64,000 nt of DNA. It comes from a virus. Position numbers and translations under genes: made by a program. Under the pieces are notes generated by a model. The model saw only the letters and a list, made by a program, of their open reading frames with translations, had not been told where the DNA came from and ran no database searches. The stretch lies in IMG/VR virus record IMGVR_UViG_3300027779_002770, positions 1 through 64,000 of that record; one strand, given 5' to 3'. Shown here one piece after another: positions 1-64,000 of the stretch (the first letter of the stretch is position 1; each line of letters opens with the position of its first letter).

Positions 1-1
1 T

Positions 2-748
2 AGTTTGAAATATGCATCAGATGATTTAGTTATAGTCAAAACTAAAATTGAAGGAATTAAGTGGCATCATGTGATAACTGATAATACTTTTGATAAAAAT
101 GAGTCTGAGATAATATCATCATATTTAAAAGAGTATGATGAATTACACAGTGAAGAAAATTATATTAGATATGTAACCGGAAAAGAATACAAATTAGCAG
201 GATTTTCTGGTATAGCATTTTTTCCAAATACGCTTAGATGGACAAATATAATACAAGATATTTTAGATAATACACATGGCGCTAAAAAGTTTTATGGAAA
301 TGCAAATGATTATGTTGTTACACTAGAATTAGTAATTACAGCTCCAAATTTCAATTATAAATGGCATACAGACGTTGAAAGAAAAGCATTTACAGGAGTC
401 TGCTATTGGGGCGACAAAGGTGAAGGGACAATACTGCGCTCAAAAGACACAAATAAGATAGTAAACTGGAAACATAACAGAGCATTATGGTTTTCAAATT
501 ATGATCGTAATAGTAATATTGATAAAGAGTTACAACCCTGGCACAAATATGAAAATAATTCAGATAATGCAAGAACAACTGTGAACATAAATTTTACACC
601 TCAAAATCATATTCATGAATTTTTAAATCAAAAGAAGGATCAATTACAATATTGGCTTATTAATAAAAGGCCGCTCTGGTTACCAATGTTCAGCGGGGAT
701 ACTGTAAATGAAATGAAAAAAAATGAAAGAATACTTAATAGAAAATAA
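2..748 (+). CDS. 2OG-Fe(II) oxygenase superfamily protein (probably 5'-truncated by window edge)
   Basis: HxD (WHTD), distal His (PWHKY) and RxTVNINF strand; frame open to window start. Confidence 0.65.
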   Translation, partial: SLKYASDDLVIVKTKIEGIKWHHVITDNTFDKNESEIISSYLKEYDELHSEENYIRYVTGKEYKLAGFSGIAFFPNTLRWTNIIQDILDNTHGAKKFYGNANDYVVTLELVITAPNFNYKWHTDVERKAFTGVCYWGDKGEGTILRSKDTNKIVNWKHNRALWFSNYDRNSNIDKELQPWHKYENNSDNARTTVNINFTPQNHIHEFLNQKKDQLQYWLINKRPLWLPMFSGDTVNEMKKNERILNRK

Positions 749-1289
749 AGCAAAATCTTTAATTGGTGGTTGGTTCATTGACAATAAAATATGTGATAAG
801 ATTATAACAGAGTTCAATGATAGGCGTGAACATACAACCTATGATAGCTTAAGAAAATATTCTAGATTAGCTACTTCACGTATAGACTCTAATATAGAAA
901 AACAATACATTTTTTATTTAAAGAATTGTATAGCAGAGTATAAAGAAAAATATAAGTGGTGTGTTAAAAATAACGAACCTTGGGCACTAACACTCCCAAT
1001 GAATATTCAATTATTTAAACCAGGCGACGCTTATGCTATGTTACATATTGAGTCTGGTGGGCCAAAAAAAGGAAAGCTACAAAGACATTTAGCATTTATG
1101 ACATATTTAAATGATGTGCAAGATGGAGGACAAACAGAATTTGAATCTCAAAATACACTTGTTCAACCACAAAAAGGGCTAACATTAATATGGCCTGCAA
1201 CTTGGTCACATCCACATCGTGGAATACCAGCAGTTAGCGAGGCTAAGTATATTATAACCGGTTGGTGCTCATACTACCATAGAAGTTAA
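723..1289 (+). CDS. 2OG-Fe(II) oxygenase (marine phage prolyl-hydroxylase-like family)
   Basis: LHIE, YLNDVQDGGQTEF, WSHPHRG, KYIITGW motifs. Confidence 0.85.
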   Translation: MKEYLIENKAKSLIGGWFIDNKICDKIITEFNDRREHTTYDSLRKYSRLATSRIDSNIEKQYIFYLKNCIAEYKEKYKWCVKNNEPWALTLPMNIQLFKPGDAYAMLHIESGGPKKGKLQRHLAFMTYLNDVQDGGQTEFESQNTLVQPQKGLTLIWPATWSHPHRGIPAVSEAKYIITGWCSYYHRS

Positions 1290-1352
1290 AATAAATTAAA
1301 TTTTTGGGAATTAAAACCATATATATTATAAATCGTTACAAGGAGATAAATC

Positions 1353-1658
1353 ATGGCGAAAGAAGTAAAATTCACAGATAGTGAATTAAAATCATTACAA
1401 GAAATTCAGGTAAATTATCAACAAATACAGCTTGAAATGGGCGGACTTAAACTACAACTAATCGCACAGGATAGGAATGCAGAAAGACTTATGGACTTAG
1501 AAGACCAGCTTATGCAAAAATTAAGTGATCTAAATGCGAAAGAAAACGAAACAGCTGCAGATCTTAATAAAAAATACGGCCCTGGATCATTAGATCCCGC
1601 GACTGGTGTGTTTACACCTACGCCACCTGCACCAGCAGCTCCGGACACAGCTAAATAA
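1353..1658 (+). CDS. small coiled-coil phage protein
   Basis: AAGGAG SD; heptad-rich; C-terminal KYGPGSLDPATGVF. Confidence 0.75.
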   Translation: MAKEVKFTDSELKSLQEIQVNYQQIQLEMGGLKLQLIAQDRNAERLMDLEDQLMQKLSDLNAKENETAADLNKKYGPGSLDPATGVFTPTPPAPAAPDTAK

Positions 1659-1710
1659 TATTTAATATACACGCTCCATTAAAGATAAGAGCACTTTCAC
1701 ATTTTGAGCG

Positions 1711-1720
1711 TATATTTATT
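1711..1720 (+). promoter_or_regulatory. putative late promoter (ATATTTAT-type motif) for tail sheath
   Basis: TATATTTATT; related motifs at 1319, 4223, 5851, 15211, 21071, 27477, 36967, 46641, 54257, 57975, all intergenic and shortly upstream of starts. Confidence 0.55.
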
Positions 1721-1758
1721 TTAAATTGTACTCTATAAACACTTAACGGAGAAATTCA

Positions 1759-4140
1759 ATGGCCGAGAGAATAGTCTCACCAGGAGTATTTACTCGTGAA
1801 AAAGACCTCTCATTCTTACCTCAAGGAATCGCTGAGATTGGTGCAGCATTAGTAGGCCCAACTAAAAAAGGACCTGCTTTTACACCAACTGTAGTGAGAA
1901 ATTTCCAAGAGTTTGAAGGAATGTTTGGATCTTTAGACGATAGATATTACATCCCAATGACTGCTAGAGAGTATTTAAGAAGTGCAGGAACTGTAACAAT
2001 AGTTAGAGTTCTTGGAATTGGCGGCTATAGTGCCGGCGGTGTTCAAATTGGTGTACAAAGTGGTGATGCTGGCTCTGATGCTTTAGCAATCCAACTTGTA
2101 CTTGCACCAAGCGCGTTCACAGAAGGTGAATCGACACCTCTCGCTGGAACAATAGCAGCAGGAACATCAGCAGCATGGGACATACGTTCTGGCAGCTATC
2201 AATTTTCCGCTTCTTTTAGTAACTCTAGTAACAAATACTACAAAGATGTCTTTAGTGATAATCCCCTTGTGACAAAAGCACAAGGTAATGATTGTCCATT
2301 CTACATCTATAAACAATTCCCAACTGCAGCGGCAAGCAATGGCACTGCTAACATTGTATCATCATCTAACTTCACATTAAATATGCTGAAAGATTATCAA
2401 CGTGCAGAAACGCCGTTTATAACAAGTCAGAAATCTGATGGAAATGTAGAAAACTTATTTAAGGTAGCACTTAGACATGATGGTGAAAATGAAACAAATA
2501 CCTATTTCAAAGTAGGCCTTTCAAATATTAAGAAGGCTTCTGATGTAGCAGGCTCAGATTATGGAACATTTAGTTTGCAAGTTAGGAAACTGGATCAACA
2601 AACATGGGCTTCAACTGATGATGAGGTTGTTGAACAATTTGATAATCTAAATTTAGATCCGAAATCTACAAACTTTATAGCTCGTAGAATTGGATCAAAA
2701 TGGCAATCAGTTGATTCAGATGGAAAAGTTGTAATGCATGGAGATGCTGAATGGCCGAACTTATCAAAATATGTGTTCATCACAGGTAGTTCTGCAATAA
2801 ATGACGGCAATCTTCCAAAAACACTTGTACCTTACGGACACGCTGCAGCATTATTCCCGCATACTTGTTCAATGACAAATACAGGTAGCGCACATTTCCC
2901 AGCTAACACTTTTGTAACATCACAGGTTAGTTCAACAACTAATCAGTATGATACTAGTATTTTCTTCGGATTTGATTTTTCAACGGTTGATAATAGAAGT
3001 TATTTATCACCATTGGCATCAGACGCAGCTGTTTATCATAACCCATCATTTAGTTTAGATGATATGTTAGGCAACGATACTGCAACAGCAGGTAAGTTTG
3101 GCGGCGCAACAACGTTTGCTTCTGGATCTAATCCAATATCACTCACAGCATCTGCTTTAGGACAAAGAAAATTTGTTGTTCCTATGCAAGGTGGCTTTGA
3201 TGGTATGAACCCTGCTATCAAGAAGAAGGTAGGAAAAGAAATAACTGCAACAAATCAACAAGGTTTTGATTGTTCTGCTGCAACCGCTAGCGGATCTGTA
3301 GCATATGAAAGAGCAATTAATGCCATCAGTAATCAGGATGAGTTTGATATTAATTTACTTGCAACACCTGGTTTGATTTACACGATTCATCCAAACCCAA
3401 TCAATATTGCTATTGATATGGTTAAAGCTAGAGGAGATGCATTCTACATATTTGATTCTTCTGCTTGGGGTGATACTATTGCAACAACTACAAATGCTGT
3501 GGCATCATCTGATACTAACTACGCAGCAACTTATTATCCGTGGGTAAAACTACTTGATGATACAGTCAACTTACCGCTGTGGGTTCCACCTTCAGTTGTT
3601 ATTCCTGGCGTGATAGCTCAAAATGATAGAGTTGCTCACGAATGGTTTGCACCTGCTGGTCTTAACCGTGGTGGTCTAAGGGGAGTTTTAGAAGCCAAGA
3701 CAAGACTAACACATGCTGAAAGAGATATTCTCTATGAAGGACGTGTTAATCCAATTGCTTCATTCCCAGGTCAAGGTGTAGTAGTTTTCGGACAGAAAAC
3801 ATTGCAAGCAAAACCATCAGCTTTGGACAGAATTAATGTTCGTAGGCTGTTAATTAGGCTTAAAAAGTTCATTGCTAGTTCTTCTCGCTATCTATTGTTT
3901 GAAAACAATACGACTGCAACTAGAGCAAGATTTATGAATATTGTGAACCCGTATTTAGATTCAGTACAATCTAATCAAGGGCTCTCGGCTTATAGGGTTG
4001 TAATGGATGACACAAACAATACAGCAGACGTAATTGATCGCAATCAGTTGGTAGGACAGATATTTATCCAGCCAGCACGTGCGGTTGAATTTATCGTTCT
4101 AGACTTTGTTGTTGAGCCATCTGGAGCAACATTCGCTTAA
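1759..4140 (+). CDS. contractile tail sheath protein
   Basis: N-terminal SPGVFTRE, YYPW, WFAPAGLNRG, RINVRRL, C-terminal PARAVEFI sheath motifs. Confidence 0.97.
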   Translation: MAERIVSPGVFTREKDLSFLPQGIAEIGAALVGPTKKGPAFTPTVVRNFQEFEGMFGSLDDRYYIPMTAREYLRSAGTVTIVRVLGIGGYSAGGVQIGVQSGDAGSDALAIQLVLAPSAFTEGESTPLAGTIAAGTSAAWDIRSGSYQFSASFSNSSNKYYKDVFSDNPLVTKAQGNDCPFYIYKQFPTAAASNGTANIVSSSNFTLNMLKDYQRAETPFITSQKSDGNVENLFKVALRHDGENETNTYFKVGLSNIKKASDVAGSDYGTFSLQVRKLDQQTWASTDDEVVEQFDNLNLDPKSTNFIARRIGSKWQSVDSDGKVVMHGDAEWPNLSKYVFITGSSAINDGNLPKTLVPYGHAAALFPHTCSMTNTGSAHFPANTFVTSQVSSTTNQYDTSIFFGFDFSTVDNRSYLSPLASDAAVYHNPSFSLDDMLGNDTATAGKFGGATTFASGSNPISLTASALGQRKFVVPMQGGFDGMNPAIKKKVGKEITATNQQGFDCSAATASGSVAYERAINAISNQDEFDINLLATPGLIYTIHPNPINIAIDMVKARGDAFYIFDSSAWGDTIATTTNAVASSDTNYAATYYPWVKLLDDTVNLPLWVPPSVVIPGVIAQNDRVAHEWFAPAGLNRGGLRGVLEAKTRLTHAERDILYEGRVNPIASFPGQGVVVFGQKTLQAKPSALDRINVRRLLIRLKKFIASSSRYLLFENNTTATRARFMNIVNPYLDSVQSNQGLSAYRVVMDDTNNTADVIDRNQLVGQIFIQPARAVEFIVLDFVVEPSGATFA

Positions 4141-4163
4141 ATAGCTTGTAAATAAAGTAATAA

Positions 4164-4200
4164 AAAAAAGCCTGGATTAATCATCTAGGCTTTTTTCTTT
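4164..4200 (+). terminator. rho-independent terminator
   Basis: A-run + GCCTGGAT-TAATC-ATCTAGGC + T-run after the sheath stop. Confidence 0.85.
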
Positions 4201-4222
4201 TCTGTTATTTTTCTTGTTTGGT

Positions 4223-4233
4223 GATATTTATTA
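4223..4233 (+). promoter_or_regulatory. putative late promoter for tail tube
   Basis: GATATTTATTA between terminator and tube SD. Confidence 0.55.
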
Positions 4234-4266
4234 TCGAAATAACAAAACCTTTAATGGAGAAATAGA

Positions 4267-4755
4267 ATGCCACAGCTGATAGATCCGACAGATATAATGT
4301 TTACCCAATTTGAACCAAAGGTTCAAAATCGGTTCATTATGTACATTGAGGGGATCCCTGCTTACACTATCAAAGCTGCAGCCCGCCCCCAAATTCAATT
4401 TGAAGATATTACACTCGACCATATTAATGTAAAACGTTACGTTAAAGGCAAGGGCGAGTGGCAGCCATTAGTTTGCACACTTTATGATCCAGTTGTTCCA
4501 TCAGCAGCACAGGCAGCAATGGAATGGATTCGATTATCACATGAATCTGTAACTGGTCGTGATGGATATTCAGACTTTTATAAAAAGAACGTCACATTTA
4601 ATGTATTAGGTCCAGTAGGCGATATCGTTGAAGAATGGCAGCTAGTTGGCTGTTTTATTCAACAAGCTAACTTCGGGACACTTGACTGGGCAACTAATGA
4701 GCCAGTTAGCATTGAATTGACACTTAGATACGATTACGCTATACTACAGTTCTAG
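4267..4755 (+). CDS. tail tube protein (T4 gp19-like)
   Basis: follows sheath; FEPKVQNRF, W-L-G-F and LTLRYDYA tube motifs. Confidence 0.93.
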   Translation: MPQLIDPTDIMFTQFEPKVQNRFIMYIEGIPAYTIKAAARPQIQFEDITLDHINVKRYVKGKGEWQPLVCTLYDPVVPSAAQAAMEWIRLSHESVTGRDGYSDFYKKNVTFNVLGPVGDIVEEWQLVGCFIQQANFGTLDWATNEPVSIELTLRYDYAILQF

Positions 4756-4859
4756 AAAATTTAATCTGTGAGAAGCTATGACTAAAGGTCGTGGCATTCA
4801 TTTCGTTAAAGCTGATCACAAATAGTTACAATACGAATAGACTAAAATAAGGAGTTACA

Positions 4860-5627
4860 ATGTCTACAAACACAACAAAAAGTAGATTCCCTACTGAGCT
4901 AGTGGATTTACCAAGCAAAGGCCTTTTATATCCTGAAGGGCACCCTCTATCAGATGGAAAAGTTGAAATAAAGTATATGACTGCAAAAGAAGAGGATATT
5001 TTGACATCTATGAATCTAATTGAGAAGGGTATTGTAATTGATGAGTTACTTAAGTCTATTATAATAACAAAATTCAATTATGGTGATGTTCTTATTGGAG
5101 ATAAAAATGCAATCATGCTTTCAGCAAGAATATTAGGTTACGGCAAAAATTATGATGTTGAAGTGAACTGTGGCGAATGTGGCGTAAAAGAAGACACACC
5201 TTTTGATTTAACTAGTTATGGTTACAAAGAAGTAGATGAGTCTGGTTTTAATGTTGATAATAAATTTAAATGGACGCTTCCTAATTCAGAAAGAGAAGTT
5301 GAATTTAAATTATTAACACATGCAGATGAACAAGGAATAACACAAGCATTAGCAAGTGTAAAAAAAGCAGGAATACAAGCGACAGGTGAAATTACAACTA
5401 GACTTCGATACCAACTATTGTCAGTTGACGGAAATACAGACAAAGAATTTATTAATAACTTTATTATGAATGAGTTCTTTGCGCTTGATTCCAGAGCATT
5501 TAGAGATTATGTTTCGACCATAACACCAGATGTAGATTTTACAAGCTATTTTATATGTAGTGCATGTAAGGATTCAGCAGAGATACAGCTGCCAATCACA
5601 GCAAATTTCTTCTGGCCTTCCCGGTAG
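4860..5627 (+). CDS. tail assembly chaperone / T4 gp26-like baseplate hub assembly protein
   Basis: LPSKGLLY, MTAKEEDIL, two CxxC, ends FFWP; lies between tube and tape measure. Confidence 0.8.
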   Translation: MSTNTTKSRFPTELVDLPSKGLLYPEGHPLSDGKVEIKYMTAKEEDILTSMNLIEKGIVIDELLKSIIITKFNYGDVLIGDKNAIMLSARILGYGKNYDVEVNCGECGVKEDTPFDLTSYGYKEVDESGFNVDNKFKWTLPNSEREVEFKLLTHADEQGITQALASVKKAGIQATGEITTRLRYQLLSVDGNTDKEFINNFIMNEFFALDSRAFRDYVSTITPDVDFTSYFICSACKDSAEIQLPITANFFWPSR

Positions 5628-5836
5628 ATCCCGAATATAAACCGATAGTACACGACGCAATTTTTAGCTTAGTTTACTACAGTGAAGGCGCATTCTCATT
5701 CGGGGATGTATATGATATGCCCATTTACTTACGAAAATTTTATACTGATAAACTAATTGATGCAAGAAAGGCTGAAAATTCTCAGGCTGAAAAAGCATCC
5801 CGCGGAAAGGGCACTAGTATACAAAGACCCGGTTAA
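5603..5836 (+). CDS. -1 frame extension of the tail chaperone (PVDPEYKPIVHDAIFSLVYYSEGAFSFGDVYDMPIYLRKFY...), absent from the ORF track
   Basis: frame open 5570-5836 with no ATG/GTG/TTG before the internal Met at 5717; slippery heptamer A AAT TTC at 5603-5609. Confidence 0.6.
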   Translation, partial: KFLLAFPVDPEYKPIVHDAIFSLVYYSEGAFSFGDVYDMPIYLRKFYTDKLIDARKAENSQAEKASRGKGTSIQRPG

Positions 5837-5890
5837 TAATCCATAAACTCGATAATTATTACTGTATTAACTTATAATAGGAGTTTTGAC

Positions 5891-6160
5891 GTGAACAAGA
5901 ATAATTTAAATGAAGCAGCACTGGCAGCAATCATCTCAGGATTGGTCGGCGCATATATTGTATCAAAGTTACAAAACAATAATACAAAAGCAAATAATAT
6001 AAGAAAAGCAGTCAGTAAGTTAGATTCAAATATCGAAGTTGATCTAAGCGCAATTGACAAAAAAGTTGAAAGAGAAGCTGAAATGATCAAGAAAAAAGTA
6101 GCTAAAATGTCAGCTGAAGATAGAGCGCGTGTTGAAAAAATGGCTTCATACTTTAATTAA
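5891..6160 (+). CDS. hypothetical protein
   Basis: AGGAG SD, GTG start. Confidence 0.7.
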   Translation: MNKNNLNEAALAAIISGLVGAYIVSKLQNNNTKANNIRKAVSKLDSNIEVDLSAIDKKVEREAEMIKKKVAKMSAEDRARVEKMASYFN

Positions 6161-6176
6161 ATATTAGAGAATTATT

Positions 6177-8528
6177 ATGCCTGGTGTTAACAAAGAACAA
6201 TTACAAAACTATGAAGCATATGTCAAGCTTACAGCTGAAGAAGCAGCTCTGAGAGAAAAAATCAGGAAGACTGGTGGTTCGAATGATGATGCAAGTAGGA
6301 TTAAACAAGTAAAGGAAGAGTTAGTCCCATTAGTTAAAGGCTTGAAGGCCGTTGATACTACTGTTGAGAAGCTTGTAAAGGATATTGCAAACATAAACGG
6401 CAAGGTAGGAGGACTAACCGGCGGTTTTAAGAAACTATCAGAGCAAAAAACAGACAAATATTTAGATAAAGTTCACACACAAAGTAATAAGGCCGCTGAA
6501 GCAATTGGCACAATGGCTACTAAGCTTGGAAACTTACACAAGCAAGGCAAGGGTAGCGGAGATCTTGCAAGAGGACTATCAAGTATTCTTGCAATAGAGT
6601 CTGACATCCGCAATTTATCGACTGATAAGGCACAATTAGCAGAGGCAAATTTAGCAAAATTAAAACAAGAAGTACAGGCAACGTATCAATTACTAGAGTC
6701 AACAGGGCATTTAACTGACGAAGAAAAAGCAAGATTAAATATACAGTTGCAACAGGTTACTAATTTAGAGATGCAAAAGGCACGAACTGAAAAACTAACA
6801 GATCTCCAATCAAAAGGCGCTGATGCGCAGAAGAGCATAGCAGATTTTATGGCAAACTTTTCTAGTAAGTCACTAGGCGCACTTGCAATATGGGCTGGCT
6901 TAACTAAACTAATGCAATTTTTTACAAAGGGTGCGTTGCAGACACAAGGTGCTTTAGGCACATCCTTAGAAGACTCTTACAAATTTGAAGCTAGCTGGCA
7001 GAAATCATTAAGTCCGTTAGAGCAGGCATCTTTTTTATTGACAGGTGTCCGTGATGATGTTAGGAGTGCAGCTCATGCTGCAGCATTAGCAGGAGACAAT
7101 CTTGACTTAATGAATAATAAAGCAATGGCTGTTAGTGACGCAGCACTTGCAATGCAATCCGGATTAGGCGCAACAGAAGTTGCTGAGCTAGCACAGATGA
7201 TGTCAGAGGTAACTGGCTTATCTAGGGAAGCTGCATCAGCACAACTAGTTGGAACACAAGCATTAGCAACAGCAAATAAAGTTGCACCAGCAAAAGTCCT
7301 TGCAGACATGGCAGCCAATTCAAATCTACTTGCAGCCTCTACTGACGGCTCAGCTGATAGTATGGCAAGGCTAGCAATATTCGCACGAAAGGCAGGAATT
7401 GAAATATCAGGTATGTCTAGCATGGCTGACAGTTTATTAGATATAGAAACATCAATAACTGCTGAGATGAATGCAAGTGTTATGCTCAATAGACAACTTA
7501 ATTTGGATGCAGCAAGACAAGCAGCATCACGAAATGATTTTGAGGGAATGGCGAGAGAGGTTCAACAGCAGCTAGCAGGAATCGATTTTGAAGAATTAGA
7601 CTTTTTTCAAAGAAAACAATTAGCACAGGCTGTAGGAATATCAGATGTTGGTCAGCTTGCAAAAATAATGGCAAGATCAGATACATCAGAGTTGACGCAA
7701 GATATAGCAACAGATGCTCAAAAACAATTAAAGTCATCCGCTCAGTTAGCTAAGCAAGGCGCTACAACAAATGACCTCTTAGGCACAATTAAAAGAATTA
7801 TTATTGCAATTGCTGCAATGCAAGCAGTTGGAGGAATAGCAGGTCTTGCTAAGATGTTTAGAGGCGGTATACCTAAGATGGGAATGAAAAACCCTATGGG
7901 AAAAATGTATAAAGGTGGACAAAAAATGCCAGGAGGTGGAAGGGCCCCAGCAGGCGGTGCGCGAGGAACTTCTATGCTTGGCGCGGCTATGAAAAATCCA
8001 ATGCTGAAAACTGCTGGCAAGATCGGCGGTAGTTCACTTGCTGCTGTAGGCATAGGCATGGATGCATATAGTAATTATCAGCAGTCAGGAGATGTTGGAC
8101 AGACTATAGCAGATACTGCAATGCAGAATAAATATGCATTATTAGGTGCAAGCATAGGTACTGGATTAACAGCATGGTCAGGGCCGGGTGCACTATTTGG
8201 TGCAGGAGCAGGATTTTTAGGAGGCACAGTATTAGATATGATCGCACCACATATTGGGCTTGCAAGCGGCGGAACTGTAGGAAGCTCTGGCACTTATATG
8301 GTTGGTGAAAAAGGACCAGAATTAGTATCACTTGGCAGAGGCTCACAGGTAGTACCAAATCATTATATGGGAGGTCTTGCATCCGGTGCGCTAGGAAGCA
8401 AAATATCATTCATGTCCGGAACAGAAGAAAAATTAGATAAAGTAATAAAAGCATTAGAAGGCATTGCAGGACATACAGCAGGAACTGAAGGCGCTGTTAA
8501 AAATATTCAAATAGCGGGTGGCAAATAA
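6177..8528 (+). CDS. tape measure protein
   Basis: Ala/Leu-rich helical body, Gly-rich hydrophobic C-terminal part, ASGG...MVGEKGPELV motif; position in tail module. Confidence 0.88.
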   Translation: MPGVNKEQLQNYEAYVKLTAEEAALREKIRKTGGSNDDASRIKQVKEELVPLVKGLKAVDTTVEKLVKDIANINGKVGGLTGGFKKLSEQKTDKYLDKVHTQSNKAAEAIGTMATKLGNLHKQGKGSGDLARGLSSILAIESDIRNLSTDKAQLAEANLAKLKQEVQATYQLLESTGHLTDEEKARLNIQLQQVTNLEMQKARTEKLTDLQSKGADAQKSIADFMANFSSKSLGALAIWAGLTKLMQFFTKGALQTQGALGTSLEDSYKFEASWQKSLSPLEQASFLLTGVRDDVRSAAHAAALAGDNLDLMNNKAMAVSDAALAMQSGLGATEVAELAQMMSEVTGLSREAASAQLVGTQALATANKVAPAKVLADMAANSNLLAASTDGSADSMARLAIFARKAGIEISGMSSMADSLLDIETSITAEMNASVMLNRQLNLDAARQAASRNDFEGMAREVQQQLAGIDFEELDFFQRKQLAQAVGISDVGQLAKIMARSDTSELTQDIATDAQKQLKSSAQLAKQGATTNDLLGTIKRIIIAIAAMQAVGGIAGLAKMFRGGIPKMGMKNPMGKMYKGGQKMPGGGRAPAGGARGTSMLGAAMKNPMLKTAGKIGGSSLAAVGIGMDAYSNYQQSGDVGQTIADTAMQNKYALLGASIGTGLTAWSGPGALFGAGAGFLGGTVLDMIAPHIGLASGGTVGSSGTYMVGEKGPELVSLGRGSQVVPNHYMGGLASGALGSKISFMSGTEEKLDKVIKALEGIAGHTAGTEGAVKNIQIAGGK

Positions 8529-11050
8529 TGGCATTAAAAGACTTTGACATATCAAAAATTAAAAGTTGGAAATATCCAACTACGTCGCTGCCACAGACAT
8601 TTCAAGCTAACGGTGGCATAGTTACTGGTGCTAGAAATAAGATAGAAGAACAATTTATCGAAGCAGATAAAATAAATTCAAAGTCTGGCGCAACAAAATC
8701 AGATGACTACATAGGAAAAATAGGAACGCCTCAATCATACCAAGTTCAGAATAGAGCAGGAACAGGTATTATAACTGGGCTGCAAGGAATAATATCAGAT
8801 GATTTAGATGAGTTAAAGAGTAAAAGTTTAATCATAAAGACATATGATGAAATGATAATAAATGAAGATGGAATATTTACATCATTTAATTATAGAACAG
8901 AAAATCCAACACACGGTTTTAGACACATACCAATTATGTTAAAAGATCTTGGAATAGGTTCACTTGACGCACAACCAGAAAGATTTGCCCCACCACAAAT
9001 AGGACAACATTCATCACTAACACGTGGCGGAATCTTTACAGACGCTGTTACAAAAGATCACGTAAATATTTTATACGGAACAGATCAACACAGAGGCGTG
9101 ATGGGGAAATTTTTAGCAGATCAACTTCTTCTTCAGACTGAGGCGATATCAAAAGGAAATTCTTTTGGTATACCCTCACCATTTGGCATCTTTAATGTTG
9201 CTGAATTTGGATCAAACTTAGTTCCTGGTGCAAGAGTTTATAGACATGGCTTAGTTCCTAACCCATTTGGCAAACCGGCAAATTATAAAGATAACTATCC
9301 AAAGATTGGTGAAGCTTTCTCACTGGGCGGCGATGAACTAAATATTACGGCCGGTGCTTTAGCAGGCGCAGATTTAAATATCGATAATAAATTATCAATA
9401 CTTTATGATTATTTTCTTTTATCAGATACAAAAGCAGGCAGTGGAGGTGGATGGTTTGCAAGGAATATCTCAGACCCTCTTAGCAATAGTTTAACATCAT
9501 TATTTACAGATCCTTATCCAATAATACCTTCACAAAATGTAGTTGGTTCACCCTCATTAAAAGAAGGTATGAATCAAGCATACTTCTTAGATAACAAAGA
9601 AAATTATGAGGGATATACTGAGCAAGGAGATTATCAACTTCCTGTGGACGGCGGCGGTTTATTATCACAATTAACAACAGGTGAAAGTGCTGCAAAATAT
9701 TCATTTTTCTCCAAATCAAAACAAACAGTATTTAATCTACAACAGCCGGCTGCAAAAAAAGGCGAGTCAGCATTCGCAAATCTTAAATTCTTTGGCGATG
9801 GTGAGGCCCGCCCTAAAATAGGTGATGATAAGTCATTAAAAGATATACCTCTGTCAGTAGGCGGAATAGCTCCAGAACTGGGCCTACAAATAAATCCTGA
9901 AACTGGCAATAAACTAGCAACGGCAAACAATGATGCCTTATTAAACTATAGTCAAAGAGCTGGTTTGAATTATTCTACACTTGCATATAATGCACTTGGT
10001 GCTGATGATACAAGTAATGTTATTGATGCTGGCGGCGCGGCTTCAGTGCGATATGAAGAGGCGTTAAGAAGTCCAAGTGAAATTAATCAGACATTAGCAA
10101 CAAAGTTCGGTGGCCTCGGAAAAGCTAGAACAGACGCACTTATAGCAGAGAGCGGACTCAACGGAGATAAAATGATCACCGGGCATACCGGTGTTAGAGA
10201 CCATTTTAAAGAAAAAGTTTACAACATTGGAAGACAAGGAATCACATCTGTAAACCCTGTTGCAGATACTAAAAAGATATTATATGGTGCAATTCATAAA
10301 GGCGGATCGAGTAATGAGAGTTATAAAACAGATTTAGTTGATAAAGTCAATATGATACCTTACGGACATAATGCTGGCGAAGATTCTTTTGATGCGCATA
10401 GTAAGGCTGAGGCGCTTGACTTTGTGCCACTAGTCTTTTATGATGTTTATAATAAAAAGTCAATAGCATTCAGAGCAATATTAGATGATATCACAGATAC
10501 AGTAACACCTGATTGGGACGAAACAGGCTACATTGGAAGACCAATAAAATCAGCAACATATAAGGGAGTTTCTAGAAAGATTGGATTTACTTTTGAAATT
10601 TTCCCAAAGACAAAACAAGAATTTCCTGTATTGTTAGAAAAGGTAAACTATTTAGTTGGGCAGTGTTATCCTAATTTAGATTCAAATTTAAGACAAACAG
10701 GACCATTGATAAGATTAACGCTTGGTGATATAATGCATAAGCAATTGGGCTATATTACAGAATGTACTGTTACATTTCCAAAAGCTAGCCCATGGGAAAT
10801 AGATCCGGGATTAAGATTTACAAAACACATTACAGTTTCAATAGGCTTTACACATGTTGGAGGATACATTCCAATGGCAACAGGAAAACATTATGGTCTC
10901 CCTTGGTTAACAGGTAATACATTGAAGTGGACAAAAGCAGGTAATGCAAATTATGATAACTATCCTAATCGCACATCATCAGAAAATACACCACATGGCG
11001 CGAAAAACGATTATAGAGAACTCTTTCAAGATCTTGGGCAAGCAGACTAA
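8528..11050 (+). CDS. baseplate / tail-tube initiator-like structural protein
   Basis: C-terminal FRA..ITD...PDW...YIGR...YKG..R.IGF.F tube-like domain after tape measure. Confidence 0.7.
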   Translation: MALKDFDISKIKSWKYPTTSLPQTFQANGGIVTGARNKIEEQFIEADKINSKSGATKSDDYIGKIGTPQSYQVQNRAGTGIITGLQGIISDDLDELKSKSLIIKTYDEMIINEDGIFTSFNYRTENPTHGFRHIPIMLKDLGIGSLDAQPERFAPPQIGQHSSLTRGGIFTDAVTKDHVNILYGTDQHRGVMGKFLADQLLLQTEAISKGNSFGIPSPFGIFNVAEFGSNLVPGARVYRHGLVPNPFGKPANYKDNYPKIGEAFSLGGDELNITAGALAGADLNIDNKLSILYDYFLLSDTKAGSGGGWFARNISDPLSNSLTSLFTDPYPIIPSQNVVGSPSLKEGMNQAYFLDNKENYEGYTEQGDYQLPVDGGGLLSQLTTGESAAKYSFFSKSKQTVFNLQQPAAKKGESAFANLKFFGDGEARPKIGDDKSLKDIPLSVGGIAPELGLQINPETGNKLATANNDALLNYSQRAGLNYSTLAYNALGADDTSNVIDAGGAASVRYEEALRSPSEINQTLATKFGGLGKARTDALIAESGLNGDKMITGHTGVRDHFKEKVYNIGRQGITSVNPVADTKKILYGAIHKGGSSNESYKTDLVDKVNMIPYGHNAGEDSFDAHSKAEALDFVPLVFYDVYNKKSIAFRAILDDITDTVTPDWDETGYIGRPIKSATYKGVSRKIGFTFEIFPKTKQEFPVLLEKVNYLVGQCYPNLDSNLRQTGPLIRLTLGDIMHKQLGYITECTVTFPKASPWEIDPGLRFTKHITVSIGFTHVGGYIPMATGKHYGLPWLTGNTLKWTKAGNANYDNYPNRTSSENTPHGAKNDYRELFQDLGQAD

Positions 11051-11355
11051 TGTTCAATAGATACAGACACACAGGCGTAAAAGTAGATACTAAAACAGGT
11101 ATAAGATATCAGAAGCCAACATTATATCCTGACATCCCTGAAAGTGATTCAGATAGCTATCATATTGTTGTTGTAGGTGAACGATTAGACCTATTGGCAT
11201 ATAAATATTATAATGATAGTGGCTTATGGTGGGTAATATCCAGAGCTAACAATCTTGATCCAAGCATAACAACAGCTGAGGTTGGAACAGAATTAAGAAT
11301 ACCTAGTGATATAGGATCAATATTGTCAAGGCTACAAGCCATAAACTCAGGATAG
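11050..11355 (+). CDS. LysM / tail-X-like baseplate wedge protein
   Basis: GERLDLLAYKYYNDSGLWWVISRAN...LRIP. Confidence 0.88.
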   Translation: MFNRYRHTGVKVDTKTGIRYQKPTLYPDIPESDSDSYHIVVVGERLDLLAYKYYNDSGLWWVISRANNLDPSITTAEVGTELRIPSDIGSILSRLQAINSG

Positions 11356-11359
11356 TAAA

Positions 11360-14300
11360 ATGGCACAATTTAGAAGAAATATAGCTGAAAAGATCCAAAT
11401 TGCTTTAAATGCTAGACTTAAGGCAATGAATACATTTGGCAAAGATAATTCTCTTACACATCCTATACTAGCAGCTCATAATTCAGATTGGGCAAACAAA
11501 GATAGTTTTTCACTTTCTAGAGAAGCAGTTGAAGCAAAATCACCGTTTACGAGAATGATAGGCATCGGTGATGGATCAATTGATGTAATAGGCGGAACAT
11601 TTAATCAAAATATAACTGATAAAAACGCTACAGAGGTTTTAAACAAAGGGCAACAAAGACCAGCAACATCAAATCTAACAGGTGGTCCAGAAGCAAAATA
11701 TAACTTAGAACGAGGAGAGGATATAACAGTCAATAGATTCGGTTACAAAGCTCCCGGAATTACAGGTTTAACATGTGCATTTCTAGACGCATCTTCTAAT
11801 GGCGGCGCTATTAGAAAAACAGAGATAACTTGGACGTGCTGGTCTATGGCAGATATTGCAACGTATCAAAAACATTCATTTCTCTCTATGGGCGCATTTA
11901 TAATTGTAGACTGGGGTTGGGTAAGGGCTGATAAGCAACACGCAAATACATATCCACCACCAAATTTTCTCACTTATGACGAAGCTGGGAAGCCAGAATT
12001 AAATAAGGAGATGTTTGATTCAGGAAAGACTGAAGATGGAGAGAGAAAAGTACATCCCTGGGCCAGTATGTCAACTGATAAATATGGTGACTGGGACGGA
12101 GTAATAGGGACCGTTACAAATGCACAATGGGCATTAAGAGATGACGGAGGAATAGATTGCACAACAACAGTGTTTTCCGAAAGTGAGTCATCATTATTTT
12201 CAGAACCAATGATACAAGAAGGTTCTGAAGAAGATGGAATAGAACCCTTCATACCATACACTGCTGAATCTGATACTGATCTTAGCTATGAAGAAATTTT
12301 AAACAAATTTTATGATGATCTTGGAAAAGAAATAAAAGATACAGGTGCAGCACATGATGCCAATGCAGCAACCCCGGGGGGCGCAGTTATAGCTGATCGC
12401 TCACTCCAAGAGAAAATTAAGGATAAGGCAAAAGGGCTTGGTTTATCAATGCTTCAAGGCCCACAATTAAATCTAGATGCTAGATTGAATATTCTAGATC
12501 TTGAGATAATATACAAGTATTTTCCAGAAATATGGAACCCAACTTATAAGATGAAGGGGAAGAAGCCAAATATCCCTGAACATGATAGTACAGATCCATT
12601 AGTTAAAATATCTAGGGATAAACAAATTGCAATAATATTATATCCTTATAAGCTAAAAGATGAAGATGAGTTCAGAAGTCAAGCAGTTATAACAGATGAA
12701 AGAGGACTTTCACAAAGAAATTCAGAATTTAGATCAGAAATATGGGTTACATGGGGGTGGTTTGAAGATAATGTAGTATCTTACTACGGAAGCGCTGGAA
12801 GAAAACAAGGTGATAAACAAGTACAATTTAGATCGATAAAATTACCACCGTCTGAAGGTGAAGACAGAGTAGGCTCTCAAGAAATAAAAAATTCAGAGCA
12901 TCTATATACACACAATCGTGACTTTCTTATCCCAGGTCAAACTCCAATACACTGGTTTCCAACTCAGGTACAAAATGGAAAAGATGAAAAGATTGATAAT
13001 CCATACAGAAAATTAGCAAAAATGATCAATGAAGACTTTGAACCATTTAGACCAGCAGGTGTAGACAGCAGAGACTCTTCGAATGATGTGGGACATATTC
13101 GTCATCTGCTTATCAGCCTAGACGCTATCAAGCATGCATTTTCATATCCAGGAATCTCTATAGAGAAAGGAATGTTAAATTTAGCAGAAATGTTAAATAG
13201 TGATATAAATCTTTGGCATTTTGATGTAGGCATTCATTTAAATGAGACAATCAACCCAGAAAATAATCAAGCTTTAATAATACCTACAACATATTATATT
13301 AAAGATACTTTTACAGCACCAAACCCAACTAGTGAATCAACAAAATCTTCACCAAAACATTCATATGTTTTTGAAAATTACGGTATGTATTCACTAATAA
13401 AAAGTATGGACGTGCAGACCAACATAGGCGATATGTATCAAGCACAAATGACACTTGCAAGACAAAAAAGTGTAGGGCCAATTGGTCAGTTATTAGGAGA
13501 AAAAATACTGCCAACTGAAGATGCAGAAAAAGCATACGAAGTTGCACAGTTTTTCGCATCGCAGACAAGCGCAGAAACTTATAAAGACTATTTAAAAGTA
13601 ATCTTAGAGCCTGATGCCCTAACCAATGATATTTCAGCTAATAAGTTTTATGGGTCTAGCTACGCAACAGGAGCTGTAACTCCAATCTTAAAACAAGATG
13701 AGCTCAGCAAACGCCAACATGAGTGGAGTCATGATATACCTCCAGATGTATATAAGATGGCACCAAATTCTAGAACAAAAAAGATCGCAAATGTAATAGA
13801 TAAGATGGGAAATTATGCACACCAAGGAAACCAAGAGATAGATATAGAGAGCATTAAGAAAGGGGGCATCACTGCTCTAGAGAAAGAGTTTGCTGAAATG
13901 AACATGTATGCTTTTCCGCCGGCTGAGGGCCCGCTAGCATTATCTGATGAAGGGTCAAAACAGACTGTAGATGTCTTCTTGCCATACTCAACAGGATTTA
14001 ATATGAATCCAAAGTATACACGAACACTTACCTGGTATTTATCTGAAAATGCTATTACATCACTTTTAAGAGTAAGTACATCTAAAGGAGTAACGGGATT
14101 ACCTGTAAGCACAACATTGACACTTGAGGGCATTGGAGGATTGGCAATAGGCGATATGTTTAGATTAGCATATCTTCCACAAGATTTGTATAAGCAAGTA
14201 CGACATAACTATAGCTCAGAAGGTAAGGCTGAAGCTACTGATTCTGAATTTAATCCTGGAACATATTTTGTAATGTGGGGAATAGAACACAAAATAACTG

Positions 14301-14602
14301 AAAGTGGTTGGGAAACAACGATAACAGGAAAGATGCAAGCAAATTTTAAAGAGATCACAAAAGATGACATAATGTCAGAATTTGGCGGAGGGCTGAGATT
14401 GGAGCAATCTCTAAAACAAACTATGGAGAACTCTTTTAAAAATGTATTTAAGATAGGCGAAAAATCAATAGAAAAGACACAACAAAAAAAGCAGAAAAAA
14501 GCTAAAGCTGTCATCCCACCACCAGCTGCAGAAGATTATGGAAGACTAAAAGGCAAGGAAAGCTATTTACCAGGCCCCTTCCGGAATACACCAAAGGAAT
14601 AA
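11360..14602 (+). CDS. large baseplate hub-like structural protein
   Basis: PGITG, VDWGW, DGGIDCTT and C-terminal LTLEGIGG...IEHKI...WETTI hub-like motifs; follows LysM. Confidence 0.65.
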   Translation: MAQFRRNIAEKIQIALNARLKAMNTFGKDNSLTHPILAAHNSDWANKDSFSLSREAVEAKSPFTRMIGIGDGSIDVIGGTFNQNITDKNATEVLNKGQQRPATSNLTGGPEAKYNLERGEDITVNRFGYKAPGITGLTCAFLDASSNGGAIRKTEITWTCWSMADIATYQKHSFLSMGAFIIVDWGWVRADKQHANTYPPPNFLTYDEAGKPELNKEMFDSGKTEDGERKVHPWASMSTDKYGDWDGVIGTVTNAQWALRDDGGIDCTTTVFSESESSLFSEPMIQEGSEEDGIEPFIPYTAESDTDLSYEEILNKFYDDLGKEIKDTGAAHDANAATPGGAVIADRSLQEKIKDKAKGLGLSMLQGPQLNLDARLNILDLEIIYKYFPEIWNPTYKMKGKKPNIPEHDSTDPLVKISRDKQIAIILYPYKLKDEDEFRSQAVITDERGLSQRNSEFRSEIWVTWGWFEDNVVSYYGSAGRKQGDKQVQFRSIKLPPSEGEDRVGSQEIKNSEHLYTHNRDFLIPGQTPIHWFPTQVQNGKDEKIDNPYRKLAKMINEDFEPFRPAGVDSRDSSNDVGHIRHLLISLDAIKHAFSYPGISIEKGMLNLAEMLNSDINLWHFDVGIHLNETINPENNQALIIPTTYYIKDTFTAPNPTSESTKSSPKHSYVFENYGMYSLIKSMDVQTNIGDMYQAQMTLARQKSVGPIGQLLGEKILPTEDAEKAYEVAQFFASQTSAETYKDYLKVILEPDALTNDISANKFYGSSYATGAVTPILKQDELSKRQHEWSHDIPPDVYKMAPNSRTKKIANVIDKMGNYAHQGNQEIDIESIKKGGITALEKEFAEMNMYAFPPAEGPLALSDEGSKQTVDVFLPYSTGFNMNPKYTRTLTWYLSENAITSLLRVSTSKGVTGLPVSTTLTLEGIGGLAIGDMFRLAYLPQDLYKQVRHNYSSEGKAEATDSEFNPGTYFVMWGIEHKITESGWETTITGKMQANFKEITKDDIMSEFGGGLRLEQSLKQTMENSFKNVFKIGEKSIEKTQQKKQKKAKAVIPPPAAEDYGRLKGKESYLPGPFRNTPKE

Positions 14603-14603
14603 T

Positions 14604-15179
14604 ATGGCAATAGAGAGAACAGAAGGCCCTTTTACCACTGAACAAGGTGAATTTCATTATTGGGAATTAGATGCTGATGATAAAGAGATCTTTGTGAGAC
14701 AAGGACAAAAATACACCAAGCTCATAACAACAGCAAAAAAAGTAAAGTATGAATTAGTTATGACAGAGCAAGAAATAGTAAAGATAAATGAGATGGATCA
14801 ATTAGCAAAATATTCAAGTATAGGTAATGCAAGAAAAAAAGATAATTATCCTGTAAAAACACATCCTACATCTATAAAGTTAGATAGAAATAAGGAATTT
14901 ATAAATAGAGTATTCGCACGTAGCAAGATTGATGGAATAGGTGAAATATTTGAAGTGGTGTCATCAACGAATGCTACCGTTTACAACTTTGTTAATATTC
15001 AGTGGCAAGTAGGCGGTGAGGTAGAAGATGCTAGGCTATTCAATAAAAAACAATTAGATAATGCAGAAGCAAATATGAATGGCATAACTGCAGTACTGCC
15101 AACAGATCAACTACATTTTTCTAAATTTGATAATCTTTTAAATATAGCGCCAACATACCAAAATAGCAACAACAATTAG
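14604..15179 (+). CDS. hypothetical protein
   Basis: coupled ORF with phage-like composition. Confidence 0.65.
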   Translation: MAIERTEGPFTTEQGEFHYWELDADDKEIFVRQGQKYTKLITTAKKVKYELVMTEQEIVKINEMDQLAKYSSIGNARKKDNYPVKTHPTSIKLDRNKEFINRVFARSKIDGIGEIFEVVSSTNATVYNFVNIQWQVGGEVEDARLFNKKQLDNAEANMNGITAVLPTDQLHFSKFDNLLNIAPTYQNSNNN

Positions 15180-15224
15180 CAAATAATAAGCTCTTTCAGC
15201 ATTACTCAAAGATATATATATAAA

Positions 15225-16529
15225 ATGGTTATAGAAGATAATAAAGGTTATAGCGCTTTTTTAGAGCGTGTTTCTGGCAAAAGTGTTTGTGCTGTATTTG
15301 CACGTGAAGACAATAGAGTCCACCCAGCAGAGTCAAAACCAATAATAGCATCAATTAGCTATGAAGACGAATTATTTGATATAATATTTGATCATAGCGA
15401 ATCATTCTCATCAGATTTAGATATTAGTTGCCTATCATCAATTAAGCGGTTTTGGGTTGATGATACAAAGGAATTCTTTCATCTAACAGGGCTGCATAAT
15501 GGATATGATGTTAGACTCAATAATTATTTAGAAAATACAGAGTACACACTAACAAATGAGCCAGAAGTATTTAGTCACATTTATGAAAATGTATTTTCAT
15601 TTAGAAAAGCTAATAAAATTATTCCAATAGTAAAGATTCTAGAATATTGTCATGATAGACTTGATAAGATAACTAAAAATATACCTAAAAGTATCGCAAA
15701 ATCATACATAAAATATAATCAAGCATTATATGAATTTGCAAAATTAGAAAGTTCTGGTATTAAAATAATCCCCAATTCATTTAAAAAAGTTTTTACAGAA
15801 GGCTATGGGTATACAAATTACAATATTTTTACAGCAACTGGAAGACCATCAAATACATTCCGCGGCGTAAATTTTGGAGCACTTAATAAACATGATAACA
15901 CAAGAAACAACATTATTTCTAGATTTGATAAAGGTTTGCTAGTTGAGTTTGATTATGATGCATATCACTTAAGACTTTTGGCAGAAATATTAAATATTAA
16001 TGTTCCAATAGATAAGTCATTACATCAATACTTTGCAGATACTGTATACGAAACAACTTATGAGGAATCAAAAAAAATATCTTGGCAAATATTATATGGA
16101 AATATACAAGTTGATGAGAAAGACAATCCATTTTTCTATAAAGTAGAAAAGATGGCTGACAGGCTATACAGTTATTTCATTAACAATAAACACTTCAAAT
16201 CACATATTTATAGACGACAATTTGTCCCTGCTCAAATTTCTGAGCCAAATAAGAAAAAAGTATTGAACTACTTTATTCAATCGTACGAAACAGAGAAAAA
16301 TATTGAAATTATTACAAAAATTAATAAACACCTGGAAGATCGTAATACGCGTATGATGTTATATACGTACGACAGCTTCCTGTTCGATCTAGATAGGAAG
16401 GAGAGCCTTAAAACAGTACTCCAGATCAAAGAAATTTTACAGGACAATAAATACCCTGTTAAGGTAAAAGCAGGTTTAAATTACGGATCGATGGAAGAAA
16501 TAACGGAGAGACTAAATGGACTTACGTAA
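15225..16529 (+). CDS. short atypical family A DNA polymerase-like protein
   Basis: TATGRPS, motif A VEFDYDAYHLR, motif B KKISWQILYG, NYFIQS, motif C YTYDSF. Confidence 0.82.
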   Translation: MVIEDNKGYSAFLERVSGKSVCAVFAREDNRVHPAESKPIIASISYEDELFDIIFDHSESFSSDLDISCLSSIKRFWVDDTKEFFHLTGLHNGYDVRLNNYLENTEYTLTNEPEVFSHIYENVFSFRKANKIIPIVKILEYCHDRLDKITKNIPKSIAKSYIKYNQALYEFAKLESSGIKIIPNSFKKVFTEGYGYTNYNIFTATGRPSNTFRGVNFGALNKHDNTRNNIISRFDKGLLVEFDYDAYHLRLLAEILNINVPIDKSLHQYFADTVYETTYEESKKISWQILYGNIQVDEKDNPFFYKVEKMADRLYSYFINNKHFKSHIYRRQFVPAQISEPNKKKVLNYFIQSYETEKNIEIITKINKHLEDRNTRMMLYTYDSFLFDLDRKESLKTVLQIKEILQDNKYPVKVKAGLNYGSMEEITERLNGLT

Positions 16530-18747
16530 AGTTATAAGTAATGCTGTTGATGAGGCATCATACAAGACAACAAATGGTATGGTAAACTTAAATGATGCAT
16601 ACCATGTATACTTAATTCAAGAAGAATTAAAAAAGCATATAGACCCAAGTATAGTTACTAGTGTTTTGTATGAGGCTAACAAAGCAGAATACAAAGCACT
16701 CTCACCAAATGGTCCTTATGCAAAAGTAAGTAATTTACCAGATGATTGGAAAATGGGTGATGATGTCCCAACAAACATCCAGAAATTTAGAAAGACAGAT
16801 GCAGGTCAATATGAGAAAATTGTTGATAAAGACAAGAAAGATAAGAAAGATCCACAAGCATTAGAGCCAGATGACTTTACAAAAAAGACAGGTGAACAAG
16901 ACCCAGAAGGACAGGGGCCTCAGCCAGGTGAGGAACATCATGGTGCAAAAATGCCAACAAAACAACAAGTAGAGACAGATGTCCAAAAGAAGTCTGCTAA
17001 AACTCAAGAAAGAATTGATGCGATGCCTGAAGGTGAACAAAAAGAGAATGCAAAAAAAGTACTTGATATGCTTAAGCGTTTTTCTGAGGCTGAGACAAAA
17101 GAAGAAAAGATAGCAATACTTCAAGAAATGCAAGCCAGCGGACTTATACAAAGAAATGACAGAGGAAGTGGAACAAAGAAAATCTATTTTTCAGGTGATA
17201 CAGGATTGCACTATAAAGAGTTCGGACAAAATACAGCACTTCACAGAGAGATTGCAATATTAGATGAAGAACAACATACAGAAACAGGTGCTGGATTATT
17301 AGACACAAAAGATCAAGCAAATTATGGTAAAAAGAAAATGGCTCCAATGAATCTTCATAATGGTCAAGAAAACGATGTGCCTGTAAAAATAAATGAAGAT
17401 GGGTCTGTTACAATAGGTGAAGATCCAGGAACAACAATAAAAAAAATACCAGATCCAAATGAAGATAAAGACGCTGATGCACTATTAAGAGAAAGAACAG
17501 ACGAAGCTTATACAAAAGATGGTGTATTGGATGAAAAAGAATATGAAAAAGCAAAGCGAGCAATCAAACGGCATAATAGACTTGTTGAAGAAGTAGAAAA
17601 AGTTATTGCTGCAGGAGGCGGATCAATAACATGTATAGACCCAATCCCAGGAGTTCAACCTGATACGCCTGAAAATAGGGACAAATTAAAAAATAAGACA
17701 GGTGATCAAATTGCAGATAGGCTGACTGAGTTAGGCGGCGGAGAAGATAATTTAACTGACTCACAAAAGAAGATAGTTGACAGATTTAAAAATTTAAACT
17801 CCCCTCCGTTATCACAAGAAGAATATGAAGCTGAGTTAATGTCAATTGCAACCGCAGTATCCAATGATATTGATTTTTCAACAGGTTATGCAGACCTTGT
17901 TGAGACATTATCTTATATGCGTCATCTAAATAGAGGAAGCGCAGCATACTTACCCTCAGCAGGAAATTTCCCACTTGGTGATGTACTTACATTTCCAAAT
18001 AATGAATCACAACCAGACTTTGAAAATGATTCACCTGAACAAATAGCAACAAAAATGCAAGCAATTCATACATCAGTTGATAATAGAAGTATTAAAAAGG
18101 GTGAAGGCGGCGCAAGTTCAACGCATACAAAAGTAGATTTAACAGAGTTTGTTGATATGGATGGAGTCCCTGCGGAAACAGTTAAAGAAGACCAAAAATA
18201 TTTATCAGACAAAGGATATGATGATATATTTGGAGTTAGGCCAAATAAGAAAAAAGGTGTTAAAGGTCATGAATCATCCCCAGACGAAGTAGAAGCAGCA
18301 CACGATAAAGTAAGGGCGCAAGCTGATAAATACGGTGTTGATGTAACAAGTGATGAGCATATAGCGACTAGAAAGAAAAGAGTTGATAGCTCTATTGACA
18401 AAATTATACGAGATAGAAAGAAAAATGGTGATGCTGAACTCACAGACGATGAAATAGCTTTCTTAAGACAAAAACATGAAGCGTATTATGATCTTGGAAA
18501 AGTTCAAGCTGAAGTTTACAATAGACAATTGGATGAAGGCGCAACTCAGCTATACACGAATGAAGTTTGGACAGAAGATGACAATGGAAATGCTACAACA
18601 AGCGAGACAGATGGAATTGAATGTAAAGCATATTTAAAATTTGAATTTGCTGCTGGATGGTTAAGAAGCGGGAAACCAAATAACAAAGTACCATCTAGAT
18701 TTCATAATCAAAAGAGAGATGCTGAAGGAAATTTGGTTGATTGTTAA
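16516..18747 (+). CDS. large acidic hypothetical protein (possibly virion-internal)
   Basis: 743 aa, D/E/K-rich, no recognisable motif. Confidence 0.7.
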   Translation: MDLRKVISNAVDEASYKTTNGMVNLNDAYHVYLIQEELKKHIDPSIVTSVLYEANKAEYKALSPNGPYAKVSNLPDDWKMGDDVPTNIQKFRKTDAGQYEKIVDKDKKDKKDPQALEPDDFTKKTGEQDPEGQGPQPGEEHHGAKMPTKQQVETDVQKKSAKTQERIDAMPEGEQKENAKKVLDMLKRFSEAETKEEKIAILQEMQASGLIQRNDRGSGTKKIYFSGDTGLHYKEFGQNTALHREIAILDEEQHTETGAGLLDTKDQANYGKKKMAPMNLHNGQENDVPVKINEDGSVTIGEDPGTTIKKIPDPNEDKDADALLRERTDEAYTKDGVLDEKEYEKAKRAIKRHNRLVEEVEKVIAAGGGSITCIDPIPGVQPDTPENRDKLKNKTGDQIADRLTELGGGEDNLTDSQKKIVDRFKNLNSPPLSQEEYEAELMSIATAVSNDIDFSTGYADLVETLSYMRHLNRGSAAYLPSAGNFPLGDVLTFPNNESQPDFENDSPEQIATKMQAIHTSVDNRSIKKGEGGASSTHTKVDLTEFVDMDGVPAETVKEDQKYLSDKGYDDIFGVRPNKKKGVKGHESSPDEVEAAHDKVRAQADKYGVDVTSDEHIATRKKRVDSSIDKIIRDRKKNGDAELTDDEIAFLRQKHEAYYDLGKVQAEVYNRQLDEGATQLYTNEVWTEDDNGNATTSETDGIECKAYLKFEFAAGWLRSGKPNNKVPSRFHNQKRDAEGNLVDC

Positions 18748-19148
18748 TGATTAAATTGAAAGACATATTATACGAAGAAAAAATTACAGATACTGCTGGA
18801 ATTATATTAAGAGATAAGCTAGCAGGCATTGTACTGGTTAAAGAAACAGAATGGTGGGGTATTCCAAAAGGAAAAGTGGATCCTGGAGAGACGCCCATAC
18901 ATGCAGCATGTCGTGAAACGCTTGAAGAGGTATCAATTTTAGTTAGTGTTAGCGGATCACATATTAATGAGCCTATTAGGCTGCTTACAAAAGAAAAAAA
19001 TTCTAGAGGGGGCGATTTCTATATTTACGAATCAAAACTCAAAATGGCTGTTGTTCCAGTTAAAAGTCATGAGCATGAAGAGGTCCGATACTTTACAAAA
19101 TTTGAGTTACCTGACAACATAGATCCACGCATTAAGGGGCTACTATAA
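18747..19148 (+). CDS. NUDIX hydrolase
   Basis: Nudix box PKGKVDPGETPIHAACRETLEEV. Confidence 0.9.
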   Translation: MIKLKDILYEEKITDTAGIILRDKLAGIVLVKETEWWGIPKGKVDPGETPIHAACRETLEEVSILVSVSGSHINEPIRLLTKEKNSRGGDFYIYESKLKMAVVPVKSHEHEEVRYFTKFELPDNIDPRIKGLL

Positions 19149-19537
19149 TGAAGACACAATTATTATGCACATTTTGTTCAAAAGATGAACTAGATGATTG
19201 TACAGAATTAATAAAACTAGGTACATCTGTTGTATTTAATAAAATTTATGTATTTGAGAGTTTAGATGAAGAAAATTATTTAATATGTACCTACAATGTA
19301 GAGAAGACAGATGATTTTGTACAAAATTCAAAGACAATGGCAATACATCGTAAAAAAGAAACAAATACACTATACACGATTAATGCCTTAAACGAGGCAA
19401 TAAGAAAAGCCAACAACGGCCTACTAGATAAGCAATACTCACTAGAATGGTCAGAATATCAAAATAGCTTATTATTGACAAATGATCAAGGACTCAATGT
19501 AGTGAAAACAAAGCTTTACAAAATAGTTGAAATATAA
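19148..19537 (+). CDS. hypothetical phage protein
   Basis: coupled ORF; MKTQLLCTF / HRKKETNTLYTINALN. Confidence 0.75.
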   Translation: MKTQLLCTFCSKDELDDCTELIKLGTSVVFNKIYVFESLDEENYLICTYNVEKTDDFVQNSKTMAIHRKKETNTLYTINALNEAIRKANNGLLDKQYSLEWSEYQNSLLLTNDQGLNVVKTKLYKIVEI

Positions 19538-19563
19538 AGCAAATAATAGGGAAAAGAATCAAA

Positions 19564-20115
19564 GTGGAAAACATCAAAATAAAAGACGTTATAAGTAAAG
19601 AGTACAAGACAAAGTTAACCGAATACCACAGTAGTAATAAAAAGTGGGGCGGCGCAGTAACAAGTAAAACAGCTGAAATTCATAAATTAATGATCTTAAC
19701 AGATTCTAAATCAGTATTAGATTATGGTGCTGGTAGCAGTGCTTATCTTGACACAATGAACGCATATAATATGGATCTTCCGTATAGCATACATGAGTAT
19801 GAACCCGGAAGAGAAGAATTATCAGGAGATCCCCCAGTTGTAGATTTCACAGTTTGTTGTGATGTACTAGAACATGTTGAACCTGCGAAAGTAGATATCA
19901 CCTTACAGCACATTGCTAATAAAACAAGAAAGTTTGCGTATTTTACAATATGTCTTGTTCCTTCAAGTGGCACATTTTCTGATGGAACTAACTTACACTT
20001 AACTATACATCCAGCAGATTGGTGGCTGAAGAAATTAGAAGCTGATTGGGAAATTATAACCAATACCACTACATGGGCACATCTAGTACTGTGTCTTAAG
20101 AGAAAATCTAAATAA
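19564..20115 (+). CDS. class I SAM-dependent methyltransferase
   Basis: VLDYGAG motif I, DVLEHV. Confidence 0.85.
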   Translation: MENIKIKDVISKEYKTKLTEYHSSNKKWGGAVTSKTAEIHKLMILTDSKSVLDYGAGSSAYLDTMNAYNMDLPYSIHEYEPGREELSGDPPVVDFTVCCDVLEHVEPAKVDITLQHIANKTRKFAYFTICLVPSSGTFSDGTNLHLTIHPADWWLKKLEADWEIITNTTTWAHLVLCLKRKSK

Positions 20116-20145
20116 TATTAAAGTTAACGTATAAAGGAAAATGTT

Positions 20146-21048
20146 ATGAAAGTAATTGTTACAGGAGGCGCAGGCTTTATAGGCAGCGCATTAGTAGATA
20201 AATTAATAAAAAAGAAGCATGAAGTAATAATTTTAGATAATTTATCAACAGGAACAGAAAAATACTTAAATCCAAAAGCTAGATTTATAGAGTGCGACAT
20301 TTCAGATGACAAACAGTTTGAATATGCAGAGTACTTTTTTGACGGTGTAGATGTAGTATTTCATACAGCTGCAATGCCAAGAGTACAACCATCAATTGAT
20401 GATCCTATTCGATATCATGAAGTAAATGTTTTAGGGACATTAAAGTTATTAATGGCGTGTAGAGATAACAATGTAAGAAGGTTTGTATTTAGTTCATCTT
20501 CTTCTGTATACGGAAATCCAAAAATACTTCCAGCTTTGGAAGATCATGAGTTGAATCCATTGAGTCCCTATGCATTGAATAAACAAATGGGAGAACAGTA
20601 TTGTAAAATTTTTAGTGAGCTCTATGGCCTTGAAACTGTCGCGTTAAGATACTTTAATGTGTATGGCGATAGACAACCGACTGAGGGTGCTTATTGCTTG
20701 GTCATGGGTGTATTTTTAAATCAGCTTCTTAATGGTAAAAAATTAACAATCAATGGTGATGGAGAGCAGCGAAGAGATTTTACTTATGTTGGTGACGTTG
20801 TTGATGCAAATATAAAAGCAGCCTATACATCTTTAGATAAGTTTGAGGTCTTTAATATTGGGGCAGGAAGTAGTAAATCTGTAAATCATGTTGCTGATCT
20901 ATTTGATTGTGACAGAATACATAGAGATCCTGTTATAGAACCAAGAGAGCTACAGGCAGATGTTACTAAAGCAAAAAATATTCTAGATTGGAAGCCAACA
21001 GGTGATTTTGATAGTTGGTGTAAAAATTGGATAAAAAAGTATATATAA
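20146..21048 (+). CDS. NAD-dependent epimerase/dehydratase (UDP-glucose 4-epimerase-like)
   Basis: TGGAGFIG, SSSSVYG, YALNK, RYFNVYG. Confidence 0.93.
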   Translation: MKVIVTGGAGFIGSALVDKLIKKKHEVIILDNLSTGTEKYLNPKARFIECDISDDKQFEYAEYFFDGVDVVFHTAAMPRVQPSIDDPIRYHEVNVLGTLKLLMACRDNNVRRFVFSSSSSVYGNPKILPALEDHELNPLSPYALNKQMGEQYCKIFSELYGLETVALRYFNVYGDRQPTEGAYCLVMGVFLNQLLNGKKLTINGDGEQRRDFTYVGDVVDANIKAAYTSLDKFEVFNIGAGSSKSVNHVADLFDCDRIHRDPVIEPRELQADVTKAKNILDWKPTGDFDSWCKNWIKKYI

Positions 21049-21126
21049 ACTAACTTTTGAAAGTCTTGCATAATATATATTAACGTATTAAATGAACAAT
21101 GAACACTTAACGAAGGAGAAATGATA

Positions 21127-21888
21127 ATGGACTTAAGCGTAATAAAATCCAGGTTATCACAACTACAACAATCAAATCAAAGAACTACAAATCTATGGAA
21201 ACCCTCCCCGGGTAAGACTCAAATCCGAATTGTACCTTATAAATTTAACAAGGACAATCCGTTTATTGAACTCTATTTCCATTATGATATGGGTGAGAAG
21301 AATTATCTTTCACCAATTTCATTTGGTCGTCCAGACCCAATGGAAGAGTTCGCAACTAAGTTAAAGACTTCCGGTAATAAGGAAGACTATAAGCTTGGTA
21401 GGAAAATAGAAGCTAAGATGCGTACCTACGCTCCTGTCATCGTTCGCGGTGAGGAGAATGAAGGTGTAAAATTCTGGGGCTTCGGAAAAATGGTGTATCA
21501 GGAATTACTTTCTGTTATAGCTGATCCAGACTACGGTGACATCACTGATCCAGTAAAAGGTCGTGATATTGTCGTTGAGTTTAAGACTAGCGAAGAGACA
21601 GGACGTGCTTTCCCGATGACGACTATTAGGGTTAAACCTAATCAGACGGCACTCACAGAGAACACTGAAGTTATGAAAGTAGTAAAAGATACTCAGCGAA
21701 ACATTACTGATATCTATTCAGAATTAGAGTATGATGATCTTCAAAAGGCATTAGAGGCTTGGCTAAATCAAGAAAATGATGTTAAAGAAGGTGAGATATC
21801 TGATCCTGCAAAAGCTGCTGATTCAAAAAAGAATGGTCAAGTGACTGAAGATGTTTCTTCAGCTTTCGATGACCTATTTAATTCTTAA
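21127..21888 (+). CDS. single-stranded DNA-binding protein (T4 gp32-like)
   Basis: LWKP, IRIVP, DITDPVKGRD, acidic tail ending FDDLFNS; AAGGAG SD. Confidence 0.85.
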   Translation: MDLSVIKSRLSQLQQSNQRTTNLWKPSPGKTQIRIVPYKFNKDNPFIELYFHYDMGEKNYLSPISFGRPDPMEEFATKLKTSGNKEDYKLGRKIEAKMRTYAPVIVRGEENEGVKFWGFGKMVYQELLSVIADPDYGDITDPVKGRDIVVEFKTSEETGRAFPMTTIRVKPNQTALTENTEVMKVVKDTQRNITDIYSELEYDDLQKALEAWLNQENDVKEGEISDPAKAADSKKNGQVTEDVSSAFDDLFNS

Positions 21889-21905
21889 GTTATAGGAGAA
21901 CCACT

Positions 21906-23009
21906 ATGAGCGCAAGACGTGATGTTCTTGCTAGTGAGCTAGCAGAAAGTCTAAACTCGAAAGTAAAAGGGCAAAAAGTAGCATTTTTCTTAGATGGAAC
22001 AGATGACACGCCAACTGATATTAAAGATTTCATATCTACAGGATCATCTTTACTTGACTTAGCAGTATCAAACAGACCGAATGGTGGAATAGCAGTGGGA
22101 AGAATCACGGAGATCAATGGTCTTCAGGCTTCCGGAAAATCACTGCTTGGTGCACATATTCTTGCTGAGACACAGAAAAAAGGTGGCATCGCAGTTTATA
22201 TTGACACAGAAACTTCTGTTAGTAAGGAATTTCTAGATGCAATTGGTGCTGATACTAAGAATATCCTGTATCTTCATATGGAAACTGTTGAAGATATATT
22301 TCAAGGAATCGAAGATATTGTAACTAAAGTAAGAGAATCTGACAAAAACAAGTATGTTACCATACTGGTCGACAGTCTTGCTGGAGCATCTACTAAGGTT
22401 GAAATGTCATCTGATTATGAAAAAGATGGATGGGCTACATCCAAAGCAATCATAATCTCTAAGGCAATGCGTAAGATTACACAGATGATTGGTAGACAAA
22501 AAATCACACTTGTGTTTACAAATCAATTGAGACAGAAATTGGGTGTTATGTTTGGTGATCCATATACGACTAGTGGTGGTTTGGCATTGCCATTCCACGC
22601 TTCAACTCGTATACGATTATCGAATATGGGCATGATTAAGGACAAAGAATCAAATGTAATCGGACATAAATGCCGTGCTAAAATTATCAAGAATAGAATC
22701 GGACCGCCACTGCGAATATCAGATTACGAGATGTATTTTGATCGTGGTATTGATGATGCTGGTGGCTGGCTGCTAACTCTTAAGAATATTAAGGTAGCGC
22801 AAGGTGCTGGAGCTTGGTATACTATTGACTACAACGGTACACCTGTAAAATTCTTATCAAAAGACTTCAAAGATAAGCTAGAAGAAATAGACGGACTCAA
22901 AGAATATCTCTATGATAAAATCTGTGAAGCTAACATCTTGAAGTATGATGACAAGAGAGGCATTGATGATGTTGAATTTACAGATGAAGTAGTCGGCGAA
23001 GATGCGTGA
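21906..23009 (+). CDS. recA: RecA/UvsX recombinase
   Basis: STGSSLLDLA, P-loop GLQASGKS, DSLA, FTNQLRQK, GGLALPFHAS. Confidence 0.95.
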   Translation: MSARRDVLASELAESLNSKVKGQKVAFFLDGTDDTPTDIKDFISTGSSLLDLAVSNRPNGGIAVGRITEINGLQASGKSLLGAHILAETQKKGGIAVYIDTETSVSKEFLDAIGADTKNILYLHMETVEDIFQGIEDIVTKVRESDKNKYVTILVDSLAGASTKVEMSSDYEKDGWATSKAIIISKAMRKITQMIGRQKITLVFTNQLRQKLGVMFGDPYTTSGGLALPFHASTRIRLSNMGMIKDKESNVIGHKCRAKIIKNRIGPPLRISDYEMYFDRGIDDAGGWLLTLKNIKVAQGAGAWYTIDYNGTPVKFLSKDFKDKLEEIDGLKEYLYDKICEANILKYDDKRGIDDVEFTDEVVGEDA

Positions 23010-24015
23010 GAGGTACAAAGAGATACTTTCTCAAATTAGTGAACATGTAAGAAAAGAGCATAGTGTTGATGACCACGTCCTGATAATAGACGGTTTAAAT
23101 AACTTTATCAGGACGTGGGCCGCATCACCTGCTACTAATTCCGATGGTCAACATATCGGTGGCATTGTAGGTTTTTTACAGACAATTGGTTTAGCAATTA
23201 GAACTCTTGGCCCCACAAGAGTTATTATTACATTTGATGGTAAAGGCGGATCAGCTCGAAGAAAGAAACTCTACCCAGAATATAAAGCTGGAAGGAAGCC
23301 CCTTAAGCGACCGAATAGAGTTGAAGGAATGACAGATGAAGGTGAAGCTGAGAACATGCGCAGGCAGTTTAGACGCTTAATTGAGTACCTAGACTGTCTG
23401 CCTGTTGGAGTAATTACAATTGAAAATATCGAAGCTGATGACACGATAGCTTATATTTCAAAGCAGATACTCAAAGATTCAAAAGTAACAATAATGAGTA
23501 CAGATAAAGATTTTTATCAAATTATAAATGATAGAATTTCAGTATGGTCACCAACAAAAAAAGTTTTATATGATAGAAAAAAGCTTGAAGAAGAATTTGA
23601 AATACTTGCTGAAAATTTTGTATATTATAGAATAATTGATGGTGATAAGTCTGATAATATAAGCGGAATCAGAGGCTTAGGTCTTAAAACAATTCGAAAG
23701 AAATTTCCATTTTTAGAAAATAAAGTAATAGCTGACATTGATAATTTTTTAAATGTTACAAAGCTACATGAACATAAAGAAGTTCTAGAACGTAATTATA
23801 AATTAATGCAATTACATAATGTCGATATTCCTGGAAATGCAAAGTTACAAATAATAGACCAAGTAAGAGATGGATCTTCAAGATTAGTAAAATATAAGAT
23901 CCATAAAATGTTTTTAGAAGATACAATTGATCATGCAATTAGAAATCCTGATGTCTGGTTGCAAGACAGTTTTAACAAATTAGATTTGATACTAAATAAT
24001 GTCCCCAATAAATGA
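23002..24015 (+). CDS. 5'-3' exonuclease / flap endonuclease (T4 RNase H-like)
   Basis: IIDG, FDG..GS, YKAGR, EADD, STDKD, GDKSDNI. Confidence 0.93.
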   Translation: MRERYKEILSQISEHVRKEHSVDDHVLIIDGLNNFIRTWAASPATNSDGQHIGGIVGFLQTIGLAIRTLGPTRVIITFDGKGGSARRKKLYPEYKAGRKPLKRPNRVEGMTDEGEAENMRRQFRRLIEYLDCLPVGVITIENIEADDTIAYISKQILKDSKVTIMSTDKDFYQIINDRISVWSPTKKVLYDRKKLEEEFEILAENFVYYRIIDGDKSDNISGIRGLGLKTIRKKFPFLENKVIADIDNFLNVTKLHEHKEVLERNYKLMQLHNVDIPGNAKLQIIDQVRDGSSRLVKYKIHKMFLEDTIDHAIRNPDVWLQDSFNKLDLILNNVPNK

Positions 24016-25408
24016 TTCACTAACAAAATACGGATCCGTCTTTCAGACTAAGATCATAACATCATTATTAACTGATCAGCAGTTCGCAATAACAGTGTAT
24101 GATATGATATTGCCAGAACTTTTAGATACAGAAGCAAAACAATGGTTAGTTAGGCAGGTTAAAGAGTACTATTACGAATATAAAGTTACGCCAACACTAG
24201 CAGCATTAAAAGTGAAAATAAATGAAGTATCAACAGAGCTATTAAAAGATGCAATTGTTGATGAGCTTCGTGAAGTTACAAAAAATATTGAAGCACCTGA
24301 TCTTCAATTCGTTAAGAATGAAACAGTTATCTTTTGTAAAAATCAAATGTTAAAATCTGCAATTATTAAGTCTGTTGATCTGCTACAATTAGGGCAATAT
24401 GATGAGATAAAGCGTGTTGTTGATGATGCATTGCGTGCCGGGACACATAGAGACATTGGCTTAGAATATGTAAAAGATTTTGATTCAATTTTAGATGATA
24501 TTGTTAGAGACACTGTTAAAAGTGGCTGGGAGCCAATTGATGAAATAATGGATGGCGGCCTTGCGGGAGGAGAACTCGGAGTTGTAGTAGCGCCTTCAGG
24601 AATTGGAAAGAGTTGGTGCTTACAAGCACTCGGAGTAAATGCATTAAAAGCAGGAAAAAATGTCGTACATTACACATTAGAATTAAATCAAGCTTATGTT
24701 GGAATGAGATATGCAACAATTTTTGCAGGTGTGCCTGTTGCAAATATCAAAGATAATAAAGAAGAAGTTAAGACAGTAATTACAAATGAGTGCAAAGGTG
24801 AATTAATTATAAAATATTTTCCAACAAGATCAGCAACTGTGCAAACAATTCACACACATTTAAAGACAATAGAATTAATGGGTCATAGCCCTGATGTAAT
24901 ACTTCTAGATTATGCAGACTTATTACGAGATGTTGGATCAAATAAGGATGCAGCTGTTCGACATATGTTAGGAAATATTTATGAAGATTTACGCGGCTTA
25001 AGCGGAGAATTTCAAATACCGATTTGGACAGCATCACAGTCTAATAGGTCATCATTAGAAGATGAGGTAATCGGCGCAGACAAAATTGCAGAATCATATG
25101 CAAAAATAATGACGGCTGATTTCGTTATGTCATTATCTAGAAAGATAGAGGATAAGATCGCAAATACAGGACGTATTCATATTATAAAAAATAGATTCGG
25201 TCCTGATGGCATGACTTATCCAACAACTATGAATACATCAATAGGCCATATAGATGTGTATGACACCGCATCTGTTAGTGGAAAAGCTGAACAACAAAAG
25301 CAAAATAACGGCGCTGAATATACCAGAAAGCTGCTTGCTAAAAAGTACGATGATTTTAAACCAACAAATAAAGATGATCAAAAACATAAAGATTTTGTAC
25401 AAAATTAA
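23999..25408 (+). CDS. DnaB-like replicative helicase
   Basis: Walker A APSGIGKS, YTLEL, LDYAD, TASQSNR, KNRFG. Confidence 0.95.
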   Translation: MSPINDSLTKYGSVFQTKIITSLLTDQQFAITVYDMILPELLDTEAKQWLVRQVKEYYYEYKVTPTLAALKVKINEVSTELLKDAIVDELREVTKNIEAPDLQFVKNETVIFCKNQMLKSAIIKSVDLLQLGQYDEIKRVVDDALRAGTHRDIGLEYVKDFDSILDDIVRDTVKSGWEPIDEIMDGGLAGGELGVVVAPSGIGKSWCLQALGVNALKAGKNVVHYTLELNQAYVGMRYATIFAGVPVANIKDNKEEVKTVITNECKGELIIKYFPTRSATVQTIHTHLKTIELMGHSPDVILLDYADLLRDVGSNKDAAVRHMLGNIYEDLRGLSGEFQIPIWTASQSNRSSLEDEVIGADKIAESYAKIMTADFVMSLSRKIEDKIANTGRIHIIKNRFGPDGMTYPTTMNTSIGHIDVYDTASVSGKAEQQKQNNGAEYTRKLLAKKYDDFKPTNKDDQKHKDFVQN

Positions 25409-25477
25409 TGTATATCTTGTTATTTAAAGTGGCAGTATGAGATCAAGTTTTAATAATTTTGCAAAGGAGAAGTTTTA

Positions 25478-27448
25478 ATGCAACAAAAGTTCAAGTTATC
25501 ACAGGCATTTATAGACAAGTTCAAACGAAAAAAACCGCCTTTTGGCTTTAACGGATTAGGTGAGCTGGTTTACATGAGAACATACTCACGCCTTAAAGAA
25601 GATGGAAAAAATGAAAAATGGTGGGAGACAGTAAGGCGAGTTGTAGAAGGCACATATTCAATGCAAATGAATTGGATTGACTCACATCAGTTAGGATGGA
25701 ATCCCTGGCGCGCTCAAAAATCTGCACAAGAAATGTATGACCGTATTTTCAATATGAAATTCTTGCCGCCTGGTAGAGGTTTATGGGCAATGGGATCACC
25801 AATAACAGAAGAAAGAAATTTATATGCAGCACTAAACAATTGTGCCTTCGTTTCTACAGAAACAATTAAAGATGATGGTTCAAAACCGTTTACATTTTTA
25901 ATGGATGCCAGTATGTTAGGTGTTGGTGTAGGCTTTGATACAAAGGGTGCAGAAAAAATTATGGTCAAGGGACCTTCACTAAAAAGAGATCCTGAACTTT
26001 TTGTAGTACCAGATACGCGTGAAGGCTGGGTTGAAGCAGTAGCTGCTTTAATTGATTCTTATTTTCACGGAACATCTGACTTATCATTTGATTATACAAA
26101 AATAAGACCAGCGGGTGTACCAATCAAAGGTTTTGGAGGGCAATCAAGCGGCCCGGAGCCATTAAAAGAATTACATGATACAATCAGAGAAGTACTAGAT
26201 AGAAATATTGGAGCACCAATTACTATTACAACAATTGTAGATATAATGAACCTCATCGGCAAGTGTGTAGTAGCAGGAAATGTACGTAGAACAGCTGAGA
26301 TTGTATTCGGTGACCCATATTCTGATGAATACATGGACCTCAAAAACTACGATCAAAACCCCCACAGAGATCAATATGGATGGACATCAAATAATTCTAT
26401 ATTTGCAGAGTTAGGCATGGATTATTCAGAGCCCTGTAAGAGAATTATAAAAAATGGGGAACCAGGCTTTGCTTGGCTAGAAAATATGCAAGGCTATTCT
26501 AGAATGAAAAATGGGAAAGATGATAAAGATCATAGAGCAGCTGGCGGCAATCCGTGCTTGGAACAAACGCTTGAAAGCTATGAGCTATGTTGCCTCGTAG
26601 AAACATTTCCGTTTGCGCATGATTCATTAGATGATTATAAAAGAACATTAAAATATGCTTATCTGTATGCCAAAACCGTAACATTAGGAAAGACACACTG
26701 GCCAGAAACAAATAGGGTAATGTTAAGAAATCGCAGAATCGGCTGTTCAGTTAGCGGAGTTGCACAATTTTTAACTTATAGAGGCATTGGTGAGCTAAGA
26801 GATTGGTTAGAATCAGGATACGATGAAATCCAAAGATTAGATCATGTCTATTCAGATTTTTTTGCAATCCCAAAGTCAATTAAAACAACATCAGTAAAAC
26901 CAAGCGGAACAGTATCCCTGCTTGCAGGTGCTACACCAGGAGTACATTATCCTGAGTCAAGATTTTATATTCGTAGAATGCGACTATCAAATCAGTCAGA
27001 ATTATTGCAGCCACTAAGATCTGCAGGTTATAAAATTGAACCAGCATACGGATCTGAAGATTCTACAGTCTGTGTAGAGGTACCAATTGATGTTGGTGAT
27101 GGAGTTAGAACAGCTAAAGAATTGACTATTTGGGAACAATTTAGTCTTGCTGCATTTATGCAAAGACACTGGGCAGATAATCAAGTAAGCTGTACTGTGA
27201 CATTTGATCCTGAAAAAGAAGCTGATCAATTAGAACAAGCACTTAATTATTTTCAATATCAATTAAAAGGTATTAGCTGTCTTCCAAGATCTGACACCGG
27301 TGCATACAAACAAATGCCTTATGAGGCGATTGATGAGAAAGCATACAATAAAATAAGTAAAAAACTCAATAAATTATCATTTGCCAAGATGAAAGGTGAA
27401 GATGCAGAGGTAGAATTATTTTGTGATGGAGATGTTTGTATTATTTAA
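25478..27448 (+). CDS. nrdJ: class II (adenosylcobalamin-dependent) monomeric ribonucleoside-triphosphate reductase
   Basis: FLPPGRGLW, LNNC, NPCLEQ, KPSGTVS, C-terminal CDGDVC redox tail. Confidence 0.93.
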   Translation: MQQKFKLSQAFIDKFKRKKPPFGFNGLGELVYMRTYSRLKEDGKNEKWWETVRRVVEGTYSMQMNWIDSHQLGWNPWRAQKSAQEMYDRIFNMKFLPPGRGLWAMGSPITEERNLYAALNNCAFVSTETIKDDGSKPFTFLMDASMLGVGVGFDTKGAEKIMVKGPSLKRDPELFVVPDTREGWVEAVAALIDSYFHGTSDLSFDYTKIRPAGVPIKGFGGQSSGPEPLKELHDTIREVLDRNIGAPITITTIVDIMNLIGKCVVAGNVRRTAEIVFGDPYSDEYMDLKNYDQNPHRDQYGWTSNNSIFAELGMDYSEPCKRIIKNGEPGFAWLENMQGYSRMKNGKDDKDHRAAGGNPCLEQTLESYELCCLVETFPFAHDSLDDYKRTLKYAYLYAKTVTLGKTHWPETNRVMLRNRRIGCSVSGVAQFLTYRGIGELRDWLESGYDEIQRLDHVYSDFFAIPKSIKTTSVKPSGTVSLLAGATPGVHYPESRFYIRRMRLSNQSELLQPLRSAGYKIEPAYGSEDSTVCVEVPIDVGDGVRTAKELTIWEQFSLAAFMQRHWADNQVSCTVTFDPEKEADQLEQALNYFQYQLKGISCLPRSDTGAYKQMPYEAIDEKAYNKISKKLNKLSFAKMKGEDAEVELFCDGDVCII

Positions 27449-27516
27449 AAAAAATATATATTTTGAATAATTAGCACTATATATATATTAAATGGTTATA
27501 CATAAAGGAGTTATAA

Positions 27517-27951
27517 ATGTACGATTGCTATATTGCTAGTGGTTGGTTCAATGAGAATCAAGCACGAGACTTAGAAAACATAAAATCTACACTTGATGAA
27601 ATGGGTGTTAAATATTTTTCACCAAAAGATGAAATCGTTGCCAAGCGTGATGCCACATTGGAAGAGCAAGAAATGATTTTTAAGGGAAATGTTGATGCTA
27701 TCACAAGTGGAAAATTTGTTGTTTGTAATACACGTGATAAAGATCTGGGAACAATATTTGAGGCAGGATTTTCATATGCATCAGGTATTCCGCTAATCTA
27801 TTATGCTGAAGGGCTACAAGGTAATTTCAATCTTATGCTTTCTCGTAGTGGAAGGGCTGTTGCAACAAATGTAGATGAATTAAAAGAACACGTAAAAGGA
27901 ATAATGGAAAATCCAAAATATGAAAAAGAATACGTCGGTTTCGTTGAGTGA
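27517..27951 (+). CDS. nucleoside 2-deoxyribosyltransferase-fold nucleotide N-glycosidase (RCL/MilB-like)
   Basis: YIASGWF, DLGTIFEAGF (nucleophile Glu), FNLML. Confidence 0.85.
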   Translation: MYDCYIASGWFNENQARDLENIKSTLDEMGVKYFSPKDEIVAKRDATLEEQEMIFKGNVDAITSGKFVVCNTRDKDLGTIFEAGFSYASGIPLIYYAEGLQGNFNLMLSRSGRAVATNVDELKEHVKGIMENPKYEKEYVGFVE

Positions 27952-28453
27952 TTTTGTAGATAATATCTATATTTTAAAAGCACTTACAAGATATAATAAT
28001 AAATTTAAAATAATTAATGAATCAGTAGCAGAACATTCTTATTTTGTTGCTGTATTAACACTTAAAATGCATGATGATTATAATTTTGATCTAGAAGAGG
28101 CGCTCAAAATGGCACTAATTCATGACATTCCGGAATTACATTTATCAGATGTCACACATGATGTAAAGCGTAATTTTCCAAAGCTTGCACAAGAAGTAAC
28201 TAATGCTGAATATGTCATTATGAAGCAAAAATATCCGCAATGGTTCACAGAATTCAAAAAATTTGAAGATCAGGAGTCAGTTGAGGCATTAGTTGTAAAG
28301 ATGGCAGATAATCTTAGTTGTGTGCAATATGCAACTGCAGAAATGTTGCTTGGCAATAAGGGTTATATGAAAGAAGTCGCTGAAAATGCCGCTAAAAGAG
28401 TTATGCAATGTGAAAGAAAATTAAAAAAATGGAGAAAAATAAATGCCAATTAA
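27920..28453 (+). CDS. HD-domain 5'-deoxynucleotidase (YfbR/DatZ-like)
   Basis: RY...ESVAEHS, ALIHDIPE, KMAD. Confidence 0.88.
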   Translation: MKKNTSVSLSDFVDNIYILKALTRYNNKFKIINESVAEHSYFVAVLTLKMHDDYNFDLEEALKMALIHDIPELHLSDVTHDVKRNFPKLAQEVTNAEYVIMKQKYPQWFTEFKKFEDQESVEALVVKMADNLSCVQYATAEMLLGNKGYMKEVAENAAKRVMQCERKLKKWRKINAN

Positions 28454-29408
28454 CAATGATTTACCAGTAGTTGAACTTCCAACTGGTCTGGGATTTAACG
28501 AACCAATAAAAACAGACTTCCATGATCATCTGGACTCTGTAAAAATAAAGCTAGTAAGCAGCCCTTCAATAGAAGAATTAAGAAACTATATACCTGACTT
28601 TTGTACTGCTACATGGGCAGAACAGCCTTTCAATAAAGCCGGACTGTCAAATTATGAAAAAGATAAAATGATTTGGATGTTATTTGATGGAAAGCTATTG
28701 CCAACAGCATTCGAAACAATAAACTGTACGTTTACCATAGAGGGTATTGACACTCAATTTGTAACACACTTAATCAGACATCGTACATTCAGCTTTTCAG
28801 CGCAATGTACAGGTGACAGATCACAAAGAAATGATAATGCTGTCATACCCCATGCAATCATTAACACACCTGAGATGGCTGAACGCTATAAACAATTAGT
28901 CAATGACACAAAGCAGCTTTACGCTGACATGGTTGACACAAAGCAAATTTCTGTTATGGATGCCAGGCATATTTTGCCAAAATGCCTAAGTACATTTTAC
29001 TGGGCAAGAGGTAACATAAGAGATGTAATGGCTTTTATCAAGACCCGCATCGATAAACAAATCCAACCAACAGAAGATAATTTAGTTGCATACTACATGT
29101 GGTTAGAACTGGTAAGGCAATATCCAATGCTTATTGACTGTATCGACATCCACACGCCTGCAAGATATTATATTTCTACAGCAAGAACAGGTACAGGCAC
29201 AAATCTTTACTGGCCAGATGAAGACTCTGATCTGTTTGACTATAATGAAGATGATTTTTTATATCAGTCTATACGTGAAGATCTTAACGGAACTAAAGAC
29301 TCTGGTAGAAATACATTCATTGAAAAGCTAATAGAAGTAGATAAAGAATTAGAAGAAATAAGACAAGTCGCATATGAAAGATATGATTTTTTAAAAGAAG
29401 GAAAATAG
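28443..29408 (+). CDS. thyX: divergent flavin-dependent thymidylate synthase (ThyX-like)
   Basis: RHRTFSFSAQC, DARHILP, N.R...F...R motifs. Confidence 0.82.
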   Translation: MPINNDLPVVELPTGLGFNEPIKTDFHDHLDSVKIKLVSSPSIEELRNYIPDFCTATWAEQPFNKAGLSNYEKDKMIWMLFDGKLLPTAFETINCTFTIEGIDTQFVTHLIRHRTFSFSAQCTGDRSQRNDNAVIPHAIINTPEMAERYKQLVNDTKQLYADMVDTKQISVMDARHILPKCLSTFYWARGNIRDVMAFIKTRIDKQIQPTEDNLVAYYMWLELVRQYPMLIDCIDIHTPARYYISTARTGTGTNLYWPDEDSDLFDYNEDDFLYQSIREDLNGTKDSGRNTFIEKLIEVDKELEEIRQVAYERYDFLKEGK

Positions 29409-29761
29409 TGGAACGGCTAGAAGAAATATACGAACTACAGAAACATTTTACAGAAAGATTCTTTAAAGAAAAACAAGGGTTAACATTAGATGAAGTAAGA
29501 TCTGATAAAGAACAACTTGTAAAATGGAACAAAGAATACATACTCGCTTTAATAGCTGAGGCGACTGAGGTTTTAAACGAAGTTGATTGGAAGATGCATA
29601 AAAAAATGAATCTTCCAAATGATGCAAGAGAACGATTACTGGAAGAAAGTATTGATGTCATGAAATTCTTATTGGGACTGATGATAGTCAATGGATTCAG
29701 CCTTGAAGACATCTATACTATGTTTGTAAAGAAATCAAAAATAGTTGAAAAAAGACTATAA
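29408..29761 (+). CDS. all-alpha NTP pyrophosphatase (dimeric dUTPase / dCTPase / MazG-like)
   Basis: AEATEVLNEVDWKMHK...EESIDVMKF (ExxE...ExxD). Confidence 0.85.
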   Translation: MERLEEIYELQKHFTERFFKEKQGLTLDEVRSDKEQLVKWNKEYILALIAEATEVLNEVDWKMHKKMNLPNDARERLLEESIDVMKFLLGLMIVNGFSLEDIYTMFVKKSKIVEKRL

Positions 29762-29767
29762 AAAGCC

Positions 29768-29796
29768 TTTACACTTAAGCGAAAAAGGCTTAGATT
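29768..29796 (+). promoter_or_regulatory. sigma70-type promoter TTTACA-N17-TAGATT
   Basis: same hexamers and spacing at 33448 and 44874, variant at 58649. Confidence 0.75.
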
Positions 29797-29821
29797 CTAA
29801 TACAATAAAAAAGGTAATAAT

Positions 29822-32800
29822 TTGTCATTAAAAAATATAACACCACCAGATAGATTCACCGGGTTACATTCACACACAACATTTAGTACATTCGATGCAA
29901 TAGGCTACCCATCAGATCATATTGATTTTATTACAAGTGATCCGCAAGGCGGCGATTCATGGGCAATTACTGATCATGGAAATGGTAACGGATTAGGCCA
30001 CGCAAATGCGCATGCCAATATAGTTAAAAAGTCTGGTAGAAAATATCGTCAGTTATACGGTGTTGAATTTTATTTTATACCCTCAATAAAAACTTGGCAG
30101 CAACAATATGAAGCACATCGTGCAACTGTTCAAGCAGAAAGAGATGCTAAAAAACAAGAGAAGCTAGCAAATACACCAGTTATTATTGATGCTGAAAAAG
30201 AAGTAGAGGCAGGCGGCCATGTGTTAGAGGACGAATCTGAAACAAAGGGCTCTGCAAAAGGTAAACCGGCTTGGAAGAGGTATCATCATCTAGTTGTTGT
30301 TGCAAAAAATAGGCAAGGATTAGCTAATCTATTTACACTTGTTAAGAAGTCTTATAAAGATGGATTCTATAGATTCCCTCGTATTGATTTTGAAATGCTT
30401 AAAGCACATGGTGATGGGCTAGTTGTATCAACAGCATGTGTTGGAGGCCTGGCATCGGGTATAATTTACAATGAGTTTCAAGATTTAACTTTTGATCAAT
30501 TCCATCCTGATCTATTAAATAATTCATTGAAATACAATACAATCATGAAAAGATTAACAAATATGACTGATTATTTTGTTGATTGCGTTGGGCCAGAGAA
30601 CTTCTTCCTAGAAATACAATTTAATAAATTAACAGCACAACAAATGACAAATCGTATGTTGCTTGATTTATCTAAAAATACAGGTATCAAATTAGTTGCA
30701 ACTGCTGATTCACATTATCCATCACCTGATGTTTGGGAGGCAAGAGAACTTTATAAAAAATTAGGTTGGTTTAGCAACGATCCTAAAAAGATGATACTCC
30801 CAAAAGAAGAAGAACTAAAGTGCTTATTATACCCTAAAAATGCACAACAGATGTGGTCTGAATTTACAGAAAATTATAATGAATATGATTTTTATAAAGG
30901 TCATGAAACTGAAGTTCGCGATGCGATAAATAGAACACATGATATTGCGTGGGATCTATGTGAAGATACATGGATTGATCAATCAGCAAAGCTACCAATT
31001 CACGGAACAACAGAAAAACCTGCATTTAATATGCTTGTTGATTTAGCTAGAGAGGGCTTGATCCGTGAAGGCTTAGATAAAAAACAGGAATATATTGATC
31101 GTACAAAAAAAGAGTTAGCAGATATAAAGACACTTGGTCATGAATCATATTTTATAACAATGTATCAGATCTTTGACAAGTCTTCCAAGCGGACATTATT
31201 GGGCCCCGGTCGTGGTTCAGGCGCAGGTAGTCTTGTAAACTTCTTATTAGGAATAACTCAGCTTGATCCACTTGAATATGGCTTATTATGGGAAAGATTT
31301 TTAGGACCGCATAAAGTATCCTGGCCAGATATTGATACTGATGCAGGTGATCGCGATGTCCTAATTGAGGTATCAAAAGAGCTGTATGGCGAAGAATCAG
31401 TTATTCCTGTATCAAATTTCAATACACTAAAATTAAAATCACTTCTTAAAGATGTATCAAAGTTTTATGGCGTACCATTTGCAGAAGTAAACAATCTTTC
31501 AAACGGACTCCAGGAAGAAGTCATGCCTTTTGCACGTGGTGATAATGAAGAAAAATCAATGTTCATGCTTAAACATGAAGATTGTATGGAACATTCCAAA
31601 CGTTACAAAGATTTTATGGAAAAATATCCTAATGTTGCAAGACAAATCAGTTCTTTATTTTTACAAAATAGAAGTATTGGACGACATGCAGGCGGTGTTA
31701 TAATAGCACCTGAAAAAGATCTCACAAGCTGTATGCCTATTATATCAGTTAGAGGTGAATTACAAACACCGTGGTCTGAAGGCATGAATGTTAGAAATTT
31801 AGAACCTAATGGATTCCTTAAATTTGATTTCTTAGGTTTAACATTGTTACGAGATGTAGAAAATTGTATTAGACGTATTCTTAAAAAACAAGGTAATTCT
31901 GATCCAACATTTTTAGAAGTAAAAGAGTTCTTTGATAAAAAATTAAATTGTCGAAATGCAAAGATGGATGACCCAAAAGTCTGGAAACATGTGTATGAAG
32001 ATGGAAAGTTTACAGCAATCTTCCAGTTTACTGCAGATGGTGCAAGACGATTTTGTCTAGACGCAAAGCCAACCGACATTGAAACACTTGGAGCGATAAC
32101 AGCAATCTACAGACCTGGTCCGCTTAAAGCTAATGTACATCAAAAATTTGTTAAAAATAAACGACAAGCAGCGATGATAGACTATGATCATCCTTTAATT
32201 GAAAAAATATTAGGACCAACATTCAATAATATTGTATTTCAAGAACAGTTCATGTTGCTAGCACAAGATCTTTCAGGCTTTACATTAGGTGAGGCAGATA
32301 AGCTTAGGAAGACATTAGTTAAGATGTCACATGATTCTCTTAGCGGTAAGAAAAATGAAAGACAATTTGCAAAAGAGAAGTTTATTTCTGGTGCTAAGAA
32401 GCTTAATGGCATTGATGAAAAAATTACAACTGATTTGTGGGAAAAAATTGAAGCATTTTCTACGTATGGATTTAATAAATCACATGCAATTGCTTACGCA
32501 ATTGACTCTTACTATGGTGCATGGTTACACACATATTATGAAGTAGAATGGTTAGCAACAATACTTGATTCTGAAAATAATAATCCCAAAGGCTTAACAA
32601 AAACAATTTCTGAAATAAAATCTTATGGCTACCAAATTATTGATGCTGATATAAACTATTCTGGTATACAATGGGAATATTCAACTGAAATAGATGCATT
32701 TGTTCCTCCGCTATCTTCAATCAAAGGTGTAGGTGCTGCAGCAATGAATGAAGTTATGGGAGCTAGACCCTTTAGAAATATTAAAGAATTGTTATATGAT

Positions 32801-33457
32801 TCTGAAGGTAGCTGGAGATGGTCAAAGTTTAATAAGTCTGCAATTAAATCACTGTGTACTGTTGAGGCATTAGGCTCGATTGCGGAATTCAATAATGGAA
32901 CTTTAAATAATCATAATCAATTACTCCACGTGCTAACAGATGATAAAAATTATGAAACACTTAGAAAGCACATAAGCGGTTTAACAAAGACACAACGTCA
33001 GAAACTTGAAAAGCAAAATGAATACCCAACAGACTATATTGATGGATTATTTAGTAAATATGCAGATATTCCTGATTGGTCTAGAATGGAAAAGATCGAG
33101 AATTATGCTTCAATGACAGCAACAATAAAAAATGATCTTGTATTTCCGGAAGAAGTTATGGACCAAATTGGCTTACATAATGTAATATGTGCTTTTGATA
33201 TACCTGAAGGGACAAGGAAGCAAGGATGGTTTTCTGTTATTGAAAAGACTAAAAAGAAATCAAAAAATAATAGAGTTTTCTGGAGTCTAAAGATAATCGA
33301 TAATCAAAATAATACAGGCTGGTTACGTGTTTGGGGCGATTTTTACGAAGATAAAGAGCCAGGTAAATATACATTTTGTCTTGCTGATATTCACAATGAT
33401 TCACAATGGGGAATGTCAACAAATGCAGCAAAATTTAAAATAATACCTTTACAATAA
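29822..33457 (+). CDS. dnaE: DNA polymerase III alpha subunit (family C) with PHP domain
   Basis: HSHT, TDHG, ADSHY (PHP); GPGRGSGAGSL, PDIDTD, HAGG, KFDFLGL, YGFNKSHA. Confidence 0.96.
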   Translation: MSLKNITPPDRFTGLHSHTTFSTFDAIGYPSDHIDFITSDPQGGDSWAITDHGNGNGLGHANAHANIVKKSGRKYRQLYGVEFYFIPSIKTWQQQYEAHRATVQAERDAKKQEKLANTPVIIDAEKEVEAGGHVLEDESETKGSAKGKPAWKRYHHLVVVAKNRQGLANLFTLVKKSYKDGFYRFPRIDFEMLKAHGDGLVVSTACVGGLASGIIYNEFQDLTFDQFHPDLLNNSLKYNTIMKRLTNMTDYFVDCVGPENFFLEIQFNKLTAQQMTNRMLLDLSKNTGIKLVATADSHYPSPDVWEARELYKKLGWFSNDPKKMILPKEEELKCLLYPKNAQQMWSEFTENYNEYDFYKGHETEVRDAINRTHDIAWDLCEDTWIDQSAKLPIHGTTEKPAFNMLVDLAREGLIREGLDKKQEYIDRTKKELADIKTLGHESYFITMYQIFDKSSKRTLLGPGRGSGAGSLVNFLLGITQLDPLEYGLLWERFLGPHKVSWPDIDTDAGDRDVLIEVSKELYGEESVIPVSNFNTLKLKSLLKDVSKFYGVPFAEVNNLSNGLQEEVMPFARGDNEEKSMFMLKHEDCMEHSKRYKDFMEKYPNVARQISSLFLQNRSIGRHAGGVIIAPEKDLTSCMPIISVRGELQTPWSEGMNVRNLEPNGFLKFDFLGLTLLRDVENCIRRILKKQGNSDPTFLEVKEFFDKKLNCRNAKMDDPKVWKHVYEDGKFTAIFQFTADGARRFCLDAKPTDIETLGAITAIYRPGPLKANVHQKFVKNKRQAAMIDYDHPLIEKILGPTFNNIVFQEQFMLLAQDLSGFTLGEADKLRKTLVKMSHDSLSGKKNERQFAKEKFISGAKKLNGIDEKITTDLWEKIEAFSTYGFNKSHAIAYAIDSYYGAWLHTYYEVEWLATILDSENNNPKGLTKTISEIKSYGYQIIDADINYSGIQWEYSTEIDAFVPPLSSIKGVGAAAMNEVMGARPFRNIKELLYDSEGSWRWSKFNKSAIKSLCTVEALGSIAEFNNGTLNNHNQLLHVLTDDKNYETLRKHISGLTKTQRQKLEKQNEYPTDYIDGLFSKYADIPDWSRMEKIENYASMTATIKNDLVFPEEVMDQIGLHNVICAFDIPEGTRKQGWFSVIEKTKKKSKNNRVFWSLKIIDNQNNTGWLRVWGDFYEDKEPGKYTFCLADIHNDSQWGMSTNAAKFKIIPLQ

Positions 33458-33476
33458 CATGAAAAAGTATTAGATT
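33448..33476 (+). promoter_or_regulatory. sigma70-type promoter, probably leaderless transcript
   Basis: TTTACA-N17-TAGATT; ATG at 33482 only 5 nt after the -10; no SD. Confidence 0.7.
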
Positions 33477-33481
33477 CTATT

Positions 33482-34390
33482 ATGCTATTATTAAATAATA
33501 TTACACTTGAAGGTGCAGATTTGGCAGGAAAAACTACGCTAATGAAAAGACTTCACAAAGAGACAAAAAATAAATACAATATTATTGACAGATCTCTTAT
33601 GTCAGCGCTAGTTTATGCTAGGTTATATAAACGACCAAATATCTCACTTCTAGAAAAACAACTAAGAGATGATTTAAATAACTTAAATAATCGGACAATC
33701 GTATTAATGCCAGATTTAGAGTTATTAGGAGAGCGATACAATAAAAGAGGTGATGAGATTCAAAATTGGCATGGAATTATAAAGATAAGAGAAGCATACG
33801 AAGAAGTATTAAATATTTATGAATCATTTAGCACTGTCCATGTTGTTAGAAACTCATCTGAACTCCCATGGGAACCACATGATGAAGTATTGAAATATCT
33901 TGCGAATAGTGAGACTAGTGATATTCCTTATCAAGTTAGACAAAATGCTATTGCTTCTGATAATGAAGCATTTCCGGTAACATTTGAAGTTAATCTTAGC
34001 GCTAGTTTTATGACATCACATGCTGATGCATTAGAACATCAATCTGAAAAAGCTTATTATACAAAAATACTTTCTAAGATGTTGACAACAATTACAAAAG
34101 AAAATATTGGTGATAATCCTTACGGCAAACCACAAGATCCAAAAGCTACGAGACGATATATTTATGCAGATGATTCTTGTATAGCATTATTTCATATGAT
34201 GTATCGCAAAGATAGATTAAATTTCTATGCAACGTTAAGGTCATCAGATGTTGTAAATATATTTGAACACGATTATAAATTCTTATTGTATTTATGTGGT
34301 CAATGTGCAAAAGCCGTGGGAATAAAAGATTATGAAATACCAAAAGAAAATACGTTAACAATTACGCTACATTCAGCACACATAACATAA
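33482..34390 (+). CDS. fusion of dNMP (thymidylate-like) kinase and thymidylate-synthase-fold enzyme with dCMP-type Asp
   Basis: P-loop EGADLAGKTT and DRS in N-half; RR, catalytic Cys, RSSD, Asp at the Asn177-equivalent position and SAH in C-half. Confidence 0.8.
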   Translation: MLLLNNITLEGADLAGKTTLMKRLHKETKNKYNIIDRSLMSALVYARLYKRPNISLLEKQLRDDLNNLNNRTIVLMPDLELLGERYNKRGDEIQNWHGIIKIREAYEEVLNIYESFSTVHVVRNSSELPWEPHDEVLKYLANSETSDIPYQVRQNAIASDNEAFPVTFEVNLSASFMTSHADALEHQSEKAYYTKILSKMLTTITKENIGDNPYGKPQDPKATRRYIYADDSCIALFHMMYRKDRLNFYATLRSSDVVNIFEHDYKFLLYLCGQCAKAVGIKDYEIPKENTLTITLHSAHIT

Positions 34391-34824
34391 TGCCAAATTA
34401 TAACAAGTACTTTAAACAAATATTAAAAGAGACAGCTGCTATGTCAACATGTGCAAGGGTACAAGTTGGTTGTGTAATTGTAAGAGATGGAAGAATAATA
34501 TCAACAGGATGGAACGGTGTACCTGCTGGACAAGAGCATTGTAAAGATGAGTATGTATTTGGTGGTTTGCCAATTGAATCACATCACACATGGTCAACAA
34601 AGCATGAAGTTCATGCTGAGACAAACGCAATAGGCTATGCTGCGAAAAATGGGGTAGCTACACAAGGTGCAACAATTTACACGTCAGTCTCACCTTGTAT
34701 TGACTGCGCAAAATTAATAATAGCAGCAGGTATAAAGTGTGTTTATTATATAGACGAGTATGATAGAAGTAATACTGGAGAAGCATTTTTACGTAGAAAT
34801 AAAATAGGTTGTACAAAATTATGA
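34390..34824 (+). CDS. dCMP deaminase
   Basis: STCARVQVG, GWNG, HAETNA, SPCIDC. Confidence 0.93.
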   Translation: MPNYNKYFKQILKETAAMSTCARVQVGCVIVRDGRIISTGWNGVPAGQEHCKDEYVFGGLPIESHHTWSTKHEVHAETNAIGYAAKNGVATQGATIYTSVSPCIDCAKLIIAAGIKCVYYIDEYDRSNTGEAFLRRNKIGCTKL

Positions 34825-35231
34825 AAAGAATAAATAGAAATCTTTACAAGATAGAAGAAGATGATAGAGACAGTGCTGAAAGCAAGAACTGGAACAACAG
34901 CATAAATACTTTTATAGGTAATCTTTCTGAGATAGCAGCATGCAGTTATTTGGGAATTGACTGGTCAACAGCAGATAAAGCTACAGCTGATATTATCGAT
35001 GATGATGGGCTAAGGTATCAAGTAAAAGGGACAAAAGAAGGGTTCAATAAAAAAAGATACTGGCTAGAACAGGGTATAACTAAACAATTTGATAGGTACA
35101 TATTTGTTGTAGTTGATGAAGAAGAAAAGTTTGCTAAAATAGAAATGGATGTAGTTAAGCAAATACCACACCAAAACGTGCATGAAGTCACATTAAGTGG
35201 TAAAAGGCTTCAAGCTATATTTAGAAAATAG
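34821..35231 (+). CDS. PD-(D/E)XK restriction-endonuclease-like protein
   Basis: G..SE helix, ADI...QVK; ATGA overlap gives start 34821. Confidence 0.55.
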   Translation: MKRINRNLYKIEEDDRDSAESKNWNNSINTFIGNLSEIAACSYLGIDWSTADKATADIIDDDGLRYQVKGTKEGFNKKRYWLEQGITKQFDRYIFVVVDEEEKFAKIEMDVVKQIPHQNVHEVTLSGKRLQAIFRK

Positions 35232-35239
35232 GAGTTGTA

Positions 35240-35656
35240 ATGAGTATCAGAGAGAGTGATATGACAATAAAAAAGAGTTTAAAGAAGAATGCAAGAACGC
35301 AGGCTGGGAGACAGAAAAGTAATGCAGAATCAGTACTTAGACAAGCTTACCCTCAAATGATCAATGAATTTAGACAAATTCAAGAAGAACAATTTGATTT
35401 ATTTTGTAAAAAGCAGCATGATTACGGCCCAGGGAATATTTCAGTTGGAACACAATTACAGACAGAAGAAGAAATAAAATTATCTCTTACAGGATTATGG
35501 TTCAGAATTAATGACAAATGCCAGAGACTAAAAACTTTGTTAATGAACAACCGAGAAAGTGCAGTTAAAGATGAACCATTAGAAGATACATTTCTTGACA
35601 TTTCTAATTATGGAATTATGGCAACTATTGTCAGTAGAGGGAAGTGGGGTAAATAA
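35240..35656 (+). CDS. nucleotide-modification-associated domain 1 (DUF1599-like) protein
   Basis: KKQHDYG, RINDK..RL, EDTFLDISNYGIM. Confidence 0.82.
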   Translation: MSIRESDMTIKKSLKKNARTQAGRQKSNAESVLRQAYPQMINEFRQIQEEQFDLFCKKQHDYGPGNISVGTQLQTEEEIKLSLTGLWFRINDKCQRLKTLLMNNRESAVKDEPLEDTFLDISNYGIMATIVSRGKWGK

Positions 35657-35659
35657 CTA

Positions 35660-36523
35660 ATGGGAAGAATTAGCTGGTCGCAAGTCCAAACATATACACA
35701 GTGTCCTTATAAGTGGAAGTTAAATTATATTGATGGGCACAAAACATTCACAGATTCAATATTTACAGTGTATGGTAAGGCACTTCACGATACACTACAA
35801 ACATACTTAACAAAAATGTATTCTGTGTCTATTAAAGAAGCTGACGAAATAGATTTGTCAAATATGGTCGTTGACAGGCTTAAGTATCATTATGGTGAAG
35901 GTGTTAAAAATGCAAATGGAGTTCATTTTTCTACACAATCACAACTAACTGAGTTTTGTATTCAAGGAGCAAAAGCACTTGATTGGTTTAAACGACATAG
36001 ATCTGATTATTTTAACAAGAAAGACTGGGAATTATTGGGTGTTGAGACACCGATAGAGACACATTATAAGACTGTAGACGTGCTGGGCTATATTGATGTA
36101 TTAATGAGAAATACAAAGACAGGTCGAATTAAGGTTATTGATATCAAGACATCAACTAGAGGCTGGAAAAAAGAAAAGACAGACCAAATGAAGCGAGGCC
36201 AACTTTTATTTTATAAAAAATTCACAGCTGAAAAATATAATGTCGATATTTCAATGGTAGATGTAGAATTCATTATCGTAAAACGAATGGTGTGGGAAAA
36301 TTCAGACTTTCCAGTAAAATATATTCAAAGATTTGAGCCACCGTCTGCAGGTGTATCAATTAATAGAATTTTTGATAAAGTTGACCTATTTATTAGTGAA
36401 TGTTTTAATAAAGATGGAAGTTACAAGGTAGAAACAAAGTATGAAAAACTTGGCGTACAAAATAAATGTAAGTGGTGTGAATTTGCGGACAAGCCAGCAC
36501 TATGCGATAAGGGCAAATCATGA
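35660..36523 (+). CDS. PD-(D/E)XK Cas4/RecB-like exonuclease
   Basis: SWS...CPYKW, GYIDVL, IDIKTS, C-terminal CKWC...C. Confidence 0.88.
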   Translation: MGRISWSQVQTYTQCPYKWKLNYIDGHKTFTDSIFTVYGKALHDTLQTYLTKMYSVSIKEADEIDLSNMVVDRLKYHYGEGVKNANGVHFSTQSQLTEFCIQGAKALDWFKRHRSDYFNKKDWELLGVETPIETHYKTVDVLGYIDVLMRNTKTGRIKVIDIKTSTRGWKKEKTDQMKRGQLLFYKKFTAEKYNVDISMVDVEFIIVKRMVWENSDFPVKYIQRFEPPSAGVSINRIFDKVDLFISECFNKDGSYKVETKYEKLGVQNKCKWCEFADKPALCDKGKS

Positions 36524-36948
36524 TACCAACTGTTAGAATACCAGCAAATTTTATAATGTCTGAATATAGAGATCCAGTTTGGAAATATATTTCTAATACA
36601 ATTGATGAAACTAAAGACTTTATACTGTGTATTTATTGTGACACTACACATGATATGGCAGAAGTTGCAAATTTTGTTGATAGCCATAGTGAAAAATTAA
36701 GAATAAAGACAACAATAAAGGTTTGGGATGTATGCAAACAAGAAAGAGTGTTCTTGGATGTACCAAATGGCAACAAAACAGACGCTAGATTTGTTGTAGG
36801 ACGACATAATGTTGATGGAATTATAGCAGCTATGGTTTTTTTAAGAAGTCATTTTGAATTTCTTAGTCGCGAGAAAACAGGACATCCTGTTATAAAACAT
36901 CAAAAAAGGAACGATTCAAAGAATTATGATGGTATATATAAAAAGTAA
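36520..36948 (+). CDS. hypothetical protein
   Basis: ATGA-coupled ORF. Confidence 0.6.
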   Translation: MIPTVRIPANFIMSEYRDPVWKYISNTIDETKDFILCIYCDTTHDMAEVANFVDSHSEKLRIKTTIKVWDVCKQERVFLDVPNGNKTDARFVVGRHNVDGIIAAMVFLRSHFEFLSREKTGHPVIKHQKRNDSKNYDGIYKK

Positions 36949-36966
36949 TTTTTTATCTCATTTCTT

Positions 36967-37000
36967 GATATATATTAAAAATAGATATATATTAAAAATA
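36967..37000 (+). repeat. perfect 17-bp tandem duplication GATATATATTAAAAATA x2 (duplicated promoter-like motif)
   Basis: read directly at 36967-36983 and 36984-37000. Confidence 0.85.
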
Positions 37001-37009
37001 AAGGATGTT

Positions 37010-37225
37010 ATGATGATAAAACAAACACATGATTTTTGGAAATTGACATCGATTAAAGTGCTAGTAGAACTATACACGGACTTTCGAAAAAGCAGTAAAT
37101 CAGAGAATATGACACTACAAAAACTAGTTAATAGATCAATGTATCTTTTTCTAAACGATCCAGATTTTAAAAGTACTATAAAAGATGTTAATGAATTAAA
37201 AGAAAACTATAAAAAAGGTTATTAA
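37010..37225 (+). CDS. small ribbon-helix-helix-like DNA-binding protein
   Basis: LTSIKV strand then helices (TLQKLVNRSMYLF); AAGGA SD supports start 37010. Confidence 0.55.
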   Translation: MMIKQTHDFWKLTSIKVLVELYTDFRKSSKSENMTLQKLVNRSMYLFLNDPDFKSTIKDVNELKENYKKGY

Positions 37226-38704
37226 ATGCTTAAGCTAGGTGACGTTCGTAATGGATACGAAGTTCTCCCGCATAACAAAAGAAAAACAGTCCTGCTATTA
37301 AGTGACGATTTAAGAATGACGTCAGGTGTCGGGAATATGTCAAGAGAATTTGTTATGGGAACTTTGCATCAAATTAATTGGATTCAAATTGGTGGTGCAA
37401 TAAACCATCCAGACGCTGATAAGGCGATAGACATGAATGAAGATGTGCAAAAAAGAACTGGAATTGAAGACGCATATTTAAAAATACATCCAGTAAATGG
37501 TTATGGAAACCAAGAGATTGTTCGACAATGTCTAAATTTTTATAAACCTGATGCAATCATGATCTATACAGATCCAAGATTCTGGGGATGGTTGTTCCAA
37601 ATGGAAAATGAAATACGTCAAAATCTGCCTATTTTTTATTACAATATATGGGATGATCTTCCGTACCCGATGTGGAACCAAAAATATTATGATTCTGTAG
37701 ATGCATTATTTAATATATCACGACAAAGTGTTAATATTGTAAAGCAAGTAAGATCATCATACGAAGATTGGCAAGCAACATACATTCCGCATGGTATCAA
37801 TGAAGATGATTTTTTTCCATTACCTAAGAAATATGAGAAACAAAAAGAATACGAAGAATTTAAAAAAGATGCATTGCAACACAGTAAAAAAGATTTTGTA
37901 CTTTTCTATAATGCTAGAAATATTAGAAGGAAATTACCAGCAGATATTGTTTATGCGTATAGAACATTTTGTGATTCTATTCCAAAAGAAGATGCTGCTA
38001 GGTGTTTATTATTAATGCATTGTGCACCAGCAGATGAAAATGGAACTGATCTTCCTGAAGTTGTAGCAAATTTATGCCCTGATTATTCTGTTGGCTTCTC
38101 TTCCGGAAAGCTTGAAAGAGAACAAATGAATTGGTTATATAATTTATCAGATTGTTCGATACTAATAAGTTCTAATGAAGGATTTGGCTTAATGGGTGCA
38201 GAATCATTAATTACTGGCACGCCATTAATTGTAAATGTTTCAGGCGGAATGCAAGATTATTGTGGATTTAAAAAAGAAAACGGAGAGTATCTAACAGTTG
38301 ATGATTACACTCTAGAGTGGGGATCAAATCATGATGGACGATATAAGGATCACGGTGAGTGGGTATTTCCTGTATATCCAATGTCGCGATCAATTCAGGG
38401 CTCAATACCAACTCCATATATTTCTGATGATAGACCTGATTGGCAAGATGTTGCAATACAAATTAAAAAAGCATGGTCTATGAGAGGTAAGAAATTACAA
38501 GAAGCAGGTATGAAAGGAAGAGAATTTATTCTTGATCCGGAAATAGGAATGACATCATCAGAAATGTGTAGAAGGTTTGTACATGATATGCATCAAGTAT
38601 GGGAAAACTGGAAACCAAGAGCAAGAATGACAATAGATAATGCTACATTATGGAATCCAAGAAAGATAAAATTTAACGGTCTAACATTAAACAAGGAGAT
38701 ATAA
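37226..38704 (+). CDS. glycosyltransferase family 4 (GT-B)
   Basis: SGVG, RNIRRK, SSNEGFGLMGAES. Confidence 0.9.
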   Translation: MLKLGDVRNGYEVLPHNKRKTVLLLSDDLRMTSGVGNMSREFVMGTLHQINWIQIGGAINHPDADKAIDMNEDVQKRTGIEDAYLKIHPVNGYGNQEIVRQCLNFYKPDAIMIYTDPRFWGWLFQMENEIRQNLPIFYYNIWDDLPYPMWNQKYYDSVDALFNISRQSVNIVKQVRSSYEDWQATYIPHGINEDDFFPLPKKYEKQKEYEEFKKDALQHSKKDFVLFYNARNIRRKLPADIVYAYRTFCDSIPKEDAARCLLLMHCAPADENGTDLPEVVANLCPDYSVGFSSGKLEREQMNWLYNLSDCSILISSNEGFGLMGAESLITGTPLIVNVSGGMQDYCGFKKENGEYLTVDDYTLEWGSNHDGRYKDHGEWVFPVYPMSRSIQGSIPTPYISDDRPDWQDVAIQIKKAWSMRGKKLQEAGMKGREFILDPEIGMTSSEMCRRFVHDMHQVWENWKPRARMTIDNATLWNPRKIKFNGLTLNKEI

Positions 38705-39996
38705 TGGGAAAACCGAGTGTTTTAGTTACTGCACCTGTTGCAACAAGATCAGGATACGGGGCAAGATCAAGAGACGTTGTGCATGCATTATTAAAATTAG
38801 ATAAGTATGACGTCAGTGTATTTCCTGTACCGTGGGGAACAACAGCACAAAATGCTCTAGTCATTGATAACCCTAGAGATAAAGCAATATTTGATTGTAT
38901 AGTAACAAGTCAAGATGCGCTACCAAAGAATCCTGATGTTCATATACATATCGTTGTTCCAAATGAATTTATGCCAGTTGGAAAATATAATATTGGAATA
39001 ACAGCCGGCCTCGAGGCAACAGCAATTCCGCAATCTTGGATCGAAGGTATTAATCGAATGGACTTGACACTGGTAAGCTCAGTATTTAGCAAGGATGTTT
39101 GTCTGCTAACAGAGTACACTGACAAGGCTGTAAACAAAGTTATGAAAGTTGAAAAGCCAGTTGAGGTTTTATTTGAAGGAACAGATACTGATATATTTCA
39201 TAAGAAAGCTTCAGGGTCAAGCTTCTCAAAGCCTATTGTTGATGTAATGAAACAAATTAAAGAGAACTGGTGCTTTTTATTTGTTGGCCATTGGCTTCAA
39301 GGACCAGAAGGACATGATAGAAAAGATGTTGCAAATCTTATTAGATCTTTTATGACAACTTTTAGAAATAAAAAAGATACTGCGCTAATACTAAAGACAT
39401 CTGGCGCAACAAATTGTGTATTAGATAGAGAAGAGTTATTACGAAAAATAAGAAATATAAAAATATCACTTGATCTCCCTGAGAGCGCGCTACCAAGTGT
39501 TTATCTATTACATGCAGATTTATATGATGATGAAGTGAATGATTTGTACAACCATCCAAAGGTAAAAGCTCATATTACATTTACACACGGAGAAGGATTT
39601 GGAAGGCCATTGCTAGAAGCAAGTCTGTCAGCTAAGCCAATTCTTGCTACAGGGTGGTCCGGACACACAGATTTTCTTAATAAAACCAATACAGTTTTAT
39701 TGCCAGGCAGCATGATAGATGTTCATCCTGCTTCACTTCCAGAGAATATTTTTGTCAAAGGACAACAATGGTTTTGTGTTAATTATCCTGAGGCAGCAAG
39801 ACAAATGCTAAGTGTTCGAAAAAATCATAAGGTATTTAAAGCAAAGGCTGCAAAACAAGCAATGTGGAACAAATCAAAATTTAGTTTTGATAGTATGACG
39901 AAGAGGTTAGGCAGTATATTAAATGATAATCTTCCAAAATTTACAGAAACAGTTATACCAAAGATTAACTTACCAAAATTAGAAAAAACATCATGA
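38704..39996 (+). CDS. glycosyltransferase family 4 (GT-B)
   Basis: SGYG, DRK, HGEGFGRPLLEA. Confidence 0.9.
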   Translation: MGKPSVLVTAPVATRSGYGARSRDVVHALLKLDKYDVSVFPVPWGTTAQNALVIDNPRDKAIFDCIVTSQDALPKNPDVHIHIVVPNEFMPVGKYNIGITAGLEATAIPQSWIEGINRMDLTLVSSVFSKDVCLLTEYTDKAVNKVMKVEKPVEVLFEGTDTDIFHKKASGSSFSKPIVDVMKQIKENWCFLFVGHWLQGPEGHDRKDVANLIRSFMTTFRNKKDTALILKTSGATNCVLDREELLRKIRNIKISLDLPESALPSVYLLHADLYDDEVNDLYNHPKVKAHITFTHGEGFGRPLLEASLSAKPILATGWSGHTDFLNKTNTVLLPGSMIDVHPASLPENIFVKGQQWFCVNYPEAARQMLSVRKNHKVFKAKAAKQAMWNKSKFSFDSMTKRLGSILNDNLPKFTETVIPKINLPKLEKTS

Positions 39997-40205
39997 TGCA
40001 ACTAGGCTCATCAATTGTGAAAGCTATAAGAAAAAAGCTTGAAGGCGAAATTGAAACTCATAAAGTTAACATTCAAATTATGCTTGAAAACACGGTTGGC
40101 ATTGCTAACCATCCTAATGTTATAGAGACAATTGAAGATAAGCTTAGCATTATGGCTGCTTGTGAAGATAAAATATTAGTTTTAGAAAAATACTTTGAGG
40201 TATGA
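39993..40205 (+). CDS. small phage hypothetical protein
   Basis: VGIANHPNVIETI motif; coupled ORF. Confidence 0.7.
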   Translation: MMQLGSSIVKAIRKKLEGEIETHKVNIQIMLENTVGIANHPNVIETIEDKLSIMAACEDKILVLEKYFEV

Positions 40206-40324
40206 ATATGATGTTAGCTATAATACCAAGCTTTATGCAAAATTGGGAAATGATCTACTTTTGTATGTTTTGCTTATTAATGATGGATTTTACAGATTGG
40301 ATAGATAGAAAATGGAAAAAGTAA
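40202..40324 (+). CDS. possible 40-aa membrane peptide (MNMMLAIIPSFMQNWEMIYFCMFCLLMMDFTDWIDRKWKK)
   Basis: ATGA overlap; fills the gap between genes; hydrophobic core. Confidence 0.4.
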   Translation: MNMMLAIIPSFMQNWEMIYFCMFCLLMMDFTDWIDRKWKK

Positions 40325-40758
40325 TACAATGTTTTGTGTGTGAAGATCTAGACCACTGCTTCGAAGAAGTACAAGAAGCATATAGCAGTTTTATGTGTTT
40401 TAAATGTGGCTTCATGAGTGATACAAGATTCAATAATGATCATGATAGAGAGTCTGAACAAAATATGGCGTTGTTAATGAATAAGATTAAAGTCTTTGAT
40501 GAAGTAAGAAGAATCTGGTGGTATCCCTCTGTTGTTAATATGGGTAAGTTGGGTATGATTTTTCCTGAAGGCTCTAGCAAATATGACTGGCAATGGAAAT
40601 TTGCTAAGGTCGTACCTGTTTCACAAGGTGATACTGCGGCAGAAGGTTATACTGAAAAATTAGATATTGAAAATGCAGATACCTATAACAAAGCTGATTT
40701 TATATCAGCTATCAAAGATATGGGAATAACAAAGGATCTAAGAAATGCGAAGAATTAG
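40312..40758 (+). CDS. hypothetical protein with Zn-ribbon
   Basis: CFVC...CFKCG. Confidence 0.7.
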   Translation: MEKVIQCFVCEDLDHCFEEVQEAYSSFMCFKCGFMSDTRFNNDHDRESEQNMALLMNKIKVFDEVRRIWWYPSVVNMGKLGMIFPEGSSKYDWQWKFAKVVPVSQGDTAAEGYTEKLDIENADTYNKADFISAIKDMGITKDLRNAKN

Positions 40759-41239
40759 TTGGGCATCTTCACAGCCAGGCCAAGTTGTAAAATTTAGATA
40801 CAAAGGCAAACGTCCAGGCGCAAAAGCTCGTCTTCGTGAGTGTTTTATTTTAAACCCACAACACATGTATAAACGAAAAGATGGAAAAAGAGTAAGATTA
40901 GTTCACGCAGTGCAATTTAGTGCAGTACCTCCCAAAAAAGGAACAAGAAATCTACAAACAAATCAAATTAGCATGATCTTAGAAGGACTATCAGATGAAT
41001 TATTACTTCTAGAAAGCGGTGAAGTGGAAGCTCTTGTAAAAAACCCACCAAGAGTGACATACCAAAAAGTTCAAAGATTGCTCAAGCAGATATCATCACC
41101 AATATACAGAACTTTTTCTTGGCAACTTCTTCAGAGAAGCGCTGTATTTGTTGTTGACGATCTTGAGTTGACACCTGCCCTTCAAAGCAAGCTAATTTCA
41201 TTCAGCCCTGATCCAAATGTTGATGAGTCTGACATATGA
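40745..41239 (+). CDS. basic hypothetical protein
   Basis: coupled ORF. Confidence 0.6.
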   Translation: MRRISWASSQPGQVVKFRYKGKRPGAKARLRECFILNPQHMYKRKDGKRVRLVHAVQFSAVPPKKGTRNLQTNQISMILEGLSDELLLLESGEVEALVKNPPRVTYQKVQRLLKQISSPIYRTFSWQLLQRSAVFVVDDLELTPALQSKLISFSPDPNVDESDI

Positions 41240-41871
41240 TTTCAATAAGTTACGCGGTTACAACACATAATGAACATAAAGAGATAGAAGAGCTTATACC
41301 TTTTATACTAAATAATAAAGATAAAGAAGATGAGCTAGTTATCCTTGATGATTATTCCAGCTATGAGACATGGCGAGTATTTGATGAGTACATTCATATT
41401 CCAGATGCAAATATTAAATTTGTAGAACGTGGATTTCATGGAGACTTTTCTACACATAAAAATTTTATGAATGATCAATGCAGTGGAGATTGGATTGTTA
41501 ATATTGATGCCGATGAAATGCCAAATAAATTTTTAATGTCAAATATTAAGGGTTTACTAGAGGCGAATCCAGAAGTTGAATTATTTTGGGTGCCAAGAGT
41601 GAATACTGTCAAGGGTATAACACCACAACATGCAAGACAATGGCATTATAAGATAAATGAACAGGGATGGGTTAATTGGCCAGACCCACAACAAAGAATT
41701 TATAAAAATAAAGATGATATTAAGTGGACAAGAAGAGTTCATGAACGATTAATTGGTGCAAAAAAAGATGCATTCTTGCCGTATGAAGAACAATGGTGTT
41801 TTTATCATCATAAGACAATAGAAAAACAAGAAGCACAAAATAAGTTATATGGAGACATACAAGCTAATTGA
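41236..41871 (+). CDS. glycosyltransferase family 2
   Basis: TTHNE, LDDYS, IDADE (DxD), RVHE. Confidence 0.9.
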   Translation: MISISYAVTTHNEHKEIEELIPFILNNKDKEDELVILDDYSSYETWRVFDEYIHIPDANIKFVERGFHGDFSTHKNFMNDQCSGDWIVNIDADEMPNKFLMSNIKGLLEANPEVELFWVPRVNTVKGITPQHARQWHYKINEQGWVNWPDPQQRIYKNKDDIKWTRRVHERLIGAKKDAFLPYEEQWCFYHHKTIEKQEAQNKLYGDIQAN

Positions 41872-42643
41872 GTTTATAGTTCCAGAACCTTTTCGTTTTG
41901 GAAATAGAACTAATACAACAGCAGATGATTTAAGATCTGTTCGAGGTGATGTGAAAATATCATCTAGATTAAATGAGCGTTTAAAGGGCAAGTCAGTTAT
42001 TATAATAGGTCCTTCTCCATACTTACAAGGGTTAGGCAGAGGAAAAGAAATTGATAAATTTGATGTGGTTATTAGGCTAAATAAAGGCTGGAATGTTAGC
42101 AAAGAACTACAAGCTGATTATGGAAAAAAGACGACAATGAGGTATCATTGTATGATGGAACATGAAAGTAATGGTGGAAAATACGACATAAGTGGTATGA
42201 AAGACTATGGCGTAGAATGGTTGGCATCCCAATTTCCATATAATCTAGACTATTTCCATGAAGATAATAAAAAATTTAGAGATCTAAATGAAAATCAAAT
42301 TAATTTTCATGTTCCAGCTGATTTATTATATCACTTAAACTTACATGAAATGATGGAGACAAGAGCAAATGTTGCAACGTCAGCAGTCTTTGATTTAATC
42401 AATTATGACATAGATCATTTACACCTATCAGGTATCTCATTTTATAGAGATGGATGGGTTGGTAATTATAAAGACGGTGCTGAAAATACAGATGATGAGG
42501 GCAATTATAAAATGGACATGAAACATATGCAGAAAGAAGGTCACGCACAGGAAGCACAAATGCATTTACTTAAACTTTTATTATCAACGGACGACAAGTT
42601 TTCTGTTGATAATGAGATACAAAATATACTGGAGTCAAAATGA
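41849..42643 (+). CDS. GT29 (sialyltransferase-like) glycosyltransferase
   Basis: sialylmotif-L-like SVIIIGPSPYL...GKEIDKFDVVIRLN...DYGKKT; motif-S-like segment and terminal His (GHAQEAQ). Confidence 0.75.
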   Translation: METYKLIEFIVPEPFRFGNRTNTTADDLRSVRGDVKISSRLNERLKGKSVIIIGPSPYLQGLGRGKEIDKFDVVIRLNKGWNVSKELQADYGKKTTMRYHCMMEHESNGGKYDISGMKDYGVEWLASQFPYNLDYFHEDNKKFRDLNENQINFHVPADLLYHLNLHEMMETRANVATSAVFDLINYDIDHLHLSGISFYRDGWVGNYKDGAENTDDEGNYKMDMKHMQKEGHAQEAQMHLLKLLLSTDDKFSVDNEIQNILESK

Positions 42644-43614
42644 ATTCTTTAAACATACATGATCAGAAAATATTAATTACAGGTGGCGCAGGTTATATTG
42701 GAACGGAGCTCACGAAGTTACTATTAGAAAGCGGATACTATGTCACAGTGTACGATAGGTTAATGTACGATGGTGCAGTTTTAATTCCATTTTTCAGCGA
42801 TCCAAATTTCAACTTTATAAAAGGAGACATCCTAGACAAAGACAAATTATCAGATGCAATGACAGATAAAGATGTTATTATTCATTTAGCAGCTGTTGTG
42901 GGCTATTTTGCATGTGACAAGAATAAGAACATGTCAACAGATATTAATGTACAAGGTACACAAAATGTACTTGACGCAATTGAACCATCTCAACTGCTAT
43001 TATTCGGATCAACAGGATCAAATTACGGCAAAGTTGATGGTATATGTCTCGAGACAACGCCGTTAAACCCATCAACACTTTATGGAAGAACAAAAACAGA
43101 AGCAGAAGATATTGTAATGAATCAACATAATAATTCAATTGCGTATAGATTTGCAACAGCATTCGGTATTTCACCAAGACTTCGTATGGATTTATTAATA
43201 AATGATCTTGTGTATAAAGCTGTAACTGAGGGAGCATTAGTAATCTATCAATCAAGCGCAATGAGAACATTCATTCATGTTAGAGATATGGCGATGTCAT
43301 TTTTATTTGCAATTGTAAATCATGATAAAATGTCAGGTGAAGTATACAATTGCGGATCTAATGACTTAAACTATTCAAAACGTGATATTTGTGATATGAT
43401 TAAGGATAAGACTGGGTGCTATATACACTATAATGATTTTGACTATGACAAAGATAACAGAGATTATGAGGTATCGTATGACAAGTTATATGATTTGGGC
43501 TATGATATCAGTGTAAGTATTGATGAAGGGATTGATGAATTATTAAATGTTTACAATGTACTAAATTTTGTTGATAAGAGATATTTGAATACTGGATTTC
43601 CAGAAATAAATTAA
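42640..43614 (+). CDS. NAD-dependent nucleotide-sugar epimerase/dehydratase
   Basis: TGGAGYIG, HLAAVVG, YGRTK. Confidence 0.92.
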   Translation: MNSLNIHDQKILITGGAGYIGTELTKLLLESGYYVTVYDRLMYDGAVLIPFFSDPNFNFIKGDILDKDKLSDAMTDKDVIIHLAAVVGYFACDKNKNMSTDINVQGTQNVLDAIEPSQLLLFGSTGSNYGKVDGICLETTPLNPSTLYGRTKTEAEDIVMNQHNNSIAYRFATAFGISPRLRMDLLINDLVYKAVTEGALVIYQSSAMRTFIHVRDMAMSFLFAIVNHDKMSGEVYNCGSNDLNYSKRDICDMIKDKTGCYIHYNDFDYDKDNRDYEVSYDKLYDLGYDISVSIDEGIDELLNVYNVLNFVDKRYLNTGFPEIN

Positions 43615-43623
43615 GGAGTTATA

Positions 43624-44868
43624 ATGAAAACAATAGAGACATATTGGCCGCTAATGAAAGACTGCATAACACAGGAAGATAAAGATGAAATGCTACAGTT
43701 TATTAGCACATCAAATAGATTTACAAATGGACCTCATGTAAAAGAATTTGAGAAACAATGGTCTGCGTGGCTGGGTGTTAAAAAATCATTATTTGTTTCC
43801 TCAGGTAGCACAGCAAATTTTTTATTGTTAGCTTCGCTTAAAGAATTATATGGATTAAAAGATGGAGATAAAGTTGTTGTTCCTGCTATAACATGGGTAA
43901 CTAATATTTCACCAGTGATTCAACTAGGACTTAAACCAATTTTTTGTGATGTAGATAAAAGAACATTTTCATTTGATAAAAAAGCACTTTATAAAATTGC
44001 AAAAGAACATGATGATATAAAAGCATGTTTTGTATCACATTTATTCGGCGTCCCTGCAGAAATAGAAGATTATAAATCCATATTTAAAGATGCAGGATAT
44101 GACTATGAATATGTTAAATGGATTGAAGATGTATGTGAATCACATGGAGCAGTCTGTGACGGCCAGATGGGCGTAGCAAATGCTGGTACACTGAGTGAGG
44201 GATCAACATTTAGTTTTTATTTTGGGCATCACATGACAACAGTTGAAGGCGGAATGGTATCAACTGACAATGAAGAGTTGTATCAAGTAATGAAAGCAAA
44301 AAGATCACATGGAATGGCGCGTGAATTAGATGAAGAATATTATGAAGCAGCTAAGAAGAAGAATCCTAAAATTCATCCAATGTTCTTATTTGTTACAGAT
44401 GGCTATAATTTTAGAAATACAGAAATATATGCTGTTCTTGGCAAAAGTCAATTAAAAAGATTGAACTCGCAAAATTTCCAACGTAAGCAAAATTATAACC
44501 GATTTTTAGAAATAATCTCTGAGTATAAGTCTTTTATACATAATGATCTTATTAAAGAAGGCGTTTCATCATTCTGTTTACAATTTATTTGTAAGACAGA
44601 AGCAATCAGAAATAAGCTTGAAAAATCTTTACAAGAAGCTGGTGTTGAAACAAGGCCACTTTGCAGTGGAAATTTATTACGTCAACCATTTTTAACAGAA
44701 TATGGTTATAAGCCAGAAGACTTCCCAAATGCAGAATATCTAGATGCGCATGGCTTTTTTATAGGAAATAATCATTTAATAACAGATGATGATTTTAATA
44801 AACTTCATGCTAATATTGATGCTGTATGCAAACAGATGTCAGAAAAAGTTACAAAATTAAACAAATAA
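43624..44868 (+). CDS. PLP-dependent DegT/DnrJ-family enzyme, ColD/RfbH-type 3-dehydratase
   Basis: SSGSTAN, EDVCESHGA, SFYFGHHMTTVEGG (His in place of the Schiff-base Lys). Confidence 0.85.
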   Translation: MKTIETYWPLMKDCITQEDKDEMLQFISTSNRFTNGPHVKEFEKQWSAWLGVKKSLFVSSGSTANFLLLASLKELYGLKDGDKVVVPAITWVTNISPVIQLGLKPIFCDVDKRTFSFDKKALYKIAKEHDDIKACFVSHLFGVPAEIEDYKSIFKDAGYDYEYVKWIEDVCESHGAVCDGQMGVANAGTLSEGSTFSFYFGHHMTTVEGGMVSTDNEELYQVMKAKRSHGMARELDEEYYEAAKKKNPKIHPMFLFVTDGYNFRNTEIYAVLGKSQLKRLNSQNFQRKQNYNRFLEIISEYKSFIHNDLIKEGVSSFCLQFICKTEAIRNKLEKSLQEAGVETRPLCSGNLLRQPFLTEYGYKPEDFPNAEYLDAHGFFIGNNHLITDDDFNKLHANIDAVCKQMSEKVTKLNK

Positions 44869-44873
44869 AAGCC

Positions 44874-44902
44874 TTTACATTTAAACAAAAAAGGGTTAGA
44901 TT
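44874..44902 (+). promoter_or_regulatory. sigma70-type promoter TTTACA-N17-TAGATT
   Basis: near copy of the 29761-29806 element (AAAAGCCTTTACA...TTAGATTCTAATACAATAA). Confidence 0.75.
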
Positions 44903-44929
44903 CTAATACAATAATCAAAGGAATACAGA

Positions 44930-45112
44930 ATGACAAGAAGAGAAGAGCTAGACACAAAGCATGAATTTTCAATTTACGGAGTGTTTAGATTTGCAGCGTA
45001 CTTACTGGCTTCAATGGCCATGTACTTAGATAATTTACAAATAGCTGCAATAGCATTTGGATTTGGAGCCACACTTGGCTTTATTCGTAGGCTAGCAAGG
45101 ATTTGGGAATAA
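44930..45112 (+). CDS. small two-TM membrane protein
   Basis: two hydrophobic segments; AAGGA SD. Confidence 0.6.
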   Translation: MTRREELDTKHEFSIYGVFRFAAYLLASMAMYLDNLQIAAIAFGFGATLGFIRRLARIWE

Positions 45113-45152
45113 TAATTACCATGAAAATAAAATACAAAAAGGAAACAACAAA

Positions 45153-45368
45153 ATGAAATACTATGTTGCAACAGTTATACAGGAAATAGAAGTACCGGTT
45201 GGTAACAAAGGCCAGGTGAAGACAAAGAAACTAAAAGAAGAAATTCTTGTAGGTGAATCTACATCTGTATCTATTGTCGAAAAGAAAGTTGGCGAATTGA
45301 TGTCTGCTAATCCCAATGAGTGGGAACTAACGTCAGTAAGAGAATCACGCATTGTAGAAGTAATTTAA
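45153..45368 (+). CDS. small hypothetical protein
   Basis: AAGGA SD; ends SVRESRIVEVI. Confidence 0.65.
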   Translation: MKYYVATVIQEIEVPVGNKGQVKTKKLKEEILVGESTSVSIVEKKVGELMSANPNEWELTSVRESRIVEVI

Positions 45369-45383
45369 CAAAAAGGAATTAAT

Positions 45384-45620
45384 ATGCCAAGAATGAAAAA
45401 ATATGTAAGAGAGACAATAAGAAGAAAATGTCATCATTGTGGAAAGATGGCGACAAATCCGCTTGTCCACCATACAGTCCCGGGATTAATGGTTATCGGT
45501 GAGGCACCACCTACATATTCTAGAAATGCAGTGAAAACTAATCGAGTTGATTTGCGGGGTGATATGAAGATAATAACTAAAAATTATTGTAATAGAGAAT
45601 GTAAACGGCTGGCAACGTGA
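45384..45620 (+). CDS. small Zn-finger-like protein
   Basis: CHHC...YCNREC. Confidence 0.6.
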   Translation: MPRMKKYVRETIRRKCHHCGKMATNPLVHHTVPGLMVIGEAPPTYSRNAVKTNRVDLRGDMKIITKNYCNRECKRLAT

Positions 45621-46636
45621 TTCACAAAGACAAATACGTAATTTATCTTTGTGGTTATACACAGTTTGGGCATACAAATTGGTATCCGTGGAAAAAATTC
45701 TATGATGTTTTCAAGCATTTAGGCTATGAAGTATACTGGACAGAAAAAGAACAAATAAAAAAGCACACAGGAAAAAATAGAGTTTTTATTACTTGGTGCA
45801 ATCCTGATACTATTGAACTTTTGAACGATAGCATTTATGAAGAAGGTGATGTAATTTTGCATAAGTTAGTTGCATTTGGTCAATATGATTCTGGCATAGA
45901 GTGGGGAAATAACATGGATGAGTGTCTAGAATTTTTTAAAAATTTTAGATGGTCGTTATACCAAGTTTTAGAACAAGCTTATGATGCAGGTGTTAATATA
46001 TGGGGATTCGGCGCAAAAACAGAACATAAAGGTTTTGGTGAGAAAGAAAGAATTGTAGAGAAATTAAAAGATAGAATCTTTTGGATCCCATGGGGATCTA
46101 GTCTATGTACATATGATGAGGTTTATAACTCAAAACCGATTATGGACGGATTTACACAAGATCTGGGTTTTGTTGGCTCAATATGGGGAACGCCAGGAAG
46201 AGGAAATATAATGTCAGTTCAAGATTATATGGTTCCTCTTTTAGATGATCCAGAAATAACGTCAGATCTTGGAGGTCCAGGAACAGCTAGAGGACATGTT
46301 GATGATGCAACACACATGCATATTCTAAGACATTCGCGTGTTTGTCCAATTATTAATGCACCATCTTTTAAGGTTGAAAAAGGTGTCATGGACAGATTTT
46401 GGACAATTCATACAATAGGGAGATTTGGCGTTGCAGATACAGAAGGCGTCTATGAATTTTTTAATGAAGATGAGGTTGTATATGCAGCAACACCTGAAGA
46501 ATGGAGAGATAAAGTAAAATATTACATAAAGAATGTTGATAAGCAACTTCCTTTTATAGAAAAGATACAAAAAAGAATTAGAGAAGAGTACAATTATTAT
46601 CACACATGGGAAAATATTTTAAATTCTGCAAATTGA
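45617..46636 (+). CDS. glycosyltransferase (GT-B, CgeB-like C-terminus)
   Basis: GFVGS, MDRFW, FFNEDEVV...EEYNY. Confidence 0.7.
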   Translation: MIHKDKYVIYLCGYTQFGHTNWYPWKKFYDVFKHLGYEVYWTEKEQIKKHTGKNRVFITWCNPDTIELLNDSIYEEGDVILHKLVAFGQYDSGIEWGNNMDECLEFFKNFRWSLYQVLEQAYDAGVNIWGFGAKTEHKGFGEKERIVEKLKDRIFWIPWGSSLCTYDEVYNSKPIMDGFTQDLGFVGSIWGTPGRGNIMSVQDYMVPLLDDPEITSDLGGPGTARGHVDDATHMHILRHSRVCPIINAPSFKVEKGVMDRFWTIHTIGRFGVADTEGVYEFFNEDEVVYAATPEEWRDKVKYYIKNVDKQLPFIEKIQKRIREEYNYYHTWENILNSAN

Positions 46637-46671
46637 ATACTATATATATTAATGTAAAATAAAAAGTTATA

Positions 46672-47094
46672 ATGAAATCAGAAACAGATGTTGTAAAAGT
46701 GTTGCAAGATGATGGTCTAAAAGATATAGACTGGAATACTTTAGAAAAGTATCAAAATGCAACAACCACTAATTTAGATAACCTTAGAGATGAGTTCGGA
46801 TGGCATGATTCATGGGCAGTGAGAATCGCTTACAATGATGCCTTTGGTGGCGTCATAATAAATCAACAGTCAGGAGAAGGCAATAGAAAGCATTACCATC
46901 CAGATGCAGATGAAAACTGGGTCATTCTTGATGGTGAATGGGAGTGGTGGATAGATGGACAAGGCACAAAAAAAGTATGGCAGAATGATATCATAGTGGT
47001 TCCAAAAGGAGTACCACACCTAATAAAATGCATTAGAGGCCCAGGAGCTAGATATGCAATAACAAAACCGGATGTAAATCATGTATACGCTTAA
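46672..47094 (+). CDS. cupin-domain protein
   Basis: HYHPDADENW...GE...VPKGVPH. Confidence 0.88.
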   Translation: MKSETDVVKVLQDDGLKDIDWNTLEKYQNATTTNLDNLRDEFGWHDSWAVRIAYNDAFGGVIINQQSGEGNRKHYHPDADENWVILDGEWEWWIDGQGTKKVWQNDIIVVPKGVPHLIKCIRGPGARYAITKPDVNHVYA

Positions 47095-47110
47095 AGAAGA
47101 AAATATTGGA

Positions 47111-47830
47111 ATGCCATATAAAAAAGCATTAGTTGTAGGTGGCAGTAAAGGAATTGGGAAAGGTATTGTAAATGCATTTCAAGGGCTTGGATACGATACA
47201 TACTATTTTTCTAGAACAGAAAAGCCAAAAGAAAGAGTTCCAAGTCAAAGACCCTATCACCATTCAACTCATATTAAAGTAGATCTAAGTTCTTCAGGAA
47301 ATATCATGGCAGGATTTAAGCAATATGATAAATATGAAAGCTCGCTTGACATACTAGTCAATGCTGCAGGAATAAACTACTGTAAGCATAATGAAGAAAT
47401 TTCAAATAATGAATGGGATGAAGTTTTAAATACAAATTTAAGATCGTTCTTTATTACATGCAGAGAAGCAATAAATAGAATGCCCGCCGGCGGAAAAATA
47501 GTGAATGTATCATCAATTGCAGGGCGAAATAAAAGTATCGTTAGTGGCGTCCACTATACAGCATCAAAGGCAGGAATCATTGGGTTAACACGCCAATTGG
47601 CACATGAAGTAGAGGACATTAATATTAATTGCGTGTGTCCGAGCCAAACACTGACTAAAATGCTAGATAAATCAATGAATGAAAAACAAAAGAAAGAATT
47701 AGCATCAAAAATACCGCTTAAAAGATTGGCAACAGTTGATGAAATTGTTAAGCCAATTCTATTTTTATGTTCTAATGATGCAGCATATATTCACGGCGCA
47801 TGTCTGGATATAAACGGAGGTCAATTATAA
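47111..47830 (+). CDS. short-chain dehydrogenase/reductase
   Basis: GGSKGIG, NAAG, YTASK; start may be 47081 or 47111. Confidence 0.92.
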   Translation: MPYKKALVVGGSKGIGKGIVNAFQGLGYDTYYFSRTEKPKERVPSQRPYHHSTHIKVDLSSSGNIMAGFKQYDKYESSLDILVNAAGINYCKHNEEISNNEWDEVLNTNLRSFFITCREAINRMPAGGKIVNVSSIAGRNKSIVSGVHYTASKAGIIGLTRQLAHEVEDININCVCPSQTLTKMLDKSMNEKQKKELASKIPLKRLATVDEIVKPILFLCSNDAAYIHGACLDINGGQL

Positions 47831-48474
47831 TGATAGCTGTTATTGCTGTTAGAGCCGGCTCACAAAGAATTAAAAATAAGAATTTACAAAAATTAGGTGA
47901 GCTAACATTGTTAGAGCATAAGATTAATACTTTGTTAAAAGTCCGCGCAGCAGGATTTATAGATAGTATTGTTGTCAATAGCGATAGTGAAGAAATGTTA
48001 AAGATAGGAGCTGATGCCGGCATTGAGACACAGAAGAGGGACGCTTATTTTGCTAGCTCAGACTGCACAAATTCTGAATTTCATAGACATATTGGTGAAG
48101 TAACAAAAGCAGATGATATATTTTTAGCGCCTGTTTGCTCACCATTTGTTACTGTAGCAACGCATATTACTGCAATAAAATATTATCATGATAAGTCATT
48201 CGATTCACTAACATCAGTTACTGACGTAAAAAATCATTTGTGGATGGGTGGACATCCTCTAAACTATGAATTAGATAATGTACCAAATAGTCAGGATCTT
48301 CCTGATGTTGTAAAATTAAATTATGGTGTTACAATAGTAAAGAAAGAAATTATGAGAGCTCTAGGGCGAGTTGTTGGAGATAATCCTGGATTTTTAAAAA
48401 TTGATGAAAAAGAATCAATTGATATTGACACACCATTTGATCTCGCAATTGCAAGGGGAATTTTAAATGCTTAA
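47830..48474 (+). CDS. CMP-ulosonate synthetase-like cytidylyltransferase (NeuA/KdsB family)
   Basis: VRAGSQRIKNKN, SPF, SIDIDTPFD; GGAGG SD supports start 47830. Confidence 0.88.
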   Translation: MIAVIAVRAGSQRIKNKNLQKLGELTLLEHKINTLLKVRAAGFIDSIVVNSDSEEMLKIGADAGIETQKRDAYFASSDCTNSEFHRHIGEVTKADDIFLAPVCSPFVTVATHITAIKYYHDKSFDSLTSVTDVKNHLWMGGHPLNYELDNVPNSQDLPDVVKLNYGVTIVKKEIMRALGRVVGDNPGFLKIDEKESIDIDTPFDLAIARGILNA

Positions 48475-49432
48475 TATGGAAAGTATAGAACAGAAGTTTT
48501 ATAATACTATTGAATCAGAAGAGTGGCTAGCACTTCAAGAGAAGTTTAATAACTGTAATGACATATTTGTTTTGGGTCACGGCGGCAATTTAGCTGTTGC
48601 AAGTCATGCTGCAATTGACATTACAAGGTTGAGTAATGGAACAAAAAATGCTACTTGCCCTGACAGTGCTACAGTTGTTACGTCACTAATCAACGACACA
48701 GATTTTGATCATTGGATGCATCAATGGCTTAAACAGGTAACATCAACAAAGACACAGGAACAGAAGAAAAAATGTTTAATTCTTGGAATATCATCATCAG
48801 GGACATCACGTGATTTAATTAAGGCATTACAATGGGGTTATTCAAATGATTTCCAACTGGGTTGCTTGACAGGAAGATCAATGGTTGAAAAAATACCAAA
48901 GGTAACAGAGATCAATTTAGATTGCCAATACTATCACACAGTTGAATGCTTATCTCTCATGCTACAATATGAGTTAACTCATGGCAGCGGGAAGGTTTGT
49001 CCACCCATTGGCGGAAATAAGCCAGAAGATATTGCACATTATAATGCAAATCAAGAGATAAGAGAGCATAGCTTTCTTGATGAATCAAAAAATATAGCAG
49101 TTGATTTTGATGGCGTCATCCACAACAGCAACAAAGGCTATCATGATGGTACAGTTTATGGTGATGTTATAGAGGGCTCAAAAGATTCATTGAAAAAGTT
49201 ATCTGAGAAGTACGATGTCGTAATATTTACAGCAAAAGCAAAGCCTGATAGGGGATTAATAAACGGAAAGACAGGCACACAGTTAGTATGGGAATGGTTA
49301 AAGCAACATGATATGGACCAATATGTAACAAAAGTTACTGCTGAGAAACCAAGAGCTGTTGCATATATTGATGATAAAGCTATAAAATTTAAAACATGGA
49401 AAGAATATTGGAAGACTCACAAAAAGATTTAA
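48467..49432 (+). CDS. SIS (GmhA-like sugar-phosphate isomerase) fused to HAD phosphatase
   Basis: GHGGNLAVASH, GISSSGTS; then AVDFDGVIH, FTA, KP...YIDD. Confidence 0.8.
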   Translation: MLNMESIEQKFYNTIESEEWLALQEKFNNCNDIFVLGHGGNLAVASHAAIDITRLSNGTKNATCPDSATVVTSLINDTDFDHWMHQWLKQVTSTKTQEQKKKCLILGISSSGTSRDLIKALQWGYSNDFQLGCLTGRSMVEKIPKVTEINLDCQYYHTVECLSLMLQYELTHGSGKVCPPIGGNKPEDIAHYNANQEIREHSFLDESKNIAVDFDGVIHNSNKGYHDGTVYGDVIEGSKDSLKKLSEKYDVVIFTAKAKPDRGLINGKTGTQLVWEWLKQHDMDQYVTKVTAEKPRAVAYIDDKAIKFKTWKEYWKTHKKI

Positions 49433-50073
49433 TAATATTTGTTGCACATGCTGATGATGTAGAGCTTTCATCTTTTGGTTACATAGCAAAGCATTACGAT
49501 GAGTACGAATCAATTAAAATTATTTTAGCTACAGAATGGGAGCCTAAAGAAGCTACGTGGCTTGAAAATTTAGCACAAATAAACAATTATCTTTCATGCA
49601 CAACAATACCTCATAGGTTTGATATTATAGAATATACAAATTTGGGTTATCCAGCAAGACGACTTCATAGTGAATTTGATAATTTAAAAGATGATTTCTA
49701 TAAGTTGATAGACTTTAAGAAAAGGTTTGACATTTTGACACATGATAGTAAAGATTGTCATACTGATCATTTGGCAGTGAATCAAATCGCGATGGGCATG
49801 TATAAGTACGCGAATAGATTCTTGACAGCATACTCTCCAAGCTCTGCACATTTTGATGCAAATTATTTTGTCCCAATGGATGAGGGTGCTTACTCTCTTA
49901 AGAAAGAAATGTGTATGAAATATGATATTGCCAAAGAGCAATCGTATTCAAAATTAGGATACTATCTTGAAAGTGAAGAACATTGGAATATTGGAAAAGC
50001 TTACCAAATGGAAAATTTTGTACATACAGATTATGAACATTACGAAGTATATAGGATTATAAAATGGCTTTAA
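49396..50073 (+). CDS. PIG-L/LmbE-family N-deacetylase
   Basis: AHADDVE, HTDH. Confidence 0.82.
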   Translation: MERILEDSQKDLIIFVAHADDVELSSFGYIAKHYDEYESIKIILATEWEPKEATWLENLAQINNYLSCTTIPHRFDIIEYTNLGYPARRLHSEFDNLKDDFYKLIDFKKRFDILTHDSKDCHTDHLAVNQIAMGMYKYANRFLTAYSPSSAHFDANYFVPMDEGAYSLKKEMCMKYDIAKEQSYSKLGYYLESEEHWNIGKAYQMENFVHTDYEHYEVYRIIKWL

Positions 50074-50732
50074 TTGATATAGCAAATAGAGACAGAGGCA
50101 CTATGATTAATAGGACACATGGTACTAGAAGTGTCGTAAAGTACTTACAAGATAATGCTGTAATAAATGAAGTATTAGATGTGTTTGCAGGTGACGGCAG
50201 CTTCTGTAGTTATTTATTATACAGGCTTAACAGCGCGCTATCCCTTCCAAGCATAACACATTTAGAGCAGGATGCTGTAAAGTGGAAAAAACTAAATAAT
50301 CAGTTTGGTAGAAATAGAAATAATTGTTTGAATGTTGATTCATATGATTGGATGAGTAATAAATCTGAACCGAATAAATATGATTTAATTTTTTGTGACA
50401 ACGGAATGAATTCAAATGAGTATTTTGATATTATCCCATTATTGGGAGCAAATTTAAATAATACATCTGATGGAATAAACTCTTGGTTTGTGCATAATAT
50501 AAACGTAAGACCTTATGGCAATTTTTCAAGTAACGTAGCTTGGCAACAACAAAGATCACATTTTTATGAAATGGATGATACATCAGATTGTGACCCTGAA
50601 GATTTATTAGAAGCAACAGCAAAGAGAATAAAGGAGCATTATGGGGATGTTGTTAACTACGGAACATTATTTCCACGTGAGCTATACAATGGCCACACTT
50701 ATTTATATCATGCTGTATGGAGTCTTAAGTGA
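50064..50732 (+). CDS. SAM-dependent methyltransferase-like protein
   Basis: VLDVFAGDG, YDLIFCD. Confidence 0.7.
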   Translation: MALIDIANRDRGTMINRTHGTRSVVKYLQDNAVINEVLDVFAGDGSFCSYLLYRLNSALSLPSITHLEQDAVKWKKLNNQFGRNRNNCLNVDSYDWMSNKSEPNKYDLIFCDNGMNSNEYFDIIPLLGANLNNTSDGINSWFVHNINVRPYGNFSSNVAWQQQRSHFYEMDDTSDCDPEDLLEATAKRIKEHYGDVVNYGTLFPRELYNGHTYLYHAVWSLK

Positions 50733-51298
50733 TAGTATCAATACACCAACCAGAACATTTTCCTTACTTAGGCTACTTCCAAAAAATGGCTGATGCTGAC
50801 ATGTTTGTATTCTTAGACAATGTAAATTATAGGAAAAATTATTTTCAAAATAGAAATAGGTTTCTTAATAAAAACGGTATTGAAGAATGGTTTACAATAC
50901 CAGTGCCAAAAGACTCAGTTAAAAAACACATAAAAGATGTTGTTCCTATTGAAAGTAACTGGAGAAGAAAAATTATAAAGCAACATAAACAACACTTTGG
51001 ACTAGACTTAAGCTTTGTATATGATATGGAAACATTGACTAAAATCAATATAGCAAGTATAGTATATTGCATGCATAGATTACATATCACTACGCCCTTT
51101 ATCAGGGTATCGACGCTATCTGTGACAGGAACAAAATCAGAATTGTTAGCTAACATATGCAAAGAGCTCAAAGCTACAAAATATATCAGTGGTCCTTCTG
51201 GTAAGGATTATTTAGAAATGAAATATTTTGAAGGAATTGAAGTAGAATTTTTTAAACCAAACGTACCAGATATTTACACAACATTGAGCCACATATGA
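50729..51298 (+). CDS. WbqC-like protein
   Basis: IHQPEHFPYLGYF, FQNRNR, YISGPSGKDYL. Confidence 0.88.
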   Translation: MIVSIHQPEHFPYLGYFQKMADADMFVFLDNVNYRKNYFQNRNRFLNKNGIEEWFTIPVPKDSVKKHIKDVVPIESNWRRKIIKQHKQHFGLDLSFVYDMETLTKINIASIVYCMHRLHITTPFIRVSTLSVTGTKSELLANICKELKATKYISGPSGKDYLEMKYFEGIEVEFFKPNVPDIYTTLSHI

Positions 51299-52260
51299 AA
51301 ATAAATTATTGTACTACAGAGATGGGAATAATAGGCAAAATGCCTAAAGACAATCCTAACATGAGAGTTTTAGAATCACAAATACTTGCGTGGGATGCTG
51401 AACACATTCCAATAACCAAACTGCTAAGTGAGGATACAGTATACGATGGCAATGTTGTTGTTGTTCTTCCAAAAGGCGGTGCAGATAAAGAACTTATTGG
51501 CTGGTTAGTAGAAAAGTATTTTAATACGTTCAAAAGTATAAAATCAAAATTCACAGGAGAAGTATGGTTTTATCAAGATGGCGAAGCAGGATATTGGAAT
51601 CAACATACAGCTACACTACAAGTTTGGTGGTATAATAATGTAAGCCAATGTGATAAAATTTTATGTCCTAACGAAACAGATGTAAAATATTATAAAGGGA
51701 TGTTTCCTGATATTCCAGTTGCAGTAATGAGAAGTATAATGGCACATGTGCCCGATGTGTCTGTTGCTATGGAAGAAAAAGTTATTATTTCTGGTCCGCT
51801 AACCAGAGAATACAATGGATTACAGCAGATTATTGTTGCAAAACAATTTGATGTACCTATTTTTATTCCACCCATGGGACTAGAAAGAATGCCAGCTGAT
51901 TCATGGACAACAGCTAGCTCACTTGATGTTAAATATTTAGATTATACAGACTGGAATACCTGGATGAAGAATTTGGGAACATATAAATATGCAGTTAATC
52001 TCCCGGGTGTGACAGCAGCTGCAAGTTTTAGTTTAAATTGTGCTTGGCATGGAATTCCATGTATTGGCGATAGAAAAGCAGATACACAATCGATATGTTA
52101 CCCGTGGACATCTGTTGATTATAATGATATTGATTCTGCAGTTAAGATAGCAAGAGGATTAAAGACAGATAAAAAGTTTTATAATAAGTGTGCAGATTAT
52201 GCACAAAAATCAGCTAGAAAGCACTTTACAAATGAAACATTTCTAAAAGGGCTTATATGA
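51295..52260 (+). CDS. putative glycosyltransferase (GT-B)
   Basis: AASFSLNCAWHGIPCIG C-terminal GT-B-like segment; glycan island context. Confidence 0.55.
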   Translation: MKINYCTTEMGIIGKMPKDNPNMRVLESQILAWDAEHIPITKLLSEDTVYDGNVVVVLPKGGADKELIGWLVEKYFNTFKSIKSKFTGEVWFYQDGEAGYWNQHTATLQVWWYNNVSQCDKILCPNETDVKYYKGMFPDIPVAVMRSIMAHVPDVSVAMEEKVIISGPLTREYNGLQQIIVAKQFDVPIFIPPMGLERMPADSWTTASSLDVKYLDYTDWNTWMKNLGTYKYAVNLPGVTAAASFSLNCAWHGIPCIGDRKADTQSICYPWTSVDYNDIDSAVKIARGLKTDKKFYNKCADYAQKSARKHFTNETFLKGLI

Positions 52261-54251
52261 CACAACGCAAAAGTGGGATACAGCTTACCAATGCAACGGT
52301 AGGCAAAAAAGGAAACGCGAAAATACTATGTACAGGTGCACCGAGATCTGGAACTAGTATGCTTACTTTGTTAATGACATATTTTAAAGGCATTAATGTA
52401 TTTACACATGGCACACCAAGCGACCTTTGGAAAAAGCATGATTGCTTTACAACACAGCAAAGACCTGATGGTTTAATTTGGAATGACTTCATTCAAAAAA
52501 CATCATTAAGAGAGATCGCAGATGACAATGTAAAGGTTGTTTGCATTTACAGGGATGGAAGAGATTCACTAATTTCAAAAAGAAAGCAATTCGTAGAAAG
52601 CTCATTAGGAAAAATAGAAAGCAAAGTGGATGATGCTTATTGGTACGGGCCTGAGATACATCACACTAAAAAATGGATAACATCAATTGATGTTGTTTTA
52701 GATATTATTGAAAACCCTCATGACAATATTTTTCTTATAAAGTACGAAGAACTAGTATCAAATCATAGTAAAGTAATGCCAGAGTTAGCAAAGTTTTTGG
52801 GACTAGAATTAAGAAAAGGATACACAGAATTTTATAAAGACTACTCGGGCAAATATAATTTATCAACTGAGGGCGCGATTGGTGCAGAGCATGATGGGCT
52901 GAGACCTTTAGCACCAAATTCTGGCAATTGGAAAATGCAAAAGCATTTTGAAAGAATGACAGAAATTGTGAATTATATTCCAGAGATTTCTGATAGATTA
53001 ATTAAACTAGATTATGAAGATGATGATAAATGGAGGGAAAGATTTGGTCCAATTACATTCGTCATACCCAGTAGAAATAATTTAGAACTTTTACAGTTAG
53101 CATATAAATCAATAAAGCAGTTAGGAAATAATCATCACATTTTAGTTTTAGATGATGCGAGTGAAGATGGAACTGATAAATGGTTAAAACGATCCGAAAT
53201 AGCTTCAGATGAAAATCTTCATGTTTATACAAATCCAGGGCCAGAAAGAGTTGGAATAGTCGGCATGTTTGATAAGGGTATTGAGATGGCACCAACATCA
53301 ATAATAATGGCATTCCATTCAGATATGGTTGCTGGCAGAAATTTAGACATGCATGTATTGAAACACCTTAAAAGAGGAAATGTTGTAACTGCAACAAGAT
53401 TAGAGCCACCACTACACCCACCCGGCCCAGAAAAAATTATAGTAGATTGTGGTGTTGAGCCAGCGGATTTTAATACAAATCTATTTCACACGACTGTTTA
53501 TGATTTGCAAACAAAACCTGAACTGAGGTATAACAGAGACGTGACAAGTGGAATATTCGCACCGTGGTGTATGTACAAAGAAGATTTCTTAGCAATCGGC
53601 GGCCATGATGAATTATTTGCACCTCAGTCTAGAGAGGATTCAGATTTATTTAACCGGTTTTTATTAAACGGTTATAAGTTAATACAAACTTGGGAAGGAT
53701 TTGTATATCATTTTACTAGTAGAGGAAGTAGGTTTAATACGTATGCAGGTGGTGATATTGGAAAAGATTCACCAGAATGGCAACAAACAAATGAAAAGAA
53801 TATGAGAAATTTTATTCGTAAATGGAAATCTACTGTATTACATGATGAGCTAATGTTGCCAGTAGTGGCGCCAATATATAACATAGGCTTCGTAGTACAT
53901 AACTGTTCAACAGAGCATCTTGCAGCCTTAGAGATATGGTGTGATGATATTTATGGCGATTGGGTTGGTCATAAAGGGTATGGTGTAAATGGTTATATCG
54001 AAGAAGAACAAAAGAAGACAACAATAGACCTCAGCAAAAAGATACATTCACAGTACTATGAAGACTACAAAAATGATGTTGTTCTAGAATTTGATGTGAC
54101 AAGGCTGACAGACGATGATTACAAGGTAATTCAAAATTTAGGGTCGATTTTAGAAGATAGCGGTTCTGTTGGTAATTTTAAATTAGGAAATTTAAAATTT
54201 ATAATTAATAAGTTAGAACAACTTCAAAATAATAATATAAAATCTAAGTAA
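52257..54251 (+). CDS. sulfotransferase-like domain fused to GT2 glycosyltransferase
   Basis: GAPRSGTS (5'-PSB), RDGRDSLIS (3'-PB), KYEELV; then FVIPSRN, LDDASEDGT, FHSDM, EDSD. Confidence 0.82.
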   Translation: MTQRKSGIQLTNATVGKKGNAKILCTGAPRSGTSMLTLLMTYFKGINVFTHGTPSDLWKKHDCFTTQQRPDGLIWNDFIQKTSLREIADDNVKVVCIYRDGRDSLISKRKQFVESSLGKIESKVDDAYWYGPEIHHTKKWITSIDVVLDIIENPHDNIFLIKYEELVSNHSKVMPELAKFLGLELRKGYTEFYKDYSGKYNLSTEGAIGAEHDGLRPLAPNSGNWKMQKHFERMTEIVNYIPEISDRLIKLDYEDDDKWRERFGPITFVIPSRNNLELLQLAYKSIKQLGNNHHILVLDDASEDGTDKWLKRSEIASDENLHVYTNPGPERVGIVGMFDKGIEMAPTSIIMAFHSDMVAGRNLDMHVLKHLKRGNVVTATRLEPPLHPPGPEKIIVDCGVEPADFNTNLFHTTVYDLQTKPELRYNRDVTSGIFAPWCMYKEDFLAIGGHDELFAPQSREDSDLFNRFLLNGYKLIQTWEGFVYHFTSRGSRFNTYAGGDIGKDSPEWQQTNEKNMRNFIRKWKSTVLHDELMLPVVAPIYNIGFVVHNCSTEHLAALEIWCDDIYGDWVGHKGYGVNGYIEEEQKKTTIDLSKKIHSQYYEDYKNDVVLEFDVTRLTDDDYKVIQNLGSILEDSGSVGNFKLGNLKFIINKLEQLQNNNIKSK

Positions 54252-54304
54252 ATACTAATATCTATAAATGCAAATTTCACATATGCAGTAAGAAGAACCA
54301 GCGG

Positions 54305-54368
54305 ATAGGCAGTTGACGCACCTATAGAAAAATGCGTCTTAAACGTAATAACAAAAGGAGAACGTTTA
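54305..54368 (+). ncRNA. candidate cis-regulatory leader: H-type pseudoknot plus SD-enclosing hairpin
   Basis: ATAGG/CCTAT and GACGCA/TGCGTC interlocked; TAAACGT/ACGTTTA flanking AAGGAG. Confidence 0.5.
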
Positions 54369-57136
54369 TGAATAAGCGTAACCTAGTAATATCATTATTA
54401 ATGATGACAGGATTGTTCGCGCAATCTATTGTTGGAGTTGTTAATAGTGGTACTGAACCATTGATTGGAGCAAATGTTGCTGTCGAAGGAACTGACAAAG
54501 GTGGTGTAACAGATGAATCTGGTAAATACACTATCGATGTTGGGGCTGAAGGCACATTCACATTGACAGCTTCATTCATTGGGTACTCATCTGCAACATT
54601 AGATGTTGTGGTGGGTGATATAGTTGGAACACTCAACTTCAATTTAGAAGAAGATGTTCTAATTATGTCAGCATTAGAAGTCTTGGCTTCTAGAGCTGAT
54701 GAAAATACACCTGTTGCACACACTACAGTTGGCAAAGCCGAAATGGAAATGCGTCTTGGATCTCAAGACCTTCCAATGGCACTTAACATGACGCCAAGTG
54801 TGTATGCAACTCAACAAGGCGGCGGCGCAGGTGATGCACGTATCAATGTTCGTGGGTTCAACCAGAATAACGTAGCTGTTATGATAAATGGTGTTCCGCA
54901 AAATGATATGGAGAACGGATGGGTCTACTGGTCTAACTGGGATGGTGTAGCTGATGCTGCTCATTCTATTCAGATGCAAAGAGGATTAAGTGCAGTTAAC
55001 TTAGCAACACCCTCAATTGGTGGAACGATGAACATCATTACAGATCCTGCTGCTTATGAAAAAGGCGGCAAGGTAAAACAAGAAGGTGGTGCAGGTGGTT
55101 TTTTAAAGACTACACTTAACTACAATTCTGGTCTTATGATGGGCGACAAGTTAGCTTTAAGCGGAACAGTCGTGCGCAAGACAGGTGATGGAATCATTGA
55201 TGGTACTTGGACAGATGCATGGGCATACTATTTTGGTAGTAGCTATGCAATGAATAATGATCATCGCTTTGAGTTGTATGCAATAGGTGCACCGCAACGT
55301 CATGGACATAACTTATACAAACAGAACATAGCTACATATTCACAAGAATTGGCTGGTGATGTTAGTGGCTACGATGTAGCGGCTTTTGCAGATAGTGCAA
55401 AATTCGAAACTGAAGCTGGTAGGTTATTCAATCAAAATGTTGCAAATGTCGACGCATCATACACTGGAAAACAGTACTACTATATGTACGGTGAAAATAC
55501 TGTTGACAGACATGATCCCAATTCTCTAAACGAAAGAGAGAATTATTTTCATAAACCGCTTGTTAACTTAAACCATTTCTGGACAATAAACGATAAGGCA
55601 CGATTAAGTTCAGTAGCTTATTGGTCCGGCGGATCTGGTGGAGGTACTGGTACTTATGGAAGCGTTAAACGATTCGTTGCCGCAGGTGCTTCAGATCAAG
55701 ATTTATCTTGGTACAAGAGCTCTCCGTGGACTTGGGATTGGAATGGCGAAATTGCTGAAAACTCAGCAAACGTTGATTCAGCCTGGTCAGACACAGAGAA
55801 CAGATCAACGGGTATTCTTCGTAATAGTATCAATCGTCAAAATACTTACGGCTTGATTTCTAAACTTAACTATGACATTAGTGATGAGTTTGAAGTTCAA
55901 GTTGGTATTGATTGGAGAACTGCTAGTATAGAACACGCACGTGAAGTTCGTGATCTACTCGGTGGTGACTACTATGTAGATTATGCTGATGACAATACAC
56001 CTGATGGTAAAGTAGTTAAGTTAGGTGATGAGATCGCTTATCACTATGATACTTCAGTTGATTGGTTTGGTACATTTGCGCAAGGTAAGTATACCACTGA
56101 TAAGTTTAATGTGTATGGTATGGGCGGTTTGTCCACAATCGCATACTCTTATGAGGACCATTTTGCAGCAGATACTGATTCTCTTGGTGAAACAATCGAC
56201 AACTATGACGAAGCTGATGCTATCACTACTTTTCAATTGAAAGGTGGCGGTACCTATAACTTGGATGATCGTATGTCTGTATTTGCTAATGCTGGATACG
56301 TTCAAAAACCACCAATTATGGATAATGTAATTGGCTCCGGGTATGTATCATCAGATCCAGATAATGAGAAGTTTAAAAGCTTTGAGTTAGGTGGAAAGTA
56401 CAACAGCGACTTGGTTAGCATTAAGTTGAGCACGTATGCTACACAATGGATTGATAGAAACGTTGTTAAAAATGTATCTACTGGACAAGGTGATAGCGGT
56501 GATTCAGACATAATTTTCTTACGCGGTGTACAACAAGATCATTCAGGCTTTGAAGTCGAAAGCAAAATCGCACTTCATGAAATGGTTGATCTAGATCTTG
56601 TAATCAGTAAGGGAAAATGGGAATTTGTTGGTGACGCAGATGGTTCGTATAAAGAGCAGGAGTTTAATGAAGCAGACGAAGTCATTGGTATGACATCAAC
56701 TGAGTATTCTTATGCACTTAACGGGCTTATGGTTGGCGATCAACCACAAACATCATATGCCGGCGGATTAACAGTTAAACCAATTAAGGGACTCAACATA
56801 CAGGGTATTTACAAAATGTATGATGACAACTACGCTGATTGGTCTCCCGATTCTCGTGAGATTGGTAGTGATGACTACAATGATGCTCCAGTTTGGCAAG
56901 CTCCTAAGTATGGAAGATTAGATATTCATGCTTCATACAAGCTGCCAGAAGTTGCTGGGCTAGATGTAACAGTATCAGCACATATTTTCAATGCACTTGA
57001 TGAAGTATACATTCAAGATGCAGTTGATAATAGTCAATACAATGGGTTTGGTGATGGAAATCACTTGGCTCATAACGCGGAAGTATTTCTTGGGACACCA
57101 AGATATGCTAACGTAGGAATTTCAGTTAATTTCTAA
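54368..57136 (+). CDS. TonB-dependent outer-membrane receptor with N-terminal carboxypeptidase-regulatory-like domain
   Basis: signal peptide MNKRNLVISLLMMTGLFAQ, EPLIGANV...TDESGKY, plug INVRGF..NGVP..GGTMNIIT, beta-barrel ending in Phe; AAGGAG SD before 54368. Confidence 0.93.
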   Translation: MNKRNLVISLLMMTGLFAQSIVGVVNSGTEPLIGANVAVEGTDKGGVTDESGKYTIDVGAEGTFTLTASFIGYSSATLDVVVGDIVGTLNFNLEEDVLIMSALEVLASRADENTPVAHTTVGKAEMEMRLGSQDLPMALNMTPSVYATQQGGGAGDARINVRGFNQNNVAVMINGVPQNDMENGWVYWSNWDGVADAAHSIQMQRGLSAVNLATPSIGGTMNIITDPAAYEKGGKVKQEGGAGGFLKTTLNYNSGLMMGDKLALSGTVVRKTGDGIIDGTWTDAWAYYFGSSYAMNNDHRFELYAIGAPQRHGHNLYKQNIATYSQELAGDVSGYDVAAFADSAKFETEAGRLFNQNVANVDASYTGKQYYYMYGENTVDRHDPNSLNERENYFHKPLVNLNHFWTINDKARLSSVAYWSGGSGGGTGTYGSVKRFVAAGASDQDLSWYKSSPWTWDWNGEIAENSANVDSAWSDTENRSTGILRNSINRQNTYGLISKLNYDISDEFEVQVGIDWRTASIEHAREVRDLLGGDYYVDYADDNTPDGKVVKLGDEIAYHYDTSVDWFGTFAQGKYTTDKFNVYGMGGLSTIAYSYEDHFAADTDSLGETIDNYDEADAITTFQLKGGGTYNLDDRMSVFANAGYVQKPPIMDNVIGSGYVSSDPDNEKFKSFELGGKYNSDLVSIKLSTYATQWIDRNVVKNVSTGQGDSGDSDIIFLRGVQQDHSGFEVESKIALHEMVDLDLVISKGKWEFVGDADGSYKEQEFNEADEVIGMTSTEYSYALNGLMVGDQPQTSYAGGLTVKPIKGLNIQGIYKMYDDNYADWSPDSREIGSDDYNDAPVWQAPKYGRLDIHASYKLPEVAGLDVTVSAHIFNALDEVYIQDAVDNSQYNGFGDGNHLAHNAEVFLGTPRYANVGISVNF

Positions 57137-57146
57137 CATGAAATTA

Positions 57147-57219
57147 GGGGCTGTAGCTCAGTTGGGAGAGCGCCGCACTTGCACTGCGGAGGTCGTAGGT
57201 TCGATCCCTATCAGCTCCA
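57147..57219 (+). tRNA. tRNA-Ala(UGC), CCA not encoded
   Basis: GGGGCTG/CAGCTCC acceptor stem with G3:U70, anticodon arm CCGCA-CTTGCAC-TGCGG, T-loop GGTTCGATCC. Confidence 0.96.
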
Positions 57220-57242
57220 CTTAAAATTATAGAGGTCTACTC

Positions 57243-57947
57243 ATGAAAATTATAGCAGGACCATGCGCAATAGAAGGCAGAGAAATGGCCTTCATAACAG
57301 CAGAACAAGTTGTACTACAACAGGAAATATTCCCATATTTTGATTTTGTGTATAAGTCATCGTATGATAAAGCAAATCGTACAAGCATCAATTCAAAACG
57401 TGGAATAGGGCTTGATGAAGGACTCAAAATACTTCAAGAAGTTAAAGATAATTTTGGCCTTAAGCTCACAACTGATGTACACGAAACATATCAAGTAGAA
57501 GCTGTTGCTGAAGTAGTAGACGAAATCCAAATTCCAGCACTATTAAGTAGACAGACAGATTTAATACGTGCAGCTGCAGATACTGGAAAATATGTTAATA
57601 TAAAACGATCTCAATCAGCATCAGGAATGGACGCAAATACGATGATTGAAAAGTGTTGGCCGAATACAAAAGTACAGATGATTGAAAGAGGAAGTTCAGT
57701 TTTAAATGATATAGTTATAGACTGGAGAAATGTAATTGATATGATGAATTTCGATTGTAAAGTCATAGTGGATATTACTCATCCTCACGGCCCAACATAC
57801 GCAACTCAATACGCAATGATGGCAGAATCTATAGGCTGTGATGGTTTATTTATGGAAGTTCATCCCGATCCGTTAAACGGACATTCTGATGGAAGTAAAA
57901 TGATAGATTTTAAACAATTTTCTGAAATACTTAACACTGTAGCATAG
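57243..57947 (+). CDS. kdsA: 3-deoxy-D-manno-octulosonate 8-phosphate synthase
   Basis: IAGPCAIE, KSSYDKANRTS, TDVHE, QIPA..SRQTDL, EVHPDP..SDG. Confidence 0.9.
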   Translation: MKIIAGPCAIEGREMAFITAEQVVLQQEIFPYFDFVYKSSYDKANRTSINSKRGIGLDEGLKILQEVKDNFGLKLTTDVHETYQVEAVAEVVDEIQIPALLSRQTDLIRAAADTGKYVNIKRSQSASGMDANTMIEKCWPNTKVQMIERGSSVLNDIVIDWRNVIDMMNFDCKVIVDITHPHGPTYATQYAMMAESIGCDGLFMEVHPDPLNGHSDGSKMIDFKQFSEILNTVA

Positions 57948-58003
57948 AAAGTACAACTTATAAATAATGCTAGCTATATTTAATAATATAAAGGAGCAAC
58001 AAC

Positions 58004-58105
58004 ATGATACACGAAACTCATGAATGCGATTGTAAAAAATGTAAATGTAAAGAATCGGAATCTTGCAAATGTAAATGTTGTAATTGTAAAAATATAAATG
58101 CGTAA
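58004..58105 (+). CDS. 33-aa metallothionein-like peptide (MIHETHECDCKKCKCKESESCKCKCCNCKNINA)
   Basis: AAGGAG SD; 9 Cys + 2 His in CxC/CC motifs; below ORF-track length cutoff. Confidence 0.7.
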   Translation: MIHETHECDCKKCKCKESESCKCKCCNCKNINA

Positions 58106-58117
58106 TGGAGAAAAGTT

Positions 58118-58633
58118 ATGCCACAAAAGCCGGCGTCGTTTGAATATAACGGCACACTCATTAAAGTTTTAGATGGAGATACAATAGATTGTTTTATTGA
58201 TTTAGGTTTCGATTTAAAAATAAAGAAAAGAATTAGATACATGGGTATCGATACTTGGGAAAGTAGAACAAGAGATTTAGATGAGAAAGCAAAAGGACTG
58301 TTAGCAAAAGCTCGTAATAAAGAATTGCTAGAGGCTGGAGTTTTTAAAATCATATCTCATGGAACTGGTAAATTTGGCAGAGTACTTGGTGAAATATTTG
58401 TATCGCCAGATGCAGTAGGACATGCAGTATCAGAAGACATAGATAGAAGCTCAGATGGTCTTGTAAGCATCAATGATATTTTGATTGCTGAAGGTCATGC
58501 TTACGAATACTCAGGTGGAAAGAAGAAAGACTTTAAAGCTGAAATAGCAAAAGAAAAGGCAGCTAAGAAAGAAGACTTAATTGACAAGCCAGCAGAAGAA
58601 GCAGAATCGAAAGACAATTCACAAGAGGTATAA
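58118..58633 (+). CDS. thermonuclease (SNase-like)
   Basis: VLDGDT, RYMGIDTWE, KFGRVLG, NDILIAEGHA. Confidence 0.88.
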   Translation: MPQKPASFEYNGTLIKVLDGDTIDCFIDLGFDLKIKKRIRYMGIDTWESRTRDLDEKAKGLLAKARNKELLEAGVFKIISHGTGKFGRVLGEIFVSPDAVGHAVSEDIDRSSDGLVSINDILIAEGHAYEYSGGKKKDFKAEIAKEKAAKKEDLIDKPAEEAESKDNSQEV

Positions 58634-58648
58634 AAGCAAACAAATACC

Positions 58649-58677
58649 TTTCATTTGTGGCAAATAAGTATTAGATT
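58649..58677 (+). promoter_or_regulatory. sigma70-type promoter variant, probably leaderless
   Basis: CCTTTCAT...TAGATT; ATG at 58683, 5 nt after the -10. Confidence 0.6.
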
Positions 58678-58682
58678 CTTAT

Positions 58683-58928
58683 ATGACAACATATTACATT
58701 AAGATGGAAGGTGACTCTAATCATGAGTTACAATTCGATAGCAATATATTAGGCAATGAAAGCTTTGGTACATTTTATACTGAAAGAGGTGTGAAAGCAT
58801 TAATTAATATAATAGCAACTCAACCAGAGGTTATTGACACTATAAAGATAGTCACTGACAAAGGTGAGGAATTTACAATTACAGAGTTCATTGATAAGTT
58901 AAATGAGCTCAAGGTTTTGTTTAATTAA
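58683..58928 (+). CDS. hypothetical protein
   Basis: ORF directly after promoter. Confidence 0.65.
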   Translation: MTTYYIKMEGDSNHELQFDSNILGNESFGTFYTERGVKALINIIATQPEVIDTIKIVTDKGEEFTITEFIDKLNELKVLFN

Positions 58929-58940
58929 GGAGCGGTAGCT

Positions 58941-59108
58941 GTGAGTCAACATTGGACAAGATATATTGAAGATATAGAGCATGAAAATGATCGTGAACAC
59001 GTTAAATCACGTAAACACAAAAAACAAAAACTTAATCATAAACAAGCCAAGCAGCTCAAGGAGGCTAAGCGAAATGGTATTAAATACCCTAAAAAACATA
59101 AGCGTTAG
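58941..59108 (+). CDS. small basic His/Lys-rich protein (55 aa)
   Basis: AAGGAG SD + GTG; MSQHWTRYIEDIEHENDREHVKSRKHKKQKLNHKQAKQLKEAKRNGIKYPKKHKR. Confidence 0.55.
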   Translation: MSQHWTRYIEDIEHENDREHVKSRKHKKQKLNHKQAKQLKEAKRNGIKYPKKHKR

Positions 59109-59595
59109 TGCGCTTTTAATATTAATAGTTGGTTGTGAATTACCAACTACACCGAATGAACCAGTTGATGATTTACATGGCACAACTTTTGTTGAAGTTG
59201 AAGCCATTGATGAAATCGAATTGCATGATGGTACATATCAAACTCTTTATACGATGTGGGGACTCATGTGGTCAGAGTCTTATGATGTAACACATACTCG
59301 AATTGAATGGGAGTCTAATATGTACTGGAAGGTATATGATACAGATGGATATTTTAAGGTAGACTGCCGAGGATGTACGTCTGGAACTTGGTATGATGGT
59401 GATGGCAGCACTGCGCAAGAGACACTTGATTTACATACAATGGCTCCTGTTACAAATCAAGTTTCTTTAGTCAATGGGGATGGTGAATTTTATAATGTGC
59501 TAGCACCTGTAACTTCTATGAACGGAAAATATATGTTACTTTGGTGGTCAACAGCTGATGCTGTAATTGACTCACAAATGATATACATAAATTAG
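59074..59595 (+). CDS. putative lipoprotein
   Basis: AAGGAGG SD before ATG 59074; signal ending LIVG-C lipobox. Confidence 0.7.
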   Translation: MVLNTLKNISVSALLILIVGCELPTTPNEPVDDLHGTTFVEVEAIDEIELHDGTYQTLYTMWGLMWSESYDVTHTRIEWESNMYWKVYDTDGYFKVDCRGCTSGTWYDGDGSTAQETLDLHTMAPVTNQVSLVNGDGEFYNVLAPVTSMNGKYMLLWWSTADAVIDSQMIYIN

Positions 59596-59601
59596 AGAGG
59601 A

Positions 59602-60156
59602 ATGCTAATGAAACAAATAGGCAGTGGAATAATATGTGCATGCATTTTTGTATTTATATCATATTCTATAATGCACATGTCAAAGATAAATGATAAAGTA
59701 GATGAATGGGAAAAGTCTTATAAGCTCATAGAGCAAGATGTGTCTGCATTTATTAAAGTTTCAGATCCAAAAACAATTCGATTGTATGTTAATGAATTAA
59801 ATAAGATATTAGATGAGATACATTTTCTTGGAAAACTTATTGAGAATGGACAGTTAGCAGATGACGGACTTACAGCGATATTAAATCAGCAGTCCGAACT
59901 GAACAAGAAGATTCTAGAGATGGTAACACTGAAAGCTCATAATAAAACTAGAGATGAGATTGAAGATCTATCCGATCGAACTGTAGGTGCCTTAGATCAG
60001 ACATATGAAGACATGATGGACATTGATAACAAGTTAGATAAGACAAATAAAAAGATTCATAAACAATTAGATGGTATACAGGATGAGATTAATGATATCA
60101 AAGGTATATTAAAGACTATGAGCAAAAAGAAATTTTTTCATACGCATAAGGATTAG
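59602..60156 (+). CDS. membrane-anchored coiled-coil protein
   Basis: N-terminal TM helix then heptads. Confidence 0.7.
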   Translation: MLMKQIGSGIICACIFVFISYSIMHMSKINDKVDEWEKSYKLIEQDVSAFIKVSDPKTIRLYVNELNKILDEIHFLGKLIENGQLADDGLTAILNQQSELNKKILEMVTLKAHNKTRDEIEDLSDRTVGALDQTYEDMMDIDNKLDKTNKKIHKQLDGIQDEINDIKGILKTMSKKKFFHTHKD

Positions 60157-60163
60157 GTAAAAA

Positions 60164-60310
60164 ATGGCAAAAGCAAAATCAATTACAACAATAGGAAAAC
60201 CAACTACAACCAAAAAAAAGACACGACAAGGCATGGGTAGAGGGACAAAATTTAATACAACTCCTACAAGTAAAAGATTCAAAAAAAAATATAGAGGACA
60301 AGGAAAATAA
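60164..60310 (+). CDS. 48-aa highly basic peptide ending KKKYRGQGK
   Basis: fills the intergenic gap; AGGT SD; no acidic residues. Confidence 0.65.
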   Translation: MAKAKSITTIGKPTTTKKKTRQGMGRGTKFNTTPTSKRFKKKYRGQGK

Positions 60311-60311
60311 A

Positions 60312-60503
60312 GTGGAAAAATTAATTAAAGAATTTCTAGACAAATATAAGAAAACTGATGTGCCAAACGATCAATTAGCTAAACTATTAATGACAACTAT
60401 AAGAACAAATAAAGGTGGATGGCTAATGGATTTAAATAGACTTGCCGGAAGACCAGAAGCTGATGCGGCATTTATACAGATGGCTGAGGAGGACTGGCGA
60501 TGA
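60312..60503 (+). CDS. hypothetical protein
   Basis: GTG start, coupled ORF. Confidence 0.55.
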   Translation: MEKLIKEFLDKYKKTDVPNDQLAKLLMTTIRTNKGGWLMDLNRLAGRPEADAAFIQMAEEDWR

Positions 60504-60757
60504 AGTATGTGTTAGTGGATAATCATGACAATATCGTCCACACAGTTAGCTTACCTACTGAATATACTCAAGAAGAAGCACGATTATATTTTTTAAATTT
60601 AAAAAAAATAGATGACAAGTCCTTTGATGAGTTGTGGAAAGTTCATTCTTCAGAAGAATGGAAAAATATTCAACATGCTCACCAAAGACCTCCATCATCA
60701 TCTCCAAACAGGGATTGGTGGAAAGAAGAAGAGCCATGGTTAGATTTAGAAAAATGA
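60500..60757 (+). CDS. hypothetical protein
   Basis: GAGGAGG SD, ATGA overlaps. Confidence 0.6.
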   Translation: MKYVLVDNHDNIVHTVSLPTEYTQEEARLYFLNLKKIDDKSFDELWKVHSSEEWKNIQHAHQRPPSSSPNRDWWKEEEPWLDLEK

Positions 60758-61644
60758 TGAAAACATTTATAAGAAAACTCATATTTTGGTTTTGTATTTG
60801 TACAACATTTGTAGATGCTCAAACCTACACAGTAGGTGATATTGTAGATAATTTTGGTGCAGAGGCATGTGTTAACGGAGAAGGTTACTGGGATTACGAT
60901 ACAGATGGTTTAAACAAAATTGTATGGTTAAACTTATTCACATCATGGTGACCAAGTTGTCAAGCGGAGGCTCCGTTGTCAGAATTTATTCACCAATCAT
61001 ATCAAGACTTACCAGTAACAGTAATAGCCGCCGGAAGTGATTGGTCAACTTATAGTTGTGAGGGATGGGCAAATGCATTTGGAATAACGTATCCGATATT
61101 GGATGATGATGTTGGTACTATCTATCCCTTGTTTGGAACTGGATACATACCACACAATATTGTAATCGATGGAAGCGGTGTAGTTTTATATTCCCAATCA
61201 GGTTTTAATCAAGATGCCATTCTTGCTGCAATACAAGAGGGATTATCTTATCTTGAAGTGGATACTGATAGTGATGGTCTATTAGATGAGTACGATAATT
61301 GTCCAGAAGATTACAACCCGAACCAAGATGATATTGATAATGATGGAGATGGAGATGCTTGTGATCAATGTAATAACTTAATATTTACTGGTGGTAATAT
61401 TGATGGTAACGAAAGTATAGATATAATAGATGTACTAATGTTAGTAGATGTTATTTTAGGTGAGAATGAATATATTTGTTCATTCGAGGCGGGTGATATA
61501 ACACAAGACGGATTTTTAAATGTTATGGATGTTATAGGTTTAATTCAAATAATAATGGGTAGTACTGAATCTCAAGCGATGATATGGATAGAAAAGAGCT
61601 TCGAATACATCCCAATGAACACAATCACTATTGATACACTTTGA
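60754..61644 (+). CDS. secreted selenocysteine-containing TlpA/redoxin (UxxC) fused to TSP3 Ca-binding repeats and a dockerin-like domain
   Basis: in-frame TGA 60949-60951 gives FTSW-U-PSCQAEAP; cis-Pro loop YIPHN; DxDxDG repeats with DNCP..YNPNQ; GNIDG..IDIID / GDITQDG..NVMD dockerin pair; signal peptide. Confidence 0.85.
60957..60982 (+). promoter_or_regulatory. bacterial SECIS-like hairpin
   Basis: GCGGA-GGC-TCCGT core stem, extendable; G-starting loop 17 nt after the UGA. Confidence 0.65.
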
Positions 61645-61651
61645 ATCATAT

Positions 61652-61692
61652 TGTTACACTAATAACACAATGTTACACTATATGTTATACTA
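61652..61692 (+). repeat. TGTTA(C/T)ACTA repeats including inverted TGTTA-N6-TAACA (TGT-N10-ACA), possible activator site
   Basis: copies at 61652, 61671, 61683. Confidence 0.55.
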
Positions 61693-61776
61693 TAAAATAT
61701 TTAAAATCAAAAGTTATGTTCAATAATATTGATACTTATAGAGTATTTTAAAATACTTTACAAAATCAGCAGGGTT

Positions 61777-61792
61777 TGGCATAGTTTTTTCC
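61777..61792 (+). promoter_or_regulatory. sigma54-like -24/-12 promoter (imperfect -12)
   Basis: TGGCATAGTTTTTTCC: GG-N10-TC upstream of the pilin genes. Confidence 0.45.
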
Positions 61793-61836
61793 TTATATAG
61801 TATGTAAACACTAATTAATTCTTAAAGGAGAAGAAA

Positions 61837-62493
61837 ATGTTTAACAATTTAATGAAAAAAATAAAGAATAACAGAGGTAATTCACTTGCTGAATTCGCTG
61901 TTGTTACTGCAATGATGGCTACGATGGCTACTACTGCCGCCCCAAAATTTGGTGCTGTTGGTGATTCTGCTAAATCTAAAACATCAATTGCTAATCTAGA
62001 TAAAATCAAGTCTGCAGCTAATAACTTTTATAACGCTGCTGTGTCTGAAGAAGGTCGTGGAAGATTTCCAGGACAAACTAAGTATGATGTAAAAGTTGGT
62101 GGATTTGATTTACCTGCTGAGACTACTACGGATATGGCATTGGAATTGTATTTAGAAACTATTCTAAATTCTTATGAAGGATATGAAGCTGACTTAACTG
62201 ATTTCGTATATGTATTCTCAACTTCAATAACTGATGAAGATGCTCTACAAGGTGATTGGATGAGTGTTGATAATGATGGTGCACACCAGATAGATGCTGG
62301 ATTTGATGAAGATGGTGCTTTAGATTTCAAAGAAAACTTTGGTAACTCAGGTATCTCATCTCCGTTTCAGGATGGTGCTTACATCTATCTTGTTATACCA
62401 GGAAGTGGTAGTGGTTCAGACGCTCAAGCTCCTTGTATGATTATAGCAGATGCTGAGAATCCTGCTGAAATGTACAAAGTATTAACACCTTAA
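61837..62493 (+). CDS. type IV pilin-like protein (major pilin candidate)
   Basis: class III signal KNNRG/NSLAEFAVV...AAPKF with Glu+5. Confidence 0.8.
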   Translation: MFNNLMKKIKNNRGNSLAEFAVVTAMMATMATTAAPKFGAVGDSAKSKTSIANLDKIKSAANNFYNAAVSEEGRGRFPGQTKYDVKVGGFDLPAETTTDMALELYLETILNSYEGYEADLTDFVYVFSTSITDEDALQGDWMSVDNDGAHQIDAGFDEDGALDFKENFGNSGISSPFQDGAYIYLVIPGSGSGSDAQAPCMIIADAENPAEMYKVLTP

Positions 62494-62508
62494 TTTTGTG
62501 AAAGGAGA

Positions 62509-62940
62509 ATGACAATGAGAAATAACAAAGGATTTACCCTTATTGAATTAATAATGGTTACAATCATATTAGGTATTCTTGCTGCTGTCGCTATCCCTCG
62601 GTACATGACAACAGTTGCTAAAGCCGAATCGGCTGCAGAAAATGCAGTAATAGGTTCTATATTGGCTGGTTTAGAAGTCTTTGCTACAGAACAATTGATG
62701 GATAATGGTCGAAGATCATGGCCTGATAATCCATTTGACGGTTTGGACACAAAGCCAAATGGTTACACTACAGATGCAACTGATGCTAATGTTGACGGGG
62801 AGTGGACATTTAATACCACTTCACTAAAAATTACACATCAACGTCTTGATAATTCACGTGTTGGCTGGGTTTATGCTAAAGGCACACAAACAGGAGATGC
62901 TGCTAACGTGGGTACTCTCGGTGCTAGAGCAACTTTGTAG
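62509..62940 (+). CDS. type IV pilin / pseudopilin
   Basis: NKG/FTLIELIMVTIILGILAAVAIPRY. Confidence 0.93.
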   Translation: MTMRNNKGFTLIELIMVTIILGILAAVAIPRYMTTVAKAESAAENAVIGSILAGLEVFATEQLMDNGRRSWPDNPFDGLDTKPNGYTTDATDANVDGEWTFNTTSLKITHQRLDNSRVGWVYAKGTQTGDAANVGTLGARATL

Positions 62941-62952
62941 AGGAGACTACTT

Positions 62953-63390
62953 ATGAATAACTCTGCTGGATTCACTTTAGCGGAATTAGTCGTAACTATC
63001 GTATTGGTGGGGATACTTGCAGCAGCAGCTATCCCCACTTTTAATAATGTGATGGTATCAACTCAACTCCAAATAAACAAATCAAATATGGAAAGTATAA
63101 AGAATGCCTTTATGCGGTATTATTTTGTAACTCAAAATGATCCTCCACCAATACCAGAAAACCATTTGCTAGATTCAGAATACAAAGATTTAGTTTTACC
63201 TGACGGTAGAACACCCGATAATTTATTTAATGGTAAAGCTGGTTTACCTTATAATAGCAATGGAGACCCTTATAGTTATTACCTAGAGAACGACACAAAT
63301 TCCACAGGATTTGTAACACGGACAATAATAATAAAAGATATGAATACAGATAGCCCGTCATACGAGGAATATGTAATCGGAGGGATTTAA
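62953..63390 (+). CDS. type IV pilin / pseudopilin
   Basis: SAG/FTLAELVVTIVLVGILAAAAIP. Confidence 0.92.
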   Translation: MNNSAGFTLAELVVTIVLVGILAAAAIPTFNNVMVSTQLQINKSNMESIKNAFMRYYFVTQNDPPPIPENHLLDSEYKDLVLPDGRTPDNLFNGKAGLPYNSNGDPYSYYLENDTNSTGFVTRTIIIKDMNTDSPSYEEYVIGGI

Positions 63391-63785
63391 TGAACAGAGG
63401 ATATACGCTGATCGAAATGGTCGTAGTTATTCTCATAATTGGTATTATGAGTGCAGTAGCAGTACCGAGATACCAAAGAATAATTGAATTAAAAGAATTA
63501 GAAGCTGAAACAGAATTTGTACATCAGATGTGGAAAGAATTAGAATTATATGCTGAAGAACGATTTGTAGCAACAGGCACAGAGAGCTGGCCGGTAAATC
63601 CACTTTCTGTTTTAGGTCGCACAAGAGGTGTCATCGTTACTATGGACTTGGGAATACCCGATGAAGATAATGAATGGCAATTTGATGGAACTGACTTATT
63701 TCATAGGAGAAGGAACAATGAGACTTGGTATTTCAATTACACCCCTAGTAATTTTCATTTGTCTGAACTTCCAGTTAAGTTTTAG
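63390..63785 (+). CDS. type IV pilin / pseudopilin
   Basis: NRG/YTLIEMVVVILIIGIMSAVAVPRY; WP.NP and EW.F shared with 62509. Confidence 0.92.
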   Translation: MNRGYTLIEMVVVILIIGIMSAVAVPRYQRIIELKELEAETEFVHQMWKELELYAEERFVATGTESWPVNPLSVLGRTRGVIVTMDLGIPDEDNEWQFDGTDLFHRRRNNETWYFNYTPSNFHLSELPVKF

Positions 63786-64000
63786 TCAAGATGAAGTTGA
63801 CTTGGATTTTGATGCCATGTGGGATAATACTATATGGAACGAAATCGAAGATATAGCAGATGAAGAAATACAAGAGGTAGATAACATAACAGCAACAGCT
63901 GGTGTTCGTGGAGCTGAAGCAGAAGATGAAGCGTTAGCACTATTGTATTATAGACGAAGTATGAAAGGACTATCCAAATTAGATTTACAAAAAGCATTAG
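63718..64000 (+). CDS. secreted protein, truncated by window end (MRLGISITPLVIFICLNFQLSFSQDEV...TAGVRGAE...)
   Basis: AGGAG/AAGGA SD, signal-peptide-like N-terminus, frame open to the end. Confidence 0.55.
   Translation, partial: MRLGISITPLVIFICLNFQLSFSQDEVDLDFDAMWDNTIWNEIEDIADEEIQEVDNITATAGVRGAEAEDEALALLYYRRSMKGLSKLDLQKAL

What the first reader, a model, noticed from the sequence alone, without database searches (positions are those of the whole stretch)
27517..36523. Candidate cytosine-replacement / DNA base-modification pathway wrapped around a DnaE polymerase
Seen: one block encodes an NDT-fold N-glycosidase, HD deoxynucleotidase, Cys-variant ThyX, all-alpha dNTP pyrophosphatase, DnaE, a kinase/TS-fold fusion with dCMP-type Asp, dCMP deaminase, a PD-(D/E)XK nuclease, Nmad1/DUF1599 and a Cas4-like nuclease. 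Known: T4 replaces C using dCMP hydroxymethylase (gp42), dNMP kinase (gp1), dCTPase (gp56) and nucleases against C-DNA; Z-genome phages use HD (DatZ) and MazG-like (MazZ) enzymes in the same way. Inference: this phage makes a modified dCTP, purges the canonical nucleotide and incorporates the new base with its own family-C polymerase, while ThyX and the deaminase supply dTMP. I do not know of this combination being characterised. Glycosyltransferases begin about 0.7 kb downstream and could hypermodify the base.
Basis: partly seen in the sequence, partly recalled or inferred. Interest (0 to 1): 0.9.

Follow-up and report, generated by a model that had tools for sequence, protein, structure and literature searches.

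The report
Phage kinase–mini thymidylate synthase module
An uncultured marine giant phage carries, next to its own DNA polymerase, an enzyme that joins a nucleotide kinase to a stripped-down thymidylate-synthase domain built to grip cytosine nucleotides, together with an odd second kind of ThyX, so its DNA probably (unproven) contains a chemically altered cytosine.

Summary
The gene calls are real. All ten genes at 27517-36523 belong to the families named; only the small "PD-(D/E)XK nuclease" is weak.

The decisive gene is 33482-34390. It fuses a YorR/Tmk-like kinase to a 145-residue thymidylate-synthase (TS) core. Cys, Arg-Arg, Arg-Ser, His and the Asp that replaces ThyA Asn177 are near-invariant; Asp is 130/130. 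Its nearest solved relatives are cytosine-specific TS enzymes: phage HY126 dCMP 5-hydroxylase and T4 dCMP hydroxymethylase. The family is essentially virus-only and follows DnaE in 80/80 related contigs.

A modified-cytosine pathway is therefore the best reading (about 0.55), but the product is unknown.

- The HD protein resembles 5'-deoxynucleotidases, not DatZ.
- The MazG-like protein resembles dUTPases.
- HD, Nmad1, both nucleases and the glycosyltransferases occur only in the 3-4 closest relatives.

New here:
- The Cys-variant ThyX is a paralogue. 23/50 related records, including the only complete one, also hold a canonical ThyX.
- In smaller phages, including cultured Geobacillus phage GR1, this variant is translationally coupled to a standalone mini-TS.

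The scan has met this family before on other DNA.

The parts
27517..27951 (+). NDT-fold protein (nucleoside 2'-deoxyribosyltransferase family). Transferase or N-glycosidase is undecided.
   Evidence: PF05014 6.8e-14 and phrog_7995 1.9e-22. The only PDB sequence relative is NDT 6evs, 1.4e-7, with the catalytic Glu motif kept. Found within 10 kb of the fusion in 39-41/80 related loci.
27920..28453 (+). HD-domain 5'-deoxynucleotidase-like protein (YfbR/HDDC2 type).
   Evidence: PF12917 7.6e-17. PDB: PH0347 3.3e-13, HDDC2 4e-6, YfbR 0.02, no DatZ. Present only in 4/80 related loci.
28443..29408 (+). Divergent ThyX paralogue ('Cys variant', 321 aa). Motif is RHR..S....C.GDR, with Cys122 in place of Ser88 plus a 2-residue insert carrying an invariant Asp.
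   Evidence: PF02511 72.5 bits, but below the NCBIfam ThyX equivalog cut-off (43.8 against 87.9). Alignment A2. Best PDB hit is the S88C mutant 3g4c. Present in 46/50 fusion-bearing records, 23 of which also hold a canonical ThyX. Directly followed by a mini-TS gene in 16/80 loci and in phage GR1.
29408..29761 (+). All-alpha NTP pyrophosphohydrolase (MazG/dimeric-dUTPase-like). Substrate unknown.
   Evidence: PF08761 dUTPase_2 2.2e-9 and phrog_173 5.9e-11. PDB shows only dimeric dUTPases at E 0.1. The only phage relatives are Streptomyces phage MazG/dUTPase. Found in 20-24/80 loci.
29767..29796 (+). Promoter-like motif (CTTTACA-N7-GAAAAAG-N2-TTAGATT) upstream of dnaE.
   Evidence: 3 copies in the window against 0.04 expected.
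29822..33457 (+). DnaE-type (family C) DNA polymerase with PHP domain.
   Evidence: PF07733 4.7e-52, PF17657, PF02811 and PF14579. Upstream of the fusion on the same strand in 80/80 loci, with a gap under 200 nt in 32.
33447..33476 (+). Second copy of the same promoter-like motif, directly upstream of the fusion gene.
33482..33952 (+). Kinase domain of the fusion (residues 1-157). P-loop, YorR/thymidylate-kinase-like.
   Evidence: VIA Z 12.9 to YorR 3kb2 (rmsd 3.0, 139 aligned) and Z about 12 to Tmk. Profile against PDB: YorR 1.8e-10. K17, D36, R37, R85, R89 and D91 are invariant in 130 sequences.
33953..34390 (+). Minimal thymidylate-synthase-fold domain (residues 158-302). Key residues: Cys233; Arg224/225; Arg253-Ser254; Asp264 at the ThyA Asn177 position; Asp230 at the Leu143 position; Asp256 at the Asp169 position; His300.
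   Evidence: Model pLDDT 91.2. In the wide VIA search the top 7 hits are all TS superfamily: AfhB 9iqc Z 8.7/127 aligned, ThyA 8.4, T4 dCH 8.0, MilA 7.4; the next unrelated hit is 6.2. The profile hits only T4 dCH (1.5e-3) and AfhB (0.03) in PDB.
34390..34824 (+). dCMP deaminase (zinc motifs intact).
   Evidence: PF00383 1e-24, phrog_174 2.3e-52 and ComEB 1.3e-30. Found in 67-69/80 related loci.
34809..35231 (+). Small protein, possibly of restriction-endonuclease-like fold. Unverified.
   Evidence: Only sub-threshold DUF6998 (3.5e-4, 20.9 bits against 27). A homologue is seen in 1/80 loci by tblastn.
35240..35656 (+). DUF1599 / Nmad1 protein. Function unknown.
   Evidence: PF07659 3.2e-7 and phrog_1485 1.2e-15. 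Found in only 3/80 loci. Homologues occur in crAss-like, Lactococcus 949-like and Microcystis phages.
35660..36523 (+). Cas4/RecB-like PD-(D/E)XK exonuclease with a Cys cluster.
   Evidence: PF12705 2.2e-17 and phrog_69 6.1e-20. Found in only 3/80 loci.

Best explanation
The block is the replication and nucleotide-metabolism module of an uncultured marine giant phage. The record is a linear fragment, about 41% complete.

Its conserved heart is dnaE followed by one bifunctional protein. The C-terminal minimal thymidylate-synthase core binds dCMP; the Asp at the Asn177 position reads the cytosine N3/N4 face. Cys233 attacks C6 and so activates C5 for a substituent. The N-terminal YorR/Tmk-like kinase then phosphorylates the product (or, alternatively, supplies the dCMP). 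After host NDP kinase, the phage's own DnaE builds the altered cytosine into DNA.

The divergent Cys-type ThyX paralogue is proposed to work with the mini-TS. The mini-TS has lost about 100 residues, including most cofactor-binding parts, so ThyX would supply the flavin-bound one-carbon unit or the reduced/oxygenated flavin.

dCMP deaminase, the NDT-fold enzyme, the HD 5'-nucleotidase and the MazG/dUTPase-like enzyme shape the pyrimidine pool.

Shown: the folds, the active-site residues, the linkage and the virus-only distribution. Inferred: the substrate, the existence and nature of the C5 substituent (hydroxymethyl, hydroxyl or methyl), the ThyX partnership and incorporation into DNA.
For: - TS fold. 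An independent search of 48,161 chains puts 7 TS-superfamily enzymes on top: AfhB Z 8.7, ThyA 8.4, T4 dCH 8.0, MilA 7.4. There is then a gap to 6.2.
- The domain profile finds only cytosine-specific enzymes in PDB: T4 dCMP hydroxymethylase 1.5e-3 and HY126 dCMP hydroxylase 0.03.
- In 130 family members Cys, Arg253-Ser254, Asp264 and the kinase P-loop/LID residues are invariant; His300 is kept in 129.
- The kinase fold has Z 12.9. The whole-protein model is one compact body, pTM 0.88.
- Phage TS homologues need a cognate dNMP kinase to get 5hodC into DNA, and N177D, L143D/E and D169N are the published specificity markers (PMC13326640).
- Linkage: DnaE lies upstream in 80/80 loci and dCMP deaminase is present in 67-69/80.
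- Virus-only: 1 hit in 185,579 prokaryote genomes, on a 26-kb MAG contig. There are 413 clusters in 1.84 billion proteins.
- ThyX partnership: the variant is in 46/50 fusion-bearing records, and a canonical ThyX is also present in 23/50, including the only complete genome.
- The variant ThyX overlaps or abuts a dCMP-type TS-like gene in 16/80 loci (standalone mini-TS, a kinase fusion, or a fuller form) and in cultured phage GR1.
Against: - No chemistry or DNA analysis exists.
- The domain lacks about 100 residues of a normal TS. Pfam's TS model does not detect it.
- The Asp169-equivalent, which separates folate enzymes (Asp) from flavin hydroxylases (Asn), is not fixed: D 69, N 47, E 14. The Leu143-equivalent varies too, so neither known chemistry fits cleanly.
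- No T4-type dCTPase is identifiable.
- No DNA glycosyltransferase is conserved across the family.
- About half of the complete variant-ThyX genomes show no detectable mini-TS, so ThyX does not depend on it.
- CATG and GATC are mildly under-represented (0.75, 0.85), as in unmodified phages. This is weak evidence.
Confidence: 0.55

Rival explanations
1. Ordinary dNTP-supply module with canonical DNA. The genes (RNR, ThyX, dCMP deaminase, dUTPase-like, NDT, 5'-nucleotidase, kinase) only re-balance pools for an AT-rich (65% A+T) genome. The mini-TS domain would then be a dCMP-binding regulatory or vestigial module on a dNMP kinase, or would catalyse a reaction that leaves no mark in DNA.
For: - Every gene other than the fusion has an ordinary reading.
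- Distant relatives add thymidine kinase (67 loci), a DHH phosphoesterase (48) and GMP reductase (17) to the same neighbourhood.
- The TS domain is truncated and its cofactor-site residue is variable.
- There is no conserved purge enzyme or DNA transferase.
- The phage assembles readily from Illumina metagenomes of at least 14 studies.
Against: - A vestigial domain would not keep Cys, Arg-Arg, Arg-Ser, Asp, Glu and His near-invariant across 130 sequences at 30-40% identity.
- Standalone mini-TS genes exist without any kinase, so the domain has a job of its own.
- The family is absent from cells.
Confidence: 0.27
2. A modified pyrimidine nucleotide is made but is not a wholesale replacement of C in DNA. 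It could be a partial or site-limited substitution. It could be a decoy or inhibitor nucleotide against host nucleotide-depleting defences such as dCTP deaminases. Or the variant ThyX alone could be the modifying enzyme, with the mini-TS only tuning it.
For: - No dCTPase or C-DNA-specific nuclease was identified to enforce full replacement.
- The variant ThyX occurs without a mini-TS in complete 45-kb genomes, directly before DnaE.
- A canonical ThyX coexists with it in the giant relatives.
Against: - The tight coupling to the replicative polymerase and to a kinase points to a polymerase substrate.
- Nothing here identifies a defence target.
Confidence: 0.13
3. Purine (Z-genome-like) or thymine replacement, in which the HD protein acts as DatZ, the MazG-like protein as MazZ, or the TS-like domain acts on dUMP.
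For: The best PHROG for the HD protein is labelled 'dATP triphosphohydrolase' (phrog_7076, 1.9e-21).
Against: - There is no PurZ/adenylosuccinate-synthetase-like gene in the 82.6-kb record.
- The HD protein's solved relatives are 5'-deoxynucleotidases, and no DatZ chain matched at E <= 0.1.
- The HD gene is present in only 4/80 relatives.
- The Asn177 position is Asp in 130/130 sequences, which argues against dUMP.
- Relatives keep thymidine kinase and a canonical ThyX.
Confidence: 0.03

Closest known systems
Flavin/O2-dependent 5-hydroxy-dCMP synthases of the TS superfamily (phage HY126 AfhB, PDB 9iqu/9iqc; RB69 gp48; DLP3 gp80), together with their separate dNMP kinases (PMC13326640).
   Same: - Best structural match: Z 8.7, 127 residues aligned; Foldseek 5.1e-7.
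- Shares the Cys nucleophile, the Asp at the Asn177 position and an acidic residue at the Leu143 position.
- The protein ends a few residues after the S-A-H motif, as AfhB does.
- A kinase is needed for entry into DNA.
   Different: - The window protein has Asp, not the diagnostic Asn, at the Asp169 position. The family is mixed: D 69, N 47, E 14.
- The domain is about 80-90 residues shorter.
- It is fused to the kinase.
- It is linked to a ThyX paralogue and to DnaE.
- No arabinose or UDP-sugar pathway is tied to it.
T4 hydroxymethylcytosine pathway: gp42 dCMP hydroxymethylase, gp1 dNMP kinase, gp56 dCTPase and cd dCMP deaminase.
   Same: - Best sequence match in PDB: 1b49, 1.5e-3, aligning Cys148 and Asp179.
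- Asp at the Asp169 position, as in folate enzymes.
- Kinase and deaminase are present.
   Different: - About 100 residues of the folate-enzyme fold are missing.
- The kinase is of YorR/Tmk type, not gp1 type, and is fused.
- No gp56-like dCTPase was identified.
- The polymerase is family C, not family B.
Canonical flavin-dependent thymidylate synthase ThyX (T. maritima TM0449).
   Same: - Pfam Thy1 domain.
- The RHR motif is kept, along with equivalents of Arg147 and Arg174.
   Different: - About 90 residues longer.
- Ser88 is replaced by Cys.
- A 2-residue insert carries an invariant Asp.
- The His53 equivalent is Thr.
- It scores below the NCBIfam equivalog cut-off.
- It coexists with a canonical ThyX in relatives.
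- It is gene-coupled to a dCMP-type TS-like protein.
MilA/MilB of mildiomycin biosynthesis: a TS-like CMP hydroxymethylase plus an NDT-fold hmCMP N-glycosidase.
   Same: A TS-fold enzyme with a cytosine-type Asp (MilA, Z 7.4) occurs in the same gene neighbourhood as an NDT-fold protein.
   Different: - The NDT-fold protein here matches a true deoxyribosyltransferase (6evs), not MilB.
- The setting is a phage replication module, not antibiotic biosynthesis.

Membership tests
Thymidylate synthase superfamily (ThyA / dCMP hydroxymethylase fold) | TS alpha/beta fold. | tested here: met
   The domain model (pLDDT 91.2) was searched against 48,161 chains. The top 7 hits are all TS superfamily (Z 8.7-7.4, 121-127 aligned). 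The next unrelated hits score 6.2 and 5.1.
Thymidylate synthase superfamily (ThyA / dCMP hydroxymethylase fold) | Catalytic Cys, plus Arg-Arg, Arg-Ser and His at the ThyA 146, 126/127, 166/167 and 207 positions. | tested here: met
   C233, R224, R253 and S254 are invariant. R225 is kept in 129/130 and H300 in 129/130.
Thymidylate synthase superfamily (ThyA / dCMP hydroxymethylase fold) | Recognised by the curated family model (Pfam PF00303), with full-length fold of about 220 residues or more. | tested here: not met
   PF00303 finds nothing in the record at E <= 0.001. The domain is only about 145 residues.
Thymidylate synthase superfamily (ThyA / dCMP hydroxymethylase fold) | Obligate homodimer, with the Arg pair donated across the interface. 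| not testable with these tools
dCMP-specific TS homologues | Asp in place of ThyA Asn177. | tested here: met
   Asp264 is present in 130/130 family members. It is also kept in the standalone forms.
5-hydroxy-dCMP synthase (AfhB / RB69 gp48 type) | Asn at the ThyA Asp169 position (the D169N signature of PMC13326640). | tested here: not met
   The window protein has Asp256. Across the family the counts are D 69, N 47, E 14.
5-hydroxy-dCMP synthase (AfhB / RB69 gp48 type) | Flavin cofactor, with O2 as the oxygen source. | not testable with these tools
   Needs biochemistry.
T4 gp42-type dCMP hydroxymethylase | Asp at position 169 and an acidic residue at position 143, together with a complete folate-binding fold. 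| tested here: inconclusive
   Asp256 and Asp230 are present in the window protein. However, about 100 residues of the fold are absent and both positions vary within the family.
dNMP/thymidylate kinase-like P-loop kinases (YorR, Tmk) | P-loop kinase fold with LID arginines. | tested here: met
   Z 12.9 to YorR (3kb2) and about 12 to S. aureus Tmk. K17, R85 and R89 are invariant. Whether the phosphoryl acceptor is a nucleoside or a nucleotide was not testable.
ThyX (flavin-dependent thymidylate synthase) | Thy1 domain and the RHRxxS....S.R motif. | tested here: inconclusive
   PF02511 scores 72.5 bits, over the cut-off. TIGR02170 scores 43.8 bits against a cut-off of 87.9. The second Ser is Cys and there is a 2-residue insert.
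ThyX (flavin-dependent thymidylate synthase) | It is the phage's dTMP synthase, that is, its sole ThyX. | tested here: not met
   A canonical ThyX (216-275 aa, 115-177 bits, standard motif) coexists in 23/50 related records. These include the only complete record and one from the window's own clade. The window's 41%-complete record itself shows only the variant.
DatZ (dATP triphosphohydrolase of Z-genome phages) | DatZ-like HD enzyme accompanied by PurZ. | tested here: not met
   No PF00709 match in the record. The HD protein's PDB relatives are 5'-deoxynucleotidases.
T4 gp56 / MazZ-type purge pyrophosphatase | All-alpha NTP-PPase fold with dCTP (or dGTP) specificity. | tested here: inconclusive
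   The fold family is met (PF08761, 38.2 bits against a cut-off of 22.9). Specificity is unknown. The only phage relatives found are Streptomyces phage MazG/dUTPase.

The most novel reading that the evidence does not exclude
The Cys-type ThyX paralogue and the minimal TS domain form a two-component, flavin-dependent pyrimidine C5-modifying enzyme of a kind not yet described. The mini-TS holds dCMP covalently through its Cys. The ThyX paralogue delivers a flavin-bound methylene or oxygen. The fused kinase traps the product for a dedicated family-C polymerase. This would give an abundant clade of marine giant phages, and smaller phages such as Geobacillus phage GR1, a modified and possibly new cytosine.
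Probability: 0.3. Interest if true: 0.85.

Novelty: new variant of a known kind. Interest (0 to 1): 0.7.

Why it matters
Pre-replicative cytosine replacement is known from a handful of cultured phage groups. These include the T-even phages (hmC) and RB69, DLP3, HY126 and RL38JI (5-hydroxy-C).

This family would extend cytosine replacement to a large clade of uncultured marine giant phages that use DnaE. The family comprises 413 protein clusters, and the phage itself was seen in marine metagenomes of at least 14 studies. The enzyme architecture is new: the smallest TS core known, fused to a kinase and genetically tied to a ThyX paralogue.

Three consequences would follow:
- It would bear on how TS enzymes switch cofactor and chemistry.
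- It would affect how marine viral DNA behaves in restriction, CRISPR and sequencing.
- It offers compact enzymes for making modified nucleotides.

A cultured phage with the split form (GR1) makes the question directly testable.

Tried and rejected
- No near-identical DNA exists among 50,697 phage records. tblastn with the fusion finds only a 47-residue P-loop match in cultured or deposited phages.
- I looked for a link between the Asp/Asn/Glu state at the Asp169 position and the neighbouring genes. There was no partition.
- I looked for a conserved DNA glycosyltransferase or other hypermodification gene among the conserved unknown neighbours. Pfam and PHROGs gave thymidine kinase, DHH, a SOD-like protein and GMP reductase, with nothing transferase-like. 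None of these neighbours is present in the window's own record.
- Palindrome avoidance was inconclusive. CATG is 0.75 and GATC 0.85, with no contrast between C-containing and AT-only sites.
- The sigma-70 promoter and terminator scan was not above shuffles.
- Public runs hold the phage only as assembled contigs, so no modification calling is possible.
- Metatranscriptome contigs of three studies cover parts of NDT, HD, the ThyX variant, DnaE and Nmad1. None covers the fusion gene. These libraries may contain DNA, so nothing is concluded.
- A scan for standalone mini-TS genes independent of ThyX (alignment A4) returned only two loci already known. The statement 'mini-TS always accompanies the variant ThyX' therefore rests on 46/50 fusion-bearing records plus ThyX-ascertained loci.
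- Literature searches found no paper on DUF1599/Nmad1 function or on ThyX paralogues in cytosine modification. The GR1 paper contains no DNA-modification data.

Full report
**Observation**

The window is the first 64 kb of an 82,659-bp linear IMG/VR virus record that CheckV rates about 41% complete. G+C is about 35%, and every sizeable gene lies on the + strand. No cultured phage is close at the DNA level.

The ten ORFs between 27517 and 36523 exist as described, and Pfam and PHROGs confirm the families:
- an NDT-fold protein
- a YfbR-like HD phosphohydrolase
- a ThyX-family protein
- an all-alpha dUTPase_2/MazG-like pyrophosphatase
- a 1211-aa DnaE
- a 302-aa protein with weak kinase and TS hits
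- a dCMP deaminase
- a small protein with only a sub-threshold DUF6998 hit
- DUF1599/Nmad1
- a Cas4-like PD-(D/E)XK exonuclease

Upstream lie a GalE-like epimerase, gp32, a RecA/UvsX-like protein, a 5'-3' exonuclease, DnaB and a class II RNR. Downstream, from 37226, two GT4 glycosyltransferases open a roughly 13-kb sugar island.

**The key gene, 33482-34390**

Fifty homologous protein clusters of 296-319 aa were found, almost all from marine metagenomes.

The AlphaFold model is confident and compact (pLDDT 91.8, pTM 0.88). Residues 1-150 form a YorR/thymidylate-kinase-like P-loop kinase. VIA gives Z 12.9 to 3kb2 (rmsd 3.0, 139 aligned), and the family profile hits YorR at 1.8e-10.

Residues 158-302 were folded alone (pLDDT 91.2) and searched against 48,161 representative chains without any Foldseek prefilter. 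The seven best hits are all thymidylate-synthase-superfamily enzymes:
- HY126 dCMP hydroxylase AfhB, 9iqc: Z 8.7, 127 residues aligned
- two ThyA structures: Z 8.4
- T4 dCMP hydroxymethylase: Z 8.0
- two further TS-superfamily chains (6auj, Z 7.9; 8dae, Z 7.7)
- MilA: Z 7.4

Scores then drop to unrelated folds at 6.2 and 5.1. Foldseek agrees.

At the sequence level, the domain profile hits only five PDB sequences, all cytosine-specific. T4 dCH scores 1.5e-3 and AfhB 0.03. The alignment places Cys233 on the catalytic Cys and Asp264 on T4 Asp179, which corresponds to ThyA Asn177.

In 130 family members the following are invariant, or in three cases 128-129 of 130:
- kinase domain: K17, D36, R37, R85, R89, D91
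- TS domain: E189, Y192, R224, C233, R253, S254, D264 (invariant); Y193 (128/130), R225 and H300 (129/130 each)

**What the domain lacks**

It is about 100 residues shorter than ThyA or T4 dCH and about 80-90 shorter than AfhB. Pfam's TS model does not detect it.

Lee et al. (NAR 2026, PMC13326640) showed three things:
- Phage TS homologues with N177D act on dCMP.
- An acidic residue at Leu143 goes with non-methyl products.
- D169N marks the flavin/O2-dependent 5-hydroxy-dCMP synthases.

They also showed that a cognate dNMP kinase is needed to drive the product into DNA.

The window protein has Asp at all three positions (D264, D230, D256), which is the hydroxymethylase-like pattern. Across the family, however, the 169-equivalent is D 69, N 47, E 14, and the 143-equivalent also varies. 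Neither state correlates with the neighbouring genes. The product therefore cannot be read from known rules.

**Co-conservation**

Eighty IMG/VR loci with 10-kb flanks were examined. Their contigs run up to 284 kb, and the fusion is 30-66% identical to the window's. Counts by gene:

| Gene | Loci out of 80 |
|---|---|
| DnaE upstream, same strand | 80 (gap under 200 nt in 32) |
| dCMP deaminase | 67-69 |
| Thymidine kinase | 67 |
| GalE-like epimerase | 58-64 (starts under 150 nt after the fusion in 29) |
| SOD-like protein | 56 |
| DHH phosphoesterase | 48 |
| NDT | 39-41 |
| ThyX variant | 31 |
| MazG-like | 20-24 |
| HD | 4 |
| Nmad1, Cas4-like nuclease, GT4 pair | 3 each |
| Small nuclease-like ORF | 1 |

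The family is essentially absent from cells. There is one hit in 185,579 prokaryote genomes, on a 26-kb contig of a MAG, probably mis-binned. It comprises 413 clusters among 1.84 billion representatives.

- HD protein. Its solved relatives are PH0347, HDDC2, OxsA and YfbR 5'-deoxynucleotidases. No DatZ chain matched, and there is no PurZ.
- MazG-like protein. It matches only the dimeric dUTPase/MazG families. The record has no trimeric dUTPase, so a plain dUTPase role is as likely as a dCTPase role.
- NDT-fold protein. It resembles a true nucleoside deoxyribosyltransferase.
- Cas4-like protein. It belongs to a common phage exonuclease family.
- DUF1599. It occurs in crAss-like, Lactococcus and Microcystis phages with no known link to a base modification.

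**The ThyX gene**

Cys122 replaces Ser88 of T. maritima ThyX. The best PDB hit of the family profile is the S88C mutant 3g4c. The Cys and an adjacent inserted Asp are invariant. The protein falls below NCBI's ThyX equivalog cut-off.

I searched 50 fusion-bearing records with the Thy1 model. The long variant (319-359-aa ORFs, 55-86 bits) is present in 46. A second, canonical ThyX (216-275 aa, 115-177 bits, standard RHR..S....S.RY motif) is present in 23. Those 23 include the only 100%-complete genome, 6 of 9 records at least 50% complete, and a record from the window's own clade. The variant is therefore a paralogue and is unlikely to be the dTMP synthase.

These are a 145-aa kinase (hhalign 96%, 4.7e-9) and a 151-aa mini-TS (96.5%, 8.8e-10). 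The mini-TS start overlaps the stop of a variant ThyX. A nitroreductase-like flavin reductase, NDT, HD, a glycosyltransferase, DnaE, a dUTPase_2-like gene and thymidine kinase lie around them.

In 80 IMG/VR loci found through the ThyX variant, 16 have a dCMP-type TS-like ORF starting at most 120 nt after it, often overlapping. These ORFs take three forms:
- standalone mini-TS proteins of 150-217 aa
- one kinase-mini-TS fusion in a complete 54-kb genome
- one fuller 302-aa TS-like protein

All keep Cys, Arg-Ser, the Asp and His. This points to a functional pair.

The link is asymmetric. About half of the complete variant-ThyX genomes have no detectable mini-TS; in those that I read, the ThyX is followed directly by an 888-aa DnaE or, in one, by a dUTPase and a primase.

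**Interpretation**

The most likely reading (about 0.55) is a pre-replicative cytosine modification in four steps:
1. The mini-TS activates C5 of dCMP.
2. A cofactor-bearing partner, probably the ThyX paralogue, supplies the group.
3. The fused kinase phosphorylates the product.
4. DnaE incorporates it into DNA.

Rival readings:
- An ordinary pool-balancing module with a non-modifying TS remnant: 0.27.
- A modified nucleotide that does not fully replace C, or a ThyX-centred chemistry: 0.13.
- A purine or thymine replacement: 0.03.

Sequence statistics and public reads cannot decide between them.

**Novelty**

This is a new variant of a known kind, namely phage TS-superfamily dCMP modification plus a kinase. 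Its unusual features are the minimal, fused architecture and the ThyX-paralogue link.

The scan has met the same family on other DNA several times, and those follow-ups reached similar conclusions.

Noticed in passing
window 29767-29796, 33447-33476, 44873-44902 (+): A 30-nt promoter-like motif (CTTTACA-N7-GAAAAAG-N2-TTAGATT) occurs three times. It lies directly upstream of dnaE, of the kinase-mini-TS gene, and after the DegT aminotransferase gene. Only 0.04 copies are expected by chance.
   Followed up: partly
window 37226-52260: A sugar island follows the block. It holds two GT4 enzymes, GT2, a GT29-like sialyltransferase-motif protein, two epimerase/dehydratases, a DegT aminotransferase, a cupin, an SDR and a cytidylyltransferase. 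Near the fusion gene, the GT4 pair and GT2 recur only in the three nearest relatives (L001-L003), GT29 only in L003; the rest of the island lay outside my test.
   Followed up: partly
L005-L080 (relatives), about 0-2 kb downstream of the fusion gene: A GalE/TviC-like NDP-sugar 4-epimerase sits next to the fusion gene, in the middle of the nucleotide genes, in most distant relatives (52/80 within 2 kb). In the window its homologue lies at 20146-21048. Its role in a nucleotide module is unexplained.
   Followed up: partly
L122, L131, L133, L136 (complete ~45-kb phage genomes): The variant ThyX is followed directly by an 888-aa DnaE-type polymerase, with no detectable mini-TS. The ThyX variant seems tied to DnaE-encoding phages in general.
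   Followed up: partly
L108:4039-4947: A fuller-length (302 aa) dCMP-type TS-like protein lies directly downstream of a variant ThyX. It may be an evolutionary intermediate between normal TS homologues and the mini-TS.
   Followed up: no
L081 (PBHZ01000014.1, 26 kb): A contig filed under a Methanobacteriota (marine group II-like) MAG carries a 69%-identical fusion gene. It is probably a mis-binned phage contig.
   Followed up: no
whole record G000 (82,659 bp): Strong strand compositional asymmetry (A 36.7%, T 27.7%, G 20.4%, C 15.2%), with all genes on one strand. CATG (obs/exp 0.75) and GATC (0.85) are mildly under-represented.
   Followed up: partly
window 27519-29231 and scattered up to 35432: 100%-identical contigs from three marine metatranscriptome studies cover parts of NDT, HD, the ThyX variant, DnaE and Nmad1. 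The libraries may contain DNA, so this is only a weak hint of activity in situ.
   Followed up: partly
PP395634.1 (Microcystis phage Mel-JY01) 78461-78781: A cultured 190-kb cyanophage encodes a DUF1599/Nmad1 protein that is 48% identical to the window's. It is the closest cultured-phage relative of any accessory gene in the block.
   Followed up: no

What the first reader, a model, noticed from the sequence alone, without database searches (positions are those of the whole stretch)
33482..34390. dNMP kinase fused to a minimal thymidylate-synthase fold with the dCMP-specificity Asp
Seen: Cys codon 34178-34180 lies exactly 20 residues before the RSSD Arg (34238), as C146 to R166 in E. coli ThyA. 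The residue 11 after that Arg is Asp (GAT 34271-34273), where ThyA has Asn177. Known: Asn gives dUMP specificity and Asp (T4 gp42 Asp179) gives dCMP specificity. The TS half is only ~150 aa and appears to lack much of the N-terminal folate-binding region. Inference: a dCMP C5-modifying enzyme, possibly with folate-independent or new chemistry, channelled to its own kinase.
Basis: partly seen in the sequence, partly recalled or inferred. Interest (0 to 1): 0.85.

Follow-up and report, generated by a model that had tools for sequence, protein, structure and literature searches.

The report
Phage kinase fused to mini thymidylate-synthase
An uncultured marine giant phage encodes, right after its DNA polymerase gene, one protein that joins a small nucleotide kinase to a 156-residue, stripped-down thymidylate-synthase-type domain built to grip dCMP, so it and many relatives probably make and activate an altered cytosine for their DNA, by chemistry that is still untested.

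Summary
ORF 33482-34390 (302 aa) has Cys233, Arg253-Ser254 and Asp264 spaced as C146, R166-S167 and N177 in E. coli ThyA. Profile alignment (hhalign E 9e-9), a separate MAFFT alignment and a pLDDT-96 model all place them there. The top seven of 48,161 PDB chains are all TS-superfamily members, Z 10.2-8.2, with the next hit at 6.0.

Residues 1-152 form a P-loop kinase like SPbeta YorR and thymidylate kinases (Z 12.4-11.9). All catalytic motifs are invariant in 81 orthologues.

A dCMP C5-modifying enzyme coupled to its own kinase is the best reading. "New chemistry" is not shown: folate-independent TS homologues already exist, namely the flavin/O2 dCMP 5-hydroxylases AfhB and RB69 gp48, and they are the top fold hits.

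The window protein keeps Asp at the D169 position, so it fails the published D169N marker. Across orthologues this position flips N/D/E at least 8 times.

The missing parts are scattered plus the whole C-terminus, not only N-terminal.

The family is virus-restricted. DnaE lies directly upstream in 80 of 80 loci. I found no paper describing it. The scan has already reported this fusion in at least 8 other genomes. Verdict: a new variant of a known kind, product unknown.

The parts
33482..34390 (+). Whole ORF, 302 aa: kinase and mini TS-fold fusion. Its stop overlaps the start of the next gene (TAATG at 34388-34392).
   Evidence: Full-length model pLDDT 92.7, pTM 0.89. 50 clusters at 90% identity and 235 representatives at 50% identity, almost all about 300 aa.
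33482..33937 (+). N-terminal P-loop kinase domain (residues 1-152), YorR/thymidylate-kinase-like.
   Evidence: VIA-align: YorR 3kb2/2axp Z 12.4, S. aureus TMK Z 11.9, M. mycoides deoxyadenosine kinase Z 11.7. PDB profile hit to YorR E 1.8e-12. PHROG 761 'thymidylate kinase' E 1e-12. Below the curated cut-offs of PF02223 and TIGR00041.
33512..33535 (+). P-loop G11-A-D13-L-A-G16-K17-T18 (EGxDxxGKT, TMPK-type with an acidic residue).
   Evidence: D13, G16 and K17 are invariant in 81/81. D13 aligns with the Asp of Aquifex TMK 'EGIDGSGKTT'.
33587..33592 (+). D36-R37 motif of the kinase.
   Evidence: Invariant in 81/81. Aligns with the 'DR' of YorR and TMK.
33734..33754 (+). LID-like R85-x3-R89-G90-D91.
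   Evidence: Invariant in 81/81. Aligned to the YorR 'RLRVRGDE' segment.
33920..34387 (+). C-terminal minimal TS-fold domain (residues 147-302).
   Evidence: Domain model pLDDT 96.3. The top 7 of 48,161 chains are all TS superfamily, Z 10.2-8.2. Foldseek 9iqu E 4e-7. hhalign E 9e-9.
34151..34156 (+). R224-R225, equivalent to ThyA R126-R127 (phosphate-binding arginines donated across the dimer in TS).
   Evidence: R224 81/81 and R225 80/81.
34178..34180 (+). Cys233, equivalent to ThyA C146, T4 gp42 C148 and RB69 gp48 C163 (the nucleophile).
   Evidence: 81/81.
34238..34249 (+). R253-S254-S255-D256, equivalent to ThyA R166-S167-C168-D169. D256 is the 'D169N marker' position.
   Evidence: R253 and S254 81/81. 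Position 256 is N in 36, D in 32 and E in 13, with at least 8 changes on the tree.
34271..34273 (+). Asp264, equivalent to ThyA N177, T4 gp42 D179 and RB69 gp48 D194 (the residue that selects cytosine over uracil).
   Evidence: 81/81. The role of this residue is described in PMC13326640.
34379..34381 (+). His300, equivalent to ThyA H207. The protein ends two residues later, so ThyA 210-264 has no counterpart.
   Evidence: 81/81.
29822..33457 (+). DnaE-type DNA polymerase III alpha, directly upstream.
   Evidence: A homologue lies directly upstream of the fusion in 80 of 80 related IMG/VR loci.
34390..34824 (+). dCMP deaminase, with its start overlapping the fusion's stop.
   Evidence: Pfam PF00383 E 1e-24. 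A homologue lies within 10 kb in 68 of 80 loci.
28443..29408 (+). Divergent long ThyX-like flavoprotein paralogue that travels with the fusion.
   Evidence: Thy1 E 5e-20. A long, weak Thy1 match of about 320-350 aa is present in 45 of 49 fusion-bearing records. All five records that are at least 61% complete also hold a canonical ThyX.
27517..29761 (+). Nucleotide-pool genes upstream: an NDT-fold protein (27517-27951), an HD 5'-deoxynucleotidase (27920-28453) and an all-alpha MazG/dUTPase_2-like pyrophosphatase (29408-29761).
   Evidence: Homologues within 10 kb of the fusion in 39, 4 and 21 of 80 loci respectively.

Best explanation
The gene encodes a bifunctional enzyme that supplies a C5-modified deoxycytidine nucleotide for phage DNA synthesis.

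The C-terminal 156-residue domain is a pared-down thymidylate-synthase fold. It binds dCMP through Arg253-Ser254 and probably Arg224-Arg225 from a second subunit. It reads the cytosine N3/N4 face with Asp264. Cys233 attacks C6, so that C5 becomes nucleophilic and accepts a substituent.

The N-terminal YorR/thymidylate-kinase-like domain then uses ATP to convert the modified dCMP to the diphosphate. Host NDP kinase makes the triphosphate, and the DnaE polymerase encoded directly upstream incorporates it.

I commit to 5-hydroxylation with a loosely bound flavin and O2, as in AfhB and RB69 gp48, as the single most likely chemistry. This is only a plurality. My odds are about 0.35 for hydroxylation, 0.2 for folate-dependent hydroxymethylation, 0.15 for another electrophile and 0.3 that the general scheme is wrong.

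Shown: the fold, the residue equivalences, the invariance, the fusion and the synteny. Inferred: the substrate, catalysis, the dimer, the cofactor, the product and the order of the two steps.
For: TS fold:
- The domain model has pLDDT 96.3.
- Its best match is 9iqc, a flavin-dependent dCMP monooxygenase (Z 10.2, 137 of 156 residues, 3.2 A). Three bacterial ThyA structures (3ix6 9.8, 3v8h 9.7, 6auj 9.2), a plant DHFR-TS (8dae 9.0), T4 dCH (8.2) and MilA (8.2) follow. The next, unrelated chain scores 6.0.
- Foldseek ranks 9iqu and 9iqc first for both models.

Active-site equivalences come from hhalign (E 9e-9) and MAFFT.

Invariance: C233, R224, R253, S254, D264, H300, E162, E189, Y192 and R242 are unchanged in 81/81 orthologues.

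Features shared with the phage dCMP-modifying enzymes but not with ThyA:
- R242 matches gp42 R157 and gp48 R172, where ThyA has A155.
- E162 matches gp42 E35 and gp48 E43, where ThyA has S28.
- S298 matches Ser in gp42 and gp48, where ThyA has D205.

Signs against folate:
- The domain has no Trp, so there is no W80 or W83.
- ThyA G173 is replaced by I260, as in RB69 gp48 (V190).
- ThyA 210-264 is absent.

Kinase:
- Z 12.4 to YorR and 11.9 to TMK.
- The P-loop with a TMPK-type Asp, the DR motif and the RxxxRGD motif are invariant.

Published work: Asp at the N177 position gives dCMP preference. RB69 and DLP3 TS homologues give a visible 5hodC peak in E. coli DNA only when co-expressed with their cognate dNMP kinase, and only a trace when expressed alone (PMC13326640). 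The fusion therefore unites exactly that minimal pair.

Context:
- DnaE is directly upstream in 80/80 loci, and dCMP deaminase lies nearby in 68/80.
- Five large relatives have no canonical TS and no DHFR.
- The fusion is virus-restricted: one hit in 185,579 prokaryote species genomes, on a 26-kb MAG contig.
Against: - No enzyme assay and no nucleoside analysis of this phage's DNA exist.
- The window protein has Asp, not Asn, at the D169 position, so it fails the published marker of 5hodCMP synthases.
- The fold ranking of AfhB over ThyA is within a tie (Z 10.2 against 9.8).
- The cofactor pocket cannot be inspected, because no coordinates are returned.
- The equivalent of the catalytic Glu (ThyA E58) is unresolved. 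E189-x-x-Y192-Y193 fits the motif, but hhalign and MAFFT place it differently and with low confidence.
- No R21 equivalent was found.
- Pfam PF00303 and the TMK models do not reach their cut-offs.
- The kinase fold is equally close to deoxynucleoside kinases (2jaq Z 11.7), so the acceptor is not established.
Confidence: 0.65

Rival explanations
1. Same architecture, but classical folate chemistry. The mini TS domain is a T4 gp42-type dCMP hydroxymethylase (or methylase) that uses CH2-THF, and the kinase makes hm-dCDP.
For: The window protein keeps Asp256 at the D169 position, as gp42 (D171) and ThyA do, and unlike RB69 gp48 (N186). An acidic D230/D231 lies just before the Cys, as in the L143D/E hydroxymethylases. 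T4 dCH is among the top fold matches (Z 8.2). These phages carry ThyX, so CH2-THF is in use during infection.
Against: The domain has no Trp, so the W80 (gp42 W82) and W83 equivalents are missing. G173 is replaced by I260. ThyA 97-119, 133-143 and 210-264 are absent. Position 256 drifts between N, D and E among close orthologues, whereas the published 5hodCMP synthases consistently carry Asn there and, from general knowledge, folate-dependent TS enzymes keep Asp.
Confidence: 0.2
2. The order is reversed, or the kinase is a salvage enzyme. The N-terminal domain phosphorylates deoxycytidine (or another nucleoside) to feed dCMP into the TS-like domain, rather than phosphorylating the product.
For: The kinase fold is as close to deoxynucleoside kinases (2jaq Z 11.7) as to TMKs (Z 11.9). 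The DRS and RxxxRGD motifs resemble the ERS and LID motifs of dNK-family kinases; that comparison rests on my own knowledge and was not tested. Relatives carry thymidine kinase, NDT-fold and nucleotidase genes nearby.
Against: The P-loop has the TMPK-type acidic residue (EGxD13), aligned with the Asp of Aquifex TMK. From general knowledge, this residue contacts the 3'-OH of the dNMP in TMPKs and is absent from dNKs. No conserved general-base Glu follows the P-loop helix. Modified dCMPs need a dedicated dNMP kinase in T4 and RB69.
Confidence: 0.1
3. The TS-like domain is not a C5-modifying enzyme. It could be a dCMP-binding regulatory or scaffolding module for the kinase, or it could act on another substrate (dUMP, CMP).
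For: About 43% of a canonical TS is missing. Pfam PF00303 does not detect the domain. No cofactor site could be shown.
Against: The nucleophilic Cys, both phosphate-binding pairs, His300 and Asp264 are invariant across 81 orthologues that are only about 30% identical overall. That pattern is expected for catalysis rather than mere binding. Asp at the N177 position argues against dUMP.
Confidence: 0.07

Closest known systems
Flavin/O2-dependent dCMP 5-hydroxylases (5hodCMP synthases): AfhB of E. coli phage HY126 (PDB 9iqu, 9iqc), RB69 gp48, DLP3 gp80 (PMC13326640; He et al., Nat Chem Biol 2026, cited there, not readable here)
   Same: TS fold, and the best structural match. The catalytic Cys, the RS and RR pairs, and Asp at the N177 position are kept. 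There is no Trp at W80 and no Gly at G173. Arg at ThyA position 155 and Ser-Ala-His at the last strand are as in gp48. These enzymes are phage-encoded and work together with a dNMP kinase.
   Different: 156 aa against 217-238 aa. It is fused to the kinase instead of being a separate gene. The window protein has Asp, not the diagnostic Asn, at D169, and the family flips between N, D and E. Flavin binding is untested. The phage lineage is different (DnaE-type marine jumbo phages).
T4 gp42 dCMP hydroxymethylase together with gp1 dNMP kinase
   Same: Asp264 matches D179, C233 matches C148, D256 matches D171, R242 matches R157 and E162 matches E35. The pathway logic is the same: modify dCMP, phosphorylate it with a phage kinase, and keep a dCMP deaminase alongside.
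   Different: gp42 is 246 aa and folate-dependent, and it retains the Trp at the W80 position. gp1 is a separate protein. Here the two functions lie in one 302-aa chain.
E. coli ThyA (thymidylate synthase, PF00303)
   Same: The core beta-sheet and helices (Z 9.8 to Brucella ThyA, 133 residues aligned). C146, R126/R127, R166/S167, D169, H207 and Y94 all have counterparts.
   Different: N177 is Asp. 59 internal residues and all of 210-264 are missing. W80, W83 and R21 have no counterparts. The domain scores below the Pfam threshold.
SPbeta YorR (PDB 2axp, 3kb2) and thymidylate kinases
   Same: The N-domain fold (Z 12.4 and 11.9), the P-loop, the DR motif and the RxxxRGD LID.
   Different: It is shorter (about 150 aa against 173-210 aa), scores below the TMK family cut-offs, and is fused to a TS-fold domain. 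The substrate of YorR itself is not known to me.
MilA/MilB of mildiomycin biosynthesis (CMP hydroxymethylase plus an NDT-fold hmCMP N-glycosidase)
   Same: A cytosine-specific TS homologue (MilA Z 8.2) occurs in a gene cluster with an NDT-fold protein (window 27517-27951; 39 of 80 loci).
   Different: MilA is 318 aa, acts on the ribonucleotide and is bacterial. The parallel is recalled from the literature (MilA is cited) and was not tested for the NDT-fold protein here.

Membership tests
Thymidylate synthase / dCMP hydroxymethylase superfamily (TS fold) | TS alpha/beta fold | tested here: met
   The top 7 of 48,161 PDB chains are all TS-superfamily members, Z 10.2-8.2 with 129-137 residues aligned. 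The next chain scores Z 6.0. Foldseek gives probability 1.00.
Thymidylate synthase / dCMP hydroxymethylase superfamily (TS fold) | Nucleophilic Cys (C146) and phosphate-binding R166-S167 and R126-R127 | tested here: met
   hhalign E 9e-9 and MAFFT agree. C233, R253, S254 and R224 are 81/81; R225 is 80/81.
Thymidylate synthase / dCMP hydroxymethylase superfamily (TS fold) | Reaches the curated Pfam PF00303 score | tested here: not met
   No PF00303 hit at E <= 1 for the protein or in the six-frame search of its own record. Only PHROG 160 'thymidylate synthase' hits, at E 2e-4.
Thymidylate synthase / dCMP hydroxymethylase superfamily (TS fold) | Obligate homodimer with arginines donated across the interface | not testable with these tools
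The RR pair and the interface strands are conserved.
Folate-dependent TS / T4 gp42-type dCMP hydroxymethylase | Folate-contacting elements (W80, W83, G173, C-terminal segment) and an invariant D169 | tested here: not met
   There is no Trp in the domain, G173 is I260 and ThyA 210-264 is absent. D169 is kept in the window protein but is N, D or E across orthologues. Folate binding itself was not tested.
Cytosine-specific TS homologues (gp42, MilA, AfhB/gp48) | Asp in place of ThyA N177 | tested here: met
   D264 pairs with N177, gp42 D179 and gp48 D194. It is 81/81.
5hodCMP synthase (AfhB / RB69 gp48 type) | D169N signature (PMC13326640) | tested here: not met
   The window protein has D256. 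Asn is present in 36 of 81 orthologues, Asp in 32 and Glu in 13, with at least 8 switches on the tree.
5hodCMP synthase (AfhB / RB69 gp48 type) | Acidic residue at the L143 position | tested here: inconclusive
   D230-D231 precede S232-C233, but the alignment has an 11-residue gap here (ThyA 133-143), so the equivalence is uncertain. Position 231 is D, E or N in 77 of 81.
5hodCMP synthase (AfhB / RB69 gp48 type) | Binds flavin and makes 5-hydroxy-dCMP from dCMP and O2 | not testable with these tools
   This needs a protein preparation and LC-MS. There is only fold similarity to 9iqc and 9iqu.
Thymidylate kinase / dNMP kinase (P-loop NMP kinase) | P-loop GxxxxGK[ST] with the TMPK-type acidic residue, a DR motif and LID arginines | tested here: met
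   EGAD13LAGK17T, D36-R37 and R85-x3-R89-G-D91 are all 81/81. They align to YorR and Aquifex TMK.
Thymidylate kinase / dNMP kinase (P-loop NMP kinase) | Kinase fold | tested here: met
   YorR Z 12.4 (140-143 residues), S. aureus TMK Z 11.9 (134 residues).
Thymidylate kinase / dNMP kinase (P-loop NMP kinase) | Reaches curated family scores (PF02223, TIGR00041) | tested here: not met
   PF02223 scores 20.2 bits against a cut-off of 27. TIGR00041 scores 30.4 against 83.25.

The most novel reading that the evidence does not exclude
The 156-residue core has lost both the folate and the AfhB-type cofactor pocket and carries out a C5 chemistry on dCMP that has not yet been described. It would do so either with a new electrophile or together with the co-conserved divergent ThyX-like flavoprotein, which is present in 45 of 49 fusion-bearing records. 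On this reading, a widespread group of marine and freshwater DnaE-type jumbo phages carries an unknown cytosine derivative in its DNA.
Probability: 0.15. Interest if true: 0.85.

Novelty: new variant of a known kind. Interest (0 to 1): 0.6.

Why it matters
TS-superfamily enzymes that modify dCMP or dUMP are the entry points to all known pyrimidine hypermodifications of phage DNA. These modifications decide how phages escape restriction and CRISPR.

This family is the smallest TS-type domain I could find. It is about 43% smaller than ThyA. It is permanently fused to the kinase that such pathways need, and it sits next to the replicative polymerase in many uncultured jumbo phages that recur in seawater metagenomes from many studies.

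If the enzyme is active, it marks an abundant ocean virus group as carrying non-canonical cytosine. It would also show which parts of the TS fold are dispensable, and it would give a single-gene cassette for putting a modified C into DNA.

The free flipping of the D169 position (N, D or E) also tests how far the published D169N marker for 5-hydroxycytosine synthesis can be transferred.

Tried and rejected
- Complex prediction (homodimer of the TS-like domain) was unavailable, so the dimer is untested.
- Pfam PF00303 finds nothing in the protein or in the 82.7-kb record.
- tblastn against 50,697 phage records found only a 47-residue kinase-domain match in an unannotated faecal contig. No cultured relative was found. 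The DnaE has only hits of 28% identity or less.
- Sequence search of the PDB with the domain alone gave nothing significant. The family profile gave only weak TS hits: gp42 E 0.035, 9iqc and 9iqu E 0.32.
- A search for shorter stand-alone forms returned only contig-end fragments. The short proteins also look like fragments, and one looks like a chimera.
- Extending hhalign into the N-terminal half of the domain gave zero-confidence columns. The E58 equivalent (E189?) stays unresolved, and MAFFT puts E189 opposite ThyA N68.
- Cofactor clues from gene content: five large relatives (61-100% complete) have no DHFR, no SHMT and no PF01613 flavin reductase. This favours neither folate nor flavin.
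- Sequencing runs: the stretch is held by marine and seawater DNA runs of many studies, but all are Logan contigs, so base modification cannot be read. Two RNA runs cover only small pieces of DnaE and the genes at 34.9-35.4 kb, not the fusion. Nothing can be said about expression.
- Literature: no paper in the library describes this fusion. He et al. 2026 (AfhB) is not held.
- DUF1599/Nmad1 and the glycosyltransferase island are linked to the fusion only in the three closest loci, so I do not count them as part of the conserved system.
Full report
**What is there.** ORF 33482-34390 on the + strand encodes 302 residues. TGT 34178-34180 is Cys233, AGG 34238-34240 is Arg253 of L-R-S-S-D, and GAT 34271-34273 is Asp264. 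The stop codon overlaps the start of the next gene, a dCMP deaminase, as TAATG at 34388-34392. The window is bases 1-64000 of an 82,659-bp IMG/VR virus record rated 41% complete. All long ORFs lie on one strand, and the surrounding genes are phage replication and nucleotide-metabolism genes.

**N-terminal domain (residues 1-152).** Curated family models give only sub-threshold hits:
- PF02223 scores 20.2 bits against a cut-off of 27.
- TIGR00041 scores 30.4 against 83.25.
- PHROG 761 'thymidylate kinase' hits at E 1e-12.

A family profile hits SPbeta YorR at E 1.8e-12. The full-length AlphaFold model has pLDDT 92.7 and pTM 0.89. Its N-domain superposes on YorR (Z 12.4), on thymidylate kinases (Z about 11.9) and on a deoxyadenosine kinase (Z 11.7). 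The P-loop EGAD13LAGK17T, the D36-R37 pair and R85-x3-R89-G90-D91 are invariant in 81 orthologues. D13 aligns with the P-loop Asp of Aquifex TMK. From general knowledge, this is a TMPK hallmark that contacts the 3'-OH of the dNMP. I therefore read the domain as a dNMP kinase, but its acceptor is not established.

**C-terminal domain (residues 147-302).** Modelled alone with 61 sequences, it reaches pLDDT 96.3. A Foldseek-independent scan of 48,161 PDB chains puts seven TS-superfamily structures on top:
- 9iqc, a flavin-dependent dCMP monooxygenase: Z 10.2, 137 residues, 3.2 A.
- Three bacterial ThyA structures: 3ix6 Z 9.8, 3v8h Z 9.7, 6auj Z 9.2.
- A plant DHFR-TS, 8dae: Z 9.0.
- T4 dCMP hydroxymethylase: Z 8.2.
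- MilA: Z 8.2.

The next, unrelated chain scores Z 6.0. Foldseek ranks 9iqu and 9iqc (AfhB of phage HY126) first for both models. The Z values of AfhB and ThyA are tied, so the fold alone does not choose a subfamily.

**Residue equivalences.** I took ThyA, T4 gp42 and RB69 gp48 from annotated records. Profile-profile alignment gives 95.7% probability and E 9e-9. A separate MAFFT alignment agrees.

| Window protein | ThyA | T4 gp42 | RB69 gp48 |
|---|---|---|---|
| R224-R225 | R126-R127 | R123-R124 | R138-R139 |
| C233 | C146 | C148 | C163 |
| R253-S254 | R166-S167 | R168-S169 | R183-S184 |
| D256 | D169 | D171 | N186 |
| D264 | N177 | D179 | D194 |
| H300 | H207 | H216 | H224 |
| Y214 | Y94 | Y96 | Y116 |

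Several residues are shared with the two phage dCMP enzymes but not with ThyA. R242 matches gp42 R157 and gp48 R172, where ThyA has A155. E162 matches E35 and E43, where ThyA has S28. S298 matches Ser in both, where ThyA has D205.

**What is missing relative to ThyA.** Within ThyA 6-209, segments 21-27, 46, 51-62, 86-90, 97-119 and 133-143 have no partner. All of 210-264 is absent. That is 114 of 264 residues. The domain has no tryptophan, so W80 and W83 have no counterpart. G173 is I260, as RB69 gp48 has V190. The placement of the long helix 187-209 is uncertain. E189-x-x-Y192-Y193 looks like E58-x-x-W61-F62, but hhalign and MAFFT align it otherwise and with no confidence. The catalytic Glu is therefore unresolved.

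**The family.** There are 50 clusters at 90% identity and 235 representatives at 50% identity, 125 of them at E <= 1e-10. Nearly all are about 300 aa and fused. Shorter hits are contig-end fragments. Eighty IMG/VR loci were fetched, on contigs of up to 284 kb. Among 185,579 prokaryote species genomes the only hit is a 26-kb contig of a MAG labelled Methanobacteriota, which is probably a mis-binned phage contig. No cultured phage carries the fusion. Near-identical DNA occurs in marine and seawater metagenomes from many studies.

**Conservation and context.** All kinase motifs are invariant in 81/81. So are E162, E189, Y192, R224, C233, R242, R253, S254, D264 and H300. A DnaE homologue lies directly upstream in 80 of 80 loci. 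A dCMP deaminase lies within 10 kb in 68 of 80. In most distant relatives an SDR epimerase/dehydratase directly follows the fusion (62 of 80). NDT-fold, ThyX-like and MazG-like genes recur upstream. In relatives the neighbours also include thymidine kinase, a DHH phosphoesterase, GMP reductase and a MazG-NT5C fusion. The fusion therefore sits in a nucleotide-pool module wrapped around the polymerase. The DUF1599/Nmad1 gene and the glycosyltransferase island of this window are shared only by the three closest loci.

**Comparison with what is known.** Lee et al. (NAR 2026, PMC13326640) show that RB69 gp48, DLP3 gp80 and other viral TS homologues convert dCMP to 5-hydroxy-dCMP with O2 and a loosely bound flavin. 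They confirm that Asp at N177 gives dCMP preference and that an acidic residue at L143 goes with non-methyl products. They propose D169N as the diagnostic signature. They also find that 5hodC becomes a visible peak in E. coli DNA only when the cognate phage dNMP kinase is co-expressed. The fusion studied here unites exactly that pair in one chain.

It does not fit the marker, however. The window protein has Asp256. Among 81 orthologues this position is Asn in 36, Asp in 32 and Glu in 13. A maximum-likelihood tree needs at least 8 switches, including differences between sister sequences such as L051 (D) and L078 (N). The published 5hodCMP synthases consistently carry Asn at this position and, from general knowledge, folate-dependent TS enzymes keep Asp, so this tolerance fits neither known class cleanly.

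**Cofactor clues from gene content are neutral.** Five large relatives (61-100% complete) have no canonical TS, DHFR, SHMT or PF01613 flavin reductase. Each has two ThyX genes: a canonical one and a divergent copy of about 330 aa near the fusion. Of 49 fusion-bearing records of at least 50 kb, 45 carry the divergent type, to which the window's gene 28443-29408 belongs. Whether this flavoprotein works with the fusion is open.

**Verdict.** The best explanation (0.65) is a bifunctional enzyme that modifies dCMP at C5 through Cys233 and phosphorylates the product for use by the adjacent DnaE. Flavin/O2 5-hydroxylation is the leading guess for the chemistry (about 0.35), followed by folate hydroxymethylation (about 0.2) and something new (about 0.15). 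The finding is a new variant of a known kind. I found no paper that describes it.

The scan has already reported the same fusion in at least eight other genomes with the same reading. I had reached the AfhB comparison independently.

- the N/D/E flipping at the marker position;
- the residues shared specifically with gp42 and gp48;
- the 80-of-80 linkage to DnaE;
- the co-travelling ThyX-like paralogue.

Noticed in passing
window 28443-29408; records G001-G049: A divergent, long (about 320-350 aa) ThyX-like paralogue travels with the fusion. It is present in 45 of 49 fusion-bearing records of at least 50 kb. All five records that are at least 61% complete also hold a separate canonical ThyX. 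This may be a second flavin-dependent pyrimidine enzyme rather than the dTMP synthase.
   Followed up: partly
window 34247-34249 (Asp256) and loci L004-L083: The position equivalent to ThyA D169, published as a D169N marker of 5-hydroxy-dCMP synthases, is N in 36, D in 32 and E in 13 of 81 orthologues. It changes at least 8 times on the tree, even between sister sequences.
   Followed up: yes
window 34388-34392: The stop codon of the fusion overlaps the start codon of the dCMP deaminase gene (TAATG), which suggests translational coupling.
   Followed up: no
loci L024, L030 and others; window 20146-21048 and 42640-43614: In most distant relatives an NAD-dependent epimerase/dehydratase (SDR) gene directly follows the fusion, and a second one precedes DnaE (62 and 50 of 80 loci). 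In this window the two SDR homologues lie elsewhere. Their role, whether in sugar-nucleotide synthesis or something else, is unknown.
   Followed up: partly
L085 (PBHZ01000014.1, 26,155 bp): The only hit among 185,579 prokaryote species genomes is a contig of a MAG labelled Methanobacteriota, at 69% identity. It is probably a phage contig binned by mistake.
   Followed up: no
window 27517-27951: An NDT-fold (PF05014) gene shares the cluster with a cytosine-type TS homologue. This recalls the MilA/MilB pair of mildiomycin biosynthesis. A homologue lies within 10 kb of the fusion in 39 of 80 loci.
   Followed up: no
BFVD entry A0A3G1L3Q7 (Synechococcus phage S-CBWM1, 151 aa): An uncharacterised 151-aa protein of a cultured cyanophage matches the mini TS-fold model over its whole length (TM 0.57 by target length, rmsd 4.4 A, 12% identity). 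It may be a stand-alone mini TS fold in a cultivable phage.
   Followed up: no
window 37226-57947: A large glycosylation and sugar-nucleotide island (GT4, GT2, GT29, SDR, DegT aminotransferase) lies downstream. It is shared only with the three closest loci, so its acceptor (DNA base, capsid or host surface) cannot be inferred from linkage.
   Followed up: partly
L030:1601-2542: A relative encodes a fusion of an all-alpha dUTPase_2/MazG-like domain with an NT5C 5'-deoxynucleotidase domain. That would be a one-chain dNTP to dNMP to nucleoside sanitising enzyme in the same module.
   Followed up: no

Follow-up and report, generated by a model that had tools for sequence, protein, structure and literature searches.

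Virus-encoded selenoproteins are known from poxviruses. Molluscum contagiosum virus and fowlpox virus carry selenoprotein glutathione peroxidases that need the selenocysteine (Sec) machinery of the host; these are eukaryotic viruses, their SECIS lies in the 3'-UTR, and their enzymes belong to a different family from the one considered here. Phages encode thioredoxins and glutaredoxins (e.g. T4 NrdC/NrdH-like) that have the thioredoxin fold, are of the Cys type, are cytoplasmic and serve ribonucleotide reductase. To our knowledge, the known virus-encoded selenoproteins all come from eukaryotic viruses. A literature search returned no paper on a selenoprotein gene in a bacteriophage, and the papers on viral selenoproteins that it did return concern eukaryotic viruses. 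[quoted passage not shown] The selenoproteome of GOS includes a family named "Prx-like 1" (pfam00578, UxxC) with a fused, Cys-containing domain named "Unknown_3" (Zhang & Gladyshev 2008, PLoS Genet, PMC2398784), and read 1351145 of this family is among the sequences aligned for that domain in Fig. S1D (PMC2398784).

We analyzed a window of 64,000 nucleotides, which is part of an 82,659-bp IMG/VR virus record that is linear and about 41% complete. The gene at 60754-61644 of the window very probably encodes an exported oxidoreductase of the ResA/TlpA/CcmG type, with Sec inserted at residue 66 (U66) by the host machinery, and the phage very probably received it from Marinimicrobia. Compared by eye, the protein resembles the Dataset S1 reads JCVI_READ_1351145, JCVI_READ_1018099 and JCVI_READ_1052410 (PMC2398784), which read ...FTSWUPSCQ(A/V)EAP...GYIPHN...DNCP...CDxC..., with U in the same column and the same downstream part of TSP3 and dockerin. 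Those reads are anonymous and were assumed to be bacterial, phages being unmentioned in PMC2398784, whereas here the gene lies on phage contigs; "Unknown_3" is here identified as TSP3 plus a dockerin-like part. ResA of Bacillus, CcmG/DsbE of E. coli and TlpA have the same fold, are exported likewise, and align in the W-C-x-x-C motif, the Glu and the cis-Pro loop. The window protein differs from them in having a predicted Sec for the first Cys and extra calcium-binding modules, and in lacking both a membrane anchor and a link to cytochrome c maturation genes. Unlike the poxvirus selenoproteins, it has a bacterial-type SECIS inside the coding region, and unlike the Cys-type phage thioredoxins it is a predicted exported Sec protein of the TlpA/ResA branch. 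Both the recoding mechanism and the protein family, published as a marine selenoprotein (PMC2398784), were thus already known; what appears to be new is that phages carry the gene, that it has persisted across a group of them, and that the window copy has lost the secretion tail.

The ORF track divides the gene into two ORFs, 60634..60951 and 60976..61644. As the initial annotation had noticed, both lie in one frame, and they are parted by a single TGA at 60949-60951. Translation from the ATG at 60754 with TGA read as U gives a protein of 296 residues, in which the sole internal TGA is residue 66, in the context FTSW-U-PSCQAEAP (wider sequence ...NLFTSW-U-PSCQAEAPLSEF...). The start codon and the stop codon of the preceding ORF overlap as ATGA (60754-60757), and the gene itself also ends in TGA. 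The features of the locus are as follows.

60754..61644, + strand: complete selenoredoxin gene (predicted), 296 codons plus the TGA stop at 61642-61644; the starts of homologues agree
60754..60819, + strand: predicted signal peptide, residues 1-22 (MMKTFIRKLIFWFCICTTFVDA followed by QTY), read from the sequence and alignments
60820..61251, + strand: ResA/TlpA/CcmG-like redoxin domain, residues 23-166, from Pfam, PDB sequence matches, an AlphaFold model (AF2) and Foldseek
60949..60951, + strand: in-frame TGA, the predicted selenocysteine codon, residue 66, from alignments and DNA-level conservation
60957..60982, + strand: SECIS-like hairpin, with an upper stem (60963-60968/60972-60977), the loop GGC (60969-60971) and a lower stem (60957-60959/60980-60982)
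61255..61374, + strand: TSP3-like calcium-binding repeat, residues 168-207 (DxDxDG...DNCP...CDxC), from PDB thrombospondin-2 and Pfam matches in relatives
61390..61599, + strand: dockerin-like pair of calcium-loop/helix repeats, residues 213-282, from a weak Pfam match here, relatives and AF2 helices
61600..61641, + strand: short tail (...FEYIPMNTITIDTL) at the C-terminus, where most relatives have the type IX secretion domain; no PF18962 match

The redoxin assignment holds across the TGA. The Pfam profiles AhpC-TSA (PF00578; 36.9 bits, cut-off 26) and Redoxin (PF08534; 33.8 bits, cut-off 26.6) both matched residues 48-153, spanning the TGA, and a sequence search of the PDB returned ResA, CcmG/DsbE and other extracytoplasmic thiol-disulfide oxidoreductases. 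When the protein was aligned to ResA (PDB 4nmu) with HMMER, the TGA fell on the first Cys of WCKPC, the position proposed for it in the initial annotation, and the match extends to the downstream Glu and to the cis-Pro loop. The corresponding landmarks of the window protein are the active site W65-U66-P-S-C69, Glu72 and the cis-Pro loop GYIP133HN. An AF2 model built on 40 relatives had a pLDDT above 90 over residues 25-165, with a helix (67-82) that begins right after U66, and its top Foldseek matches were ResA/DsbE/CcmG, with a TM score relative to the target of 0.82-0.87 for ResA/DsbE chains. The domain therefore shows a profile score above the cut-off, a thioredoxin fold, a CxxC-type site (here UxxC) at the N-terminus of helix 1 and a cis-Pro loop, the features of a TlpA/ResA/CcmG-like redoxin. 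Among relatives the mature N-terminus QTYxVGD is kept in the alignments.

The TSP3 repeats proposed earlier were borne out by comparison, though the Pfam match in the window copy is below the cut-off (PF02412; 18 bits, cut-off 25): thrombospondin-2 and COMP chains in the PDB matched this part at 1.9e-14 to 2.2e-11 (thrombospondin-2 at 1.9e-14), and Pfam TSP_3 was found in 25 of 28 relatives. This part of the AF2 model, made without calcium, has low pLDDT. The Dockerin_1 match (PF00404) in the window copy is weak, at 14.7 bits against a cut-off of 22.9; the same profile matched 18 of the 28 relatives at E <= 0.01 (best 5.6e-7). The window sequence shows two D-x-D/N-G-x-x-D/N-x-x-D loop-helix repeats, and the model places helices at 224-234, 243-247, 257-268 and 272-282 with a pLDDT of about 85-90. 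A type IX secretion tail (Por_Secre_tail, PF18962), present in 22 of the 28 relatives, had no Pfam match in the window protein, which ends instead in a short tail (...YIPMxTI...) shared with the viral loci L057/L067 and L070.

We then compared the codon at residue 66 across copies of the gene. A scan of GTDB genomes yielded 52 loci, almost all from metagenome-assembled genomes (MAGs) of Marinimicrobia (Neomarinimicrobiota/Fidelibacterota), with a few from CSSED10-310 and one from a Cloacimonadaceae genome, and IMG/VR scans yielded 16 further viral contigs of 8-131 kb besides the window record. At the DNA level the column holds TGA in 17 of 17 viral copies and in 52 bacterial copies (paralogues counted), and TGC in one bacterial copy, L050, which is without the hairpin motif. 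The column thus holds neither Trp nor termination at the DNA level, and the Cys/TGA interchange for which the initial annotation had suggested looking occurs in L050. A TGT/TGC sequencing error is excluded, since the same TGA recurs in dozens of independent assemblies. Among the phage copies, which share only 50-68% identity, dN/dS was 0.09-0.37 upstream and downstream of the TGA, so that conservation runs across it; the ratios indicate that both halves are under purifying selection and are hence translated as parts of a selected protein.

These data bear on the alternative that the TGA is a real stop, leaving either a broken remnant or a 65-residue N-terminal peptide together with a 222-residue protein begun at TTG 60976. 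Gene callers do make this split, and public protein catalogues hold the family truncated after the TGA, with many N-truncated entries. However, such a split would break up the thioredoxin fold and leave it without its nucleophile, and the TGA and both of its flanks are kept at the divergence and dN/dS values given above in all 17 phage copies. Conservation of the TGA together with selection on both sides makes a pseudogene very unlikely, and we regard a genuine stop of either kind as extremely improbable. Standard gene calling thus conceals recoded genes such as this one.

The hairpin downstream of the TGA bears on the same question. Its upper stem has 6 bp (AGCGGA/UCCGUU) and its loop is GGC, the first G of which lies 17 nt after the UGA, as first described; in the proposed decoding it is the hairpin 11 nt downstream of the UGA that would act. 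In bacteria the SECIS apical loop lies 16-37 nt from the UGA (PMC10778597) and contains a conserved G (PMC2398784), and both the 17-nt spacing and the loop G fit this pattern. Folding energy alone was not significant (z = -1.64; 11 of 200 shuffled sequences were as stable), so the support for the hairpin comes from comparison with other copies. No Rfam SECIS family matched within 60850-61100, where matches were limited to unrelated families at chance level.

In an ungapped alignment of 40 copies the hairpin core GGAGGCUCC was invariant (40/40). Pair 26-36 was CG in 32 copies, UA in 7 and UG in 1, and was broken in none; pair 25-37 was GC in 14, UA in 13, AU in 2 and GU in 1, and was unpaired in 10. 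This covariation exceeded that of 500 of 500 shuffles, and sliding the partners lowered pairing from 87.5% to 30-45%. The conservation extends to synonymous sites: the Glu-Ala-Pro codons are fixed as GAG-GCT-CCG in 16, 16 and 15 of the 17 viral copies and in 52, 52 and 44 of the 52 bacterial copies, respectively, whereas in the phage's own codon usage GAG, GCT and CCG account for 28%, 34% and 13% of their families. By sequence comparison, then, the hairpin behaves like a bacterial SECIS. One viral copy, L068, keeps the TGA with the canonical hairpin sequence replaced by a different small hairpin; this copy speaks for a real stop, against which stands the covariation of the hairpin, and some copies may be decaying or using another structure.

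Another way to read through the TGA would be as Trp, Cys or Gly, by a variant code or near-cognate read-through. Full-length database entries with W at the Sec column favor it. Many of these entries, however, run on past the family C-terminal ...LLK into unconserved tails that each start with W, and we infer that table-4 gene calling on short contigs produced them. TGA ends 22 of the 83 long + strand ORFs of the record, this gene among them, and is thus an ordinary stop elsewhere in the phage, which argues against a change of code. A standard amino acid is further opposed by the DNA itself, since every viral copy checked at the DNA level has TGA, as do the 52 bacterial copies, and by the covarying hairpin with its SECIS spacing and the presence of SelB and tRNA-Sec in bacterial carriers, a combination that Sec decoding predicts. 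Decoding as a standard amino acid is therefore about as improbable as a true stop, and Sec remains the favored reading of the codon. A scan of the whole record for further genes with an in-frame TGA gave no plausible candidate.

The bacterial and phage forms of the gene differ in architecture. Marinimicrobia orthologues (e.g. L004-L007 and L039) share the UxxC site and the SECIS core, at 41-51% protein identity; their proteins, at 487-527 aa, include an extra domain (about 120 residues) and carry the type IX secretion domain at the C-terminus. In the viral copies the extra domain is missing. Most of them have 356-385 residues and retain the secretion tail, whereas the window copy, L057/L067 and L070 have the short tail instead. 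The genomic setting differs as well: a DUF6029 gene lies immediately upstream in 36 of the 52 bacterial loci, and a gene for a Cys-type TlpA-like redoxin is often near, whereas neither neighbor was found beside the gene in the phage copies.

The contig could be non-phage DNA or a chimera, and the gene an ordinary chromosomal selenoprotein gene of Marinimicrobia; its typically cellular envelope neighbors (a TonB-dependent receptor 66% identical to a MAG protein, KdsA and pilins) and the linear, fragmentary nature of the record would fit. Against this, one strand of the record carries genes for a tail sheath, tail tube, baseplate hub, DnaE-type polymerase, ribonucleotide reductase (RNR), ligase and polynucleotide kinase, and the 16 other IMG/VR contigs have the gene beside varied phage genes that they share with the record. 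The viral copies also lack the neighbors and the extra domain of the bacterial loci. On balance we consider a cellular or chimeric contig very unlikely. Genes common to the other viral contigs and the record encode the RNR (77% identity), a nuclease (86%), pilins, an AAA protein and others. Across the viral contigs the redoxin gene stands in differing neighborhoods, in one case directly after an RNR gene 77% identical to that of the window, and in several phages it neighbors pilin genes. Shared genes in varied neighborhoods suggest that the redoxin gene is a long-standing member of the gene pool of this phage group. A group of large marine phages thus appears to keep a UGA/SECIS-recoded gene under selection. 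The search for a tail sheath gave no match in the first two viral relatives, which are fragments with a completeness of 19% and 24%.

We examined where the gene came from with a maximum-likelihood tree built from 70 copies. The 17 viral copies all fell into one clade (SH-aLRT 99) together with the four Marinimicrobia loci L004-L007, nested within the Marinimicrobia radiation, and the viral/genome label needed 2 changes on the tree, compared with about 15 when labels were shuffled. These results point to acquisition of the gene, most probably, from Marinimicrobia (SAR406/Fidelibacterota). The two MAGs nearest the viral clade, which contain L006 and L007, encode proteins that match the TonB-dependent receptor of the window (54332-57136) along the whole length of the receptor, at 66% and 62% identity, respectively. 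At the sequence level this identity offers independent support for a Marinimicrobia host, and we infer that the host is most likely a bacterium of this group. As a host marker, the gene would then point to phages that infect the uncultured and abundant SAR406/Marinimicrobia. The phage tRNA-Ala, considered as a clue to the host, was dropped: it is just 81-84% identical to Marinimicrobia tRNAs and so says nothing about the host.

The initial annotation had called for selABCD to be confirmed in the predicted host. Two Sec-decoding factors were covered, and both were found in most of the nine Marinimicrobia genomes that carry the gene, SelB above the cut-off in seven and tRNA-Sec above the gathering score in eight. 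In the 82.7-kb record, about 41% of a phage genome that CheckV puts at about 200 kb, we found neither selB nor selD nor a tRNA-Sec (ARAGORN detected tRNA-Ala and tRNA-Gly only); such factors could lie in the unassembled 59%.

From these observations we propose how the gene would work. When a ribosome reaches the UGA at 60949-60951, the hairpin would recruit host SelB with Sec-tRNA(Sec), by analogy with the established bacterial mechanism; after Sec insertion, translation would go on to the true stop at 61642. The phage would supply the mRNA signals only, and tRNA-Sec, SelA, SelB, SelD and selenium would come from the infected cell, so that phage gene expression could hinge on the host selenocysteine machinery and on selenium availability. 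The attacking residue of the active site, U66-P-S-C69, would be selenocysteine. After export through the Sec translocon and cleavage of the signal peptide, the enzyme would act in the cell envelope. The "secreted or surface" location given in the initial annotation stands as far as export past the inner membrane and goes too far beyond that, since the window copy has no type IX secretion domain and its protein therefore probably stays in the periplasm. With the tail gone, the function of the window copy could be altered or reduced.

During infection the enzyme would add a strongly nucleophilic capacity to reduce or exchange disulfides, encoded beside the phage envelope genes for the TonB receptor, KdsA and pilins. 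A role in making disulfides of the adjacent pilins was rejected because the pilins (62509-62940 and 62953-63390) contain no Cys. A bolder reading, which we put forward tentatively and consider rather unlikely, is that the selenoredoxin is a phage-specific envelope effector and not a simple booster of host metabolism. It would then be part of a mobile module (TonB receptor, pilins and LPS genes) that re-tools the Marinimicrobia surface, with its highly reactive Sec breaking or reshuffling host envelope disulfides, for example in superinfection block or release. If this were true, phage fitness and host range would hinge on the selenium supply and Sec machinery of the host.

We also examined the DUF6029 protein encoded next to the bacterial copies. 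Its AlphaFold model is large and almost all-beta, ends in ...KLSYSAxF, and resembles 22-strand outer-membrane barrels. The bacterial context suggests that the selenoredoxin may act there as the outer component of a host envelope thiol-redox system.

Additional redoxin genes with an in-frame TGA were found in bacterial loci carrying selenoredoxin homologues, at L043 6546, L050 974, L015 5804 and L021 3268. They comprised genes of the FADW-U-LPC and FFASW-U-PVC types, together with two short paralogues that had the same hairpin, GGAGGCUCC. These results suggest that Marinimicrobia hold a rich UxxC selenoproteome.

We examined the relatives of the selenoredoxin in the public protein catalogue (P0005-P0039, alignment A1) and found that the predicted selenocysteine (Sec) column reads W in entries of this family, and that an unconserved tail, itself beginning with W, often follows the C-terminal ...LLK. 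The entries with W at the Sec column look like gene calls made with translation table 4 from short contigs.

Two homologues deviated at the active site or the hairpin. The active site of one Marinimicrobia copy (L046, about 4169-4177) reads TGG TGA TGA CCC TGC, with two TGA codons side by side followed by the usual SECIS core; the pair may form a U-U site, or the copy may be damaged. A viral copy (L068, 6033-6092) retains the TGA and carries TCT GAA GCA CCT in place of the conserved xCG GAG GCT CCG, where another small hairpin, CUGA-AGCACC-UCAG, is possible.

In 36 of the 52 bacterial loci, the gene directly 5' of the selenoredoxin gene encodes a DUF6029 protein, and a Cys-type TlpA-like redoxin is encoded close by:

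L039 1918-3903, DUF6029 gene
L006 1966-3909, DUF6029 gene
34 other bacterial loci, DUF6029 gene

The DUF6029 protein is modeled as a big all-beta protein with an OMP-like C-terminus ending in ...SYSAxF, and DUF6029, the selenoredoxin and the TlpA-like redoxin may constitute an envelope redox module of Marinimicrobia.

The phage also encodes a TonB-dependent receptor:

window 54332-57136, TonB-dependent receptor (CarboxypepD_reg, Plug and barrel)

Two Marinimicrobia metagenome-assembled genomes encode proteins that share 66% and 62% identity with this receptor along its whole length; the redoxin copies of these same two genomes nest within the phage clade.

In several related phages, a type IV pilin-like gene cassette adjoins the selenoredoxin gene:

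window 61837-63785, pilin-like cassette
L060 2687-4994, pilin-like cassette
L069 8971-10086, pilin-like cassette
L058 9381-9608, pilin-like cassette

The cassette lies downstream of the selenoredoxin gene in the window and directly upstream of it in the viral loci L060/L061; two of its pilins lack Cys.

For two open reading frames (ORFs) in L073, part of the window's own record, the matching PHROG families carry a cobalamin or porphyrin biosynthesis annotation:

L073 3665-5749 (record 67665-69749), ORF with PHROG match
L073 9912-11144 (record 73912-75144), ORF with PHROG match

One of the two is annotated as an AAA ATPase, and the second ORF (record 73912-75144) is common to many related viral contigs.
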